Assembly: GCA_002269645.1 (NCBI GenBank)
Contig: NIVC01001456.1
Span: 186,001 to 250,000 of the forward strand
Direction: 5' to 3'
From: Macrostomum lignano
Taxonomy: Eukaryota
DNA length: 64,000 nucleotides
Positions 1-64,000 of this stretch are shown piece by piece. A program made the position numbers and the translations under genes. Each line of letters begins with the position of its first letter. The first letter of the stretch is position 1. The notes under the pieces are model-generated. The model ran no database searches. It was given only the letters and a program-made list of their open reading frames with translations, and was not told where the DNA came from.

Positions 1-2487
1 TCTCTCCCTGTCTCTCTCCCTGTCTCCCTATCTCTTTCCCTGTCTCCCTGTCTCTTTCCCTGTCTCCCTGTCTCTCTCCCTGTCTCTCTCCCTGTCTTCC
101 TGTCTCTCTCTTTGTCTCTCTCTCCCTGTCTCCCTGCCTCTCTCCCTGTCTCCCTGTATCTCTCCCTCTCTCTGTCTCTCTCCCTGTCTCCCTGTCTCTC
201 TCCCTGTCTCCCTCTCTCTCTCTCTGTCTCTCTCCCTGTCTCCCTGTCTCTTTCCCTGTCTCCCTGTCTCCCTGTCTCTCTCTCCCTGTCTTCCTGTCTC
301 TCTCTTTGTCTCTCTCTCCCTGTCTCCCTGCCTCTCTCCCTGTCTCCCTGTATCTCTCCCTCTCTCTGTCTCTCTCCCTGTCTCCCTGTCTCTCTTCCTG
401 TCACCCTGTATCTCTCCCTGTCTCTCTCCCTGTCTCCCTGTCTCTCTTCCAGTCTCCCTGTCTCTCTCTCCCTGTCTCCCTGTCTCTCTCCCTGTCTCCC
501 TGTCTCTCTCTCTGTCTCTCTCCCTGTCTCCCTGTCTCTTTCCCTGTCTCCCTGTCTCCCTGTCTCTCTCTCCCTGTCTTCCTGTCTCCCTGTCTCTCTC
601 CTTGTCTCCCTGTCTCTTTCCCTGTCTCCCTGTCTCCCTGTCTCTCTCCCTGTCTCCCTGTCTCTTTTCCTGTCTCCCTGTCTCTCTCTCTGTCACTCTC
701 CCTGTCTCCCTGTCTCTCTCTCTGTCTCTCTCCCTGTCTCCCTGTCTCTTTCCCTGTCTCCCTGTCTCCCTGTCTCTCTCTCCCTGTCTCCCTGTCTCCC
801 TGTCTCTCTCCTTGTCTCCCTGTCTCTTTCCCTGTCTCCCTGTCTCCCTGTCTCTCTCCCTGTCTCCCTGTCTCTTTCCCTGTCTCCCTGTCTCTTTCCC
901 TGTCTCCCTGTCTCTCTCCCTGTCTCTCTGTCTCTCTCCCTGTCTCCCTGTCTCTCTCTTTGTCTCTCTCTCCCTGTCTCCCTGCCTCTCTCCCTCTCTC
1001 CCTGTATCTCTCCCTCTCTCTGTCTCTCTCCCTGTCTCCCTATCTCTTTCCCTGTCTCCCTGTCTCTCTCCCTGTCTCTCTCTCCCTGTCTCTCTCCCTG
1101 TCTCCCTGTCTCCCTGCCTCTCTCCCTCTCTCCCTGTATCTCTCCCTCTCTCTGTCTCTCTCCCTGTCTCCCTGTCTCTCTCTCCCTGTCTCCCTGTCTC
1201 TTTCCCTGTCTCCCTGTCTCTCTCTCCCTGTCTCTCTCTCCCTGTCTCTCTCCCTGTCTCCCTATCTCTTTCCCTGTCTCCCTGTCTCTTTCCCTGTCTC
1301 CCTGTCTCTCTCCCTGTCTCTCTGTCTCTCTCCCTGTCTCTCTCCCTGTCTTCCTGTCTCTCTCTTTGTCTCTCTCTCCCTGTCTCCCTGCTTCTCTCCC
1401 TGTCTCCCTGTATCTCTCCCTCTCTCTGTCTCTTTCCCTGTCTCCCTGTCTCCCTGTCTCTCTCCCTGTCTCCCTGTCTCTCTTCCAGTCTCCCTGTCTC
1501 TCTCTCCCTGTCTCCCTGTCTCTCTCCCTGTCTCTCTCTCTGTCTCTCTCCCTGTCTCCCTGTCTCCCTGTCTCTTTCCCTGTCTCCCTGTCTCCCTGTC
1601 TCTCTCTCCCTGTCTCCCTGTCTCCCTGTCTCTCTCCTTGTCTCTCTGTCTCTTTCCCTGTCTCCCTGTCTCCCTGTCTCTCTCCCTGTCTCCCTGTCTC
1701 TTTCCCTGTCTCCCTGTCTCTCTCTCTGTCTCTCTCCCTGTCTCCCTGTCTCCCTGTCTCTCTCTCCCTGTCTCCCTGTCTCCCTGTCTCTCTCCTTGTC
1801 TCCCTGTCTCTTTCCCTGTCTCCCTGTCTCCCTGTCTCTCTCTCCCTGTCTCCCTGTCTCCCTGTCTCTCTCCTTGTCTCTCTGTCTCTTTCCCTGTCTC
1901 CCTGTCTCCCTGTCTCTCTCTCCCTGTCTCCCTGTCTCCCTGTCTCTCTCCTTGTCTCCCTGTCTCTTTCCCTGTCTCCCTGTCTCTTTCCCTGTCTCCC
2001 TGTCTCTCTCTCCCTGTCTCTCTCTCCCTGTCTCTCTCCATGTCTCCCTATCTCTTTCCCTGTCTCCCTGTCTCTTTCCCTGTCTCCCTGTCTCTCTCCC
2101 TGTCTTCCTGTCTCTCTCCCTGTCTCCCTGTCTCTTTCCCTGTCTCCCTGTCTCTCTCTTTGTCTCTCTCTCCCTGTCTCCCTGCCTCTCTCCCTGTCTC
2201 CCTGTATCTCTCCCTCTCTCTGTCTCTCTCCCTGTCTCCCTGTCTCTCTCCCTGTCTCTCTGTATCTCTCCCTGTCTCTCTCCCTGTCTCCCTGTCTCCC
2301 TGTCTCTCTCCCTGTCTCCCTGTCTCTTTCCCTGTCTCCCTGTCTCCCTGTCTCTCTCCCTGTCTCCCTGTCTCCCTGTCTCTCTCTTTGTCTCCCTGTC
2401 TCTTTCCCTGTCTCCCTGTCTCCCTGTCTCTCTCCCTGTCTCCCTGTCTCTCTCCTTGTCTCCCTGTCTCTCTTCCTCTCTCTGTCT
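1..2487. repeat. Pyrimidine-rich compound microsatellite built from TCTCCCTG / TCTC units; runs off the left edge
   Basis: Continuous tctctccctg/tctccctg/tctctttccctg units; the six long ORFs here are low-complexity translations of the repeat. Confidence 0.97.
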
Positions 2488-3332
2488 AGCTTTGCCATTC
2501 TCTCTCCGCCTCCCCCTCTGGCCATCACTCCTCCCCAACTTAGTTCACTGCTTCATCTGTCAAAATGCAGTTTTCTGACCGCTTGGTATTCTCAACGGCC
2601 GCCTTCTGCTCCTTGAGATCCCTCTGCCATGCGTTTGAACTTTGGATTGAAATAAGAGCCCCTTCATCAATCGCTACCCGCCCTTTCTTAGATATCCCCC
2701 ACACCTTGTTCTTTATCAAGTTCCCTTTCCTCTCTCTGTGCGATTTTTCCGCCAATATTTTCCGCTCCTTGTGATGAAGTCAGCCAGGCTTTCAGTTGAA
2801 CAAGCATTGAAATTTTTTAAGCGAAGACGCCCCCTGTTCTCAAGCCCGGCACTCAGTTCCGCTCTCTGCCTCATCCATCATCTCCATCAATATGAGCTCC
2901 CAATCACCTCTCCCAGGCCGGGGCCAAACAGCAACCTGCCGTAGAAACTGCTGGATTTTTTCTTTCCAGTCCCAGAATAACACGGGACGCCCGGCTTTGG
3001 CTTATGGACACAGGTGGCCAGTTCACAGGTCCCGGGAATGGCAGAGTGCTTGCGGGTTGCCCTGAGCTGCTCCGCTGGGTGTTTTAGGAAGTTCTCAGCC
3101 TCAGATGAGCAGCCATATGCAATTTTTCAATGCATTTCCTATTGCTGCTCAAAATTCAATTATGCAGTGGCTGGCAGAGCCGTGGCAAAAAATGTGCTCA
3201 CCACTTCATCAACTGCGAATGTGCTAAATTGATTACAGTAGGAAGCTTTCGAAGTGCAGGCATGGCTGCAATTAATTTTTTAAAATTCATTCATAAAACA
3301 ATACTGAAATATTGAAACGCCTTGCTGTACGG

Positions 3333-3798
<466 letters not shown>

Positions 3799-3834
3799 CT
3801 TAAACAGAGCTGCAGTCCAGTCCCAACCAATCAC

Positions 3835-5190
3835 ATGCTCGATTTGCCAGACCGGGTCGCCATGTCCACCACGGCCTCCGCCCCGGTGTCGCTGATGACG
3901 CGCTACCCGCACCTGATGCAGCTGTACGGCAGGTTCATCCCGAACTTCCTCCTATTCGACCGGGTGGTGACCCCGCTGTGGTACATCCTCGGCTTGTTCG
4001 GCAACAGCCTCAGCGCGTACGTCTGGCTGAACCCGGAAGTTCGACGCAACAACTCCTCGGCGGTGTACCTGGCTGCCCTGTCGATCTGGGATCTGGTGTT
4101 CCTGGTGCTGCACACGTTTCAAGAGCTGCGCGAAGCGTGGAACATCGCCATGGAGAATGTGATCATGTGCATGGTGCTACCTGTAGTGCTGCTCACCGCC
4201 CAGTACCTGTCGCCGATCCTCGTGCTGGGCTTCACCGTGGAGCGCTGGATCTCGATTTGCTTTCCATTCAAGCGCGAGTCGCTGTGCAGCACCCGCCGCG
4301 CCTACACCGTCATCGGATTCATGACCGCCGGCGTGATCGTGTGGAACTTGGCCCAGCTCAACTTCAAGGAGTTCGAGCATGGCGCATGCGTGGTGCGCAG
4401 CGAAGGCTGGCTCTGGCTGGTGTACACCCTCACTACCGAGATTGTCATCAGCGGCCTCGTGCCCGTGACCGCTCTGGTCTTCAACCTGCTGGTGATTCAC
4501 GAGATGTACAAGATCGCAGTGAACCGGGGCAGCAACCGGCAGAACCAGTGCGAAGGCGGCCTCGGAGGCGGCAGCGGAGAGGACAGCGGCGGCGGCGAGG
4601 GCCGGTTCATGTCCAGCACGATCATGCTGCTCAGCGTGTCCTTCTTTGTCATCCTGACCTCTCTACCGGCCGGCCTGGTCTACGGCCTGCAGACCTTCGC
4701 CGGCTACGGCAGCCAGAACCTCACGGACGCTGAGGTGCTGCTGGACCCCGCCTGGAGGCGCCACTTCGCCATGGCGCGGGTGAAGAAAGTGATTGACGAG
4801 ATTTCCATCTCGCATTACTCGCTGAACTTTCTGATCTACCTGGCCACAGGGGCGCAGTACAGGCGGCAGGTAGCGCTGCTGTTCGCCAGGACCCGGGGTT
4901 CCGTCGTCGGCGGCTGCAGTGGCTGCGGCAGCGCCGCCGCCTCCTCCGCCGCGGCTGGGGCCGGATCCGCCAGCGGCGACGCGATGCTGAGAAACGACAA
5001 TGGGAAACGGCGGCGTACTGAGGATTTCTACCTGAGCAACAGCCGAACCAACAGGGCCACTCGGCGAGGCGGCGGCAGCAGCGGCAATGACGGAGGCGGG
5101 ACCTGCGCAGCAAATCGAGCGGTTGGAATGTCGGAGGGCGAGGAAAACGGGAAAGCCGTGGAAAAACCGCTTCTGGCTACTTATATTTAA
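3835..5190 (+). CDS. Intronless class A (rhodopsin-like) GPCR, FMRFamide/myosuppressin/sex-peptide-receptor-like peptide receptor group
   Basis: 451-aa ORF with seven hydrophobic segments: TM1 GLFGN, TM2 [11 protein letters not shown]3 [12 protein letters not shown] (DRY variant), TM5 GLVP, TM6 LTSLP, TM7 SLNFLIY (NPxxY variant). Cys in TM3 (MCMV) and ECL2 (GACV). Gly/Ala-rich ICL3 and C-tail. The start could be Met1 or a later Met. Confidence 0.92.
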
Positions 5191-5316
5191 ATTGAACAGA
5201 AAAACAGTTCGCAAATATTGAAACCTCGATCAATGCGTGGATTTTTGAGTTCTTGTATTTTCATTGCTATTTTATTTAATTTTCAATTTGAATAATACTT
5301 CGTAGGTGGGTCACTG

Positions 5317-5997
5317 CTACCCTTCAGGTCCTCAGATGTGGATCGATCGGCGCTACCCTTCAGGTCCCTCAGATAAGGATCGACGCTACCCTTCAGGTCC
5401 CTCAGATGTAGACCGACGCTACCCTTCAGGTCCCTCAGATATGGATCGGCGCTACCCTTCAGGTCCCTCAGATAAGGATCGGCGCTACCCTTCAGGTCCC
5501 TCAGATATGGATCGGCGCTACCCTTCAGGTCCCTCAGATATGGATCGGCGCTACCCTTCAGGTCCCTCAGATGTAGACCGCCGCTACCCTTCAGGTCTCT
5601 CAGATAAGGATCGACGCTACCCTTCAGGTCCCTCAGATATGGATCGGCGCTACCCTTCAGGTCCCTCAGATATGAATGGACGCTACCCTTCAGGTCCCTC
5701 AGATAAGGATCGACGCTACCCTTCAGGTCCCTCAGATATGGATCGGCGCTACCCTTCAGGTCCCTCAGATATGAATGGACGCTACCCTTCAGGTCCCTCA
5801 GATATGAATCGACGCTACCCTTCAGGTCCCTCAGATATGAATGGACGCTACCCTTCAGGTCCCTCAGATAAGAATCGACGCTACCCTTCAGGTCCCTCAG
5901 ATATGAATGGACGCTACCCTTCAGGTCCCTCAGATATGAATGGACGCTACCCTTCAGGTCCCTCAGATAAGAATCGACGCTACCCTTCTGGTCCGTC
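5317..5997. repeat. 33-bp minisatellite, 21 units (cgctacccttcaggtccctcagatatggatcgg), open in one frame as RYPSGPSDMDR
   Basis: Unit read directly; 21 YPSG motifs in ORF 5306-6007. Confidence 0.95.
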
Positions 5998-6559
5998 AGT
6001 GGTTTAACGGAACCGGAGCATTAATTAATCTGAGGTTTTTATGACTTTCAGGTTATTTCTGTTTCTGGCTGCTTAGTACTCGTAGTTTTGAGGCTGCAAA
6101 TAAAAAGTTCTAAAGGCAAGAAGTGTTTTATTTTTCAAAGCATTAATCCAATGAAATCTAGAAAATACATGTATTACCCCAGCGCATGATATTTCGCATA
6201 AACTGTTCACAGCACACAACTGCATATCGATATGAATACATGGCCATATATCCATTCAATTATGTAAATCCAATCCACTTTAACCTAATTATTGTGAAAT
6301 ACTAAAACTCCTCCAAGCATCGTGTAAAGTGCATGCACTCTCCAGTTCTTAAAGTGCATAGAAAATACGTGTTTCAATGTGTTATACTATTTTAAACTAA
6401 ATGTCCAGTCCTATAAAGTAAATATTGTTGTGCAATCTTCCATGAAAAAAGTAAATATAATTAAATACATTTTAACTAAGTGAATATATATACCTGGTAT
6501 ATACATCAGTTCTGTGAAATCAGAAACTGTCACTTCAGTTAAATTTGGGGCGAGGGTGT

Positions 6560-6647
6560 CAGGGGACAGGTGACAGGGGAACAAGGGACAGGGGAAGGGG
6601 ACAGGGGACAGGGGACAGGGACAGGGGAAAGGGACAGGGACAGGGAG

Positions 6648-6688
<41 letters not shown>

Positions 6689-6689
6689 G

Positions 6690-6760
<71 letters not shown>

Positions 6761-6938
6761 GACAGGGGACAGGGGACAGGGACAGGGACAAGGGACGTGG
6801 TACAGGGACAGGGATAGGGACAGAGGACAGGGACAGGGACAGGGGACAGGGACAGGGACAGAGGACAGGGACAGGGACAGGGGACAGGGACAGGGACAGG
6901 GGACAGGGACAGGGAGAGGGGACAGGGACAGGGGACAG

Positions 6939-6971
<33 letters not shown>

Positions 6972-7000
6972 GACAGGGGACAGGGGACAGGGGACAGGGG
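6560..7000. repeat. (GGGACA/GGGGACA)n purine-rich microsatellite
   Basis: Direct reading. Confidence 0.96.
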
Positions 7001-7841
7001 AACCGAATGACTCACCAACAAGATGTCCCAAATGTAGCTGCAGAGACGCGCACAGAAGAAGGATAGATACACAGATATTAGTTTGCAAATGCAAATTTCT
7101 CACAGTACGAGACATGCAGCTATAATGTAACAATATGCATTCCACGCAGCCCTGTCACTTTCATCTCAAGCGCACAACGCAATGAGAGAGAATATAAGAA
7201 ATCCCACCCACGCACCCCCTCTATCACAAAATTATTCCCGGAAACCCCCACAGCTTCAGTGTTGCGGAACGATTGCGCGCTCGATTTGTCACTTTAGCTT
7301 CCTAATTTAGCTTCCTTATCTAATAACAGTATATGGTCTTGATCCATCTAATTACGGCTAATGTGTATGGTGCATGCTTTAATAGGAAATGTTTATCTTT
7401 TCTTAGTGTAGCTATCCTTTTAGGGGAAAGATCAACTCGTTAAACAACCTAGAACAAAGAGCCTATAACTATTTCGATTGAATAATTGCAAGCAAGCAAA
7501 TGGGAGATTATGTTCAAAGGAGTTCGAGTTCCATTTGTGTCGCCAGAAAACTGGCTGTTGCGGCACTCTCCAGACTCCAGCATCCTGTTTGACATCTCTC
7601 AGTCTCAGTCAGTGAATCGTTGCAAGCTGGAGAGTATTTCGAAAAGTGCTAGCATTTGTTTTGATTTAACACTGACTGATTCTATGTATCAAGAAAATAT
7701 ATTGAACACCTGACGAACCTCGTAAAGGTAAAGGCCAATGGAAAAAGGCCTGGCTGTAGATCGAACTATAGATAGATTCCCGGGAAATTTCTGTTCAATC
7801 CGAAACGTATAAGTAGTCAACAGTGCTCCCCTTAAACCTAA

Positions 7842-7913
7842 GCGATTGTGGTGTAACGGTTAGCATGGATGCCTTCCAAGCATTCGACCCGGGTTCGACT
7901 CCCGGCAATCGCA
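7842..7913 (+). tRNA. tRNA-Gly, anticodon TCC
   Basis: 72 nt. Acceptor stem GCGATTG/CAATCGC plus discriminator A; D arm; anticodon stem GATGC/GCATT with loop CTTCCAA; T arm CCGGG-TTCGACT-CCCGG. No encoded CCA, as expected for a eukaryote. Confidence 0.96.
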
Positions 7914-7915
7914 AC

Positions 7916-7920
7916 TTTTT
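7916..7920 (+). terminator. RNA polymerase III terminator (T5) of tRNA-Gly
   Basis: TTTTT begins 3 nt after the discriminator base. Confidence 0.8.
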
Positions 7921-9115
7921 ACACTTCTATGAAACTCTGTGAAACTGAACTAAAAAAAATATTTTTTATAATTGCTTAAATTATGCAGCATATTGTTATA
8001 GAAATTATATTTAAGCCTTGATACACCAGATTCAACTTAATTCTATTTTGGATATGCAAATTTCATCATATAGTTAGAAGTTATTTACACAACATATCGG
8101 CAAATTTGTTCTAGTATCAGAGAAAATTTAAATTAATATTTAATATTACACTATTACAACTGTATATTTCTGGTCATGCTAATTTATAAATTCTCAATTT
8201 GCTCAAATAATTAGATAATTATGTTTACAATGTAATAAGCTGCATGTTATAAATAAGTATAAAAATTGTGATTGATAAAAAGCTACAATAATTGAGATAT
8301 GAGAAAATATAAATATCGCAAAGTATAAAAATAAGTATCTGATTAAAAGGGCTTGTTAAAGCTGCGCTGATGAATGCAAAAAATTAAGATAGTAGTAAAA
8401 AATTCTTCCTGATGAAATAATTGGTCGGGTGAATTTTCCAATTATCTGTGCACATCAGTGATAACGCACGCTCCACTTGCGCTACTAACAGTAGGCAGTT
8501 AGGTAAGCGAAAAAATACTTCGGTGAGAAATAGCTCAGATCATGCGAAAAGCTGGGAAAAATCCAACCCCACCAAAAAAGCATGGATAATTAAATTAGAG
8601 GGACGATATAATAAAAAAGTTAAGTTATTTTCACCGTAGGCCAGTTTTCGCTGCAAAAAACTCATAAAGTAATTTTTCTGTTTTATGGCTACGATCTAAA
8701 TTAACAAATGTCTCACTTTTACCTCCTCCGAATTTCAAATCGAGAAATTAATGAGTTATTTTGCCCAAGATTAATTTTCCATTTCGATAATCTTAAAAAA
8801 GCTTCTATATTTTATTAAAGACCAAATTTACCAAAAACACAGGCTTTTTCATACTTTGAAGTATGGTTTTACCATAGACAGGACTTAGTCGACAGAGAGT
8901 GGTACATGCCTGACGATTAGGAAGTCAAAGGGTCAAGCTGTGCACCCTGTGTGAGCCTGTGTATGAGTGCGTGCCGCGTATGTGCTCAAGAGCCAGCGTG
9001 CTGTGGGATCGGGACCATGTCGCCGAAGGCGTTGCGCCAGGGTGAGCGCAGCCTTGAGAATATGAATTTTGCATATGCATATGAAAACTGGGCCTTTGGT
9101 GCAAATTAGCGCTCG

Positions 9116-12100
9116 TTAGTTGACGCGCCGCGCTGTCGCGGTCTGAACTCGGCGCCTGTTGAACTCGTGCGCGTGCAGCAGCTCCGAGTCGTAGTAGGCG
9201 GCCTTCAATTCGCGTATCTTCGATTCGATTTTCTCCTCCCATTCGGCCTCGCTGGCTACGTATTGCTGCTCAGGATCGGCCAGGTCGCGTTTGAAAGCGT
9301 CGCGGATTAGCAGGACGGCCGGGGTGGCGGCTACGGCGGATGCGGTGGCGGCTTCGCTTTGATCTGCCGGCCCGCCACCGCCGACGCTGATGAGGCCGCC
9401 ATCCTTGGCCCGCTTATTGCGCCAGGCCTGCCAGATTCCGATCCGGCCGTCCCAGCTAGCCGTCACGTACTGTGGTCGGTTTTTTATGCATTGATTTATG
9501 TCTACTTTCGATACATATCGGTAATCTGTAACTAGTATTATTGGCGGCTTGTGAAATGCAGCTGTTCAGCATTTTAGCAGCTATCGTTCAGGAATTTACT
9601 TCTCATTTAACTCTTGACGCTCCATGTATTCCGTTCATGGACTGCTAATTTCGGTTGGAGCTCGAACCCTTGACCTTTGGCACACGTGTGCGACGCGATG
9701 TACCGCTCTGCTACGAGCTATACGAAGCAGTTGACTTTAAATGGCTGATTTCTGATTATCAGCAATACAGTAAAATGAATTCTATATCTATGGTGCAAAA
9801 AATTATAAATACAATTTGTGTGTAAACGAAGTACCATGATTGGTAGAAAAGGTGTTTAAAAATCAACAAAAACTTTGTCTAGATCGAGAAAAAATGCCTA
9901 CCCTGATCGAGTAAACTATTGTGTTCGAAAATTCAAAAGGATTTGAGAGAATCAAGTCCAACACTACTTGGCTACCTTTGCATTAATTAATTTATTGAAA
10001 AAAACAACTGAACTAGAGTGGACATGGCTACGTACATCTATTAAAATTATGACTGCATTTACCACATCGTAAATATCTTGCAGCGCTGTTTGCAAGCCAA
10101 TCTATATAGAATGATTCCGGAGATAAACCATGATAGTCAGTCATGTAAATGTCTATATACAGAGCCAAAACTGCCGAAATCGAAGGGTTCAACGTAGCTA
10201 AGTGGATCATAGGGTTTCATTAGCGTTTGGAAGGTACATGGGTTCGAATCCAACATGGTGAAAATCCCCATTAGGGCCATTAGGAATTAGGAATAGTGGC
10301 AACCCCAGGAATGATGGCAACCCCCACCAGAAATGGTGGCAATCCCATCGATCTGGAATGATGGCAACCCATTTCTGGAATGATGGCAACCCCCATCTAG
10401 AATTGTGGCAACCTCCATCTGGAATGGTGGAAAAATAAAAATTATTGAACATTCAGAGGGCTACCTGTAAGTGCCATATTAAAATTAGATTTCCCAACAA
10501 CTTTAAATTTGAAAATTGGAACGGAACTCACATGCCGATTGTCGGGAATGTGGATGATCGATCGGATTGAATCGAAATGGCCGTCGTTCTGCTGTACCAG
10601 GTCGAAATTATCAGGCTCGAAAACCCTGGCGAAACGGGTAATGCTTGTTGAAAAACTTTTGATTTAAAAAGACAAGGGAAAACATTTCTCTATCATAACA
10701 GAGTAAAGTCTAAACTTCTCTCATACTCAATTAAAGTGCAGTCTAAGACTTTTAAATTATAAACACCAAAGTCTAAGTCATTCAATAGGACAATGTGCGC
10801 ACGCACCCCAAACCGTTGTAGGAGACTTACTTCAGCGAATTTTCCACCGCCACGACAAGCGCATTGCTGACGCTGTCAATGCAGACACACTGCACCGGAC
10901 CCCCAGCGTTTAAGGACAAAATGCAGTCATTCACGCCGCCGGAATCCTTAAAAAATGAATTTTTATTCATTTGACTGCACCGAAAAAAATGAATTGATTT
11001 GCATTCTAGCCTACTTTCAGTATCAAAAACTGCATGTTTGCTACTTATTTAATAATCTCTGAAAATAGTCGAAAGTCTAAGTGCTGAAAAATGAAACAAT
11101 AACAAGAAATAATAAAAACAAAAGCAGTGACTACGAGCTCATATTTAAGGCTTAAGAAAGCTTAAATGAGAGTGCTCATCAACAAATGTAGCATGAAGCA
11201 TGAAGCACCTAGGAACTACATATAAGTGTTCTGTTTAAATACGTTTACGACGTGCGATGATAAAACAACGCTTGCCTCCAATGTCGACTCGTCGGAAAGT
11301 CTCTGTTTTTTTATAAATTGAGCCAGTTATTGATTTAATATTTATTATTTACTACTGACAAAAGTAGCTGAAAAATCCTCACCCAGAGCTTGATCGACCG
11401 ATCCTCCGACGCGGTCACCCAGCAGTTCTTCTTGGCCCACCATTTAACACAGTTGACATCCGCTGTGTGACCCTGCAGAGTTCCGAGGAGCACCAACTGG
11501 GAGCCGACCGGGCTGAAGCGACGGATGTACACCAGATTGTCGGCACTGCTCAGCGCCAACTCGTTTCTAGAAAAAAAATCCGGGAAATTAGATTAAATTC
11601 TGGCAAAGTGTACATGCAAACTTGTCCACCTCACTCCGAGAACCATAAGCTACAGTGATGGCTCTGTACGCAAGAGACGACCCCCATCCATAGGCTGGCA
11701 ATGTACACACGCGACATCCACCTCACTCCGAGAACCATAGACTACTACAGCGATGGCTCTGTACGCAAGAGACGACCCCCATCCATAGGCTATCAATGTA
11801 CGCAAGCGACACCCACCTCACTGCGAGAACTATGAAACTACTAAAAACAGTCAGCTAACCTTTCCGAAGAGTAGCACATGTCCAAGATGGCATCGTCCGC
11901 CGCCAACTCTCGCTCCTCCCACAACTTCGAATCCACGTTTCGAAACACGTCTACCAGGCTTAAAAAGTGTTTAAAGTATAGATAATTTTATAAATATTCG
12001 AATGCTAAAAAGTACTGGAATATCAGCATCATATACTTACTCTCCAGTCTCCAGATTCCAAATGCAGATCCTCTGATCCCAGCCGGATGTGACCAGATAT

Positions 12101-15100
12101 AGACAGGAATTTTCGTCCCGTTTAGGGATGATGGCGAAACATGTGACTACTCCGTTGTGCTCGACCAGCACGTGGCGACACTTGTAGCCGGCCACTCGCT
12201 TCGTCACCTGGTCGTCCATCTGAGAAAATGAAATGAAGCCCAAAGTAAAACTCAAAACCAAACCGACTGCATCCAACAAAAAGAAAATGTTTTCTTTTTG
12301 CTTGTCAAATTTTTAGTGCTATAATTTGGCAATTCAGCTCACCTCGCTTGTCGATTCAATGGAGGCCGCGTCGCTATTCGAACTGTCTTTGTAGCTGGCC
12401 TCCTCGGGCGCCATGCTCACAAGCACGCCGAATGCTTTCTCGTCGAATCCAATCACGTCTGGAAAAATTTTAAAGATTGAAATATCGTCTCTGAATATTT
12501 TAGCGGGCCTTGGTGATGTCTTCAGTCAGGAAAAATTTCTTTGCCCGCCATGCAAATTTTTCGTGTCACATTCGATAATTTCTACTTGTCAGTAGACGAA
12601 CTCGAAATTAATCAATGTGAATAAATTTTTAAAAGCACTCTGAAACTCACAGACATTGGAGTCTTCGCATGCCGCTACCAGGACGTCGAGTTCTTCAACG
12701 AATTCGAGCTTTCGAAAGCCCATGGAGTGAACATTTTTCTTCTTCTCCTAGAGGGAATGAGGAATTTCAAAAGCATAGTAAGCCAGCTAGCTAGCCAATG
12801 TATTCTAATCTACAGCTACCCAAGACATCTACAGCTACCCAAGACATCTACAGCTACCCAATCTGATCTACAGCTACCCAATACAATCTACAGCTACCCA
12901 AGACAATCTACTACAGCTACCCAATGCAATCTACAGCTACCCAAGACAATCTACTACAGCTACCCAATACAAACTACAGCTACCCAATACAATCTACAGC
13001 TACCCAATACAATCTACAGCTACCCAATACAATCTACAGCTACCCAATACAATCTACAGCTACCCAAGACAATCTACTACAGCTACCCAAGACAATCTAC
13101 TACTGCTACCAATACAATCTACAGCTACCCAATACAATCTACAGCTACCCAATACAATCCAACCAGCTAGCTCAATCCAATCTAGTCACTGAATTTGCGT
13201 ATCAAATTGAAATTTTAAAGTGCAAGCAAACTTCTCTCCATCAGCTTCAATTGCCTTTTACTAAAGATTCAGTTTGACTCACCTGGCCATCCTTCTTTGC
13301 TCGCTTGCCTTCTCTCTTTTGTTCTTGAAGAAGTCTAAAAGTATTAAGCTTCATATAGTCGCAAAAAACTACTTGGAGTAGTGTTATAAAAGAGTTTTTA
13401 CAAAATAATTTTTGTTCCAACTCACTGCTGAGGACTTTTCTTTAGCTGGGCCATTCGCCTGCGGGCAATCTTCTTTTGCAGCATCTTCTCCATCGATTCT
13501 GAAGCTCTTAAAGATTCCTTGCTGGAGAAGAAATTAGCGAATTTTGAGTAGCTTTATTCGCTGGTTGCAAAGCAGCGTCATTTATTGTTTTAAGTTTTGA
13601 ATTTAATAAATAGTTTGATATACTTTTCAAAATTTATTTTGTAGCGGATAAAGAAGTTTATATATTACTTTTCAGCATTTAAAGGTCCATTACAAGCGAT
13701 TAAAACAAGGAAAGAAATATTCAGGACAGAGAGTTTCAATCAAGAACAGTTTCTATAAAATTGAACAGAGGTTATTTTTTAACAGTTCGAAATGTTGTGA
13801 TTTTCACCCAACAAACTGCCGTGATTGTTAAATAATTTGTTTAACTGCACATTGCCGGATTTGTTTTCAAATTAGCAAACCTTTTTTCTAGGAAACAGAG
13901 AATCATTTTTTTCTGTTGGGATAAAAATGCAGTTGAAAAAAATTTGAACTGAATTTATTGCAATTGAAAGAGCTTGTAGAATACTTAAGGGTACACTACT
14001 AACTAGTAGGATTGTAAGTAGTACAGTTGTGCAAATTCTTTCTTTCGCGATGAATCACGGTTGGAAAAATTAAGCGGTCTATGATTCACTTCTTTAACAG
14101 ATTAACTTTTAGTTCGAGCTAATTTTAAACTTTACCGAGTCTGCTTGGCAAGTCCAATTAATTTCGATTGCTGAGCAAGCGTTGAGCTCCTTTTAAAAAT
14201 AGGTGCAAACAAGGAGATAAAAAACAATTGTATTTTTTTAAATAACTTCAGCAAACTATCATTGTGTGCAAAAACCAATTTTCACGAGCAGTTCAGGAAT
14301 TTATCATTTTAGAAAAAGTACGTGTGCTTACTGCTCATCTTTGTGTGCAATCGAAAGATCAATTAAATCAAAACAGAAGATTTCATTAAAACAATAAAGA
14401 AGTTTCCTCTCGAAATTAAAAGAATGGTACACGGAGCAGTAAAAAATCATCAGACCTCTGTGAACTGTTCGTACAAATCCTGCAGGAGTCCGCTAAAAAC
14501 AATAAAATCAAGTTGAATAGAAATGGCAAACTGGCTAATGTGTGGACCTCGAAAATTTTTGTTCATAAATTTATACTTTGGTAGATAGGCCGTGCATAAA
14601 CATCAAGCTCACCCATCTCACGCCCCAGTCGGATAAGTACACACCCACCCACCTCACTCCCCAGTCCGATAAGTGCACACCGCCCACCTCACTCCCCAGT
14701 CCGATAAGTACTCTCCCGCCCACCCCACTCCCCCAGTCGGATAAGTACACACCCGCCGACCTCACTCCCCAGTCCGATAAGTGCACACCCACCCACCTCA
14801 CTCCCCAGTCGGATAAGTACACACCCACCCACCTCACTCCCCAGTCCGATAAGTGCACACCGCCCACCTCACTCCCCAGTCCGATAAGTATACTCTCCCG
14901 CCCACCCCACTCCCCCAGTCGGATAAGTACACACCCGCCGACCTCACTCCCCAGTACGATAAGTGCACACCGCCCACCTCACTCCCCAGTCCGATAAGTA
15001 CTCTCCCGCCCACTCCACTCCCCCAGTCGGATAAGTACACACCCGCCGACCTCGCTCCCCCAGTCGGATAAGTGCACACCGCCCACCTCACTCCCCAGTC

Positions 15101-18100
15101 CGATAAGTGCACACCGCCCACCTCACTCCCCAGTCCGATAAGTACTCTCCCGCCCACCGCACTCCCCCAGTCGGATAAGTACACACCCGCCGACCTCACT
15201 CCCCCAGTCGGATAAGTACACACCGCCCACCTCACTCCCCAGTCCGATAAGCACACACTCCCTACACACCACCCAGCATACCTGAAAGCGAAGGCGTTGG
15301 TCTGTTTCCGCTCCCATTTGACAATGTCGCCCTGCTGATCAGTTGAGAAAATCAAAATCGGCGCTTTATTGGCTGAAAAATAAAAAAAATCAAGCAAAGA
15401 TCACTTTGTTGGAATCCATTGCTCTCTATCAATTACTCATATATCAAGTCAGAATTCTCACTATATGTCAGGCAGTCGATTGGGGTCTCGGTAAAGAAGG
15501 TGGTAACGCAACCGCTTTGGGAATATTTCCACACAACAAGATTTCGGCGATTAGTTGATCCTGAAACCAATCGGATAAAAATGGGCAAGTTTTTAGGCTA
15601 GTTTATACATTAGTGGGGAGAGAGGCGGGGAGAGAGACAGGGAGAGAGACAAGGAGAGAGACAGGGAGAGAGACAGGGAGAGAGACAGGGAGAGAGACAG
15701 GGAGAGAGACAGGGAGAGAGACAGGGAGGGAGGCAGGGAGGGAGGCAGGGAGGCAGGGAGAGAGGCAGGGAGGCAGGGAGAGAGGCAGGGAGGCAGGGAG
15801 AGAGGCAGGAAGGCAGGGAGAGAGGCAGGGAGGCAGGGAGAGAGGCAGGGAGGCAGGGAGGGAGGCAGGGAGACAGGGAGAGAGGCAGGGAGGCAGGGAG
15901 AGAGGCAGGGAGGCAGGGAGAGAGGCAGGGAGGCAGGGAGAGAGGCAGGGAGGCAGGGAGAGAGGCAGGGAGGCAGGGAGAGAGGCAGGGAGGCAGGGAG
16001 AGAGGCAGGGAGGCAGGGAGAGAGGCAGGGAGGCAGGGAGAGAGGCAGGGAGGCAGGGAGAGAGGCAGCGAGGCAGGGAGGGAGGCAGGGAGGCAGGGAG
16101 AGAGGCAGGGAGGCAGGGAGAGAGGCAGGGAGGCAGGGAGAGAGGCAGGGAGGCAGGGAGGGAGGCAGGGAGAGAGACAGGGAGAAAGACAGGGAGAGAG
16201 ACAGGGAGACAGGGAGTGAGGCAGGGAGGGAGGCAGGGAGGGAGGCAGGGAGAGAGACAGGGAGAGTGACAGGAGACAGGGAGGGAGGCAGGGAGGGAGG
16301 CAGGGAGGGAGGCAGGGAGGGAGGCAGGGAGAGAGACAGGGAGAGAGACAGGGAGGCAGGGAGAGAGGCAGGGAGGCAGGGAGGGAGGCAGGGAGAGAGG
16401 CAGGGAGAGAGGCAGGGAGGCAGGGAGAGAGGCAGGGAGAGAGGCAGGGAGGCAGGGAGAGAGGCAGGGAGGAAGGGAAAGAGGCAGGGAGAGAGGCAGG
16501 GAGGCAGGGAGAGAGGCAGGGAGGCAGGTAGAGAGGCAGGGAGGCAGGGAGAGAGGCAGGGAGGCAGGGAGAGAGGCAGATAGAGATTCGGGGCAGTCAG
16601 AGAAGCAGCTCACCGAACACTAGGTGCTGGTCAGCCGAGTAGGCCAGCAGCTGCAGTGTGTACTTCCTAGCTGCCCCAACTTCATTGTCTTCCTTGGCCA
16701 GAAAAGTATCGCAAAATTCGGACACATTCTCTCCGGATTTTGGCTCGTAAATAAAAGCAAAGTGGTAACCAGCCGCCACCCAGATTGTCTTGTTGCGGGC
16801 AATGAAACAGATGCCTGTAGTGCAGCGATTGGCGGCGTTTCATGATTTTGTATTTAATTTTTTAAAGCACGCACCCACCCACCCCACTCCCCCTATCAGA
16901 TAAGTACGCACCCACCCACCCCACTCCCCCTATCAGATAAGTACGCACCCACCCACCCCACTCCCCTATCAGATAAGTACGCACTGACCCACCCCACTCC
17001 CCCTATCAGATAAGTACGCACCCACCCACCCCACTCCCCCTATCAGATAAGTACGCACCCACCCACCCCACTCCCCCTATCAGATAAGTACGCACCCACC
17101 CACCCCACTCCCCTGCCAGATAAGTGCCCACCCGCCTACCCCACTGAATCAAATAAGCGAACCATCTCACCAGTCACGGGGCTTGCAAAGTCGTCTAGCC
17201 TGTGCACCAGTTTGCCATCAGTTGTCCAAACTTTCACGCACTTGTCGAAGGCGCTAGTGATCAGCCAGCTGTTGTGCTCGGCGTCCTGCGCCACTATCAG
17301 ATTGTTGAGGCCGGCCTCGTGCGCGCGGCGAACGCTGATGGGCGTCATCTCTCGGACCCCGTGATATCCGGACTCGTAGATAATCAATCGCTGATCAAAT
17401 CCGCCGCTAAACACGCGCGAATCAAAATAGGCGAGGCATTTCACAATGTCCGTGTGCTCGGTCGCCTTGATGAAGTCGTGCGGATCGACGTAGTGTCGGC
17501 GCAACTTGTCTGTGGGTAGTTTGAGCACAGTTATCGAGTCTTGTTAGTTAGTTACACGCTCGCACAGGGGTTGACCCCAACTCTGACACCAACATTAGAA
17601 AGCCAGGACTCACATTTGTCCAGCTCGTAGAGATTGATGCCAGTGCTGGTGCCGCACACCAGCTGACTTTTTCTAATGTTCACCGCCATTGAGTAGATTG
17701 CCTCCTCTGTCTGCAGAAGAAAATCGAACATTTTAAGTGCACTCGAGAGATAGAAAGATAATAAAATAAAAAGCTTGAGCATACATGCACAATGTCCACC
17801 AGAGAGTTTCCAGACCAGAACATGATGACGCCATCCTGACCAGCTGTGATGAATGTTTTGATTTCTGGCCTAAAAGAGTGTTTTAAGATATTGTTATGCA
17901 ACAATAAAACTTTATCAATAAAAAATTCCTAAAATAGTGAATACCTTACCAGTAAACAATACTTGTAACCCATCCTTGGTGCCCGGGGCTCAAGTGCTGA
18001 ACAAACTTGCAGGGATCGGCTTCCCATACTTTCAATGTGCCATCTGTAAGTACCGAAATTTAGCATGCTTTTTGGAAATTTTTAAATAAATTTAGCTTTA

Positions 18101-18433
18101 GAAAAGCAAAAGTTAAATTTATGTCATTCACGCTACTACATGTACAGTGTAGTATGCAATATTGAATAATAGACTATTTACATAACTAAACAGAAACAAT
18201 AATAGCAAAATTAAACAAAATTTGGCAATGGCCAGCTAGAAATATAAAAAGCTTACATATTATATAAGTAAGTCAAACGTGATACCATTTAGATATATTT
18301 TCAGATGGCTGAATTCAAAAATGGAAGAAGAAACGAATTACCTTCGAAACCAAGAACTACTTCTCTTCTAGCTGGATTAAAACCTATTGCAGTAATATTT
18401 CGACAGTGAGTATCCTTAATTGTGTATGCATGT
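9116..18433 (-). CDS. Multi-exon WD40-repeat protein of about 840 aa, ~14 WD-like repeats (probable double beta-propeller) with a helical linker and C-terminal helical tail; first coding exon unresolved
   Basis: Phase-consistent GT-AG exons (minus strand): 18342-18433, 17950-18043, 17785-17869, 17614-17710, 17171-17539, 16614-16814, 15462-15560, 15282-15372, [optional 14136-14189], 13426-13521, 13283-13334, 12651-12747, 12343-12458, 12041-12219, 11860-11958, 11383-11566, 10831-10946, 10532-10625, 9116-9469 (TAA). Spliced product contains [118 protein letters not shown]. Confidence 0.9.
9651..9716 (-). mobile_element. tRNA-derived SINE-like head
   Basis: Minus strand: A-box-like TAGCAGAGCGG (9713-9703), then AAAGGTCAAG and B-box GGTTCGAGCTCC (9668-9657). 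No complete cloverleaf. Confidence 0.55.
10290..10430. repeat. Degenerate ~24-bp tandem repeat (ggaatgatggcaacccc..) in a WD40 intron
   Basis: About six copies of the GGCAAC/TCC core with variable spacers. Confidence 0.7.
11626..11842. repeat. ~92-95-bp tandem duplication (about 2.3 copies) in WD40 intron 11567-11859
   Basis: ccacctcactccgagaac begins near 11626, 11718 and 11813; the middle segment gatggctctgtacgcaagagacgacccccatccataggct is identical in two copies. Confidence 0.85.
12812..13160. repeat. 20-23-bp minisatellite (caatctacagctacccaata) in a WD40 intron
   Basis: Direct reading. Confidence 0.93.
14610..15255. repeat. 35-36-bp minisatellite (ctcactccccagtccgataagtgcacaccgcccac) in a WD40 intron
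   Basis: Direct reading; related to the 16868-17135 array. Confidence 0.93.
15618..16580. repeat. Purine-rich (GGGAGAGAGGCA/GGGAGGCA)n array in a WD40 intron
   Basis: Direct reading; resembles the reverse complement of the 1-2487 array. Confidence 0.95.
16868..17135. repeat. 37-bp minisatellite (gcacccacccaccccactccccctatcagataagtac), about 7 copies
   Basis: Period 37 (16871 to 16908). Confidence 0.92.
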
Positions 18434-18820
18434 CTAACAGACATTGTGAAAAGTGGTATTTTTATCAAATAAAAATCCGGTCGAATTGTGTAAATTACCT
18501 TACTTTTTGAATAACAAAATCAGCACTTGTTTCTATTGTAAACTTAATAAGCATTTAAACAAAATCAAGCTGCATAAGCACAACAGTTTAAGAAATAAAA
18601 AGCAGTTAGCAATCTAAAAATAAAAAACGGTGTTTTCTCTGCGTTTTATGTTCAACATATTTAGTCAATTTATGAAGAGCCAACACATCCCCATGCCAAC
18701 AAGAAGAGCAATCTTTCAATACTTGAAAGCCCTCCTAAAAACCTGCTTCCGTCGAATGCATGTGTCTCCTTGATACATTTTTGAGCCAGACGAGACATAA
18801 ACTATAAAAACTTTCGAATC

Positions 18821-20695
18821 ATGTCTACTGCTCACCGAGACCCTTATCCTTATCCTCGGTATGAGAGTGACCAGACTCTTGCAGGATTGAAACCAACGGA
18901 GGTACGTTCGAAACAATGCAATTGTTTTTACTGCTAAGGGAAGCGGTTTACCTTTTATACATGTAGAATCTCTTCGATTTATTGAATTATCTCACGACTA
19001 TATGAGCTTTAACTGTCAAGTGGCAACTATAGATCAGTGCACTCTAAAATCAATATTTATAAAGCATGATACTGATACCAATATCCACTATAATAAAAAT
19101 TCAATGGAAGGACAAACTAGACAAGAAAATGTACTAGATCTTGCTAAATCTTAAATTTTAGGCTAAAATAAGAAATTTTCAGTGAAAATTTGGCTGATTT
19201 TATCATTCTTCATTTGCTCAATTCATACATTCAATAGACTTTTGCTACAGTCATTAAAAAGTTTTTTCTAATAATTATTTCAGGTTTTCTATTTTTGATT
19301 ATTATTTTTTAGTATTTTAAATTTCAACAGAAATTAATTTTTTTTAAAAGACTGGCACAATTTTCAAATTTTTTCTTGGCAAAAATATCATAGCATAGAC
19401 AATATTCGCTTATTTCACTGTCTCAACATGATTTCAAACTCAATCTCACAACCCAACAGAAAGCCACCTACTCAAAGCCAACTCATCTGGCGCAGCAAGA
19501 TGACCCGTGGAGCCGCCTGAACCTCAGCCAGACCCTGACCAGCACCCGTCACCAGGCATTCTATTACGATCCGCAGGCGCCAAACGACAGTCTGGACTTT
19601 GTTCTCAAGACCGAGTACGATCAGCACAGGGATCTGTTCAAAGGCAAAAGCCAGGTTCTGCTGCAGACCGAGACCTGCTATGATGAGCACGGGTAAGGCA
19701 TCTTTATTTTTTGACCAGATTTTTCGATTCGAATCTTTATTGCGCGAAAGGCCACAGAACTTACTAAAAATGATATTTTTTTAAAAGACAATCAGGAAGA
19801 AAGGAAGAGGATCCGTGAGTTGCTGACGCGGTGAAATATTTTTATTGCATTATTTACTCTTTCATTCGTTTATGAAGCTACACAATTATTGTGTGAAAGC
19901 TGATTCTGTTGTACGAGCTTCCGATTATGATTTCTATCCGCTATCACTTTTTCTCTGTTAATTTCATGCGCTTTGCTATCTTGCTATCTATGTTGCACAA
20001 TCCGATTTAGCTACTGAAAGTAATATTTGAGATTTTTGAGGCGATTACAGCGAAGAACAGATTACTTTTATTTTTCGTTTTTTTAATTACAGAAAGGTTC
20101 CTTTTATGCTCCTTTATATTATTTTCAGTCGAGTGCTCAAGAACAGGATCCGCCAGGTGCAGCAGGTGCCACCCAAGCTGGGACACCCGCTGCGCCAGTG
20201 GCAGCAACCGCGGCGCGAAGACGTCAACAGCATCAAGAATGCCATCGGTGAGCATCTGTGGGCTGACTGGCCTAGGAGAGAGCTGAGGCTAACGATATGT
20301 ATCGAAACTAAACTTAACTTGCGTAGAATTCAAATAATGATCCAGACCAGAAGTTTGTTTCTTTTGAAAAAAATTCTGGGTAAGAAAAATTAAAAATCTT
20401 TCAAGTAGAAAAGTATAGACAGGATCGATTCCCGATATTTATCGAAAACAAACTTTTGTGATGCCAGAAATTTAGGTACATTGGCAAGTTTTCTTGAATA
20501 AGAAATCATTTTTGGCTTTTCCCATTGCCACTGCTAGCTGAAAAGTCCAATGGAATCTAGATTAAAGCTGTGTTACTTTTCTGCTACCGATATGTATCGA
20601 AACTCACAAAACTTTGCCTTGCAGAGGGCCACCACACTCAGGCCACGAACCGGGGCTATTCCCGCAAGCCAGACGGCGGCCACTTCACTTCCTAA
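18821..20695 (+). CDS. CFAP276: Cilia- and flagella-associated protein 276 (C1orf194 / DUF3695 family), 167 aa, 4 exons
   Basis: Exons 18821-18901, 19460-19692, 20129-20247, 20625-20695, all GT-AG and phase-consistent. Product MSTAHRDPYPYPRYE...KATYSKPTHLAQQDDPWSRLN...YYDPQAPNDSLDF...[29 protein letters not shown] matches, as I recall them, C1orf194 motifs PTHLAQQ..PWSRLN, D.LDF and ATN.GYSRK.DGGF. Confidence 0.9.
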
Positions 20696-21204
20696 AAGAA
20701 TTTGACGTCAATCTTGACTGAGCAGCAAGATTTTGAACTCTTTCAATGCGAGAAAAGATACTTATACATAACTGCTAAATAAAATGTGGAAATATATTCA
20801 TTTCGGGTCGCTTTTTCGCAGTTTATTTTGCGAGCGTTGTCGTATCCTCTGTTCACTATTATCCAATACGAGTACTTGATATAGGAAAAGTTTAGCAAGT
20901 CTACTCAACTGTTTCCTTTTACAATTTTTTAACAAAAATTGCTGCTGATACCGTTTTATCTTTTATCCCTCATTAGTAGATCTTTGTTTGGTATGTAGTA
21001 TGCCTCCTTTGGTTGGAGATTTTCGAATACATTGGGAATAAAAAGTGTGTGCTCGATTATTGGCTGCAGTCTTAATCACAATATACTAAATCTCTAAGGT
21101 CTGTCTGTCTTATTATTATGATTATTATGATTTTTATAATTAACTTTTGAGTGTTTTTTGAAGATTACACTGAATTTTTATTGAGCCCCCTGATCTTAAG
21201 GATC

Positions 21205-21830
21205 AGTGATTTGGGATCCGTTATTTGGGATTAGTAAATTGGGATTAGTAATTTGGGATCAGTGATTTGGGATCAGTGATTTGGGATCAGTGATTTGGGA
21301 TCCGTGATTTAAGATCAGTGGTTTTGGATTAGTAATTTAGGATTAGTCATTTGGGATCAGTGATTTGGGATCCGTGATGTGGGATCAGTGAGTTGGGATT
21401 ATTAATTTGGGATTAGTCATTTGGGATTAATGGTTTGGGATTAGCAATTTGGGATCAGTGATTTGGTATTAGTGATGTGGAATCAGTGATTTGGAATCAG
21501 TGATTTGGGATCAGTAATTTTGGATTAGTAATTTAGGATAAGTGATTTGGGATCAGTGATTTGGGATCCGTGATGTGGGATCAGTGAGTTGGGATTATTA
21601 ATTTGGGATTAGTAATTTGGGATTAATGGTTTGGGATTAGTAATTTGGGATCAGTGATTTGGTATTAGTGATGTGGAATCAGTGATTTGGGATCAGTGAT
21701 TTGGGATCCGTGATGTGGGATCAGTGAGTTGGGATTATTAATTTGGGATTAGTAATTTGGGATTAATGGTCTGGGATTAGTAATTTGGAATCAGTGATTT
21801 CTAATCAGTAATTTGGGATCAGGATTCGGG
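21205..21830. repeat. 14-bp minisatellite (ttgggatcagtgat) with variant blocks
   Basis: Direct reading; shares the GGGATCAGTGATT core with the 29536-29900 array. Confidence 0.92.
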
Positions 21831-22061
21831 ATCGAATTTTAGGTTCCGAACAAATCCGTCACATTTATAGTTCACAAAATACAATTTAAATTTCACTGAT
21901 ATTCTTGAATACGAGTACTCAAACAAAAATCAGTAATAAAACATTTTTATTGATAAAAAGAATCATTTAAGGTTCACAAAAATCACAAATCACTGCAAGC
22001 TCTCGTAAAGCAACAACATATTCATGCAGAAATCAGAGAAGTTGAGAGTTCGAGAATTCGA

Positions 22062-25769
<3,708 letters not shown>

Positions 25770-26094
25770 GACTGAAGAATCTCCCTAACAGCCCGGCAAT
25801 TTCAAAATTCTTGTCTAAAATTCAACGAGCTCTCTAGCCCTCTCAGTATACAGTAGAGAAGTGTAGAGACAGAATGCAACGAGTCTAAACACTGCTCCAC
25901 ATTTTAATCGGCTAGTTAGTAGATAAGGTTTCCTAGGATACAATGGAGTGAACGTGGCCAAAACTGTGCAAAATTAAGTACTATATGTCTGTATATCGAC
26001 ACCATTTATTGCAAGCGATTTGATAAAAATAAGTATTGTAAACTATAAACGTATGAATTTAGTAAGGTGAGGTAAGATTCCAAGAATCTGCAGA

Positions 26095-27197
<1,103 letters not shown>

Positions 27198-29535
27198 ACG
27201 CTCCCAAATGCAGTGTCTGATGAGTGATGGAGGCAACTAACAGCAGCACGCTATGGTTCGTACTTTGTAGACCTATCCATGTGCCCTCGCCAATCACGCC
27301 ATGCATCTGATAGAGTAGCAGGCTCTTGGGAGCCGGGGTAGATGGCCTGTCATGAACTTCTGTGCTTGCGTGGGTTGTCCATCAAGCAGAACTACATGTA
27401 TAGGCAGGATGCGGTTAGTGTTATCAGCTCATCAGTCGGTCAGGAAGTATGGTGCATGCACATGGTGTATAGCTCAAGCTTCTCGCGATAAGCTGCCAGC
27501 GTCATGTACAAACGCTAGCATTATAATTTTCAGGCAAAATAGGCTGTGTAAAAAAAGTTATCCCCAGCAGCGAGCGCTTCGTCAACACTTCCGCTTGCCA
27601 AACCCAGAAAAAACTGAAATCCAAGAGCAAACTTCTCATTTGCTCCCAGTTTGCTAAGCGGAGAGAGAAGGCCAAGCAGGGAAGGGAAGGGAAGGCAAAG
27701 TAAATTCAAGTTATATAAATTTGAGCTGGAACTATATGTTGACCAAGTGAAACTTGAAGAAAGCTTACTGAATACAAAGGATCGTGTTTGCTCGTATTAG
27801 CTGGCTGGCTTAGAATTTTCTGCCTCGAAAATTGTTGAACTAACTAACGAGGCGACGAGCACAGTAAGGAAAAAGTTTTTTTGCGCGGTGTCTTTTTTGT
27901 AGCTAATAAGACCCCAGGATAGAGATCTACTCCAAGCCCTTAATTTCGACCCTTTCTTGCTTTGTACACTGAAGTTTGTTTGACGCTTCGGGGTAGGAGG
28001 ATCTTTGCAAGAGTACAGTACGTAGGAGTGAACCCCGAGGGGGTGGTTGGTCAGGAATGTACATTGATTTCAAAGGACCGATTGGTTAAACAGAGGGTTG
28101 TGCCGCGTGCGTACATTGCGGCCTTCCCCCCACTTAACACACAAGCCCCCGCTGTCTCAATATTTAAAATCTCGCCCGAATAGATATCAGCCACTGCTGT
28201 GCATGTCGCTCTCCAATTAAGTGTGTCCCAAATTAAAATTGTCTTTAAATATCTGCGATTTTGACAATTCTGTTTTTTTTACTCCCTCGCATAAAGTACA
28301 CGCACCCGAGATTGATTAGACCTGCCTTTTCTTAACACAGTCTCTCGGCCAGGCCTCAAGGCGAATCGCAGATTGCACAGAAAGCCTCAATCTTCAGCCT
28401 CAGTGAATCCCGTCCATCCATAATTTATTGTCTTCTCTCGTTTTTCTTACCCACTCCCCGTATACTAAGCCTGCGAGTGCCAGCTTCTCTGCTGCATCAG
28501 ATTAAACCCGTTTATTGCAGCCGGGATAGCGAATCCTCCTCCGCCCTCATAACACATAGCCATTTGTATATAATCTGAGATCAAAATCTGTCAAAGCCAG
28601 TGAGAAAGGAAGGAGAAAGAGAGGATATTCTCCCTCGGCAACGAGTCCAGTAAAAAAAGTGTAACTGCGGTTAAGGGTTAACTTGCTTCGGTTGGCCTTA
28701 CATCTTCTTATTCGAATACATCGTCTTCAGAAACCAGCAAACAAAGGGTAAGGCTGCGATGCTGTTATTAGCCAATTTTACATCATTGCACATACCTATA
28801 AGCACAGCAGGGGGACACCATGGCGCCTCAAAGCCCGACCAAATAAGTCCCACAGCTTACGCCCCTGCATCAAATGACGAAATGAGTTCAATTTTGGCTC
28901 CCAGCTTAAATCTTTTTAAGTTTCTTATATAACTGGCTTAGTAAGTATTGAAATTTTGCTAATCATTTTGGCCAGCTTATGCGTTAACATTATACCCTAG
29001 TAAATTAGTAATTAATGATCAATACCTTATATATGTATTCATGCATTTTTGGTTTTGTACCAAAAACTCGTAAATCCTGTCCTCCTGAAGCAGCAACTAT
29101 AGTCTTTTATCTGGCACAGGTTTTTCATTACTCGCGAGTTGTAACTCAGATAGGCTTCAAAATCCTTTCATATTGAGTCTTTATGGTTCTTACGAGCGTA
29201 ATTTGTAAATCTGAATTCTGCACGAGATTGTATTTTATCAGTTTTTTTCTAATTAGTTACCGTGCTCACAAGAAGAGCGAGGGGAGATTGGGTTTCTTCT
29301 GCATGGAGCAGTGCAGCGGTGTGCACAGTAAACCTTTTCTGCTAGCTTCACTAACTACAGTTATTAAAGTACACGGTTCTTACATTAGATTGTGCCAACT
29401 GCAACTTGGCTGGTTTCTTATCTGTAGGCGATTTAAGGCCAAGTTGTGATTATTAGTTTTAAGTAAGCATTAAAGCTGATTTATAACGCTGCCAAGTGCT
29501 TAAACTTTGCTCAAATCGGTGCTGGTATCAGTACT

Positions 29536-29900
29536 TCAGGATCTGGGATCTGTGATTCAGGGTCTGGGATCAGTAATTCAGGATCTGGGATCTGTGATTC
29601 AGGGAATCAGGGTCTGGGATCAGTGATTCAGGATCTGGGATCAGTAATTCAGGGTCTGGGATCTGTGATTCAGGATCTGGGATCTGTGATTCAGGGTCTG
29701 GGATCAGTAATTCAGGGTCTGGATCAGTGATTCAGGATCTGGGATCAGTAATTCAGGGTCTGGGATCAGTGATTCAGGATCTGGGATCAGTGATTCAGGA
29801 TCTGGGATCAGTAATTCAGAAACAAGGATCAGTAATTCGTAATGCGAGATCTGTAATACAGAATGTGAAGTCTGGATCAGTGGATTCTGTAATTTGTGAT
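29536..29900. repeat. 21-bp minisatellite (gggatcagtgattcaggatct)
   Basis: Direct reading. Confidence 0.92.
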
Positions 29901-30129
29901 GAGAAATCAGCTAATCTCTAATCATTTCATTCTTGCTCAGTAATTTGTAGCCATCCTATAGCAGTCAGAGCTGCTGCTAAAGCAGTTGCCAACCTTTTAA
30001 TTACAAATCTGAGTCTTCTTTTTAGCAGAGCAGAACAAATCTGCACAAGATTTGATGCAATTATTGCTTTTTGTAACTAGCATATGAACACACTAAGATA
30101 AGCTCGTAGAATTTATGGCTGTTATGAGA

Positions 30130-31003
30130 AGCTAAGGCTGGAAGAAGCTAAGGCTGTAAGGCGCTAAGGCTGTAAGAAGCTAAGGCTGTAAGATGCTACA
30201 AGGCTGTAAGAAGCGAAGGCTGTAAGATGCTATAAGGCTGTAAGACGCGAAGGCTGCAAGACGCTAAGGCTGTAAGACACTAAGGCTGTAGCCTGTAAGA
30301 AGCTAAGGTTGCAAGACGCTAAGGCTGTAAGACGCTAAGGCTGTAAGACGCTAAGGCTGTAAGAGCTAAGGCTGCAAGACGCTAAGGATGTGAGACGCTA
30401 AGGATGTGAGACGCTAAGGCTGTAAGAAAATAAGGCTGTAAGACGCTAAGGCTGTAAGACGCTAAGGCTGTAAGACGCTAAGGAGATGCTAAGGCTGTAA
30501 GACGACAAGGCTGCAAGACGCGAAGGCTGCAAGACGCTAAGGCTGCAAGACGCTAAGGATGTGAGACGCTAAGGCTGTAAGAAGATAAGGCTGTAAGACG
30601 CTAAGGCTGTAAGACGCTAAGGCTGTAAGACACTAAGGCTGTAAGAGCTAAGGCTGCAAGACGCTAAGGATGTGAGACGCTAAGGATGTGAGACGCTAAG
30701 GCTGTAAGAAGATAAGGATGAGACGCTAAGGCTGTAAGATGCTAAGGATATAAGACGCTAAGGCTGTAAGACGCTAAGGCTGTAAGACGCTAAGGCTGTA
30801 AGACACTAAGGCTGTAAGAGCTAAGGCTGCAAGACGCTAAGGATGTGAGACGCTAAGGATGTGAGACGCTAAGGCTGTAAGAAGATAAGGATGAGACGCT
30901 AAGGCTGTAAGATGCTAAGGATATAAGACGCTAAGGCTGTAAGACGCTAAGGCTGTAAGACGCTAAGGCTGTAAGACGCTAAGGCTGTAAGACGCTAAGA
31001 CTG
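30130..31003. repeat. 16-bp minisatellite (gctaaggctgtaagac)
   Basis: Direct reading. Confidence 0.94.
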
Positions 31004-31699
31004 ACGGTAAGGCTCTTAGACCCTGACACCATAGCAGCCATGCCATTCGGGTTGTTATAATTAACAGAGATGTTTAGCAAAGGCACCAACACACTCATAC
31101 AATGATGAAGCCAATCACTGCAAAAGGCTAAGTGGTTTCATCTGTATACATCTGCTTTTTCCCCTCATTAATGCCTCATCACGAGAGTTGGGCAAACAAC
31201 CATAGCCCTTAGCTTTCATAGTTGCTGCTTTTGCAATAATTTAGCACTGCGCAATGCAGAATACCACAAGATCTATTTTAAGCAGAGCGTGTGAGCAGCT
31301 CATCAGGTCCACCAGATTGCCTAAGGATCGAATGACTGCTCATGTCTGTCGAGAACTTGAGAAGATTGACAAGAAGCATGAGCTAATGGCAGTAAGAGTC
31401 ATTTCAGGGAGAAATTTTCAGGGTGGGTCCTTTATCCCCCTCGCTTCTCTACTCGGCTTTCTCAATCCCATCTTCTTTCTCTCTGCTCGACTACTCGAGT
31501 CTTCCTGTTGCTTTTGCTCCTCCCTGCCTGCTTTTCTCTCCAGCATAAGTGCGTTCCAGTTGCCTCTTCACTGCGAACCACAGAGCGCTGCCTCCCGCCA
31601 CTTCCTTTCTCTGTGTGCTGCTTCATTTTAGGGACTTGCCCTTTGATGATGGGTTTCACTTACTGCATGGAGCTCTCTGACTGTCTCGGCTGCTGTCTG

Positions 31700-32102
<403 letters not shown>

Positions 32103-32427
32103 TCTCGATTTACCGAGATTTCTCGGTAGTTGCTCGCACTCTTTTGCACTACTTGAGTAGTCTGATTTTCGTTCGGCATGGCTGGTTCCAGTAGGTAGTT
32201 CCTCTGGATAAAAGCGCTTACCGCGCCCATTGGCTTTCCAGCTGCCTTAATCGTTTCCGGTGATCTTGTGTGCGTGCTTTCAGCGTGATTGGCTGCGGCA
32301 AGCAAGCTCGAAAGAGCTCGCTTCGCTCGCTCTTTCTCGCTATCTACTATCTATCTATCATCTATCATCTTCATCTTCATCACGCATACAGGTAATTTTC
32401 ACTGCCAGAAAGCCAGCCAGCACCAGC

Positions 32428-34795
32428 ATGGAGGCTGCGCCATCCATCGGGCTGCACTGCCCTCATCCGGAGCGGATTCGAACTCCGGACTCCGCATGCG
32501 AATCTGTCCGAGCTGCAGTGAACGCCATCATCGGCTCTGACGGTGGCACCGGCGGCGTCTCCGAAGCCGAGCGTCGGGCAATTCAGCTTGCCAACTTCTC
32601 CAACTGGGAGCACGAGGACGCCCGGCTGCTGGTGTACATGCGCCAGATGTACATCGATGTCGGCTTGGTGGAGCGACTGCCGATTGATGAGGACAAACTG
32701 CTGGCGTTCCTGCTCAAGATTTATGCTGGGTATAACCAGGTAAAGCTATGGGTTGAGATTTGTCAGGGTGAGATTCTAGGAATCTAATGATGAGATTTGT
32801 CAGAATGAGATTCTAGGAATCTAATGATGAGATTTGTCAGAATGAGATTCTAGGAATCTAATGATGAGATTTGTCAGGGTGAGATTCTAGGAATCTAATG
32901 ATGAGATTTGTCAGGGTGAGATTCTAGGAATCTAATGATGAGATTTGTCAGGGTGAGATTCTAGGAATCTAATGATGAGATTTGTCAGAATGAGATTCTA
33001 GGAATCTAATGATGAGATTTGTCAGAATGAGATTCTAGGAATCTAATGATGAGATTTGTCAGGGTGAGATTCTAGGAATCTAATGATGAGATTTGTCAGG
33101 GTGAGATTCTAGGAATCTAATGATGAGATTTGTCAGGGTGAGATTCTAGGAATCTAATGATGAGATTTGTCAGAATGAGATTCTAGGAATCTAATGATGA
33201 GATTTGTCAGAATGAGATTCTAGGAATCTAATGATGAGATTTGTCAGGGTGAGATTCTAGGAATCTAATGATGAGATTTGTCAGAATGAGATTCTAGGAA
33301 TCTAATGATGAGATTTGTCAGAATGAGATTCTAGGAATCTAATGATGAGATTTGTCAGGGTGAGATTCTAGGAATCTAGTGTTGCAATGTCAGGGTGAGA
33401 TTCTAGGAATCTAGTGTTGCGATGTCAGGGTGAGATTCTAGGCAAAATATACCAACAGCATTTCCACGCTAATCTCATTCCTTGTCCACAGGTTCCTTTC
33501 CACAATTTCCGTCACTGCTTCATGGTGACGCAGATGACCTACTCAATAATCTGGCTGGGCAATCTTCATGCAATCTGCTCAGACTCCGAGCTTGTCGCAC
33601 TGCTCACAGCCGCTGTCTGTCACGATCTGGACCATCCCGGCTTATCGAACTACTATCAGCGCTTGGCTGCCACCAAGATCGCATCGAGCTACTCGGCCTC
33701 CCCGTTGGAGAGCCATCACGCTGCCACGGCTCTGGCGGTGCTGTCGGACCCGGCTTGCGATATTCTGGCCAGCCTGACAGCAGAGACCCGCTCCGGAGTT
33801 GAGGGCGCAATCCAGAGGCTGATCCTGGCCACCGACATGGCGCATCACGCCGACATTTTGGCCGAGTTTGAGGCGGCCGTGGAGGCCGGACAGTTCAGCC
33901 GGCAGGATCTGAGCGACTGCTCTGCAGATAGTCGGGAACTCCTGCTGCGAATTGTGCTCAAAACTGCCGACGTTAGCAACGAGGCGAGGCCCGTGGCAAC
34001 CGCTGAGCGATGGATCGACTGCCTGCTGGCTGAGTTCTTTGCCGAGGCGCGGTTGGAACAGGAATCTGGTGAGGGAGCTTTGATGATGCGCATCGCGGGA
34101 AAACTCTTGCTGGACCAGTCTCCCAGATCCTCAGTTGCTGGGCCAGTCTCCCAGATCCTCAGTTGCTGGGCCAGTCTCCCAGATCCTCAGTTGCTGGGCC
34201 AGTCTCCCAAATCCTCAGTTGCTGGGCCAGTCTCCCAAATCCTCAGTTGCTGGGCCAGTCTCCCAAATCCTCAGTTGCTGGGCCAGTCTCCCAGATCCTC
34301 AGTTGCTGGGCTATCTCCCAGATCCCCAGTTGCTGGGCCACCAGCCTCCCAGATCCTCAGTTGCTGTGCCAGCCTCCCAGATCCTCAGTTGCTGTTCCAG
34401 CCTCCCAGATCCGGCAGTGTACCCCACTGTGCCTTGCACGTTGTCCCTTTGCACACAAGTTTTGGCAGATGCCAAAAACTCATTATCTCCTACTTTAATA
34501 AGTAGTGTACGCATACTCTCCTGCACCCTCGCAAGGCATCAGTCCCCTGCCGTTCATGAACCCGGCCTTGGTGCGCAAGGCGGTCAGTCAGCAGCAGTTC
34601 ATCGGCGGCATCGTCCTGCCGCTGTCCCGCGCCCTCGCCCGCGTGCTGCCGCGCACTGAGACGGACATTGTGCAGCCGGTGAAACGCCAGCTGGAGTTCT
34701 ACACTCGCCTGGTTGAGGATGAAGAACGGGAAGCTGCTGCGTCGCTGAGTAGGATTGACGCAGATGAGGATAATAGCGGCGCTGGTCAGGCATAG
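32428..34795 (+). CDS. Class I cyclic-nucleotide phosphodiesterase, PDE9-like (cGMP-type), 3 exons; 5' end uncertain
   Basis: Exons 32428-32739, 33492-34068, 34536-34795 (TAG), phase-consistent (last acceptor is AAG). Motifs PFHNFRHCF.VTQM, CHDLDHPG, LESHH, ILATDM, KTADVSNEARP, WIDCLL.EFF, PFM and SQQQFI closely parallel PDE9 (PFHNFRHCF, CHDLDHPG, LENHH, ATDM, CDISNEVRP, WVDCLLEEYF, AQIGFI). Confidence 0.9.
32750..33440. repeat. 37-bp minisatellite (gagatttgtcagggtgagattctaggaatctaatgat), about 18 copies, filling PDE intron 1
   Basis: Period 37 (32761 to 32798). Confidence 0.95.
34112..34410. repeat. 28-bp minisatellite (ccagtctcccagatcctcagttgctggg) in PDE intron 2
   Basis: Period 28 (34143 to 34171). 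Confidence 0.93.
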
Positions 34796-35178
34796 CAAAA
34801 TATTTGTTTTTTGCATGCTGTAAGGCTGGCGAAGTTAGTACGCAGTTCTTTTGCGAGGAATTAAGGTCGCAAACAGATACTTTATTATTAACGATTGCGT
34901 TAACGTTTGTATTGAAATCTAAATCCAATTCAAATTGGCACGAATGAGGAACGGGTGAATTGATAAAAGTCGAAGTACTAAATCATTCCAAAATTAACTA
35001 ATTTCAGTTTTACATCTCCACTATATCCTACGAGTATTCTGTGTGTTTTGTTTTTGCCTCCTATCAGATATCTTGTTGAATTATTTTTCGACAAGTTTGA
35101 TATTAAGTTACGAGTAGTTGCGCTTATTCAGGGGTTGGCAGTTTTTACTTCGATGGCCAGGTAAAGAATACAGCTCAT

Positions 35179-35357
35179 GGCCAGATGAGAGAGGAAAGGA
35201 GAGGGAATAGAGCAGAGAGAAGTGGAAAGGGCAGATTAGAGGAGATGACGACGAGAGAAGAGATGAGGTGAGAGATAAAGGAGAGAGAGGACATATGACA
35301 TAGGATAAGAGAGGAGAGGAGATGAGAGAGGAGAAAAAGAGAGCTGAGAAGAGACAC
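35179..35357 (+). repeat. Dispersed GA-rich repeat, copy 1
   Basis: Begins GGCCAGATGAGAGAG and ends AGCTGAGAAGAGACAC; the same termini appear on the minus strand at 59897-60125. Confidence 0.7.
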
Positions 35358-36085
35358 AAACCTTGAGCAGGCGGAATTCATTAGTGAAGTTTTAAAGAAT
35401 CCGAGAGCCGGAAAAAAGAGGCTTCGTTGCACTTTGCCGGACTTTCCGGGTTGATCAGGTTCTGTAATAACTGTGATTTTTGTTTGTTGCTTTAAAACCT
35501 CATCTGCGTTCTCTTTACGAGCTTTGTCATTCGATATACATCTGTAAAATGTGTGTCGCATATTTCTATACAATATTCTCTATCATTTTACATGTAATTT
35601 GTGTTTTTATTATTTTTATCAGGTTGCTGTGATACAATGACTGCTCTCAGTTAAAATTTTCCATTTCGCTTTGCATGACCTTGACCAATTCATATGAGCG
35701 TTGGAATTTGTTTCGTTTGGACTTATTTATATAACAGATTTTAGACTGACTTTTAAATATCGAACTTATGCAATATTAACGGCCACTAATATTATTTAAA
35801 TGACATGATCGAAGTAAAATTTCAATGACATTTGTGAATTTTCAGTTAAATGTGCAAAAACTGACTTTTGAAATCGTTTTAAATACAGTTAATGTTTAAC
35901 ACTTCTATAGCGATTTTTGCTGACATGCTTACTGCTTGAGCTGTCGTGAAATTATCCGGGTCACGCATTGTCCTCCAAATGTCTTTAATTAATAGAGGCG
36001 CACGACTTGCGGGATTATTGCAATGCTTATACTTATACGAGTAGTATATCCGGATAGTTCTCACACTTGTCCCAGACGGTTCCTA

Positions 36086-36502
36086 GTCATTTCGTCATCT
36101 GGGTGTCTGGGGTGCTCACCTCGACTTTGGTCACTTCGTCATCTTAATTAGCATGCACTACCTGAAGAGAGTCATTTTTGTCTTCCACCAATCATATTAG
36201 TTCCAACTTCAAGTGAATTAACGTGGCAATCAAACATATTTACTTGGAAATCCTAATGATCCCAGTCATTTTGTCATCTGGATTGATAAGTCGATCGATC
36301 GGTTCTGCTTGCCGCAGCTTAATAGTTAATAAAAACAAAAAAATTGTTTACTAACTCGAATCTCACACAGATTAATTGGTTGATGAAGAAGTATCCAGCA
36401 TAACTAAATATTTGGTCACTTCGTCATATTATTTTTCAAGCTACTTTGCTTCTGGCCACTTCGTCATCCGATATGACGAAATGGAATATGACGATCTGAC
36501 CA
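36086..36502. repeat. Interspersed 14-bp motif GTCAYTTYGTCATC (6 direct and 2 inverted copies); possible DNA-transposon subterminal array
   Basis: Copies near 36086, 36129, 36171, 36265, 36414, 36456; inverted ATGACGAAATGG at 36473 and ATGACGATCTGACC near 36489. Confidence 0.6.
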
Positions 36503-37639
36503 GTGACCTCCCAGATCCAGAATAAAAACGGAAATATCTACCTCAACACAAGCTTAAAAGGATTTTTTGAATGAAACAATTTTTCTGAGTCTCGAATGTA
36601 GCAACACGGTTATATCAGAAAATAGGCTACGAACAATTTATTAAAATTAACTGTCTTATTGAAGGAATCTGCGCAATTTTTGTTTTAATGCACGTCGTAA
36701 CGATTTTAAATAAATAAATCACTTAAATTTTTGTCATGCTAATTAATTATTATTAATAATGTTTGTGTGCCGATTGCCGATTTAATGACAATTAATTAAA
36801 CTGAGGTCTTATATAATAATATATGTTAATACCCTTTAGATTTAAATTTCAGCATCACTGCTCTCTTCTGTTTGAGTTCTCCGCTGTAAGCCATTGGTAG
36901 TTGGTAATAACTTTCTTGTATAATAGTTTAAAAGCATTTAGCTATAATAAATAAAATTTGCCCTAGGCCTAGGCCTTGCCTATAGCAAGTTGGAAAAAGG
37001 ATTAAATAGTGAAGACTCAAGGAATATGTTTGGTACTAGGCTTACTTGAATATCAGATAGAGGAATGTTATCATTGGGCCTATATTGACTAGGCCTAGGC
37101 TATATATAGGGCCTAAAGTCTAAACTGATTTTTTTGTTTTATTAACAATTATAATTGCAATACAAGATTTATTAACAAGTTGTAAACTTAATTAGCTTTA
37201 TTAAAAACTTATATGCAGTTAATAATAAAAGTGTTTATTAGCAAAAGGATAGGGGCCTAGATGTTTGCAGAAAAAGTGAAAAATCATATAGTTAAGTCTC
37301 AATGGACAATGGCATGAGGCACTTTTTCAAAATTGATCAATCACTAGATCAATGGTCCAGATTAACTGCAACTTCAGGGTGGACCACAGATATGCAATAG
37401 AGCTAGTGTGTGGTCATTTCTTTATAAAACTTTTAAAAAAATACAGCTATGTAAATTGTAAAGCTATTTTTTATAATATAAGATATGATGAGTCATATAA
37501 AGAGTTATTTTGTGATGTTTTTTGCATGTATAATATTTTTTAATATACTTGCACTGGCCACTACTGGCGACTTGCAATATACAGACAAAAGTTAATGCAG
37601 ATTCCCTTGACAACTAGTATCTTAAGCAATAGAAGTAGG

Positions 37640-37935
37640 CTTTGATAGCAGTGAGAGTAGTAGCAGTAGGGGCACTAGATTCAGCAGCAGCAGGGGTAGC
37701 AGTAGCAAGGGCAGCAGCAGTAGGGGTGCTAGATTCAGCAGCAGCAGGGGTAGCAATAGCAAGGACAGTAGCAGTAGAAGCACTAGATTCAGCAGCAGCA
37801 GGGGTAGCAGTAACAAGGGCAGCAGCAATATGGGCGCTAGATTTAGCAGCAGCAGGGGTAGCAGTAGCAAGGGCAGCAGCAGTATGGGCGCTAGATTTAG
37901 CAGCAGCAGGGGTAGCAGTAGCAAGGGTAGCAATA
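37640..37935. repeat. 54-bp tandem repeat (~5 copies), open on the minus strand as TATPAAAESSAPTAAALA
   Basis: 18-aa periodicity in ORF 37614-38078 (-). Confidence 0.85.
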
Positions 37936-39625
37936 GTAGTGGTGTTAGATTCAGTACTAACAGGGATGCCAGATTCATCAGTATGACCAGAAGTTAGGCT
38001 CAGTAAAGTGCTAATTCCTACTGTTTCTGGCACTTTCCTCATGAAAACAAAGCTTTTTCTTGCATCTGTTTTCAGCAATTGAGGCTCTACATTTTATTGC
38101 AATAGAGATTTGAATATATATATTGCAATATTTGAGAAACTTGGGAATCAACACAGAGAGATGCAACATTTTTTAAATAGTTTAATTTCTTTAAAGCTTG
38201 GGTGTCCCCAGGCTAAGGTAGGTGCCAGCCACAAAAACTGTGTCACAGTTGGCTACTTGCTAATCCATGCAGTGAAGCCACCCTTTAATGTATTTGTAAG
38301 CATTGCAGCTACTAGTCATTTCTTTAGTTCATTTGCCTTTTGTCTATTTTATACTCAGCTATTTTCTTCCTCTTTGTCTAGTTCAGTCTTGACTCTTGTT
38401 ATTCTTAATTTTCTCCCTTGCTGCCTTCTGATTGGCCCTTCAAATTTGCCTCCTTCCTTAGTTGCATACTTTACCCCTCATTTTCTTAATCTGCCTCAAT
38501 CCCCCTAATTTAATGTCATAAATATACTTGTTTGGGATAGTGCAAGCTTACTTCTGCTAATGCTGACTTATTGTTCCTATCTATTGCAGCATAGGCATAT
38601 CTTGCACCTTCCACTAGCTTTTGCTAACTGCCAATTGGCTATAGGGAGCTGATCCATCATTCTGGCTTAGTGGGCATCTAGTATGTCACAATGGGCACTT
38701 GCCTAAGGTCAACTTCAAGGGGCAGTTGCCCCCCCCCCCTTTGCCCCCTGCTCTTCCTTTTGATTTGCTTATTTCTTTTTCTTCTTTCTTGATTGGCCCT
38801 TCAAATTTGCCTCTTTCCTCAGTTGCACCTGGCTAAGGTCAACTTCAGGGGGGCAGTTGCCCCCCTCCCCCTTTGCTCCCCCTTGTATCTACCCTTGCAA
38901 ACGCTTCACCTTTTGTGAAAAATAGAAACTTTAATGAGTTTGTCGTTTTAGGGATAGGAAGTGCTTCATAATATTACTTTGTAGTTATTTTTGTTAAGAT
39001 ATATGATTCATGAATATCTTTAAAAAGTTCTATTGAAAAAAATTTCATTTCTCAGTTTTCTAGAATATTTAAACATAGAGAAGTCTCATCATAAAATGCC
39101 TATCACAAGAAAAACAATAGAGTTTCGAAAAGGTAAAATAATACAATAGATTGTAACTCTATAAAGTAAATAAACAGAATTAAATAAATCAATGCTTTAC
39201 TATTTTAGCAAACATCTAAAATTTATCTATTGTTATCTATTGTCATTGATTGAAATCTAATATAGCCAAAATAGCCAAAACCTTTGCAACAAAGCCTAAA
39301 GTCTGTCTTAGGCCTAAAATGCATAGAAAGACCATAGAAAAACATTTTTGCCATTTTTTCTATAACCAACGCCTTTGATTCCTTTTTCTTATAGTAAAAA
39401 CAATTTACTATATTAAAAGTTGTTTCAAAGCAAAGCAAAGCAAAAGTTTTTTCTCAATGACAAAAAGTCCAATTAGAATTAAAGTCAACAGTGGTAGAAA
39501 ATTGACTAGGTAGGTTTACTTGTAAAATAAGATAAAAATTTTTTTGTAATATATAATTAGGGATTAAATTAGTAAGTAGCTGTAGCCATAATTATAATGT
39601 TACTACTAGATGGGTTATATAGGCT

Positions 39626-39745
39626 GATATCTGATTTATTACAGAGCAATCTTTGATATCTGATTTATTACAGAGCAATCTTTGATATCTGACTTATTAC
39701 AGAGCAATCTTTGATATCTGGTTTATTACAGAGCCATCTTTGAAA
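39626..39745. repeat. 29-bp tandem repeat (gatatctgatttattacagagcaatcttt) x4, ending just upstream of the RBM33-like ATG
   Basis: Period 29 (39626 to 39655). Confidence 0.9.
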
Positions 39746-39750
39746 ATTGA

Positions 39751-42700
39751 ATGTCTCGCTATCGCTACGCCAACGATCTGGATCTTGAGCCAGACGATAT
39801 TGATGATGATGACGAAGAATTCGTTCTAGAACATCGAGTTGGCCTGACAGCATCGGCTGCTACTGCCAGTGGCGGAGCTAATAGCGATGTTGGTCGCTAC
39901 CAGCTCACAGAAGAGGATGAAGAACAGCTGCTGGGCAGCGATGCGGAGTCTTGCGACGGAGCGGCTGCTCCGGCTGCAACTGCCCAGCTGATAGGCAGTC
40001 TTAATAACGTCGACAATGACAATAGTAATACTAATAATAATAATAATAATAGTAACCAAACTGAAAGCAGCGATAATAATAGTAATAATAATAATGATAA
40101 TAATAATGCCGACGGAGTCGATCTACACGACGAAGACGATCCCGACGCTATTGTTGTCGGCGTTGATATCGACGACGAAGATGTCGATGATCTGTTGCAA
40201 CTCTCCGCTGGCGAAGACGATATTGACGACGAAGCGCCTGCCGCCCCGCCTGCCGCTGCTCGGTCGCCCATTGCCGTCAAGCGGAAAGCATCCTCGCCGA
40301 TGCCGCCGCCGACTGCCCCGCCTCAGCCAGCGGCATCAGTCGCCAACGACAGCATCGGCAGCAGCTCCAAGGCTTCAATAATGAATTCACCCGAATTACT
40401 GACTAAAAACGGCATAGTAACCATCAAGCGTCCAGAATTGCCAAAGCCGCTTGCACACAGTCAGCAGTCGAGTTCGTCTGCCAGCGCTCAGCTACCAGTA
40501 GACGATGACTACGAGCGACGCTACGAAGAATTAAAAGAGAAGCAAGCTCGAATCCGGCGCATGATACAGAATAAGAAAGAGCAGAATAGACTGGCTCGGG
40601 TTGGAGCGGCTGCTCCTAAGCCTCAGCAGCCTCAGGCTCAGCCGCCGCAGGCGCCTCAGCAGCGGCAGAATCAGATTCGACCTTCAACTGGTCCCGCTGG
40701 TCCCCGCGCTGGAATAGCGGCCCGGGCGCCAATAGCCGCTGTTCCGACAAAGCCTTTGATGCAGCAGCAGCAGCAGAGGCCTGTGCGACCTCCATTTGTA
40801 CCGCCGCAGCAGCAGCGGCCGTTTGTTCAAAGAGCCGCTCCGGCCGCAACCAGTCTGCTGCAGCAGCATCGCGGCCAGCTGCCCCGACAGGCTCCAATCA
40901 ACTCGCTGTTTAACAATCACCAGCTCAGGCAGCCGATGCCCAACCAGCAGCAGCAACTGTTCATGCCGGCCTTCTCAATGTCATCGATTACATCATCGGT
41001 TGTCGCCAATGTTGTCGCTTCCGCCGTGTCAGCCGGCGTTGCTCACGGTCGTCGGTCTGTTCGCATCGCCAACTGTCCGCCTGGCACCGGGCCTAACGAT
41101 TTAAAAGTCTATACTGAGCTGGTGGGGCCTGTGCAGGTACGCATGGTTGAGTTCTTGTGCTGCTGTCTCTTGTTTTCTGTGCTTTAAAGTGTGCTGAGTA
41201 GTTAATGGGGTGGCTAAGAGCGTAGCTGAGTGTCTATTAATGTAGCTGAAGGGGTAGCTGAGTGTCTATAGATGTAGTTGAAGGGGTAGCTGAGTGTATA
41301 AATGGATGCTGAGTGTTGATTAAGGGTAGCTGAAGGGTTAGCTGACTGTACGAGTATAAATGGTTGCTGAGTGTCTTTAGATGTAGCTAAGTAGGATGTG
41401 GGAGGCTGAGTGTATAAATGATTGCTGAGTGTTGATAAAGGGTAGCTGCAGGGGTAGCTGAGTGTCTATAGATGTAGCTGCAGGGGTAGCTGAGTGTCTA
41501 TAGATGTAGCTTAAGGGATAGCTGAGTGTCTATAGATGTAGCTTAAGGGATAGCTGAGTGTCTATAGATGTAGCTGAAGGGGTAGCTGAGTGTCTATAGA
41601 TGTAGCTTAAGGGATAGCTGAGTGTCTATAGATGTAGCTTAAGGGATAGCTGAGTGTCTATAGATGTAGCTTAAGGGATAGCTGAGTGTCTATAGATGTA
41701 GCTGAAGGGGTAGCTGAGTGTCTATAGATGTAGCTGAAGGGGTAGCTGAGTGTCTGTAGATGTAGCTTAAGGGATAGTGAGTGTCTATAGATGTAGCTTA
41801 AGGGATAGCTGAGTGTCTATAGATGTAGCTTAAGGGGTAGCTGAGTGTCTATAGATGTAGCTGAAGGGGTAGCTGAGTGTCTATAGATGTAGCTGAAGGG
41901 GTAGCTGAGTGTCTATAGATGTAGCTGAAGGGGTAGCTGAGTGTCTATAGATGTAGCTGAAGGGGTAGCTGAGTGTCTATAGATGTAGCTGAAGGGGTAG
42001 CTGAGTGTCTATAGATGTAGTTGAAGGGGTAGCTGAGTGTATAAATGGTTGCTGAGTGTTGATTAAGGGTAGCTGAAGGGTTAGCTGACTGTACGAGTAT
42101 AAATGGTTGCTGAGTGTCTTTAGATGTAGCTAAGTAGGATGTGGGAGGCTGAGTGTATAAATGATTGCTGAGTGTTGATAAAGGGTAGCTGCAGGGGTAG
42201 CTGAGTGTCTATAGATGTAGCTGCAGGGGTAGCTGAGTGTCTATAGATGTAGCTTAAGGGATAGCTGAGTGTCTATAGATGTAGCTTAAGGGATAGCTGA
42301 GTGTCTATAGATGTAGCTGAAGGGGTAGCTGAGTGTCTATAGATGTAGCTTAAGGGATAGCTGAGTGTCTATAGATGTAGCTTAAGGGATAGCTGAGTGT
42401 CTATAGATGTAGCTTAAGGGATAGCTGAGTGTCTATAGATGTAGCTGAAGGGGTAGCTGAGTGTCTATAGATGTAGCTGAAGGGGTAGCTGAGTGTCTGT
42501 AGATGTAGCTTAAGGGATAGTGAGTGTCTATAGATGTAGCTTAAGGGATAGCTGAGTGTCTATAGATGTAGCTTAAGGGGTAGCTGAGTGTCTATAGATG
42601 TAGCTGAAGGGGTAGCTGAGTGTCTATAGATGTAGCTGAAGGGGTAGCTGAGTGTCTATAGATGTAGCTGAAGGGGTAGCTGAGTGTCTATAGATGTAGC

Positions 42701-44323
42701 TGAAGGGGTAGCTGAGTGTCTATAGATGTAGCTGAAGGGGTAGCTGAGTGTCTATAGATGTAGTTGAAGGGGTAGCTGAGTGTATAAATGGTTGCTGAGT
42801 GTTGATTAAGGGTAGCTGAAGGGTTAGCTGACTGTACGAGTATAAATGGTTGCTGAGTGTCTTTAGATGTAGCTAAGTAGGATGTGGGAGGCTGAGTGTA
42901 TAAATGATTGCTGAGTGTTGATAAAGGGTAGCTGCAGGGGTAGCCGAGTGTCTATAGATGTAGCTGAAGGGGTAGCTGAGTGTCTATAGATGTAGCTGCA
43001 GGGGTAGCTGAGTGTCTATAGATGTAGCTGAAGGGGTAGCTGAGTGTCTATAGCTGAGTGTTGGTAGCTGAGTGTCTATAGATGTAGCTGAAGGGGTAGT
43101 TGAGTGTCTATAGATGTAGCTTAAGGGATAGTGAGTGTCTATAGATGTAGCTTAAGGGATAGCTGAGTGTCTATAGATGTAGCTTAAGGGGTAGCTGAGT
43201 GTCTATAGATGTAGCTGAAGGGGTAGCTGAGTGTCTATAGATGTAGCTGAAGGGGTAGCTGAGTGTCTATAGATGTAGCTGAAGGGGTAGTTGAGTGTCT
43301 ATAGATGTAGTTGAAGGGGTAGCTGAGTGTATAAATGGTTGCTGAGTGTTGATTAAGGGTAGCTGAAGGGTTAGCTGACTGTACGAGTATAAATGGTTGC
43401 TGAGTGTCTTTAGATGTAGCTAAGTAGGATGTGGGAGGCTGAGTGTATAAATGATTGCTGAGTGTTGAGAAATGGTAGCTGCAGGGGTAGCTGAGTGTCT
43501 ATAGATGTAGCTGAAGGGGTAGCTGAGTGTCTATAGATGTAGCTGAAGGGGTAGCTGAGTGTCTATAGATGTAGCTGAATGGGTAGCTGAGTGTCTATAG
43601 ATGTAGCTGAAGGGGTAGCTGAGTGTCTATAGATGTAGCTGAAGAGGTAGCTGAGTGTCTATAGATGTAGCTGAAGGGGTAGCTGAGTGTCTATAGATGT
43701 AGCTGAAGAGGTAGCTGTGTCTATAGATGTAGCTTAAGGGGTAGCTGAGTGTCTATAGATGTAGCTGAAGAGGTAGCTGAGTGTCTATAGATGTAGCTGA
43801 AGGGGTAGCTGAGTGTCTATAGATGTAGCTGAAGGGGTTGCTGAGTGTCTATAGATGTAGCTGAAGGGGTTGCTGAGTGTCTATAGATGTAGCTGAAGGG
43901 GTAGCTGAGTGTCTATAGATGTAGCTGAAGGGGTTGCTGAGTGTCTATAGATGTAGCTGAAGGGGTTGCTGAGTGTCTATAGATGTAGCTGAAGGGGTAG
44001 CTGAGTCGGACTGTCTACCTCCGACTCAAGGGGTAGCTGAGGTGCGCGCCTGTACACCGGACTGAAACTGGGCCAGTTACTAACTAAGCTAAGCCTCCCA
44101 AACCCTCAGAACTGCCAAGTGTACCCCAACAATGGCCAGGCTTACATCACATTCTGCTATCCTGAGCATGCGCAAGAGTTTCTTCAGAGATTCAATCGGT
44201 AATTGATGAGAATATTTATATTTGTTCTCTCAAAGATTCCATTGTACTTACAAATTTCATTACTCCTTTGTTTCTTTCAGAGCGCATCTGAAAGGCTACC
44301 AACTGCAGCTGACCCTATGCTAA
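39751..44323 (+). CDS. RBM33: RBM33-like RNA-binding protein (acidic/Asn-rich N-terminus, coiled coil, Pro/Gln-rich region, C-terminal RRM), about 506 aa
   Basis: Exons 39751-41136, 44110-44198, 44281-44323 (TAA), phase-consistent. Spliced RRM VRIANCPPGTGPNDLKVYTELVGPVQ|NCQVYPNNGQAYITFCYPEHAQEFLQRFNR|AHLKGYQLQLTLC parallels the RBM33 terminal RRM as I recall it (VGPIQ...P.HA..F..KF.R); the domain order also matches. Orthology was not tested. Confidence 0.72.
41220..44040. repeat. 32-bp satellite (gctgagtgtctatagatgtagctgaaggggta) with a 743-bp higher-order period, filling intron 1 of the RBM33-like gene
   Basis: Monomer read directly; the diagnostic variant actgtacgagtataaat recurs at 41345, 42088, 42831 and 43378. 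Confidence 0.95.
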
Positions 44324-44904
44324 ATAATTAACTTATTTCATCTGAACCATTTGCTTACTGTCCTGATTTGTTTTAATCGACTCTTTATCCTGTTTTGCTA
44401 TAAATAACGTTTTGTTAATTTCTTTTCAAACACAATCTTCCCTAGTCTTGGTGTTCAGTGACTGAGCCGCGATTAATATATAATATTATATATGTTACAT
44501 GTAAAATACTCATTTTCTTTCCAGGAAATTAAGAGAACAAAAAATGCTGGAAAAAATAAATAGAAAACAAATCAACTTTAACAGAAGTACATCGCATAAA
44601 AGTACTTTCTTTTGCTGTTGTATCGCGTGTCGCTCTGTCTAAATATTTGTCCGTTTTCGCTGAAGTTCCAAAATTTCTTATGTGCCGCTTTCAGTAGCTT
44701 GTGTGCGAATAAAGGCGTTTTTGCTTGCTGTTATCCGTTTGAAGCCATCATCTGCTTTGCACATAGCTGGTCTCAATAATAATTTAAACTACTGGTAAAT
44801 GTTATTTGTTTTAATGATACTTTTAAACGTAGGTTTTTATAGGGGGTTTGTAGGTTTCTATAGGACTGTAATTTGGCGTTTGGCTGTCTTGTTAGTAATT
44901 TCTT

Positions 44905-45245
44905 GGGGTATTGTCTGGTTGTAAAGTAGGGAATTATCTGGTTGTAAACTGGGGAATTATCAGGTTGTAAACCGGGTAATTATTTGGTTGTAAACAGGGG
45001 AATTATCTGGTTGTAAAGTGGGTAATTGTCGGGTTGTAAACAGGGTAATTGTCTGATTGTAAACTGGGTAATTGTCTGATTGTAAACTGGGTAATTGTCT
45101 GATTGTAAACTGGGTAATTGTCTGATTGTAAACTGGGTAATTGTCTGATTGTAAACTGGGTAATTGTCTGATTGTAAACTGGGTAATTGTCTGATTGTAA
45201 ACTGGGTAATTGTCTGATTGTAAACTGGGTAATTTTCTGGTTGTA
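44905..45245. repeat. 23-bp minisatellite (tgtaaactgggtaattgtctgat), array 1
   Basis: Direct reading. Confidence 0.92.
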
Positions 45246-45574
45246 AGCAATTTTCCTGTTAACCTGTTTTAAAAGTTTGCTCAGATGGTTAATCATATTC
45301 CTACCCAACTTTTTATTGGCATTATTTAGGTTCAACTTTTTTTAAATCATCGCTCACTATTAGCTGCTTTTAGTAGTATGAAAAACTGTCTTTAACTTGT
45401 TTAATCAGCAATATTTTCCTGTATTTCTATTTAGTATGTATTTTTCATTCAATACTGTGCATTTTAACAAGCAGTTTTTATAGGCTTTTGTAGGCTTCTA
45501 TAGGACTGAAATTTGTCTCTTGGTTTTGAGAGTGGCGTTTGGCTGTCTTGTTAGTAATTTCCTGTGGAATTGTC

Positions 45575-46405
45575 TGGCTGTAAACTGGAATCATCTAATT
45601 GTAGACTGGGGAATTGTCTGTTTTAAACGGAGATATTGTCTGGCTGTAAACTGGAATCATCTAATTGTAAACTGGGAATTGTCTGTTTTAAACGGAGATA
45701 TTGTCTGGTTGTAGACTGGGGAATTGTCTGTTTTAAAACTGGGGAATTATCAAGCTGTAGACTGGGCAATTATCGGGTTGTAAACCGGGGAATTATCGGG
45801 CTGTAAACCGGGGAATTATCGGGTTGTAAACCGGGGAATTATCGGGTTGTAAACCGGGGAATTATCGGGTTGTAAACCGGGGAATTATCGGGTTGTAAAA
45901 CGGGGAATTATCGGGTTGTAAACCGGGGAATTATCGGGCTGTAAACCGGCGGGGAATTATCGGGTTGTAAACCAGGGAATTATCGGGTTGTAAACCGGCG
46001 GGGAAGGATCGGGTTGTAAACCGGAGAATTATCGGGCTGTAAACCGGCAGGGAATTATCGGATTGTAAACCGGCGGGGAAGGATCGGGTTGTAAACCGGG
46101 GAATTATCGGGTTGTTAACCGGAGAATCGTCTGGCTGTAAGCTGGGGAATTATCTGGTTATAAACCGGGAAACTATCGGGTTGTAAACCGGGGAATTATC
46201 GGGTTGTAAACCGGGGAATTATCGGGTTGTAAACCGGGGAATTATCGGGTTGTAAACCGGGGAATTATTGGGTTGTAAACCGGGGAATTATCGGGTTGTA
46301 AACCGGGGAATTATCGGGTTGTAAACCGGGGAATTATCGGGTTGTAAACCGGCGGGGAATTATCGGGTTGTAAACCGGGGAATTATCGGGTTGTAAACCG
46401 GGGGA
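45575..46405. repeat. 23-bp minisatellite (tgtaaaccggggaattatcgggt), array 2, same family as array 1
   Basis: Direct reading; its flanks are homologous to those of array 1. Confidence 0.92.
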
Positions 46406-46949
46406 TGTTAAGCTGTTCAGAAGTTTACACAAATGCTTCTACCCTTGAATTTTATTGATATTACTTTTTTCTACTGTAAGATTTTTAATTATGCTGCAAA
46501 TTATCGTCACTCACTACCAGCTGTTTTCAGTAGTATGAAAACCTGTCTTTAACATGTCAAATCAGCAATATTTTCCTGTACTCACGAGCTTATAATCTGG
46601 CATGCATTTTTCATTTAATCCTCCTGTGCATTTTGAACAGCAATTTTTTTCAAGTTCGCTGCATTTCTCTTATTTTTTCTTAAGTTTCCCGTTTTCAGGT
46701 TCTCTTTTAGGTCCGGCCGAGCTGTACTGATCCTGACCCAACGGCCCACTGACAGGCTGAAGGTAGGTCATTCTTTATTTATTCATTTTTTTACTAGTAA
46801 ATGTATTAATAAATAATAGCTAATATTATTTTTTTAGGCTCTTATGTGCGAATCGGAAATTATTATAGGACATTCTATCCTGTTCTGCAATGCGAGCGCG
46901 CCTCTGTGTGCTTTGTAAGTAACCGATTTTTATTTCAATTGGGCTCACA

Positions 46950-47625
46950 CTTCTCTACCTGACCCTGAGAATCTCACTTTTCTCTTCTACCTGATCCTGA
47001 GAATCTCACTCCTCTCACTTCTACCTGACCCTGAGAATCTCACTTTTCTCTTCTACCTGATCCTGAGAATCTCACCTCTCACTTCTACCCGACCCTGAGA
47101 ATCTCACTTTTCTCTTCTACCTGATCCTGAGAATCTCACTCCTCTCACTTCTACCTGACCCTGAGAATCTCACTCCTCTCACTTCTACCTGACCCTGAGA
47201 ATCTCACTTTTCTCTTCTACCTGATCCTGAGAATCTCACTCCTCTCACTTCTACCTGACCCTGAGAATCTCACTTTTCTCTTCTACCTGATCCTGAGAAT
47301 CTCACCTCTCACTTCTACCTGACCCTGAGAATCTCACTTTTCTCTTCTACCTGATCCTGAGAATCTCACCTCTCACTTCTACCTGACCCTGAGAATCTCA
47401 CTTTTCTCTTCTACCTAACCCTGAGAATCTCACCTCTCACTTCTACCTGACCCTGAGAATCTCACTTTTCTCTTCTACCTAACCCTGAGAATCTCACCTC
47501 TCACTTCTACCTGACCCTGAGAATCTCACTTTTCTCTTCTACCTAACCCTGACAATCTCACTCTGCCCTTCTACCTGACCCTGAGAATCCCACCCCTCTC
47601 TTCTACCTGACCCCGAGAATCTCAC
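46950..47625. repeat. Alternating 32/33-34-bp minisatellite (ctacctgaccctgagaatctcacttttctctt)
   Basis: Direct reading. Confidence 0.93.
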
Positions 47626-47999
47626 CCTTCTTCATCGATCCGCCAGCTATTATCGTCAACAGTTTTATTACTTTCTCATATTTCAGGTGGCCACATCAAA
47701 GTAAAAATATTCGTTCGAATTCGATCGGCAACCGTGGAAGGTTTGCGACACGGCAGCTTAATTAGCAAGTGTTTGTTTACGGCTGAGCTTCATCAGGGAC
47801 ACTTCTAGAATAAGGCTGGGATTAGATACTAGGGACATAGGCTACATTGCTGTTGCGTGCTGCCTTGGCTAGTCAAAGGCTAACATGTAGCAGCATTTTT
47901 TAGTGCTCGTATTACCCGTATTAAAATCTATTTTATATGTGCTTTAAAATTAAAATAGGTGCTTTTCTCACCCTTCATTTATTTTATTACGTCTATCTC

Positions 48000-48520
48000 A
48001 TCCCTCATCTTTTTTACAGTGTCTATCTCATCTCCCATCTATTCTATGGGTGTCAATATCATCTCTTATCTACTCTATGGTGTCTTTATCATCCCTCATC
48101 TACTCTATGGTGTCTTTCTCATCCCTCATCTACTCTATGGTGTCTTTATCATCCCTCATCTACTCTATGGTGTCTTTATCATCCCTCATCTATTCTACGG
48201 TGTCTATCTCATTTCTCATCTATTCTATGGTGTCTATCTCATCTCTCATCTATTCTATGGTGTCAATCTTATTCCTAATCTATTTTATGGTGTCCATATC
48301 AGCTAATCTATTATATGGTGTCTATCTCATCCTTCATCTATTCCATGGTGTCTATCTCAGCTAATCTATTCTATGGTGTCTATCTTAGCTCATCTATTCT
48401 GTGGTGTCTATCTCAGCTCATCTATTCTATGGTGTCTAGCTCGCCTCTCATCTATTCTGTGGTAGCTCGTATCAAGCTATCCCTCATCTATTCTAAGGTG
48501 TTTATCTCACCTCTCACAGC
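48000..48520. repeat. Degenerate 30-bp minisatellite (tactctatggtgtctttatcatccctcatc)
   Basis: Period 30 (48071 to 48101). Confidence 0.88.
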
Positions 48521-49472
48521 TGTTCTGTGCCTATCCGGCCAGTCGTCCATTCTAAGGTTTTATGTTCCTGTTATATGCATTGCTGATACATCATGCCAAG
48601 TTGTTATCTCGCACACGAATTAGCATCATTTTTTGGCCGTTTATTGACGGTGCTTGACATTCTGTCATTCAATGATCTCCGCTGTCTCGGGCATCATTGC
48701 TTTAGTAGCAATAAGCATTTGCTCAGCTGTTACTGTACTATTTTTGTTTAGGCAACAACAGCAAAGAATGCACAATATTCTTTGTAAATATCAGGTACAC
48801 AATCTTAAGCATTTCTAATTTTTGTACTGAAGCAATACATGAAATGCAAATAAATACACAGATACGAAATATTGAGGCTCAAACTTTGTTTTGATAAAAA
48901 TAACTCATATCGATTTTGAAAGCAAAACAAAAATCTTATGGCAGCTTTCTTCGCATTTCTTCCATCCTTTAAATAAGCTTCAACAGTTTGATGCGCTCAA
49001 ACTACTTACATGTACATGCATAAGTAGGCATGCGGAGTATGAGCTTAGTTAAGTAATTTACTATTAAAATCTGAACGATACAAGGAGCTTAAGCAGCCGA
49101 CTCCAGCAATATTGAGTATATTGGCAGCAATAAATTCATCAAAAAAACTTTTCGAATCGCCTGCCGTTATCTGCCTGCTCTCTGGTCACGTTTTCAAAGC
49201 AACAAAAAGCACAGTTGCTGCCCCCGTTAATTAAATCGAACTGTCAGCAGGTAGCACACAGGCCTGCAGAAGTTGGTATCTTTGAAGCCGCTTGCAGCAA
49301 ATATTGGCTCAGACATCTCTCGCATCGGTCCGTGCTCCAGCTGTTTGCGCTGAGACGCGGCTATTTAAGACAGCTCGCCATATTGCAAAGCTGCTCTGCA
49401 CCTGCCTTCAGCGCTTAGCCTTTGTGTCACAGTTGCATCGCTTCCAACCAACAGATTCGCTACAGCGCAGTT

Positions 49473-50648
49473 ATGAACCCGCTGACAATCTTGACCTTGA
49501 CGCTGGTGTCTCTGGGAGCCGCGGTCGTTGCCACTCCGATGCCGCCCGTTCAGTCGTCCATGACTGACGGGGCCAACAAGCTGCAACGGTGATTGACTGA
49601 AATTTTGTTTTCATGGACTACGGGTTATTGCGTTTCTTAGAATTCATTGACTACGGGGCATTGCGTTTCTTAGAATTCATTGACTACGGGGCATTGCGTT
49701 TCTTAGAATTCATTGACAGTGGGGTATTGCTTTTCTTAAAAAAAGAAAAAACTTAACTAATTCGTCTTTTCTAAAAATTGCTGCAAAAGTTACTATTTTA
49801 CGAGCTATTTCAACAAAATCAGTGTAGTATCCTTTGCTACATTAATAACAAAAGCACGTTTATAATAAAATGGCAATATTTAACATCCGCAGCAACAATG
49901 CCGCCTTGTATCGGAATCTTCTGCTGCGAACTCGCGACGCTTTGCACACAATCAACGTGGCCGATAAGTAATTTGCTAGCTTGAAATATCTGAAACATCT
50001 TGCATAAATATACGTAATTTAATGTGTGCCTAACTTAATCTATTGCAGAGATCTGCACAAACTGGCCAACCTACTGGTGCAGGCCCTGTCTCTGAAGCAG
50101 GGCATCAGGCGGCAGGTCACGGCTCTGCGGTAAGCATTTAATAGGCATCTGTGCATCGCTAAGAAGCTGGGTCCGTGTAGCTTGGCGGTCTAGCGGGTCG
50201 CTTGTTTGTTCGAAAGGTTGTGGGTTCGAATCCCATGAATCAAAATAAAAAAAATTCTAAAGATGCTTAATGTATAAACAAGCGGTCTAGCGTGTCTCCC
50301 TTCTATGCCGAAGGTCCTGGGTTCGATTTCAAACTCGCCAAATTTAATAAGAAGCATCATCGAGAAAGCCGCGGGGTTGCTAGCTCTTCTGTGACTAAGG
50401 TCCGGGCTTCGATTTCATTCTTTCAGTTAAACTTAGCGAAAAACTTCATTGGGAAAGTTTGGCTGTTCGGAAGGTCGCGGGTTCGATTTCCATATGGGAA
50501 AAATACAAAGAATCCCCAACCTACGCACGGCAGCAAGCGGGCCTGCGGTGTCCTGGACCTCGGCGGTCATTGCGACGCTGAGTATGGCGCCGAGCTGCTG
50601 GACCAGATCAACCACATGCTGAAGCCCGGCGGCCCGGGACGCCGGTGA
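49473..50648 (+). CDS. Calcitonin/DH31-type neuropeptide precursor (103 aa, 3 coding exons)
   Basis: Exons 49473-49588, 50049-50129, 50534-50648 (TGA), GT-AG, both introns phase 2. Product MNPLTILTLTLVSLGAAVVA-TPMPPVQSSMTDGANKLQRDLHKLANLLVQALSLKQGIRRQVTALRKR-ACGVLDLGGHCDAEYGAELLDQINHMLKPGGP-GRR: signal peptide, basic cleavage site, two Cys, and C-terminal Pro-Gly-Arg-Arg amidation signal. Confidence 0.85.
49615..49735. repeat. 33-bp tandem repeat (cattgactacggggcattgcgtttcttagaatt), 3-4 copies, in neuropeptide intron 1
   Basis: Direct reading. Confidence 0.88.
50171..50495 (+). mobile_element. Four head-to-tail degenerate tRNA-derived (SINE-like) units in neuropeptide intron 2
   Basis: A-box TAGCTTGGCGG (50178); B-box-like GGTTCGAATCC (50223), GGTTCGATTTC (50320), GCTTCGATTTC (~50406) and GGTTCGATTTCC (~50480), each preceded by AAGGT. 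Confidence 0.6.
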
Positions 50649-51305
50649 AGTTAAAGTTGAAGCGATGATGCAAATAAAATCGGTTGCAAAATACTTTGAC
50701 CTTCAAGATCAATGAATCATAGAAGTTTGAGCGAATAAAAATTTTAACTAAATAAGCGAACTTCGTAGCATTGAAGCATATACCGACCGATATATTTTCC
50801 TTTCTTTGCTACAAAACAATAATTTTTCGATATTGCTACTTGGCAGTAAAGAAGTCCGCATATTACGAGCGTATTTTCACAGTTTTCGCCAGAATCCAGA
50901 AGCTGGGATTTCAACAGGCTCAGTCAGACAGCCGCGGCCAAGTGGTTAATTTTCAGATATCGGCCAATCTGACGGCATGAGTGGAGCCATGAATAGTCGA
51001 TGAAGACGCGCTGGCTGGAAGCGAGGCGTTGCACCGCAGCATCAGGCGAATCTCTCCATCACTTGAGAACTCATTTCTCTTATCTGCTGTTTGATGATGG
51101 GCAGAGAAGCTGGGCGGCTGAGAACTTTCATGCAGTCAATTTTGGACGACTAAAACTATCCAGCATTCTGCTCTGCGGATCACCCTGACACCAATAAAAT
51201 GCTGAGATTGGCTCTCCATCGGGAACTGCTGAGCTCGGAGCTCAGATTTGTGCCATGCTGCATCTGCAGCTGATGGAGCTGGGCTGCTGTGGGCTCTGGG
51301 GTTGG

Positions 51306-52380
<1,075 letters not shown>

Positions 52381-52979
52381 TAAAGCACTAATCCAGTAGC
52401 AGCAACAAAGAGTCAAAGCCATCTACAGCACATAACGATCAGGAAGTGATGCAGAGCAAAGCAGGCTCCGATAATGGATGAGCTGACTCGCCAGGTCCCG
52501 ATGAAGGCAGTTTAATAGGCCCTATAAAAATCTCCTCTCGGGCCGCGCAGTCATAAAGACGCAGGAGAACAGAAGGCAAGAGACTCGAGAGTCGAGTCTA
52601 CTGTCTGTCCCGTGCAGCTGTTTATGCCAGCCATGATATTCTCGCACCCGCTGCCGCCAATCGGCCCCGATCATTTGCATAAGACAGGCAGTTGCCCTCC
52701 TCCTTGTCAAGGACCGCCATGCACACAGGGATTTTGATTTGCGTGCAATATTAATATATCTTAGGTATAGAAAGATGATGTACGAGCGGAGGAGCCTGTT
52801 AATGTTTTAATAAGTTGCTTTCTTGTCAAACTTTATCCGAAAACGGTGATAATTTGTGGTTTCTATTCAGGCGGAACTGAATGGACCACTTAGCATTCAG
52901 GACCAGCTAGACTGAATAAATTTCGCGCTAGCACCGCGAACGTTGAGGCTACAGTCAAAATCCAGCAAAATCGACAGTC

Positions 52980-53352
52980 AAAGCTACAATTAAATACAGA
53001 CAGTTGTAGAGCCAAAGCTGCAGCCAAATACAGACAAAGCTACAGCAAAATACAGACAAAGCTACAGCTAAATACAGAAAAAGCAACAGTTAGATACAGA
53101 CAAAGCTACAGCTAAATACAGAAAAAGCTACAGCTAAATACAGACAAGCTACAGCTAAACACAGACAAAGCTACAGCTAAATACAGACAAGCTACAGCTA
53201 AACACAGACAAAGCTACAGCTAAATACAGACAAAGCTACAGCTAAATACAGACAAAGCTACAGCTAAATACAGACAAAGCTACAGCAAAATACAGACAAG
53301 CTACAGCTAAATACAGACAAAGCTACAGCTAAATACAGACAAGCTACAGCAA
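52980..53352. repeat. 21-22-bp minisatellite (aaagctacagctaaatacagac)
   Basis: Direct reading. Confidence 0.92.
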
Positions 53353-53597
53353 TTTTACTGTCAGGGACAGCCAAAGCTACAGTACAGGGGGCTGAGGTCC
53401 TGAGCACACTTATGCACATGCAGATGTTATTCCACTATGACTCATAGACATTTCCAATCGAAGGTGATTTATGGGCCCAAACAATGTGAAACCGATTGGG
53501 TGCAATAAATTTAGTCACTCAGTCACTCACTACACCCTGCAAATCTTTATAAAATACAGAGCCACTGTCAGGCAGAACTGGCCACTTGCTGTCTCTC

Positions 53598-53606
53598 AGC
53601 CAATCA
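53598..53606 (+). promoter_or_regulatory. Candidate CCAAT (NF-Y) box upstream of the protocadherin ATG
   Basis: AGCCAATCA fits the NF-Y consensus about 140 bp upstream of ATG 53740. Sequence match only. Confidence 0.3.
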
Positions 53607-53739
53607 GCTTCGACCTGGTTCCGCCATTGGTCCTCCTTAGCCCAGCAGCAGACTTTTCAACTTAAAAGTGTCGCGCAGAACAGCTGAGTTTACCCAGAGA
53701 ATTGCAGCACTTTAAATTGTTTAGAAGTTAGAATTAAAC

Positions 53740-56700
53740 ATGGCATCATTTCAACAGCTTCTGCTGCTCCTAGCAGCAGCAACAGCAACAGCTGCAGCAA
53801 TGGTCGCATCGCCGACACCGTCGGATGTCGTCCTAGACGAGGAGCTGCCACCGGGCAGCCAGCCCGCCGAACTGCGTCAGGCGTTGATTCAGCGCGGCCT
53901 GGACAGCCCCGGATGCTGCGTCATGATCCCGCCTCATCCGTACTTCGAGTACACCGCCAACGAGGCCGCGGCCCGCGCCGAGCTGACGGTCAAGAAGCGC
54001 CTGGACCGCGAGTCCATGTGCCCCGACGCCGGCCTCTGCTGCAGCTCGGCCGAGCTGATCTGCCAGCTCAAGCTGCACTTCCTTGACCGTCGGCAGTCGG
54101 GCGCACCCCGGGAGATCGTCCTGACCGTCGGGCTTCGCGACATCAACGATCACCGGCCTGTCTTCCCAGAGGCCGAGCGCCGGATTCAGGTCAGCGAGGA
54201 CGCCCCGCCGGGTCAGCTGGTCCGCCTGCCGCTGGCTTCCGATCCGGACTCCGACTCCAACTCGGTCAGGGACTACTCGCTGCTGCCGAGGGTCGGTGTC
54301 TTCGGCCTGCGCGAGGACCGGGCCGGCTCTGGCAGGGTGACCCATCTGTCACTCGAGCTGCTGGACAGGCTGGACAGGGAGGCCCAGCCGGTGCACAATC
54401 TGACCCTGGTGAGAGCCACTGCATCACCCACTCCATCACCCACTGCATCACACACTGCATCACCCACTCCATCACCCACTGCATCACACACTGCATCACC
54501 CACTCCATCACCCACTGCATCACACACTGCATCACCCACTCCATCACTCACTCCATCATCCACCCCACCACTCCATCACCCACTCCATCACCCACTCCAG
54601 CACCCACTCCATCACCCACTTCATCACCCACCCCATCACCTACCCCACCACACGCTCTATATCCCCAGGTTGCCACAGACATCGACGGCCAAAACGCCAG
54701 CCTCCGCCTCATCGTGAACGTCACGGACGTGAACGACAACCGGCCGCAGTTCCACCCAACCGGCCACCGGACTGTCCGAGTTCGCGAGTCCGACCCGGCC
54801 GGCAACTGTCCGGTCCAGCTGTCGGCCACCGATCCGGACAGTGGCGAGAATGGCCGAGTAATCTTCGAGCTGGACCCGCACCAGCCGGACCTGGCCGCGG
54901 TCGATGCCAACTTTCGCGTGTCGCCATCGAGCGGCTTCATCTGCCATCGTCGGAGTCTGGACTACGAGACTAAGGAGATCTTCGAGCTGTCCGTCATCGC
55001 CAGGAATCCCACGCCGATCAGAGGCGACCCTGGAGCTGGCGGAGCTGGCAGCCGGCTGGCGACGGCCACCGTGACGGTGCTGGTTGTTGATGAGAATGAT
55101 GAGGCGCCCCAGCTGCAGCTGGACTATCTGGATGGGACAGCGGAGGTGTGAACTGGATTTGGGGTCTTCGGTAATCTAAAAAGTCCACAATGAATAAACT
55201 GTTACCAATCAGTCGCCAATCAGTCACCAATCAATCACCAATCAGTCACCAATCAGTCACCAATCAGTCACCAATCAACCACCAATCACCAATCAGTCAC
55301 CAATCAGTCACCAATCAGTCACCAATTAATCACCAATCAGTCACCAATCAACCACCAATCACCAATAAGTCACCAATCAGTCACCAATAAGTCACCAATC
55401 AGTCACCAATAAGTCACCAATCAGTCACCAATCAGTTACCAATAACTAATCAGTCACCAATCAGTCACCAATCGATCACCAATAACCAATCAGTCACCAA
55501 CAAATCAACCCAGGTAACGGAGAACGACCGCCGAGGCCACACCTTGGCGGCCCTGCAGGCCACGGACAGGGACCGGGGCGACAACGGCCGGGTGAGCTGC
55601 CAGATCGACCAGCCCGACCTGCGCGACGTCTTCGAGCTTCTGCCCACCGCCGGCTCAGCATCCGCCGGCGCTTCATCCGGTCAGCCGCAGCGCTGGCGAT
55701 TCTACCTGGGCACCAGGGACGGAGGTCCCGGACTCGATCGCGAGGCCCACCTGAAACTCGGACCGATGGCGGCTCACCGAGAAGTCGTCCGACTCAACGT
55801 CGGCATCGTCTGTCGCGACGGCGGCCAACCGGCCAATGTCCGGTTCGCCAACGCCTCCGTGCTCATCGGTGACGTCAACGACAATGCGCCAGCGCTGCGG
55901 CTGGTCCGGTCTGCCGCTGCCGCTACAGCAGGCGGCGGCGACAAAGACCTCTTAGCTTCGGCCAGCGTGCCCGAGAACCGTCCGCCCGGCTTCCACGTCG
56001 CCAAGCTCGACGCTCACGACCTCGACTTCGGCGTCAACGGCTCAGTGGCGTTCGCGCTCGATCCGGCTGGCACCGACACTTTGGCGCTGGACGCCTTCGA
56101 CGTTCGAAGCGACGGCTTGTTGGTCACCCGACGGACGCTCGATCGAGAGTCGGCGATGCCGCCCATAGACAGCTTCCGGGTAGCCGTGATGGCGCACGAC
56201 CGGGGCAGCGCCGTCCGGCTCAGCTCCGCCCTGACGCTCCACGTCCGCCTGATCGACGAGAACGACAACGCGCCGGTCATCCTGCCGCTGGCCAGATCTG
56301 CGGCGGCGGCCGCCGGCGCCGGGCTGGAGTTCCGCCTGGCGGAGAACAACAAAGCCGGTGCCGCTGTCGGCCGCCTGCGCGTCGTGGACGCCGACTTCGG
56401 ACCGGACGAAGCCGACTGGCGACGGCGTCGGCGTCGGGTCTCGCTGTCACCGGCGGCGACTTCGAGTTCGACGCCTGGCGGCGGCGCTCGACTGCCGTTT
56501 CGAGTGCGGCCGTCGACAGGCCCGGACCCGGACGAGTTCATCATCGAAGCCACGGACGTGCTGGACGCGGAGCGCCAGGCCGAGTACCGCTTCCTGCTGC
56601 TGGCCAGCGACGGTCAGCACTCCTCCAGCTGCAATGTCACTGTCATCGTCGAGGACGTCAACGACCACCCGCCGAAGATCTTCTATCCTTGCAGCGGCAG

Positions 56701-57454
56701 CGGCGGCAATCGGAACTCGAGCTCCGTCCGCCAGTTGCTGAGGAACCACAGCGTCTCCTGGCGCGAGCCGGTGGGCTACACGGTGCTGAAGGTCAACGCC
56801 AACGACGAAGACTTCGACAAGACTGGGAACGGCAGGTTCCAGTTCAGTCTGCGGGAGGCCCCGGCTGCCGGACAGTCTGGTGACGCCGTCCGGCCACTGT
56901 TCAGTGTCGATCCCGACGGTGGGCAGATCCGGGTGGCCGCTCGCATGACCGGCCGAGACCGCGGCGTCCGGCGCCTGACGGTAACAGCGACCGACCGAGG
57001 ACAGCCGCGGCCGCTGGCCACCGAGTGCGTCTTCGACGTGACGGTGGACAGCTCGGAGCCGAGAAGCCAAGCAGCCTTGGCGCCGCGTCTCGGCGAAGAT
57101 GGAGGAGGAAGAGACGGTGGCGGCGTGTTCACCCAGGTGCCGCCGATGCCACGCCAGAAGCAGCAGTTCGGAGACTCTGTCGTGCTGGCCGTTGTTGGCA
57201 TTTTCGCGCTGCTGTTGCTATTGGCAACGGTGCTGCTGCTGCTGTACGCCAGGCATTGGCACGCGGCGCCGGGCTTCCTGCCAGACGTGCTGGGCGCCTG
57301 CTTCGGCAGGAGGGAGCAGCGGAGCCAGGCGGGCCGTGGCGGCGGCGGTGGCCGCGGCCTCAAGTCCGCTGAATCTGCCGAGGCTGCTGGAGCGGCCTTT
57401 CTCGGGGTCAAGTCGGGTCAGCCGGATCAGCTGAGATCCAGGCCGCTCAGTCAG
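53740..57454 (+). CDS. Protocadherin with 7 extracellular cadherin repeats (delta-1-like architecture), signal peptide and TM; cytoplasmic exons beyond 57454 unresolved
   Basis: Exons 53740-54408, 54669-55145, 55514-57454, all phase 0. Signal peptide MASFQQLLLLLAAA; protocadherin-type EC1 LDRESMC..C; Ca-binding linkers DINDHRP, DVNDNRP, DENDEAP, DVNDNAP, DENDNAP, DVNDHPP; LDRE/LDYE motifs; TM VVLAVVGIFALLLLLATVLLLLY; donor CAG|GTTAGT at 57454. Confidence 0.92.
54416..54650. repeat. 12-bp-based repeat (ccactgcatcac/ccactccatcac) filling protocadherin intron 1
   Basis: Direct reading. Confidence 0.9.
55205..55505. repeat. 11-12-bp repeat (caccaatcagt) filling protocadherin intron 2
   Basis: Direct reading. 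Confidence 0.9.
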
Positions 57455-57464
57455 GTTAGTTGGG

Positions 57465-57491
57465 TAGTTAGTTACTTAGTTAGTCAGTTAC

Positions 57492-57526
<35 letters not shown>

Positions 57527-57549
57527 GTTAGTCAGTTAGTTAGTTAGTC

Positions 57550-57599
<50 letters not shown>

Positions 57600-57653
57600 A
57601 TAGTTAGTTAGTTAGGTAGGTAGTTAGTTAGTTAGATAGTTAGTTAGTTAGTC

Positions 57654-57687
<34 letters not shown>

Positions 57688-57711
57688 ATAGTTAGTTAGT
57701 TAGTTAGTTAG

Positions 57712-57743
<32 letters not shown>

Positions 57744-57745
57744 CT
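57465..57745. repeat. (TAGT)n microsatellite directly after the protocadherin exon 3 donor
   Basis: Direct reading. Confidence 0.95.
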
Positions 57746-58134
57746 GGTTATTTAGTTTCCCCATTTCCCCAGCACAGTTAAGGATGGCCAGCTGGGTTGT
57801 TTCAAGCAATTAAATATTCAATAATGGTTGAAAAGCCAGGCACAGCTGGCATATAAAATGCTCTCAATTGAAGTGTGAAAATTGCCCCGTTCTCGCAGTC
57901 CAACCTGAAGGGAAAAATTGGTGGTCGCAGTGCTGCAAGCGATGAGGAAAACTGCACTAAACAGCCGGTGCTTACATTGCAGCATCAATTTCAGAATTTG
58001 AGTTAAACTCTGTTCCAGCGCATTATGAATTCTAGCCAGAGTAAATAGGGGTGCACGGACCAGATGGCCCTTAGGTAGTGTTATCATTGGTAAGCTCTTT
58101 AACACCAGGAATGATCCTTTTAAACTCCAATAAC

Positions 58135-58572
58135 TCAGGCTGTAAACTCCAATACTTGAGGCTGTAAACTCCAATACTTCAGGCTGTAAACTCCAATACT
58201 TCAGGCTGTAAACTCCAATACTTCAGGCTGTAGACTCCAATGCTTCAGGCTGTAGACTCGAATACTTCATACTGTAGACTCCAATGCTTCAGGCTGTAGA
58301 CTCGAATACTTCAGACTGTAGACTCCAATGCTTCAGGCTGTAGACTCGAATACTTCAGGCTGTAGACTCCAATACTTCAGACTGTAAACTCCAATACTTC
58401 AGGCTGTAGACTCCAATACTTCAGACTGTAAACTCCAATGCTTCAGGCTGTAGACTCGAATACTTCAGACTGTAAACTCCAATGCTTCAGGCTGTAGACT
58501 CGAATACTTCAGGCTGTAGACTCCAATACTTCAGACTGTAGACTCCAATACTTCAGGCTGTAGACTCCAATG
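58135..58572. repeat. 22-bp minisatellite (ttcaggctgtagactccaatac), about 20 copies
   Basis: Direct reading. Confidence 0.93.
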
Positions 58573-59009
58573 CTAAAGCAGCACAGAACATGAAAAGTTT
58601 ACAAACTTCAGCTTCAAAGCTCAATCCACGCTGACCCCAGAGAGATTTGACCTCTGCAGCGCACAGCGCAATGCACAGATCTGTCACAGTTCGGCATGCA
58701 ATCAAGTGAGATTTTGATTCGTCACAAGATCGCAGAGGGGCGCCCTGATAGCTGCTGGTACATGCGGCTGGTCTGTCCGTCTATCCGACCCCATCTTCAT
58801 CAAGACCGGCTGTCAAATACTGCGAGTCCCGCAACAGCTGACCTCAGCAGTTCACGCGGACACGGAAGTCACACCGCCCGTGTCCTCCCCTCCTTTCTTA
58901 GTTTTGTCTTTTCTGCGAGAATCTCTTAAGCGCTGATGTTTGTTTAAAAAATTGTGACTAATAATATCTAAATGCAGCCCAAAATGGCGAAACGAAGCGG
59001 GACGATGCG

Positions 59010-59335
59010 AGAGGTGAGGGTGAGAGGGGTGAGAGTGGGAGGGGTGAGAGAGAGGATAGAGAGAGGGAGAAAGTGAGAGTGAGAGGGGTGAGAGGGGTGA
59101 GAGGGAGAGGGTGGGGGAGAGAAGGGTGAAAGGGGTGAGAGGGGTGAGAGGGGTGAAAGGGAGAGGGGTGAGAGGGAGAGGTGAGAGGGAGAGGGAGAGG
59201 GGGAAAGGGGTGAGAGGGTGAGGGTGAGAGGGGTGAGAGGAGTGAGAGGGAGAGAGAGGGGGAGAAAGGGAGAGGGGTGAGAGTGAGAGGGGTGAGAGTG
59301 AGAGGGGTGAGAGTGAGAGGGGTGAGAGTGAGAAG
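59010..59335. repeat. GA-rich low-complexity tract (gtgagagggg)
   Basis: Direct reading. Confidence 0.88.
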
Positions 59336-59896
59336 TATTAAGGGAAATATGTTACATTCGAGCTCAATGTAGTCAGTTGTTTTGTTTCAGAATTTCCAAC
59401 ATTTCCAAGTTGATCTGACAGATGAGGCGCTCAGCTTATGATTCTGCAAGATTCCTAATTAATAGTTGCAGTGTATAACAGTTATAAGCATATTTGGTCT
59501 GCTTCTCTTTGTCCCTTCGATCTACCGCACTATTCAGCAGATCCCAGTTGAAGCAGTTTAACAAAACCCGCTCGGGATCGTCTGCTCATCTTCTACTAAA
59601 AGCAGAAATCGATTAGGGCATGAGAAGAAAGAACAGCAGTTCGTAGAAGACACGGGAGAGCGCACACTTGCTGCCAGGAAAATCCATAGCTACCCAGCTT
59701 TTTTACGCTTCTGCTTCAAAAGAGACGGTCGCTTCCAAGCCAAGAATTGTTTCCTTCTGCTTCTGCTCTTTTGCTGCAGGACTTTTAAAAAATGCAGCCT
59801 CTTTCTCTTGAGCATGAGGCGGCAAACTCCGGCCCGCCAAGCCTCTCTATCCGGCCCTCGGGTCCTTTGAAACTTCACAACAGCAATCCGAGGTCG

Positions 59897-60125
59897 GTGT
59901 CTCGTCTCAGCTTTCGTCTCTTCCCTCTGCTCTTTTCTCTCTATTCTCTCGTATCTCCCCTCTTCTCTCCTCTATTCTCTCCCCTCTCATCTAATCTCCT
60001 CTCTCTTCCATTCTTCTCTCTTATTTCATCTCTCTTTTCATCTAATCTCTTGCTTCTCGCCTCTTATCTCTTATCTCCTATTTCCTCCTGTCTCACCTCT
60101 GTTCCCTCTGCTCTCTCATCTGGCC
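59897..60125 (-). repeat. Dispersed GA-rich repeat, copy 2
   Basis: Reverse complement begins GGCCAGATGAGAGAG and ends AGCTGAGACGAGACAC, as in 35179-35357. Confidence 0.7.
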
Positions 60126-61053
60126 GTTTAGGTAGGCACAGCGGTTTGACCCATTCCTGCTGTAGAAGCAGGTGCATCAGCATGGAAACCAGTGGAACTT
60201 TCCCTATTTGCCAGTTCAAAAATTCTTTTGGCAAGTTTTTCATCTGTAAAAGTCGCAATTCAGCGAAGCCTTAAAAACATGCGAAAAAAAGATTTTAAAA
60301 AAGCATTTTTTGCTAAAAGAGACTCGCCAGCAGGTTTAAACGCGCCACCGAAAGACACAGAAAAAAGCAAATTTTAACAGACTATCTAAAAGAAGAGAGA
60401 AATACATGACTTGCCAGCCAAGCCTGCAGCTCCCACAGCCCTCAGGGGCATGCGGCAGACTCCTGGAATCTGGAGGGAAAGGAAGGGTTCAAGTGACTCC
60501 CAAACTGTCTGCCTACTGCCCCGCTATCTTAATTCGACCATGGCTTCGAAAAAGCAACTATTCGGCTCTGCTGCGGGGGGGGCGGCGCCAAGACAACGGA
60601 TGCCTGCGCGACGTGGGCCCGGAGAAGCAAAAACAGTTTTTCTGCTTTTTTGCGACCCCGACTTGTCCCAGAGATGTATCCGCGACCGAGGGAATTAATT
60701 CCCGACCCCCGACCCCCCCCCCAACCCCACCGACTCCAATAAGCGAAGCAATAAAAGTCCCATTGGAATTCGAACACAAATTGATGTATACAGAAAGCCA
60801 GTTGGTCTTCAGATGTGACCGCCGGTGGTCAATCAGCCCGCAGCCTGTGCACCCCCTGAAGGATTACAAAACACTGGCGAAGCTGCCCGGTTTCTGGGAA
60901 CTGCAATCGCTTTGTGCTGTCTTGCTGGCTGCGGGCCTGATGAACTCTATAAAAAATAGCCTCACTTTTCCCTGTCTTCATTTTTCTGTTGCTTTTTTAT
61001 ACCGTGGGGTCCGTGGCTTTTTAGCTGCCTAATTGACTGTGATTGCTGACTTC

Positions 61054-61081
61054 TTGTGTGTGTGTGTGTGTGTGTGTGTGT
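61054..61081. repeat. (TG)n dinucleotide repeat
   Basis: Direct reading. Confidence 0.9.
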
Positions 61082-61139
61082 ATTTTTTCTATTTTATATT
61101 TTCAGCGATTCCGGGACCCGATATGACTCACTCAGTTCG

Positions 61140-61630
61140 TTTCCTTCTCCCATTCTCCCTCTCCCTTCTCCGGTCCTATCCTCCTCCCTCTCACTCCTCT
61201 CCTTCTAACTAACCCTCTCCCTCTCACTCCTCTCCTTCTAACTAACCCTCTCCCTCTCACTCCTCTCCTTCTAACTAACCCTCTCCCTCTCACTCCTCTC
61301 CTTCTAACTAACCCTCTCCCTCTCACTCCTCTCCTTCTAACTAACCCTCTCCCTATTACCCCTCGCCCTCTCCCTCTCACTCCTCTTCTTCCCACCCCTC
61401 TCCCTCTCACTCCTCTCCCTCTAACTAACCCCTCTCCCTCTCCCTCCTCTCCCTCTCACACCTCTCCCTCTCACACCTCTCCCTCTCACTCCTCTCCCTC
61501 TCACTCCTCTCCCTCTCACTCCTCTTCCTCACACTCTTCTCCCTCTAACTAACCCCTCTCCCTCCCACACCTCTCCCTCTCACTCCTCTCCCTCCCACAC
61601 CTCTCCCTCTCACTCCTCTCTCTCCCACCC
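61140..61630. repeat. CT-rich repeat including 33-bp units (ctcactcctctccttctaactaaccctctccct)
   Basis: Direct reading. Confidence 0.88.
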
Positions 61631-62356
61631 CTCTTCCTATCTTTAAAATTCAACTCCTCATTAATCTGCCTGATTACACGTAGCCAGATGCACATTGCTT
61701 ACTAAGCAAGTTGCTCCGACACACTGAGCTCTTCTAACCTGCTCTGCCGGCCGTTTCCCAATTCGATCGAAATTGCATTCAAATCCCAAATTCTCCTGTC
61801 AGACAAAAGACACACAGGCGCTTTTAAAACATTGCTCCAACTGCAGAGTGGGATTATTATCCCATCAACAAATCGGACAAGTCCAATGCACAGTCAGGCT
61901 TCTAAGAGGTGGGAAGAGGATCCTAATGAATAATTCAAGAGCAGCACCTAGCGAGGAAACTCCATGATGTCTAACAAATGCTACTGCCTAATACCTGACA
62001 CCTCCAGTCGTGGGAGGGAAGAGTTTCCTCACACCTTTACTGGGGATAACAGGGGATTCCCTCCTACAGTGTTTGAGCTTTATTATTCCCATTGTACCCT
62101 GCCGGCGTGGAGTACAAAGGATGGTGAGGAGCGGCGGCGAGATTGAGCTGAGACACAGGCATGGAGGAGACAATGGGGAAGCGGGCGGGAACAGTTTTGA
62201 TGAGGCTTGCAGTTTCCAGTCAATTTATTCAAGAGGCTCAGTTCTAGCAAACACAATACTGAAACTGAACAAGGGAGTTGGCAATTATTTGTCACGGAAC
62301 TGGCAGCTCAGCAGTCTGCGCTTCTTGGCAATTTCCTGTAAACTGGCCCTGAGTAG

Positions 62357-63855
62357 AGGAATAGAATGGATTGCTAATCTAGCCAGCATCACTGATGAAG
62401 GAATAGAATGGATTGCTAATCTAGCCAGCATCACTGATGAAGGAATAGAATGGATTGTTAATCTAGCCAGCATCACTGATGAAGGAATAGAATGGATTGC
62501 TAATCTAGCCAGCATCACTGATGAAGGAATAGAATGGATTGTTAATCTAGCCAGCATCACTGATGAAGGAATAGAATGGATTGCTAATCTAGCCAGCATC
62601 ACTGATGAAGGAATAGAATGGATTGTTAATCTAGCCAGCATCACTGATGAAGGAATAGAATGGATTGCTAATCTAGCCAGCATCACTGATGAAGGAATAG
62701 AATGGATTGTTAATCTAGCCAGCATCACTGATGAAGGAATAGAATGGATTGCTAATCTAGCCAGCATCACTGATGAAGGAATAGAATGGATTGCTAATCT
62801 AGCCAGCATCACTGATGAAGGAATAGAATGGATTGCTAATCTAGCCAGCATCACTGATGAAGGAATAGAATGGATTGCTAATTTAGCCAACATCACTGAT
62901 GAAGGAATAGAATGGATTGCTAATCTAGCCAGCATCACTGATGAAGAAATAGAATGGATTGCTAATCTAGCCAACATCACTGATGAAGGAATAGAATGGA
63001 TTGCTAATCTAGCCAACATCACTGATGAAGGAATAGTATGGATTGCTAATCTAGCCAGCATCACTGATGAAGGAACAGAATGGATTGCTAATCTAGCCAG
63101 CATCACTGATGAAGGAATAGAATGGATTGCTAATTTAGCCAACATCACTGATGAAGGAATAGAATGGATTGCTAATCTAGCCAGCATCACTGATGAAGGA
63201 ATAGAATGGATTGCTAATCTAGCCAGCATCACTGATGAAGGAATAGAATGGATTGTTAATCTAGCCAGCATCACTGATGAAGGAATAGAATGGATTGCTA
63301 ATCTAGCCAGCATCACTGATGAAGGAATAGAATGGATTGCTAATTTAGCCAACATCACTGATGAAGGAATAGAATGGATTGCTAATCTAGCCAGCATCAC
63401 TGATGAAGGAATAGAATGGATTGCTAATCTATCCAGCATCACTGATGAAGGAATAGAATGGATTGCTAATCTAGCCAACATCACTGATGAAGGAATAGAA
63501 TGGATTGCTAATCTAGCCAGCATCACTGATGAAGGAATAGTATGGATTGCTAATCTAGCCAGCATCACTGATGAAGGAATAGAATGGATTGCTAATCTAG
63601 CCAGCATCACTGATGAAGGAATAGAATGGATTGCTAATCTAGCCAACATCACTGATGAAGGAATAGAATGGATTGCTAATCTAGCCGGCATCACTGATGA
63701 AGGAATAGAATGGATTGCTAATTTAGCCAACATCACTGATGAAGGAATAGATTGGATTGCTAATCTAGCCAGCATCACTGATGAAGGAATAGATTGGATT
63801 GCTAATCTAGCCAACATCACCGATGAAGGAATAGAATGGATTGCTAATCTAGCAG
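62357..63855. repeat. 42-bp minisatellite (gaaggaatagaatggattgctaatctagccagcatcactgat), about 35 copies
   Basis: 14-aa periodicity in ORFs 62010-63902 (+) and 62285-63991 (-). Confidence 0.96.
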
Positions 63856-63903
63856 ATATTCCCCCCCCCAAACCGACTTCCAGGCCCCACGAAGATACCT
63901 GAT

Positions 63904-64000
63904 GGACTCGAACCAGCTCCCTGCAGCAGAGCAGCACGGGTTGGGTGAGTGAATCGAGAATCGAGCTTTTCAGCCCGGAGTTCCGGACCACCCAGCCAAG
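63904..64000 (-). mobile_element. tRNA-derived / Pol III-type head (A and B boxes), truncated by the window edge
   Basis: Minus strand: TGGCTGGGTGG (63998-63988) and GGTTCGAGTCC (63914-63904), spaced more widely than in an intronless tRNA. Confidence 0.45.

What the first reader, a model, noticed from the sequence alone, without database searches (positions are those of the whole stretch)
49473..50648. Hidden three-exon calcitonin/DH31-type neuropeptide precursor with a hybrid mature peptide
Seen: three small phase-2-linked exons, not recovered intact by the ORF track, splice into a 103-aa prepropeptide with a signal peptide, a Leu-rich pro-segment, RKR, a 32-residue peptide (coded at 50541-50636) ACGVLDLGGHCDAEYGAELLDQINHMLKPGGP, and GRR-stop. 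Known: calcitonin-type peptides have an N-terminal disulfide ring and a C-terminal Pro-amide (vertebrate calcitonin is 32 aa); DH31 peptides lack Cys, and insect examples carry an N-terminal (L/V)D(L/F)G motif and end in GGP-amide. Inference: this peptide carries both signatures (C-x8-C ring enclosing LDLG, plus GGP-amide), so it may inform the calcitonin/DH31 split in Spiralia and may be an uncharacterised flatworm hormone acting on a class B receptor. I cannot tell whether it has already been annotated.
Basis: partly seen in the sequence, partly recalled or inferred. Interest (0 to 1): 0.85.

Follow-up and report, generated by a model that had tools for sequence, protein, structure and literature searches.

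The report
Flatworm calcitonin-type neuropeptide precursor gene

Summary
The three exons, their GT..AG borders, the reading frame and the 32-residue peptide (50541-50636) are all in the sequence.

The window is Macrostomum lignano contig NIVC01001456.1. The gene is already in GenBank as "hypothetical protein BOX15_Mlig031819g1/g3" (128 aa). That annotation was built from an RNA-seq-guided transcriptome assembly.

The annotated model has four coding exons. The mature peptide is unaffected.

The "hybrid calcitonin/DH31" reading is not supported:
- A profile built from nemertean, brachiopod and phoronid calcitonins scores the peptide at 32.7 bits, and 0 of 5000 constrained shuffles reach that score.
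- A DH31 profile gives 7.6 bits, no more than it gives other calcitonins.
- The ring motif xLDLGGHC is typical of lophotrochozoan calcitonins (CxxNLGGHCATE; some have RLDLGGHCATE).
- A brachiopod calcitonin also ends in GGP-Gly.

A M. lignano paralogue conserves the KR site, both Cys, LDLGGHCDA, GAELLDQI and PGGPG plus basic residues, while its propeptide is unrelated.

Calcitonin has been reported in a polyclad flatworm. I found no report for Macrostomum.

Verdict: a new, unnamed member of a known family, of modest interest.

The parts
49263..49472 (+). Transcribed 5' leader (5' UTR), at least this far upstream
   Evidence: The transcript-derived ORF calls P0126 and P0121, from sister copies, extend N-terminally through this stretch. 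The window's translation matches them except for 2 residues and one in-frame stop (FSA*PLC).
49473..49588 (+). Coding exon 1: start codon, signal peptide (MNPLTILTLTLVSLGAAVVA) and the start of the propeptide; ends in phase 2
   Evidence: Kyte-Doolittle mean is about 2.1 over residues 6-21. UniProt names the protein 'Conserved secreted protein'.
49589..49892 (+). Intron 1 (gt..ag), containing a 33-bp minisatellite at 49610-49738
   Evidence: The minisatellite is about 660 bp longer in copy L003.
49893..49967 (+).
   Evidence: Needed to reproduce PAA50059.1 / PAA67779.1 exactly. Identical in all three genomic copies.
49968..50048 (+). Intron 2 (gtaatt..tgcag)
50049..50129 (+). Coding exon 3: DLHKLANLLVQALSLKQGIRRQVTAL plus the first two bases of the Arg codon of RKR
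   Evidence: Aligns with the RKRxALxxLKxLL propeptide motif of nemertean and phoronid calcitonin precursors.
50130..50533 (+). Intron 3 (gtaag..gcag), containing four degenerate tRNA-3'-half-like modules (50185-50491)
   Evidence: No Rfam tRNA match.
50534..50648 (+). Coding exon 4: completes RKR, then the mature peptide, Gly-Arg-Arg and TGA
50541..50636 (+). Predicted mature peptide ACGVLDLGGHCDAEYGAELLDQINHMLKPGGP. Predicted Cys2-Cys11 disulfide and C-terminal Pro-amide; calculated monoisotopic mass 3289.53 Da.
   Evidence: Scores 32.7 bits against the lophotrochozoan calcitonin profile. 24 of 32 residues are identical to the paralogue P0122.
50673..50678 (+). AATAAA polyadenylation signal, starting 25 nt after the stop codon

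Best explanation
This is the Macrostomum lignano calcitonin-type neuropeptide gene. It is one of three near-identical genomic copies (Mlig031819 g1-g3), and a diverged paralogue also exists.

Shown:
- A four-exon mRNA encodes a 128-aa prepropeptide.
- It consists of a signal peptide, a long helical Leu/Arg-rich propeptide, an R-K-R site, a 32-residue peptide, then Gly-Arg-Arg-stop.

Inferred from what is established for this family:
- The signal peptide is removed.
- A prohormone convertase cuts after RKR.
- Carboxypeptidase removes RR, and peptidylglycine alpha-amidating monooxygenase converts Gly to a C-terminal Pro-amide.
- Cys2 and Cys11 form the N-terminal ring.
- The amidated, disulfide-bonded peptide is released from neurons or endocrine cells.
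- It activates a class B1 calcitonin-receptor-like GPCR and raises cAMP, as shown for oyster calcitonins.

By sequence it belongs with the second ('CT2', xNLGGHC-type) calcitonin of nemerteans, brachiopods, phoronids and annelids. It does not belong with DH31.
For: Organism and locus:
- A PDE9 exon in the window is 99% identical to a M. lignano protein.
- The window is 100% identical to NIVC01001456.1.

Gene model:
- The four-exon splice equals PAA50059.1 / PAA67779.1 exactly.
- That GenBank annotation derives solely from an RNA-seq-guided transcriptome assembly (StringTie/TACO/TransDecoder; PMC5730564). The spliced transcript is therefore RNA-supported.

Constraint:
- In the 93%-identical copy L003, the CDS has 1 synonymous difference in 387 nt.
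- The introns have 17 differences in 789 nt and the flanks 12 in 600 nt.

Paralogue:
- P0122 (UniProt A0A1I8FBD4) conserves KR, both Cys, LDLGGHCDA, GAELLDQI and PGGPG plus basic residues.
- 24 of 32 mature residues are identical, while the propeptide is unrelated.

Family assignment:
- A profile of 9 lophotrochozoan calcitonins, built without this peptide, scores it at 32.7 bits.
- None of 5000 full shuffles, and none of 5000 shuffles that keep KR, both Cys and PGRR fixed, reach that score.
- The DH31 profile scores it at 7.6 bits.
- It aligns end to end with Cerebratulus and Urechis calcitonin with a single 1-residue gap.
- A profile search retrieves 'calcitonin-1 [Urechis unicinctus]' and relatives, some with RLDLGGHCATE.

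Architecture:
- It has the same precursor layout as ecdysozoan calcitonin-A and spiralian calcitonins (PMC4237046; PMC8557429).
- The AlphaFold model has a non-helical ring segment, then a helix at residues 106-120, then a non-helical C-terminus (low confidence).
Against: - No peptide, expression or receptor data exist for this gene.
- I could not inspect RNA-seq junction reads myself.
- Its score against the calcitonin profile (32.7 bits) is below the leave-one-out scores of the profile's own members (40-86 bits). It overlaps the range of the other calcitonin subtypes (7-39 bits), so assignment to the CT2 subtype rather than to calcitonin in general is soft.
- It lacks the (W/Y)HYLNSxxSP tail typical of spiralian calcitonins (KPGGP instead), and its ring is one residue longer.
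- Single-sequence searches found no orthologue outside M. lignano.
- Pfam has no hit. Bona fide protostome calcitonins also have none.
Confidence: 0.85

Rival explanations
1. One reading: a genuine calcitonin/DH31 hybrid that informs the split of the two families, or an intermediate between them.
For: The peptide contains LDLG, as insect DH31 begins GLDLG, and it ends in GGP-amide like arthropod DH31.
Against: - The DH31 profile score of 7.6 bits is the same as for ordinary calcitonins (6-15) and far below DH31 members (33-67). 254 of 5000 constrained shuffles reach it.
- Global alignment to DH31 needs three gaps and scores 6, against 44-49 for calcitonins.
- xLDLGGHC/xNLGGHC is the standard spiralian calcitonin ring.
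- Hemithiris calcitonin also ends in GGPG.
Confidence: 0.05
2. The three-exon, 103-aa product is the main or a regulated isoform, with exon 2 (49893-49967) a cassette exon.
For: Skipping the 75-nt exon, which starts and ends in phase 2, preserves the frame. Calcitonin genes are alternatively spliced in insects and deuterostomes (PMC4237046, PMC12638048).
Against: All three annotated copies, and the UniProt model from an earlier assembly, include exon 2. Exon 2 is identical in all copies and helps form the conserved propeptide helix. No model without it was found.
Confidence: 0.1
3. A lineage-specific secreted peptide that only converges on the calcitonin layout, for example a gland, adhesive or defensive product, and does not signal through a calcitonin-type receptor.
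For: No orthologue was found outside M. lignano by single-sequence search. The C-terminal half is divergent. The peptide is acidic (net charge about -4).
Against: The profile score is specific: 0 of 5000 shuffles reach it even with KR, Cys and PGRR held fixed. The peptide is the same length as spiralian calcitonins apart from one extra ring residue and aligns with them end to end with that single 1-residue gap. The propeptide motif is shared with nemertean and phoronid precursors.
Confidence: 0.06

Closest known systems
Lophotrochozoan calcitonin, the xNLGGHC type, e.g. Lineus/Cerebratulus NCLVNLGGHCATETAAAIADMYHYLNSAESP-amide, Phoronis HCLNLGGHCSIEG..., Urechis 'calcitonin-1' (PMC8557429 supplement)
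   Same: - Same order of parts: signal peptide, helical RKRxALxxLKxLL-like propeptide, KR, ring, helix, P-G-basic.
- Ring motif L-(N/D)-L-G-G-H-C.
- Glu three residues after the ring.
- The same 21-residue distance from the second Cys to the amidated Pro.
   Different: - The ring is one residue longer (C-x8-C versus C-x6/7-C).
- The tail is INHMLKPGGP instead of (W/Y)HYLNSxxSP.
- The precursor carries one calcitonin only, with no upstream CT1-type peptide.
- It scores below family members in leave-one-out tests (32.7 versus 40-86 bits).
Ecdysozoan calcitonin-A (Zootermopsis, Ixodes, Priapulus, Peripatopsis, C. elegans; Veenstra 2014, PMC4237046)
   Same: - Single-copy peptide at the C-terminus of a roughly 110-130-aa precursor.
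- Leu-rich helical propeptide ending in KR.
- Ring of 8-9 residues followed by Asp.
- Pro-Gly followed by several Arg. Locusta calcitonin-A has the same C-x8-C spacing and 31 residues from Cys to Pro.
   Different: The ring sequence is xINAGLSHxC rather than LDLGGHC. The profile score is only 3-7 bits.
DH31 (calcitonin-like diuretic hormone)
   Same: The N-terminal (L/V)D(L/F)G-like motif, the length of about 31 residues, and the C-terminal Pro-amide (GGP-amide in arthropods).
   Different: DH31 has no Cys pair. This peptide has the two ring Cys and scores 7.6 bits on a DH31 profile, against 33-67 for members.
Calcitonin proneuropeptide of the polyclad flatworm Prostheceraeus crozieri (Piovani et al. 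2023, PMC10396302)
   Same: A flatworm calcitonin-type precursor, expressed in larval neurons.
   Different: It comes from a different order (Polycladida versus Macrostomorpha).

Membership tests
Calcitonin-type neuropeptide precursor (protostome, disulfide-bearing) | N-terminal signal peptide | tested here: met
   Hydrophobic core LTILTLTLVSLGAAVV with Kyte-Doolittle mean about 2.1, and small residues at -3/-1 (V-V-A|T). UniProt names it 'Conserved secreted protein'. This is heuristic; SignalP was not available.
Calcitonin-type neuropeptide precursor (protostome, disulfide-bearing) | Dibasic convertase site directly upstream of the peptide | tested here: met
   R-K-R precedes A-C in the window gene; K-R precedes Y-C in the paralogue.
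Calcitonin-type neuropeptide precursor (protostome, disulfide-bearing) | Two Cys near the N-terminus able to form a ring (6-9 residues apart in protostomes) | tested here: met
   C-x8-C, conserved in the paralogue. The range in known members is x6 to x9. The disulfide itself cannot be tested here.
Calcitonin-type neuropeptide precursor (protostome, disulfide-bearing) | C-terminal Pro followed by Gly and basic residues (Pro-amide) | tested here: met
   P-G-R-R-stop in the window gene; P-G-K-R-R-K-R in the paralogue.
Calcitonin-type neuropeptide precursor (protostome, disulfide-bearing) | Significant sequence similarity to family members | tested here: met
   32.7 bits on a profile of 9 lophotrochozoan calcitonins and 25.0 bits on a profile of all protostome calcitonins; 0 of 5000 shuffles reach either score. 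The profile search retrieves a named calcitonin.
Calcitonin-type neuropeptide precursor (protostome, disulfide-bearing) | Helix following the ring | tested here: inconclusive
   The AlphaFold single-sequence model has a helix at residues 106-120 after a non-helical ring, but pLDDT is only about 54-60.
Calcitonin-type neuropeptide precursor (protostome, disulfide-bearing) | Match to Pfam Calc_CGRP_IAPP | tested here: not met
   No hit. This is not diagnostic: Urechis calcitonin-1, the mass-spectrometry-supported Lineus calcitonin and Zootermopsis calcitonin-A also give no hit. The model is built on vertebrate peptides.
Calcitonin-type neuropeptide precursor (protostome, disulfide-bearing) | Ligand of a class B1 calcitonin-receptor-like GPCR | not testable with these tools
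   Needs receptor cloning and cAMP assays. Shown for oyster calcitonins (Schwartz 2019, cited in PMC8557429 and PMC12638048).
DH31 (calcitonin-like diuretic hormone) | No Cys pair or N-terminal ring | tested here: not met
   Two Cys are present and conserved in the paralogue.
DH31 (calcitonin-like diuretic hormone) | Sequence similarity to DH31 members | tested here: not met
   7.6 bits, against 33-67 for members in leave-one-out tests and 6-15 for ordinary calcitonins.

The most novel reading that the evidence does not exclude
Macrostomids may have kept only this calcitonin lineage: two paralogues, both with a DH31-like GGP-amide tail. If so, these peptides could serve both the calcitonin-type and the DH31-type class B receptors, making them functionally dual ligands even though they are not sequence hybrids. 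This would bear on the open question of how ligand-receptor pairing between the two protostome receptor clusters evolved.
Probability: 0.1. Interest if true: 0.5.

Novelty: new member of a known kind. Interest (0 to 1): 0.3.

Why it matters
It gives a name and a predicted mature peptide to an unnamed "hypothetical / conserved secreted" protein in a genetically tractable flatworm model.

It adds Macrostomorpha to the flatworm lineages that retain calcitonin. [quoted passage not shown] In the literature I could search, only a polyclad flatworm was reported to express calcitonin.

M. lignano has transgenesis and RNAi, so calcitonin function in a flatworm could be tested directly. It does not change the current picture of calcitonin/DH31 evolution.

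Tried and rejected
- **Word-indexed protein search with the 103-aa product:** no hits. The exhaustive phmmer search was needed to find the annotated protein and the paralogue.
- **Two further phmmer hits (P0123, P0124):** these are giant plakin-repeat proteins matching only 'VTAKQLLDCGVLD'. Rejected as chance hits amplified by repeats.
- **Pfam:** no meaningful hit for the 103-aa or the 128-aa product. It is uninformative for protostome calcitonins in general.
- **Exact look-up of the neighbouring GPCR ORF, to identify the organism:** not on record. The PDE9 exon gave the organism instead.
- **Exact look-up of the paralogue P0122:** no DNA on record, so its gene structure could not be examined.
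- **Supplement of Piovani 2023:** no calcitonin sequence held.
- **Full-text string search for LDLGGHC, GAELLDQI and NLGGHCATE:** nothing found.
- **Cardoso 2020:** no flatworm data.
- **Rfam on the intron's tRNA-like repeats:** no tRNA match.
- **Further calcitonin-like exons in the window, by six-frame regex:** none.
- **Comparison of the three genomic copies:** they are too similar (98% and 93%) for more than a weak selection signal.

Full report
**1. What is in the sequence**

- The ATG is at 49473.
- The exons are 49473-49588, 50049-50129 and 50534-50648, each flanked by gt/ag.
- All junctions are in phase 2, giving a 312-nt ORF and a 103-aa protein.
- The protein ends ...RKR-ACGVLDLGGHCDAEYGAELLDQINHMLKPGGP-GRR-stop.
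- The 32-mer is coded at 50541-50636.

An AATAAA signal starts 25 nt after the stop, at 50673. A regular expression for a calcitonin-like layout (C-x5-10-C-x14-28-PG-basic) matches only this site in all six frames of the 64-kb window.

**2. Organism and locus**

The window is animal DNA. It carries a rhodopsin-type GPCR ORF, a PDE catalytic exon and cadherin exons, and it is packed with minisatellites. The PDE9 exon is 99% identical to a Macrostomum lignano protein. The window is 100% identical over 7176 bp to GenBank contig NIVC01001456.1 of assembly GCA_002269645.1 (Mlig_3_7).

**3. The gene is already annotated, with four coding exons**

A word-indexed search found nothing. An exhaustive phmmer search of 1.84 billion representatives found two real relatives.

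The first relative is a cluster comprising:
- PAA50059.1 / PAA67779.1, "hypothetical protein BOX15_Mlig031819g1/g3", 128 aa;
- PAA59768.1 (g2), a 186-aa 5'-partial model;
- UniProt A0A1I8GFH5, "Conserved secreted protein".

The exon has a cag acceptor and a gtaatt donor and keeps phase 2. The four-exon splice of the window translates to the GenBank protein exactly.

The GenBank annotation of this assembly was produced only from an RNA-seq-guided transcriptome assembly (StringTie/TACO, TBONE, TransDecoder; PMC5730564). The N-terminal extensions of the 186- and 198-aa models are translations of the 5' leader. In the window copy that frame contains a stop.

Skipping exon 2 stays in frame, so a minor 103-aa isoform is possible. 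No model lacks the exon.

**4. Copies and constraint**

The assembly holds three copies.
- L002 is the window itself.
- L001 is 98% identical.
- L003 is 93% identical and has the 33-bp intron-1 minisatellite expanded by about 660 bp.

This fits the known redundancy of the DV1 assembly. Against L003, the CDS has 1 synonymous change in 387 nt. The introns have 17 changes in 789 nt and the flanks 12 in 600 nt. This is a weak signal of purifying selection that includes exon 2.

**5. A paralogue conserves exactly the peptide**

The second phmmer hit, UniProt A0A1I8FBD4 (M. lignano, uncharacterised), has its own signal peptide and an unrelated propeptide. It then reads ...KR-YCGFLDLGGHCDAMHGAELLDQILHLSRPGGP-GKRRKR. 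Of the 32 mature residues, 24 are identical. The KR site, both Cys, LDLGGHCDA, GAELLDQI and PGGPG plus basic residues are all kept. Conservation confined to the peptide and its processing sites is the expected signature of a bioactive peptide.

**6. Which family**

Published protostome calcitonins supplied the comparison sets.
- Ecdysozoan calcitonin-A precursors came from Veenstra 2014 (PMC4237046). They have the same layout: signal peptide, Leu-rich helix, KR, a ring of 8-9 residues followed by Asp, then ...SPG-RRRR.
- Nemertean, brachiopod and phoronid calcitonins and DH31s came from Thiel et al. 2021 (PMC8557429). The Lineus peptide NCLVNLGGHCATETAA... has mass-spectrometric support.

I built profiles from these sets without the M. 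lignano peptides.

| Profile | Score of this peptide | Shuffle control | Comparison values |
|---|---|---|---|
| xNLGGHC-type spiralian calcitonin | 32.7 bits (paralogue 28.7) | 0 of 5000 free shuffles; 0 of 5000 shuffles with KR, both Cys and PGRR fixed (maximum 23.1) | Members 40-86 bits in leave-one-out tests; other calcitonin subtypes 7-39 bits |
| DH31 | 7.6 bits | 254 of 5000 constrained shuffles reach it | Ordinary calcitonins 6-15 bits; true DH31 members 33-67 bits |

With one single-residue gap the peptide aligns end to end with Cerebratulus and Urechis calcitonin (score 44-49). Alignment to DH31 needs three gaps and scores 6.

A profile search of the 5.8-billion-protein set returned "calcitonin-1 [Urechis unicinctus]" and many unnamed relatives. 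Several of them carry RLDLGGHCATE, the same LDLGGHC heptad.

The propeptide (...INVADKDLHKLANLL...) aligns with the RKRxALxxLKxLL motif upstream of nemertean and phoronid calcitonins, across the exon 2/3 junction.

A single-sequence AlphaFold model is of low confidence. It shows a non-helical ring, a helix at residues 106-120 and a non-helical C-terminus.

Pfam gives no hit. It also gives none for bona fide protostome calcitonins.

**7. The "hybrid" idea**

- LDLG inside the ring is the family norm.
- GGP-Gly also ends the Hemithiris calcitonin.
- Lophotrochozoan DH31s end in YGP, NSP, ASP or SGP, so GGP is not a DH31 signature outside arthropods.

The peptide is a somewhat divergent calcitonin. 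Its ring is one residue longer, and its tail is KPGGP instead of NSxxSP. It is not an intermediate between the two families.

**8. How it most likely works**

Shown: the gene structure, the precursor layout, the family similarity and the paralogue conservation.

Inferred from established neuropeptide processing and from oyster receptor work (cited):
- signal-peptide removal;
- convertase cleavage after RKR;
- trimming of RR;
- amidation of Pro from the Gly donor;
- a Cys2-Cys11 disulfide;
- secretion, then activation of a class B1 calcitonin-receptor-like GPCR coupled to cAMP.

The calculated mass of the mature form is 3289.53 Da.

**9. Novelty**

Calcitonin has been reported in larval neurons of a polyclad flatworm (PMC10396302). 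A 2026 review states that many planarians and parasitic flatworms have lost such bilaterian-conserved peptides (PMC13551398). I found no paper naming a Macrostomum calcitonin, and the database names are uninformative. This is a new, unnamed member of a known family. It is useful for annotation and for functional work in a transgenic flatworm model, but it does not change the evolutionary picture.

Noticed in passing
window 50185-50491 (intron 3 of the gene): Four degenerate direct-repeat modules, spaced 74-97 nt, each ending in a tRNA T-arm/B-box-like GGGTTCGA(A/T)T(C/T)C. They look like tandem tRNA-3'-half or SINE-like fragments. There is no Rfam tRNA match.
   Followed up: partly
window 49610-49738 (intron 1); L003 about 3140-3740: A 33-bp minisatellite with 3.9 copies in the window copy. 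It is about 660 bp longer in the 93%-identical gene copy on NIVC01002232.1.
   Followed up: partly
window 49263-49472: The 5' leader is open in frame with the ATG in the g2 copy, which is why GenBank and UniProt list 186- and 198-aa 'partial' proteins. The window copy has an in-frame stop there (FSA*PLC).
   Followed up: yes
window 3835-5190 (+): An intronless 451-aa ORF with a rhodopsin-family 7TM domain (7tm_1, E = 1.4e-13), a possible peptide or amine GPCR. Its exact product is not on record in the contig index. It is flanked by AGAC and 33-bp repeats.
   Followed up: no
window 33414-34505 (+): A large exon of a PDE9-type cGMP phosphodiesterase, 99% identical to M. lignano A0A1I8GGX6. A second M. 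lignano PDE9 paralogue is 56% identical.
   Followed up: partly
window 53740-57499 (+): Cadherin-repeat exons (Pfam Cadherin, E = 1e-32) immediately downstream of the calcitonin gene.
   Followed up: no
window 7842-7913 (+): An intact tRNA-Gly(TCC) gene (ARAGORN; Rfam 65.7 bits).
   Followed up: yes
whole window, e.g. 3-2482, 22305-23519, 26101-27198, 41442-44006, 51306-52376, 62357-63853: An unusually dense set of micro- and minisatellite arrays (51 TRF rows with score at least 400; overlapping rows with different periods describe the same array). Many of the longest 'ORFs' in the six-frame list are repeat artefacts. For example, 62010-63902 gave spurious Pfam hits with no valid domain stretch.
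   Followed up: partly
P0122 (UniProt A0A1I8FBD4), not in the window: The paralogue model continues for about 160 Arg/Ala/Ser-rich residues after PGGPGKRRKR. This could be a real C-terminal extension or a read-through artefact of an older assembly. No DNA was available to check.
   Followed up: no
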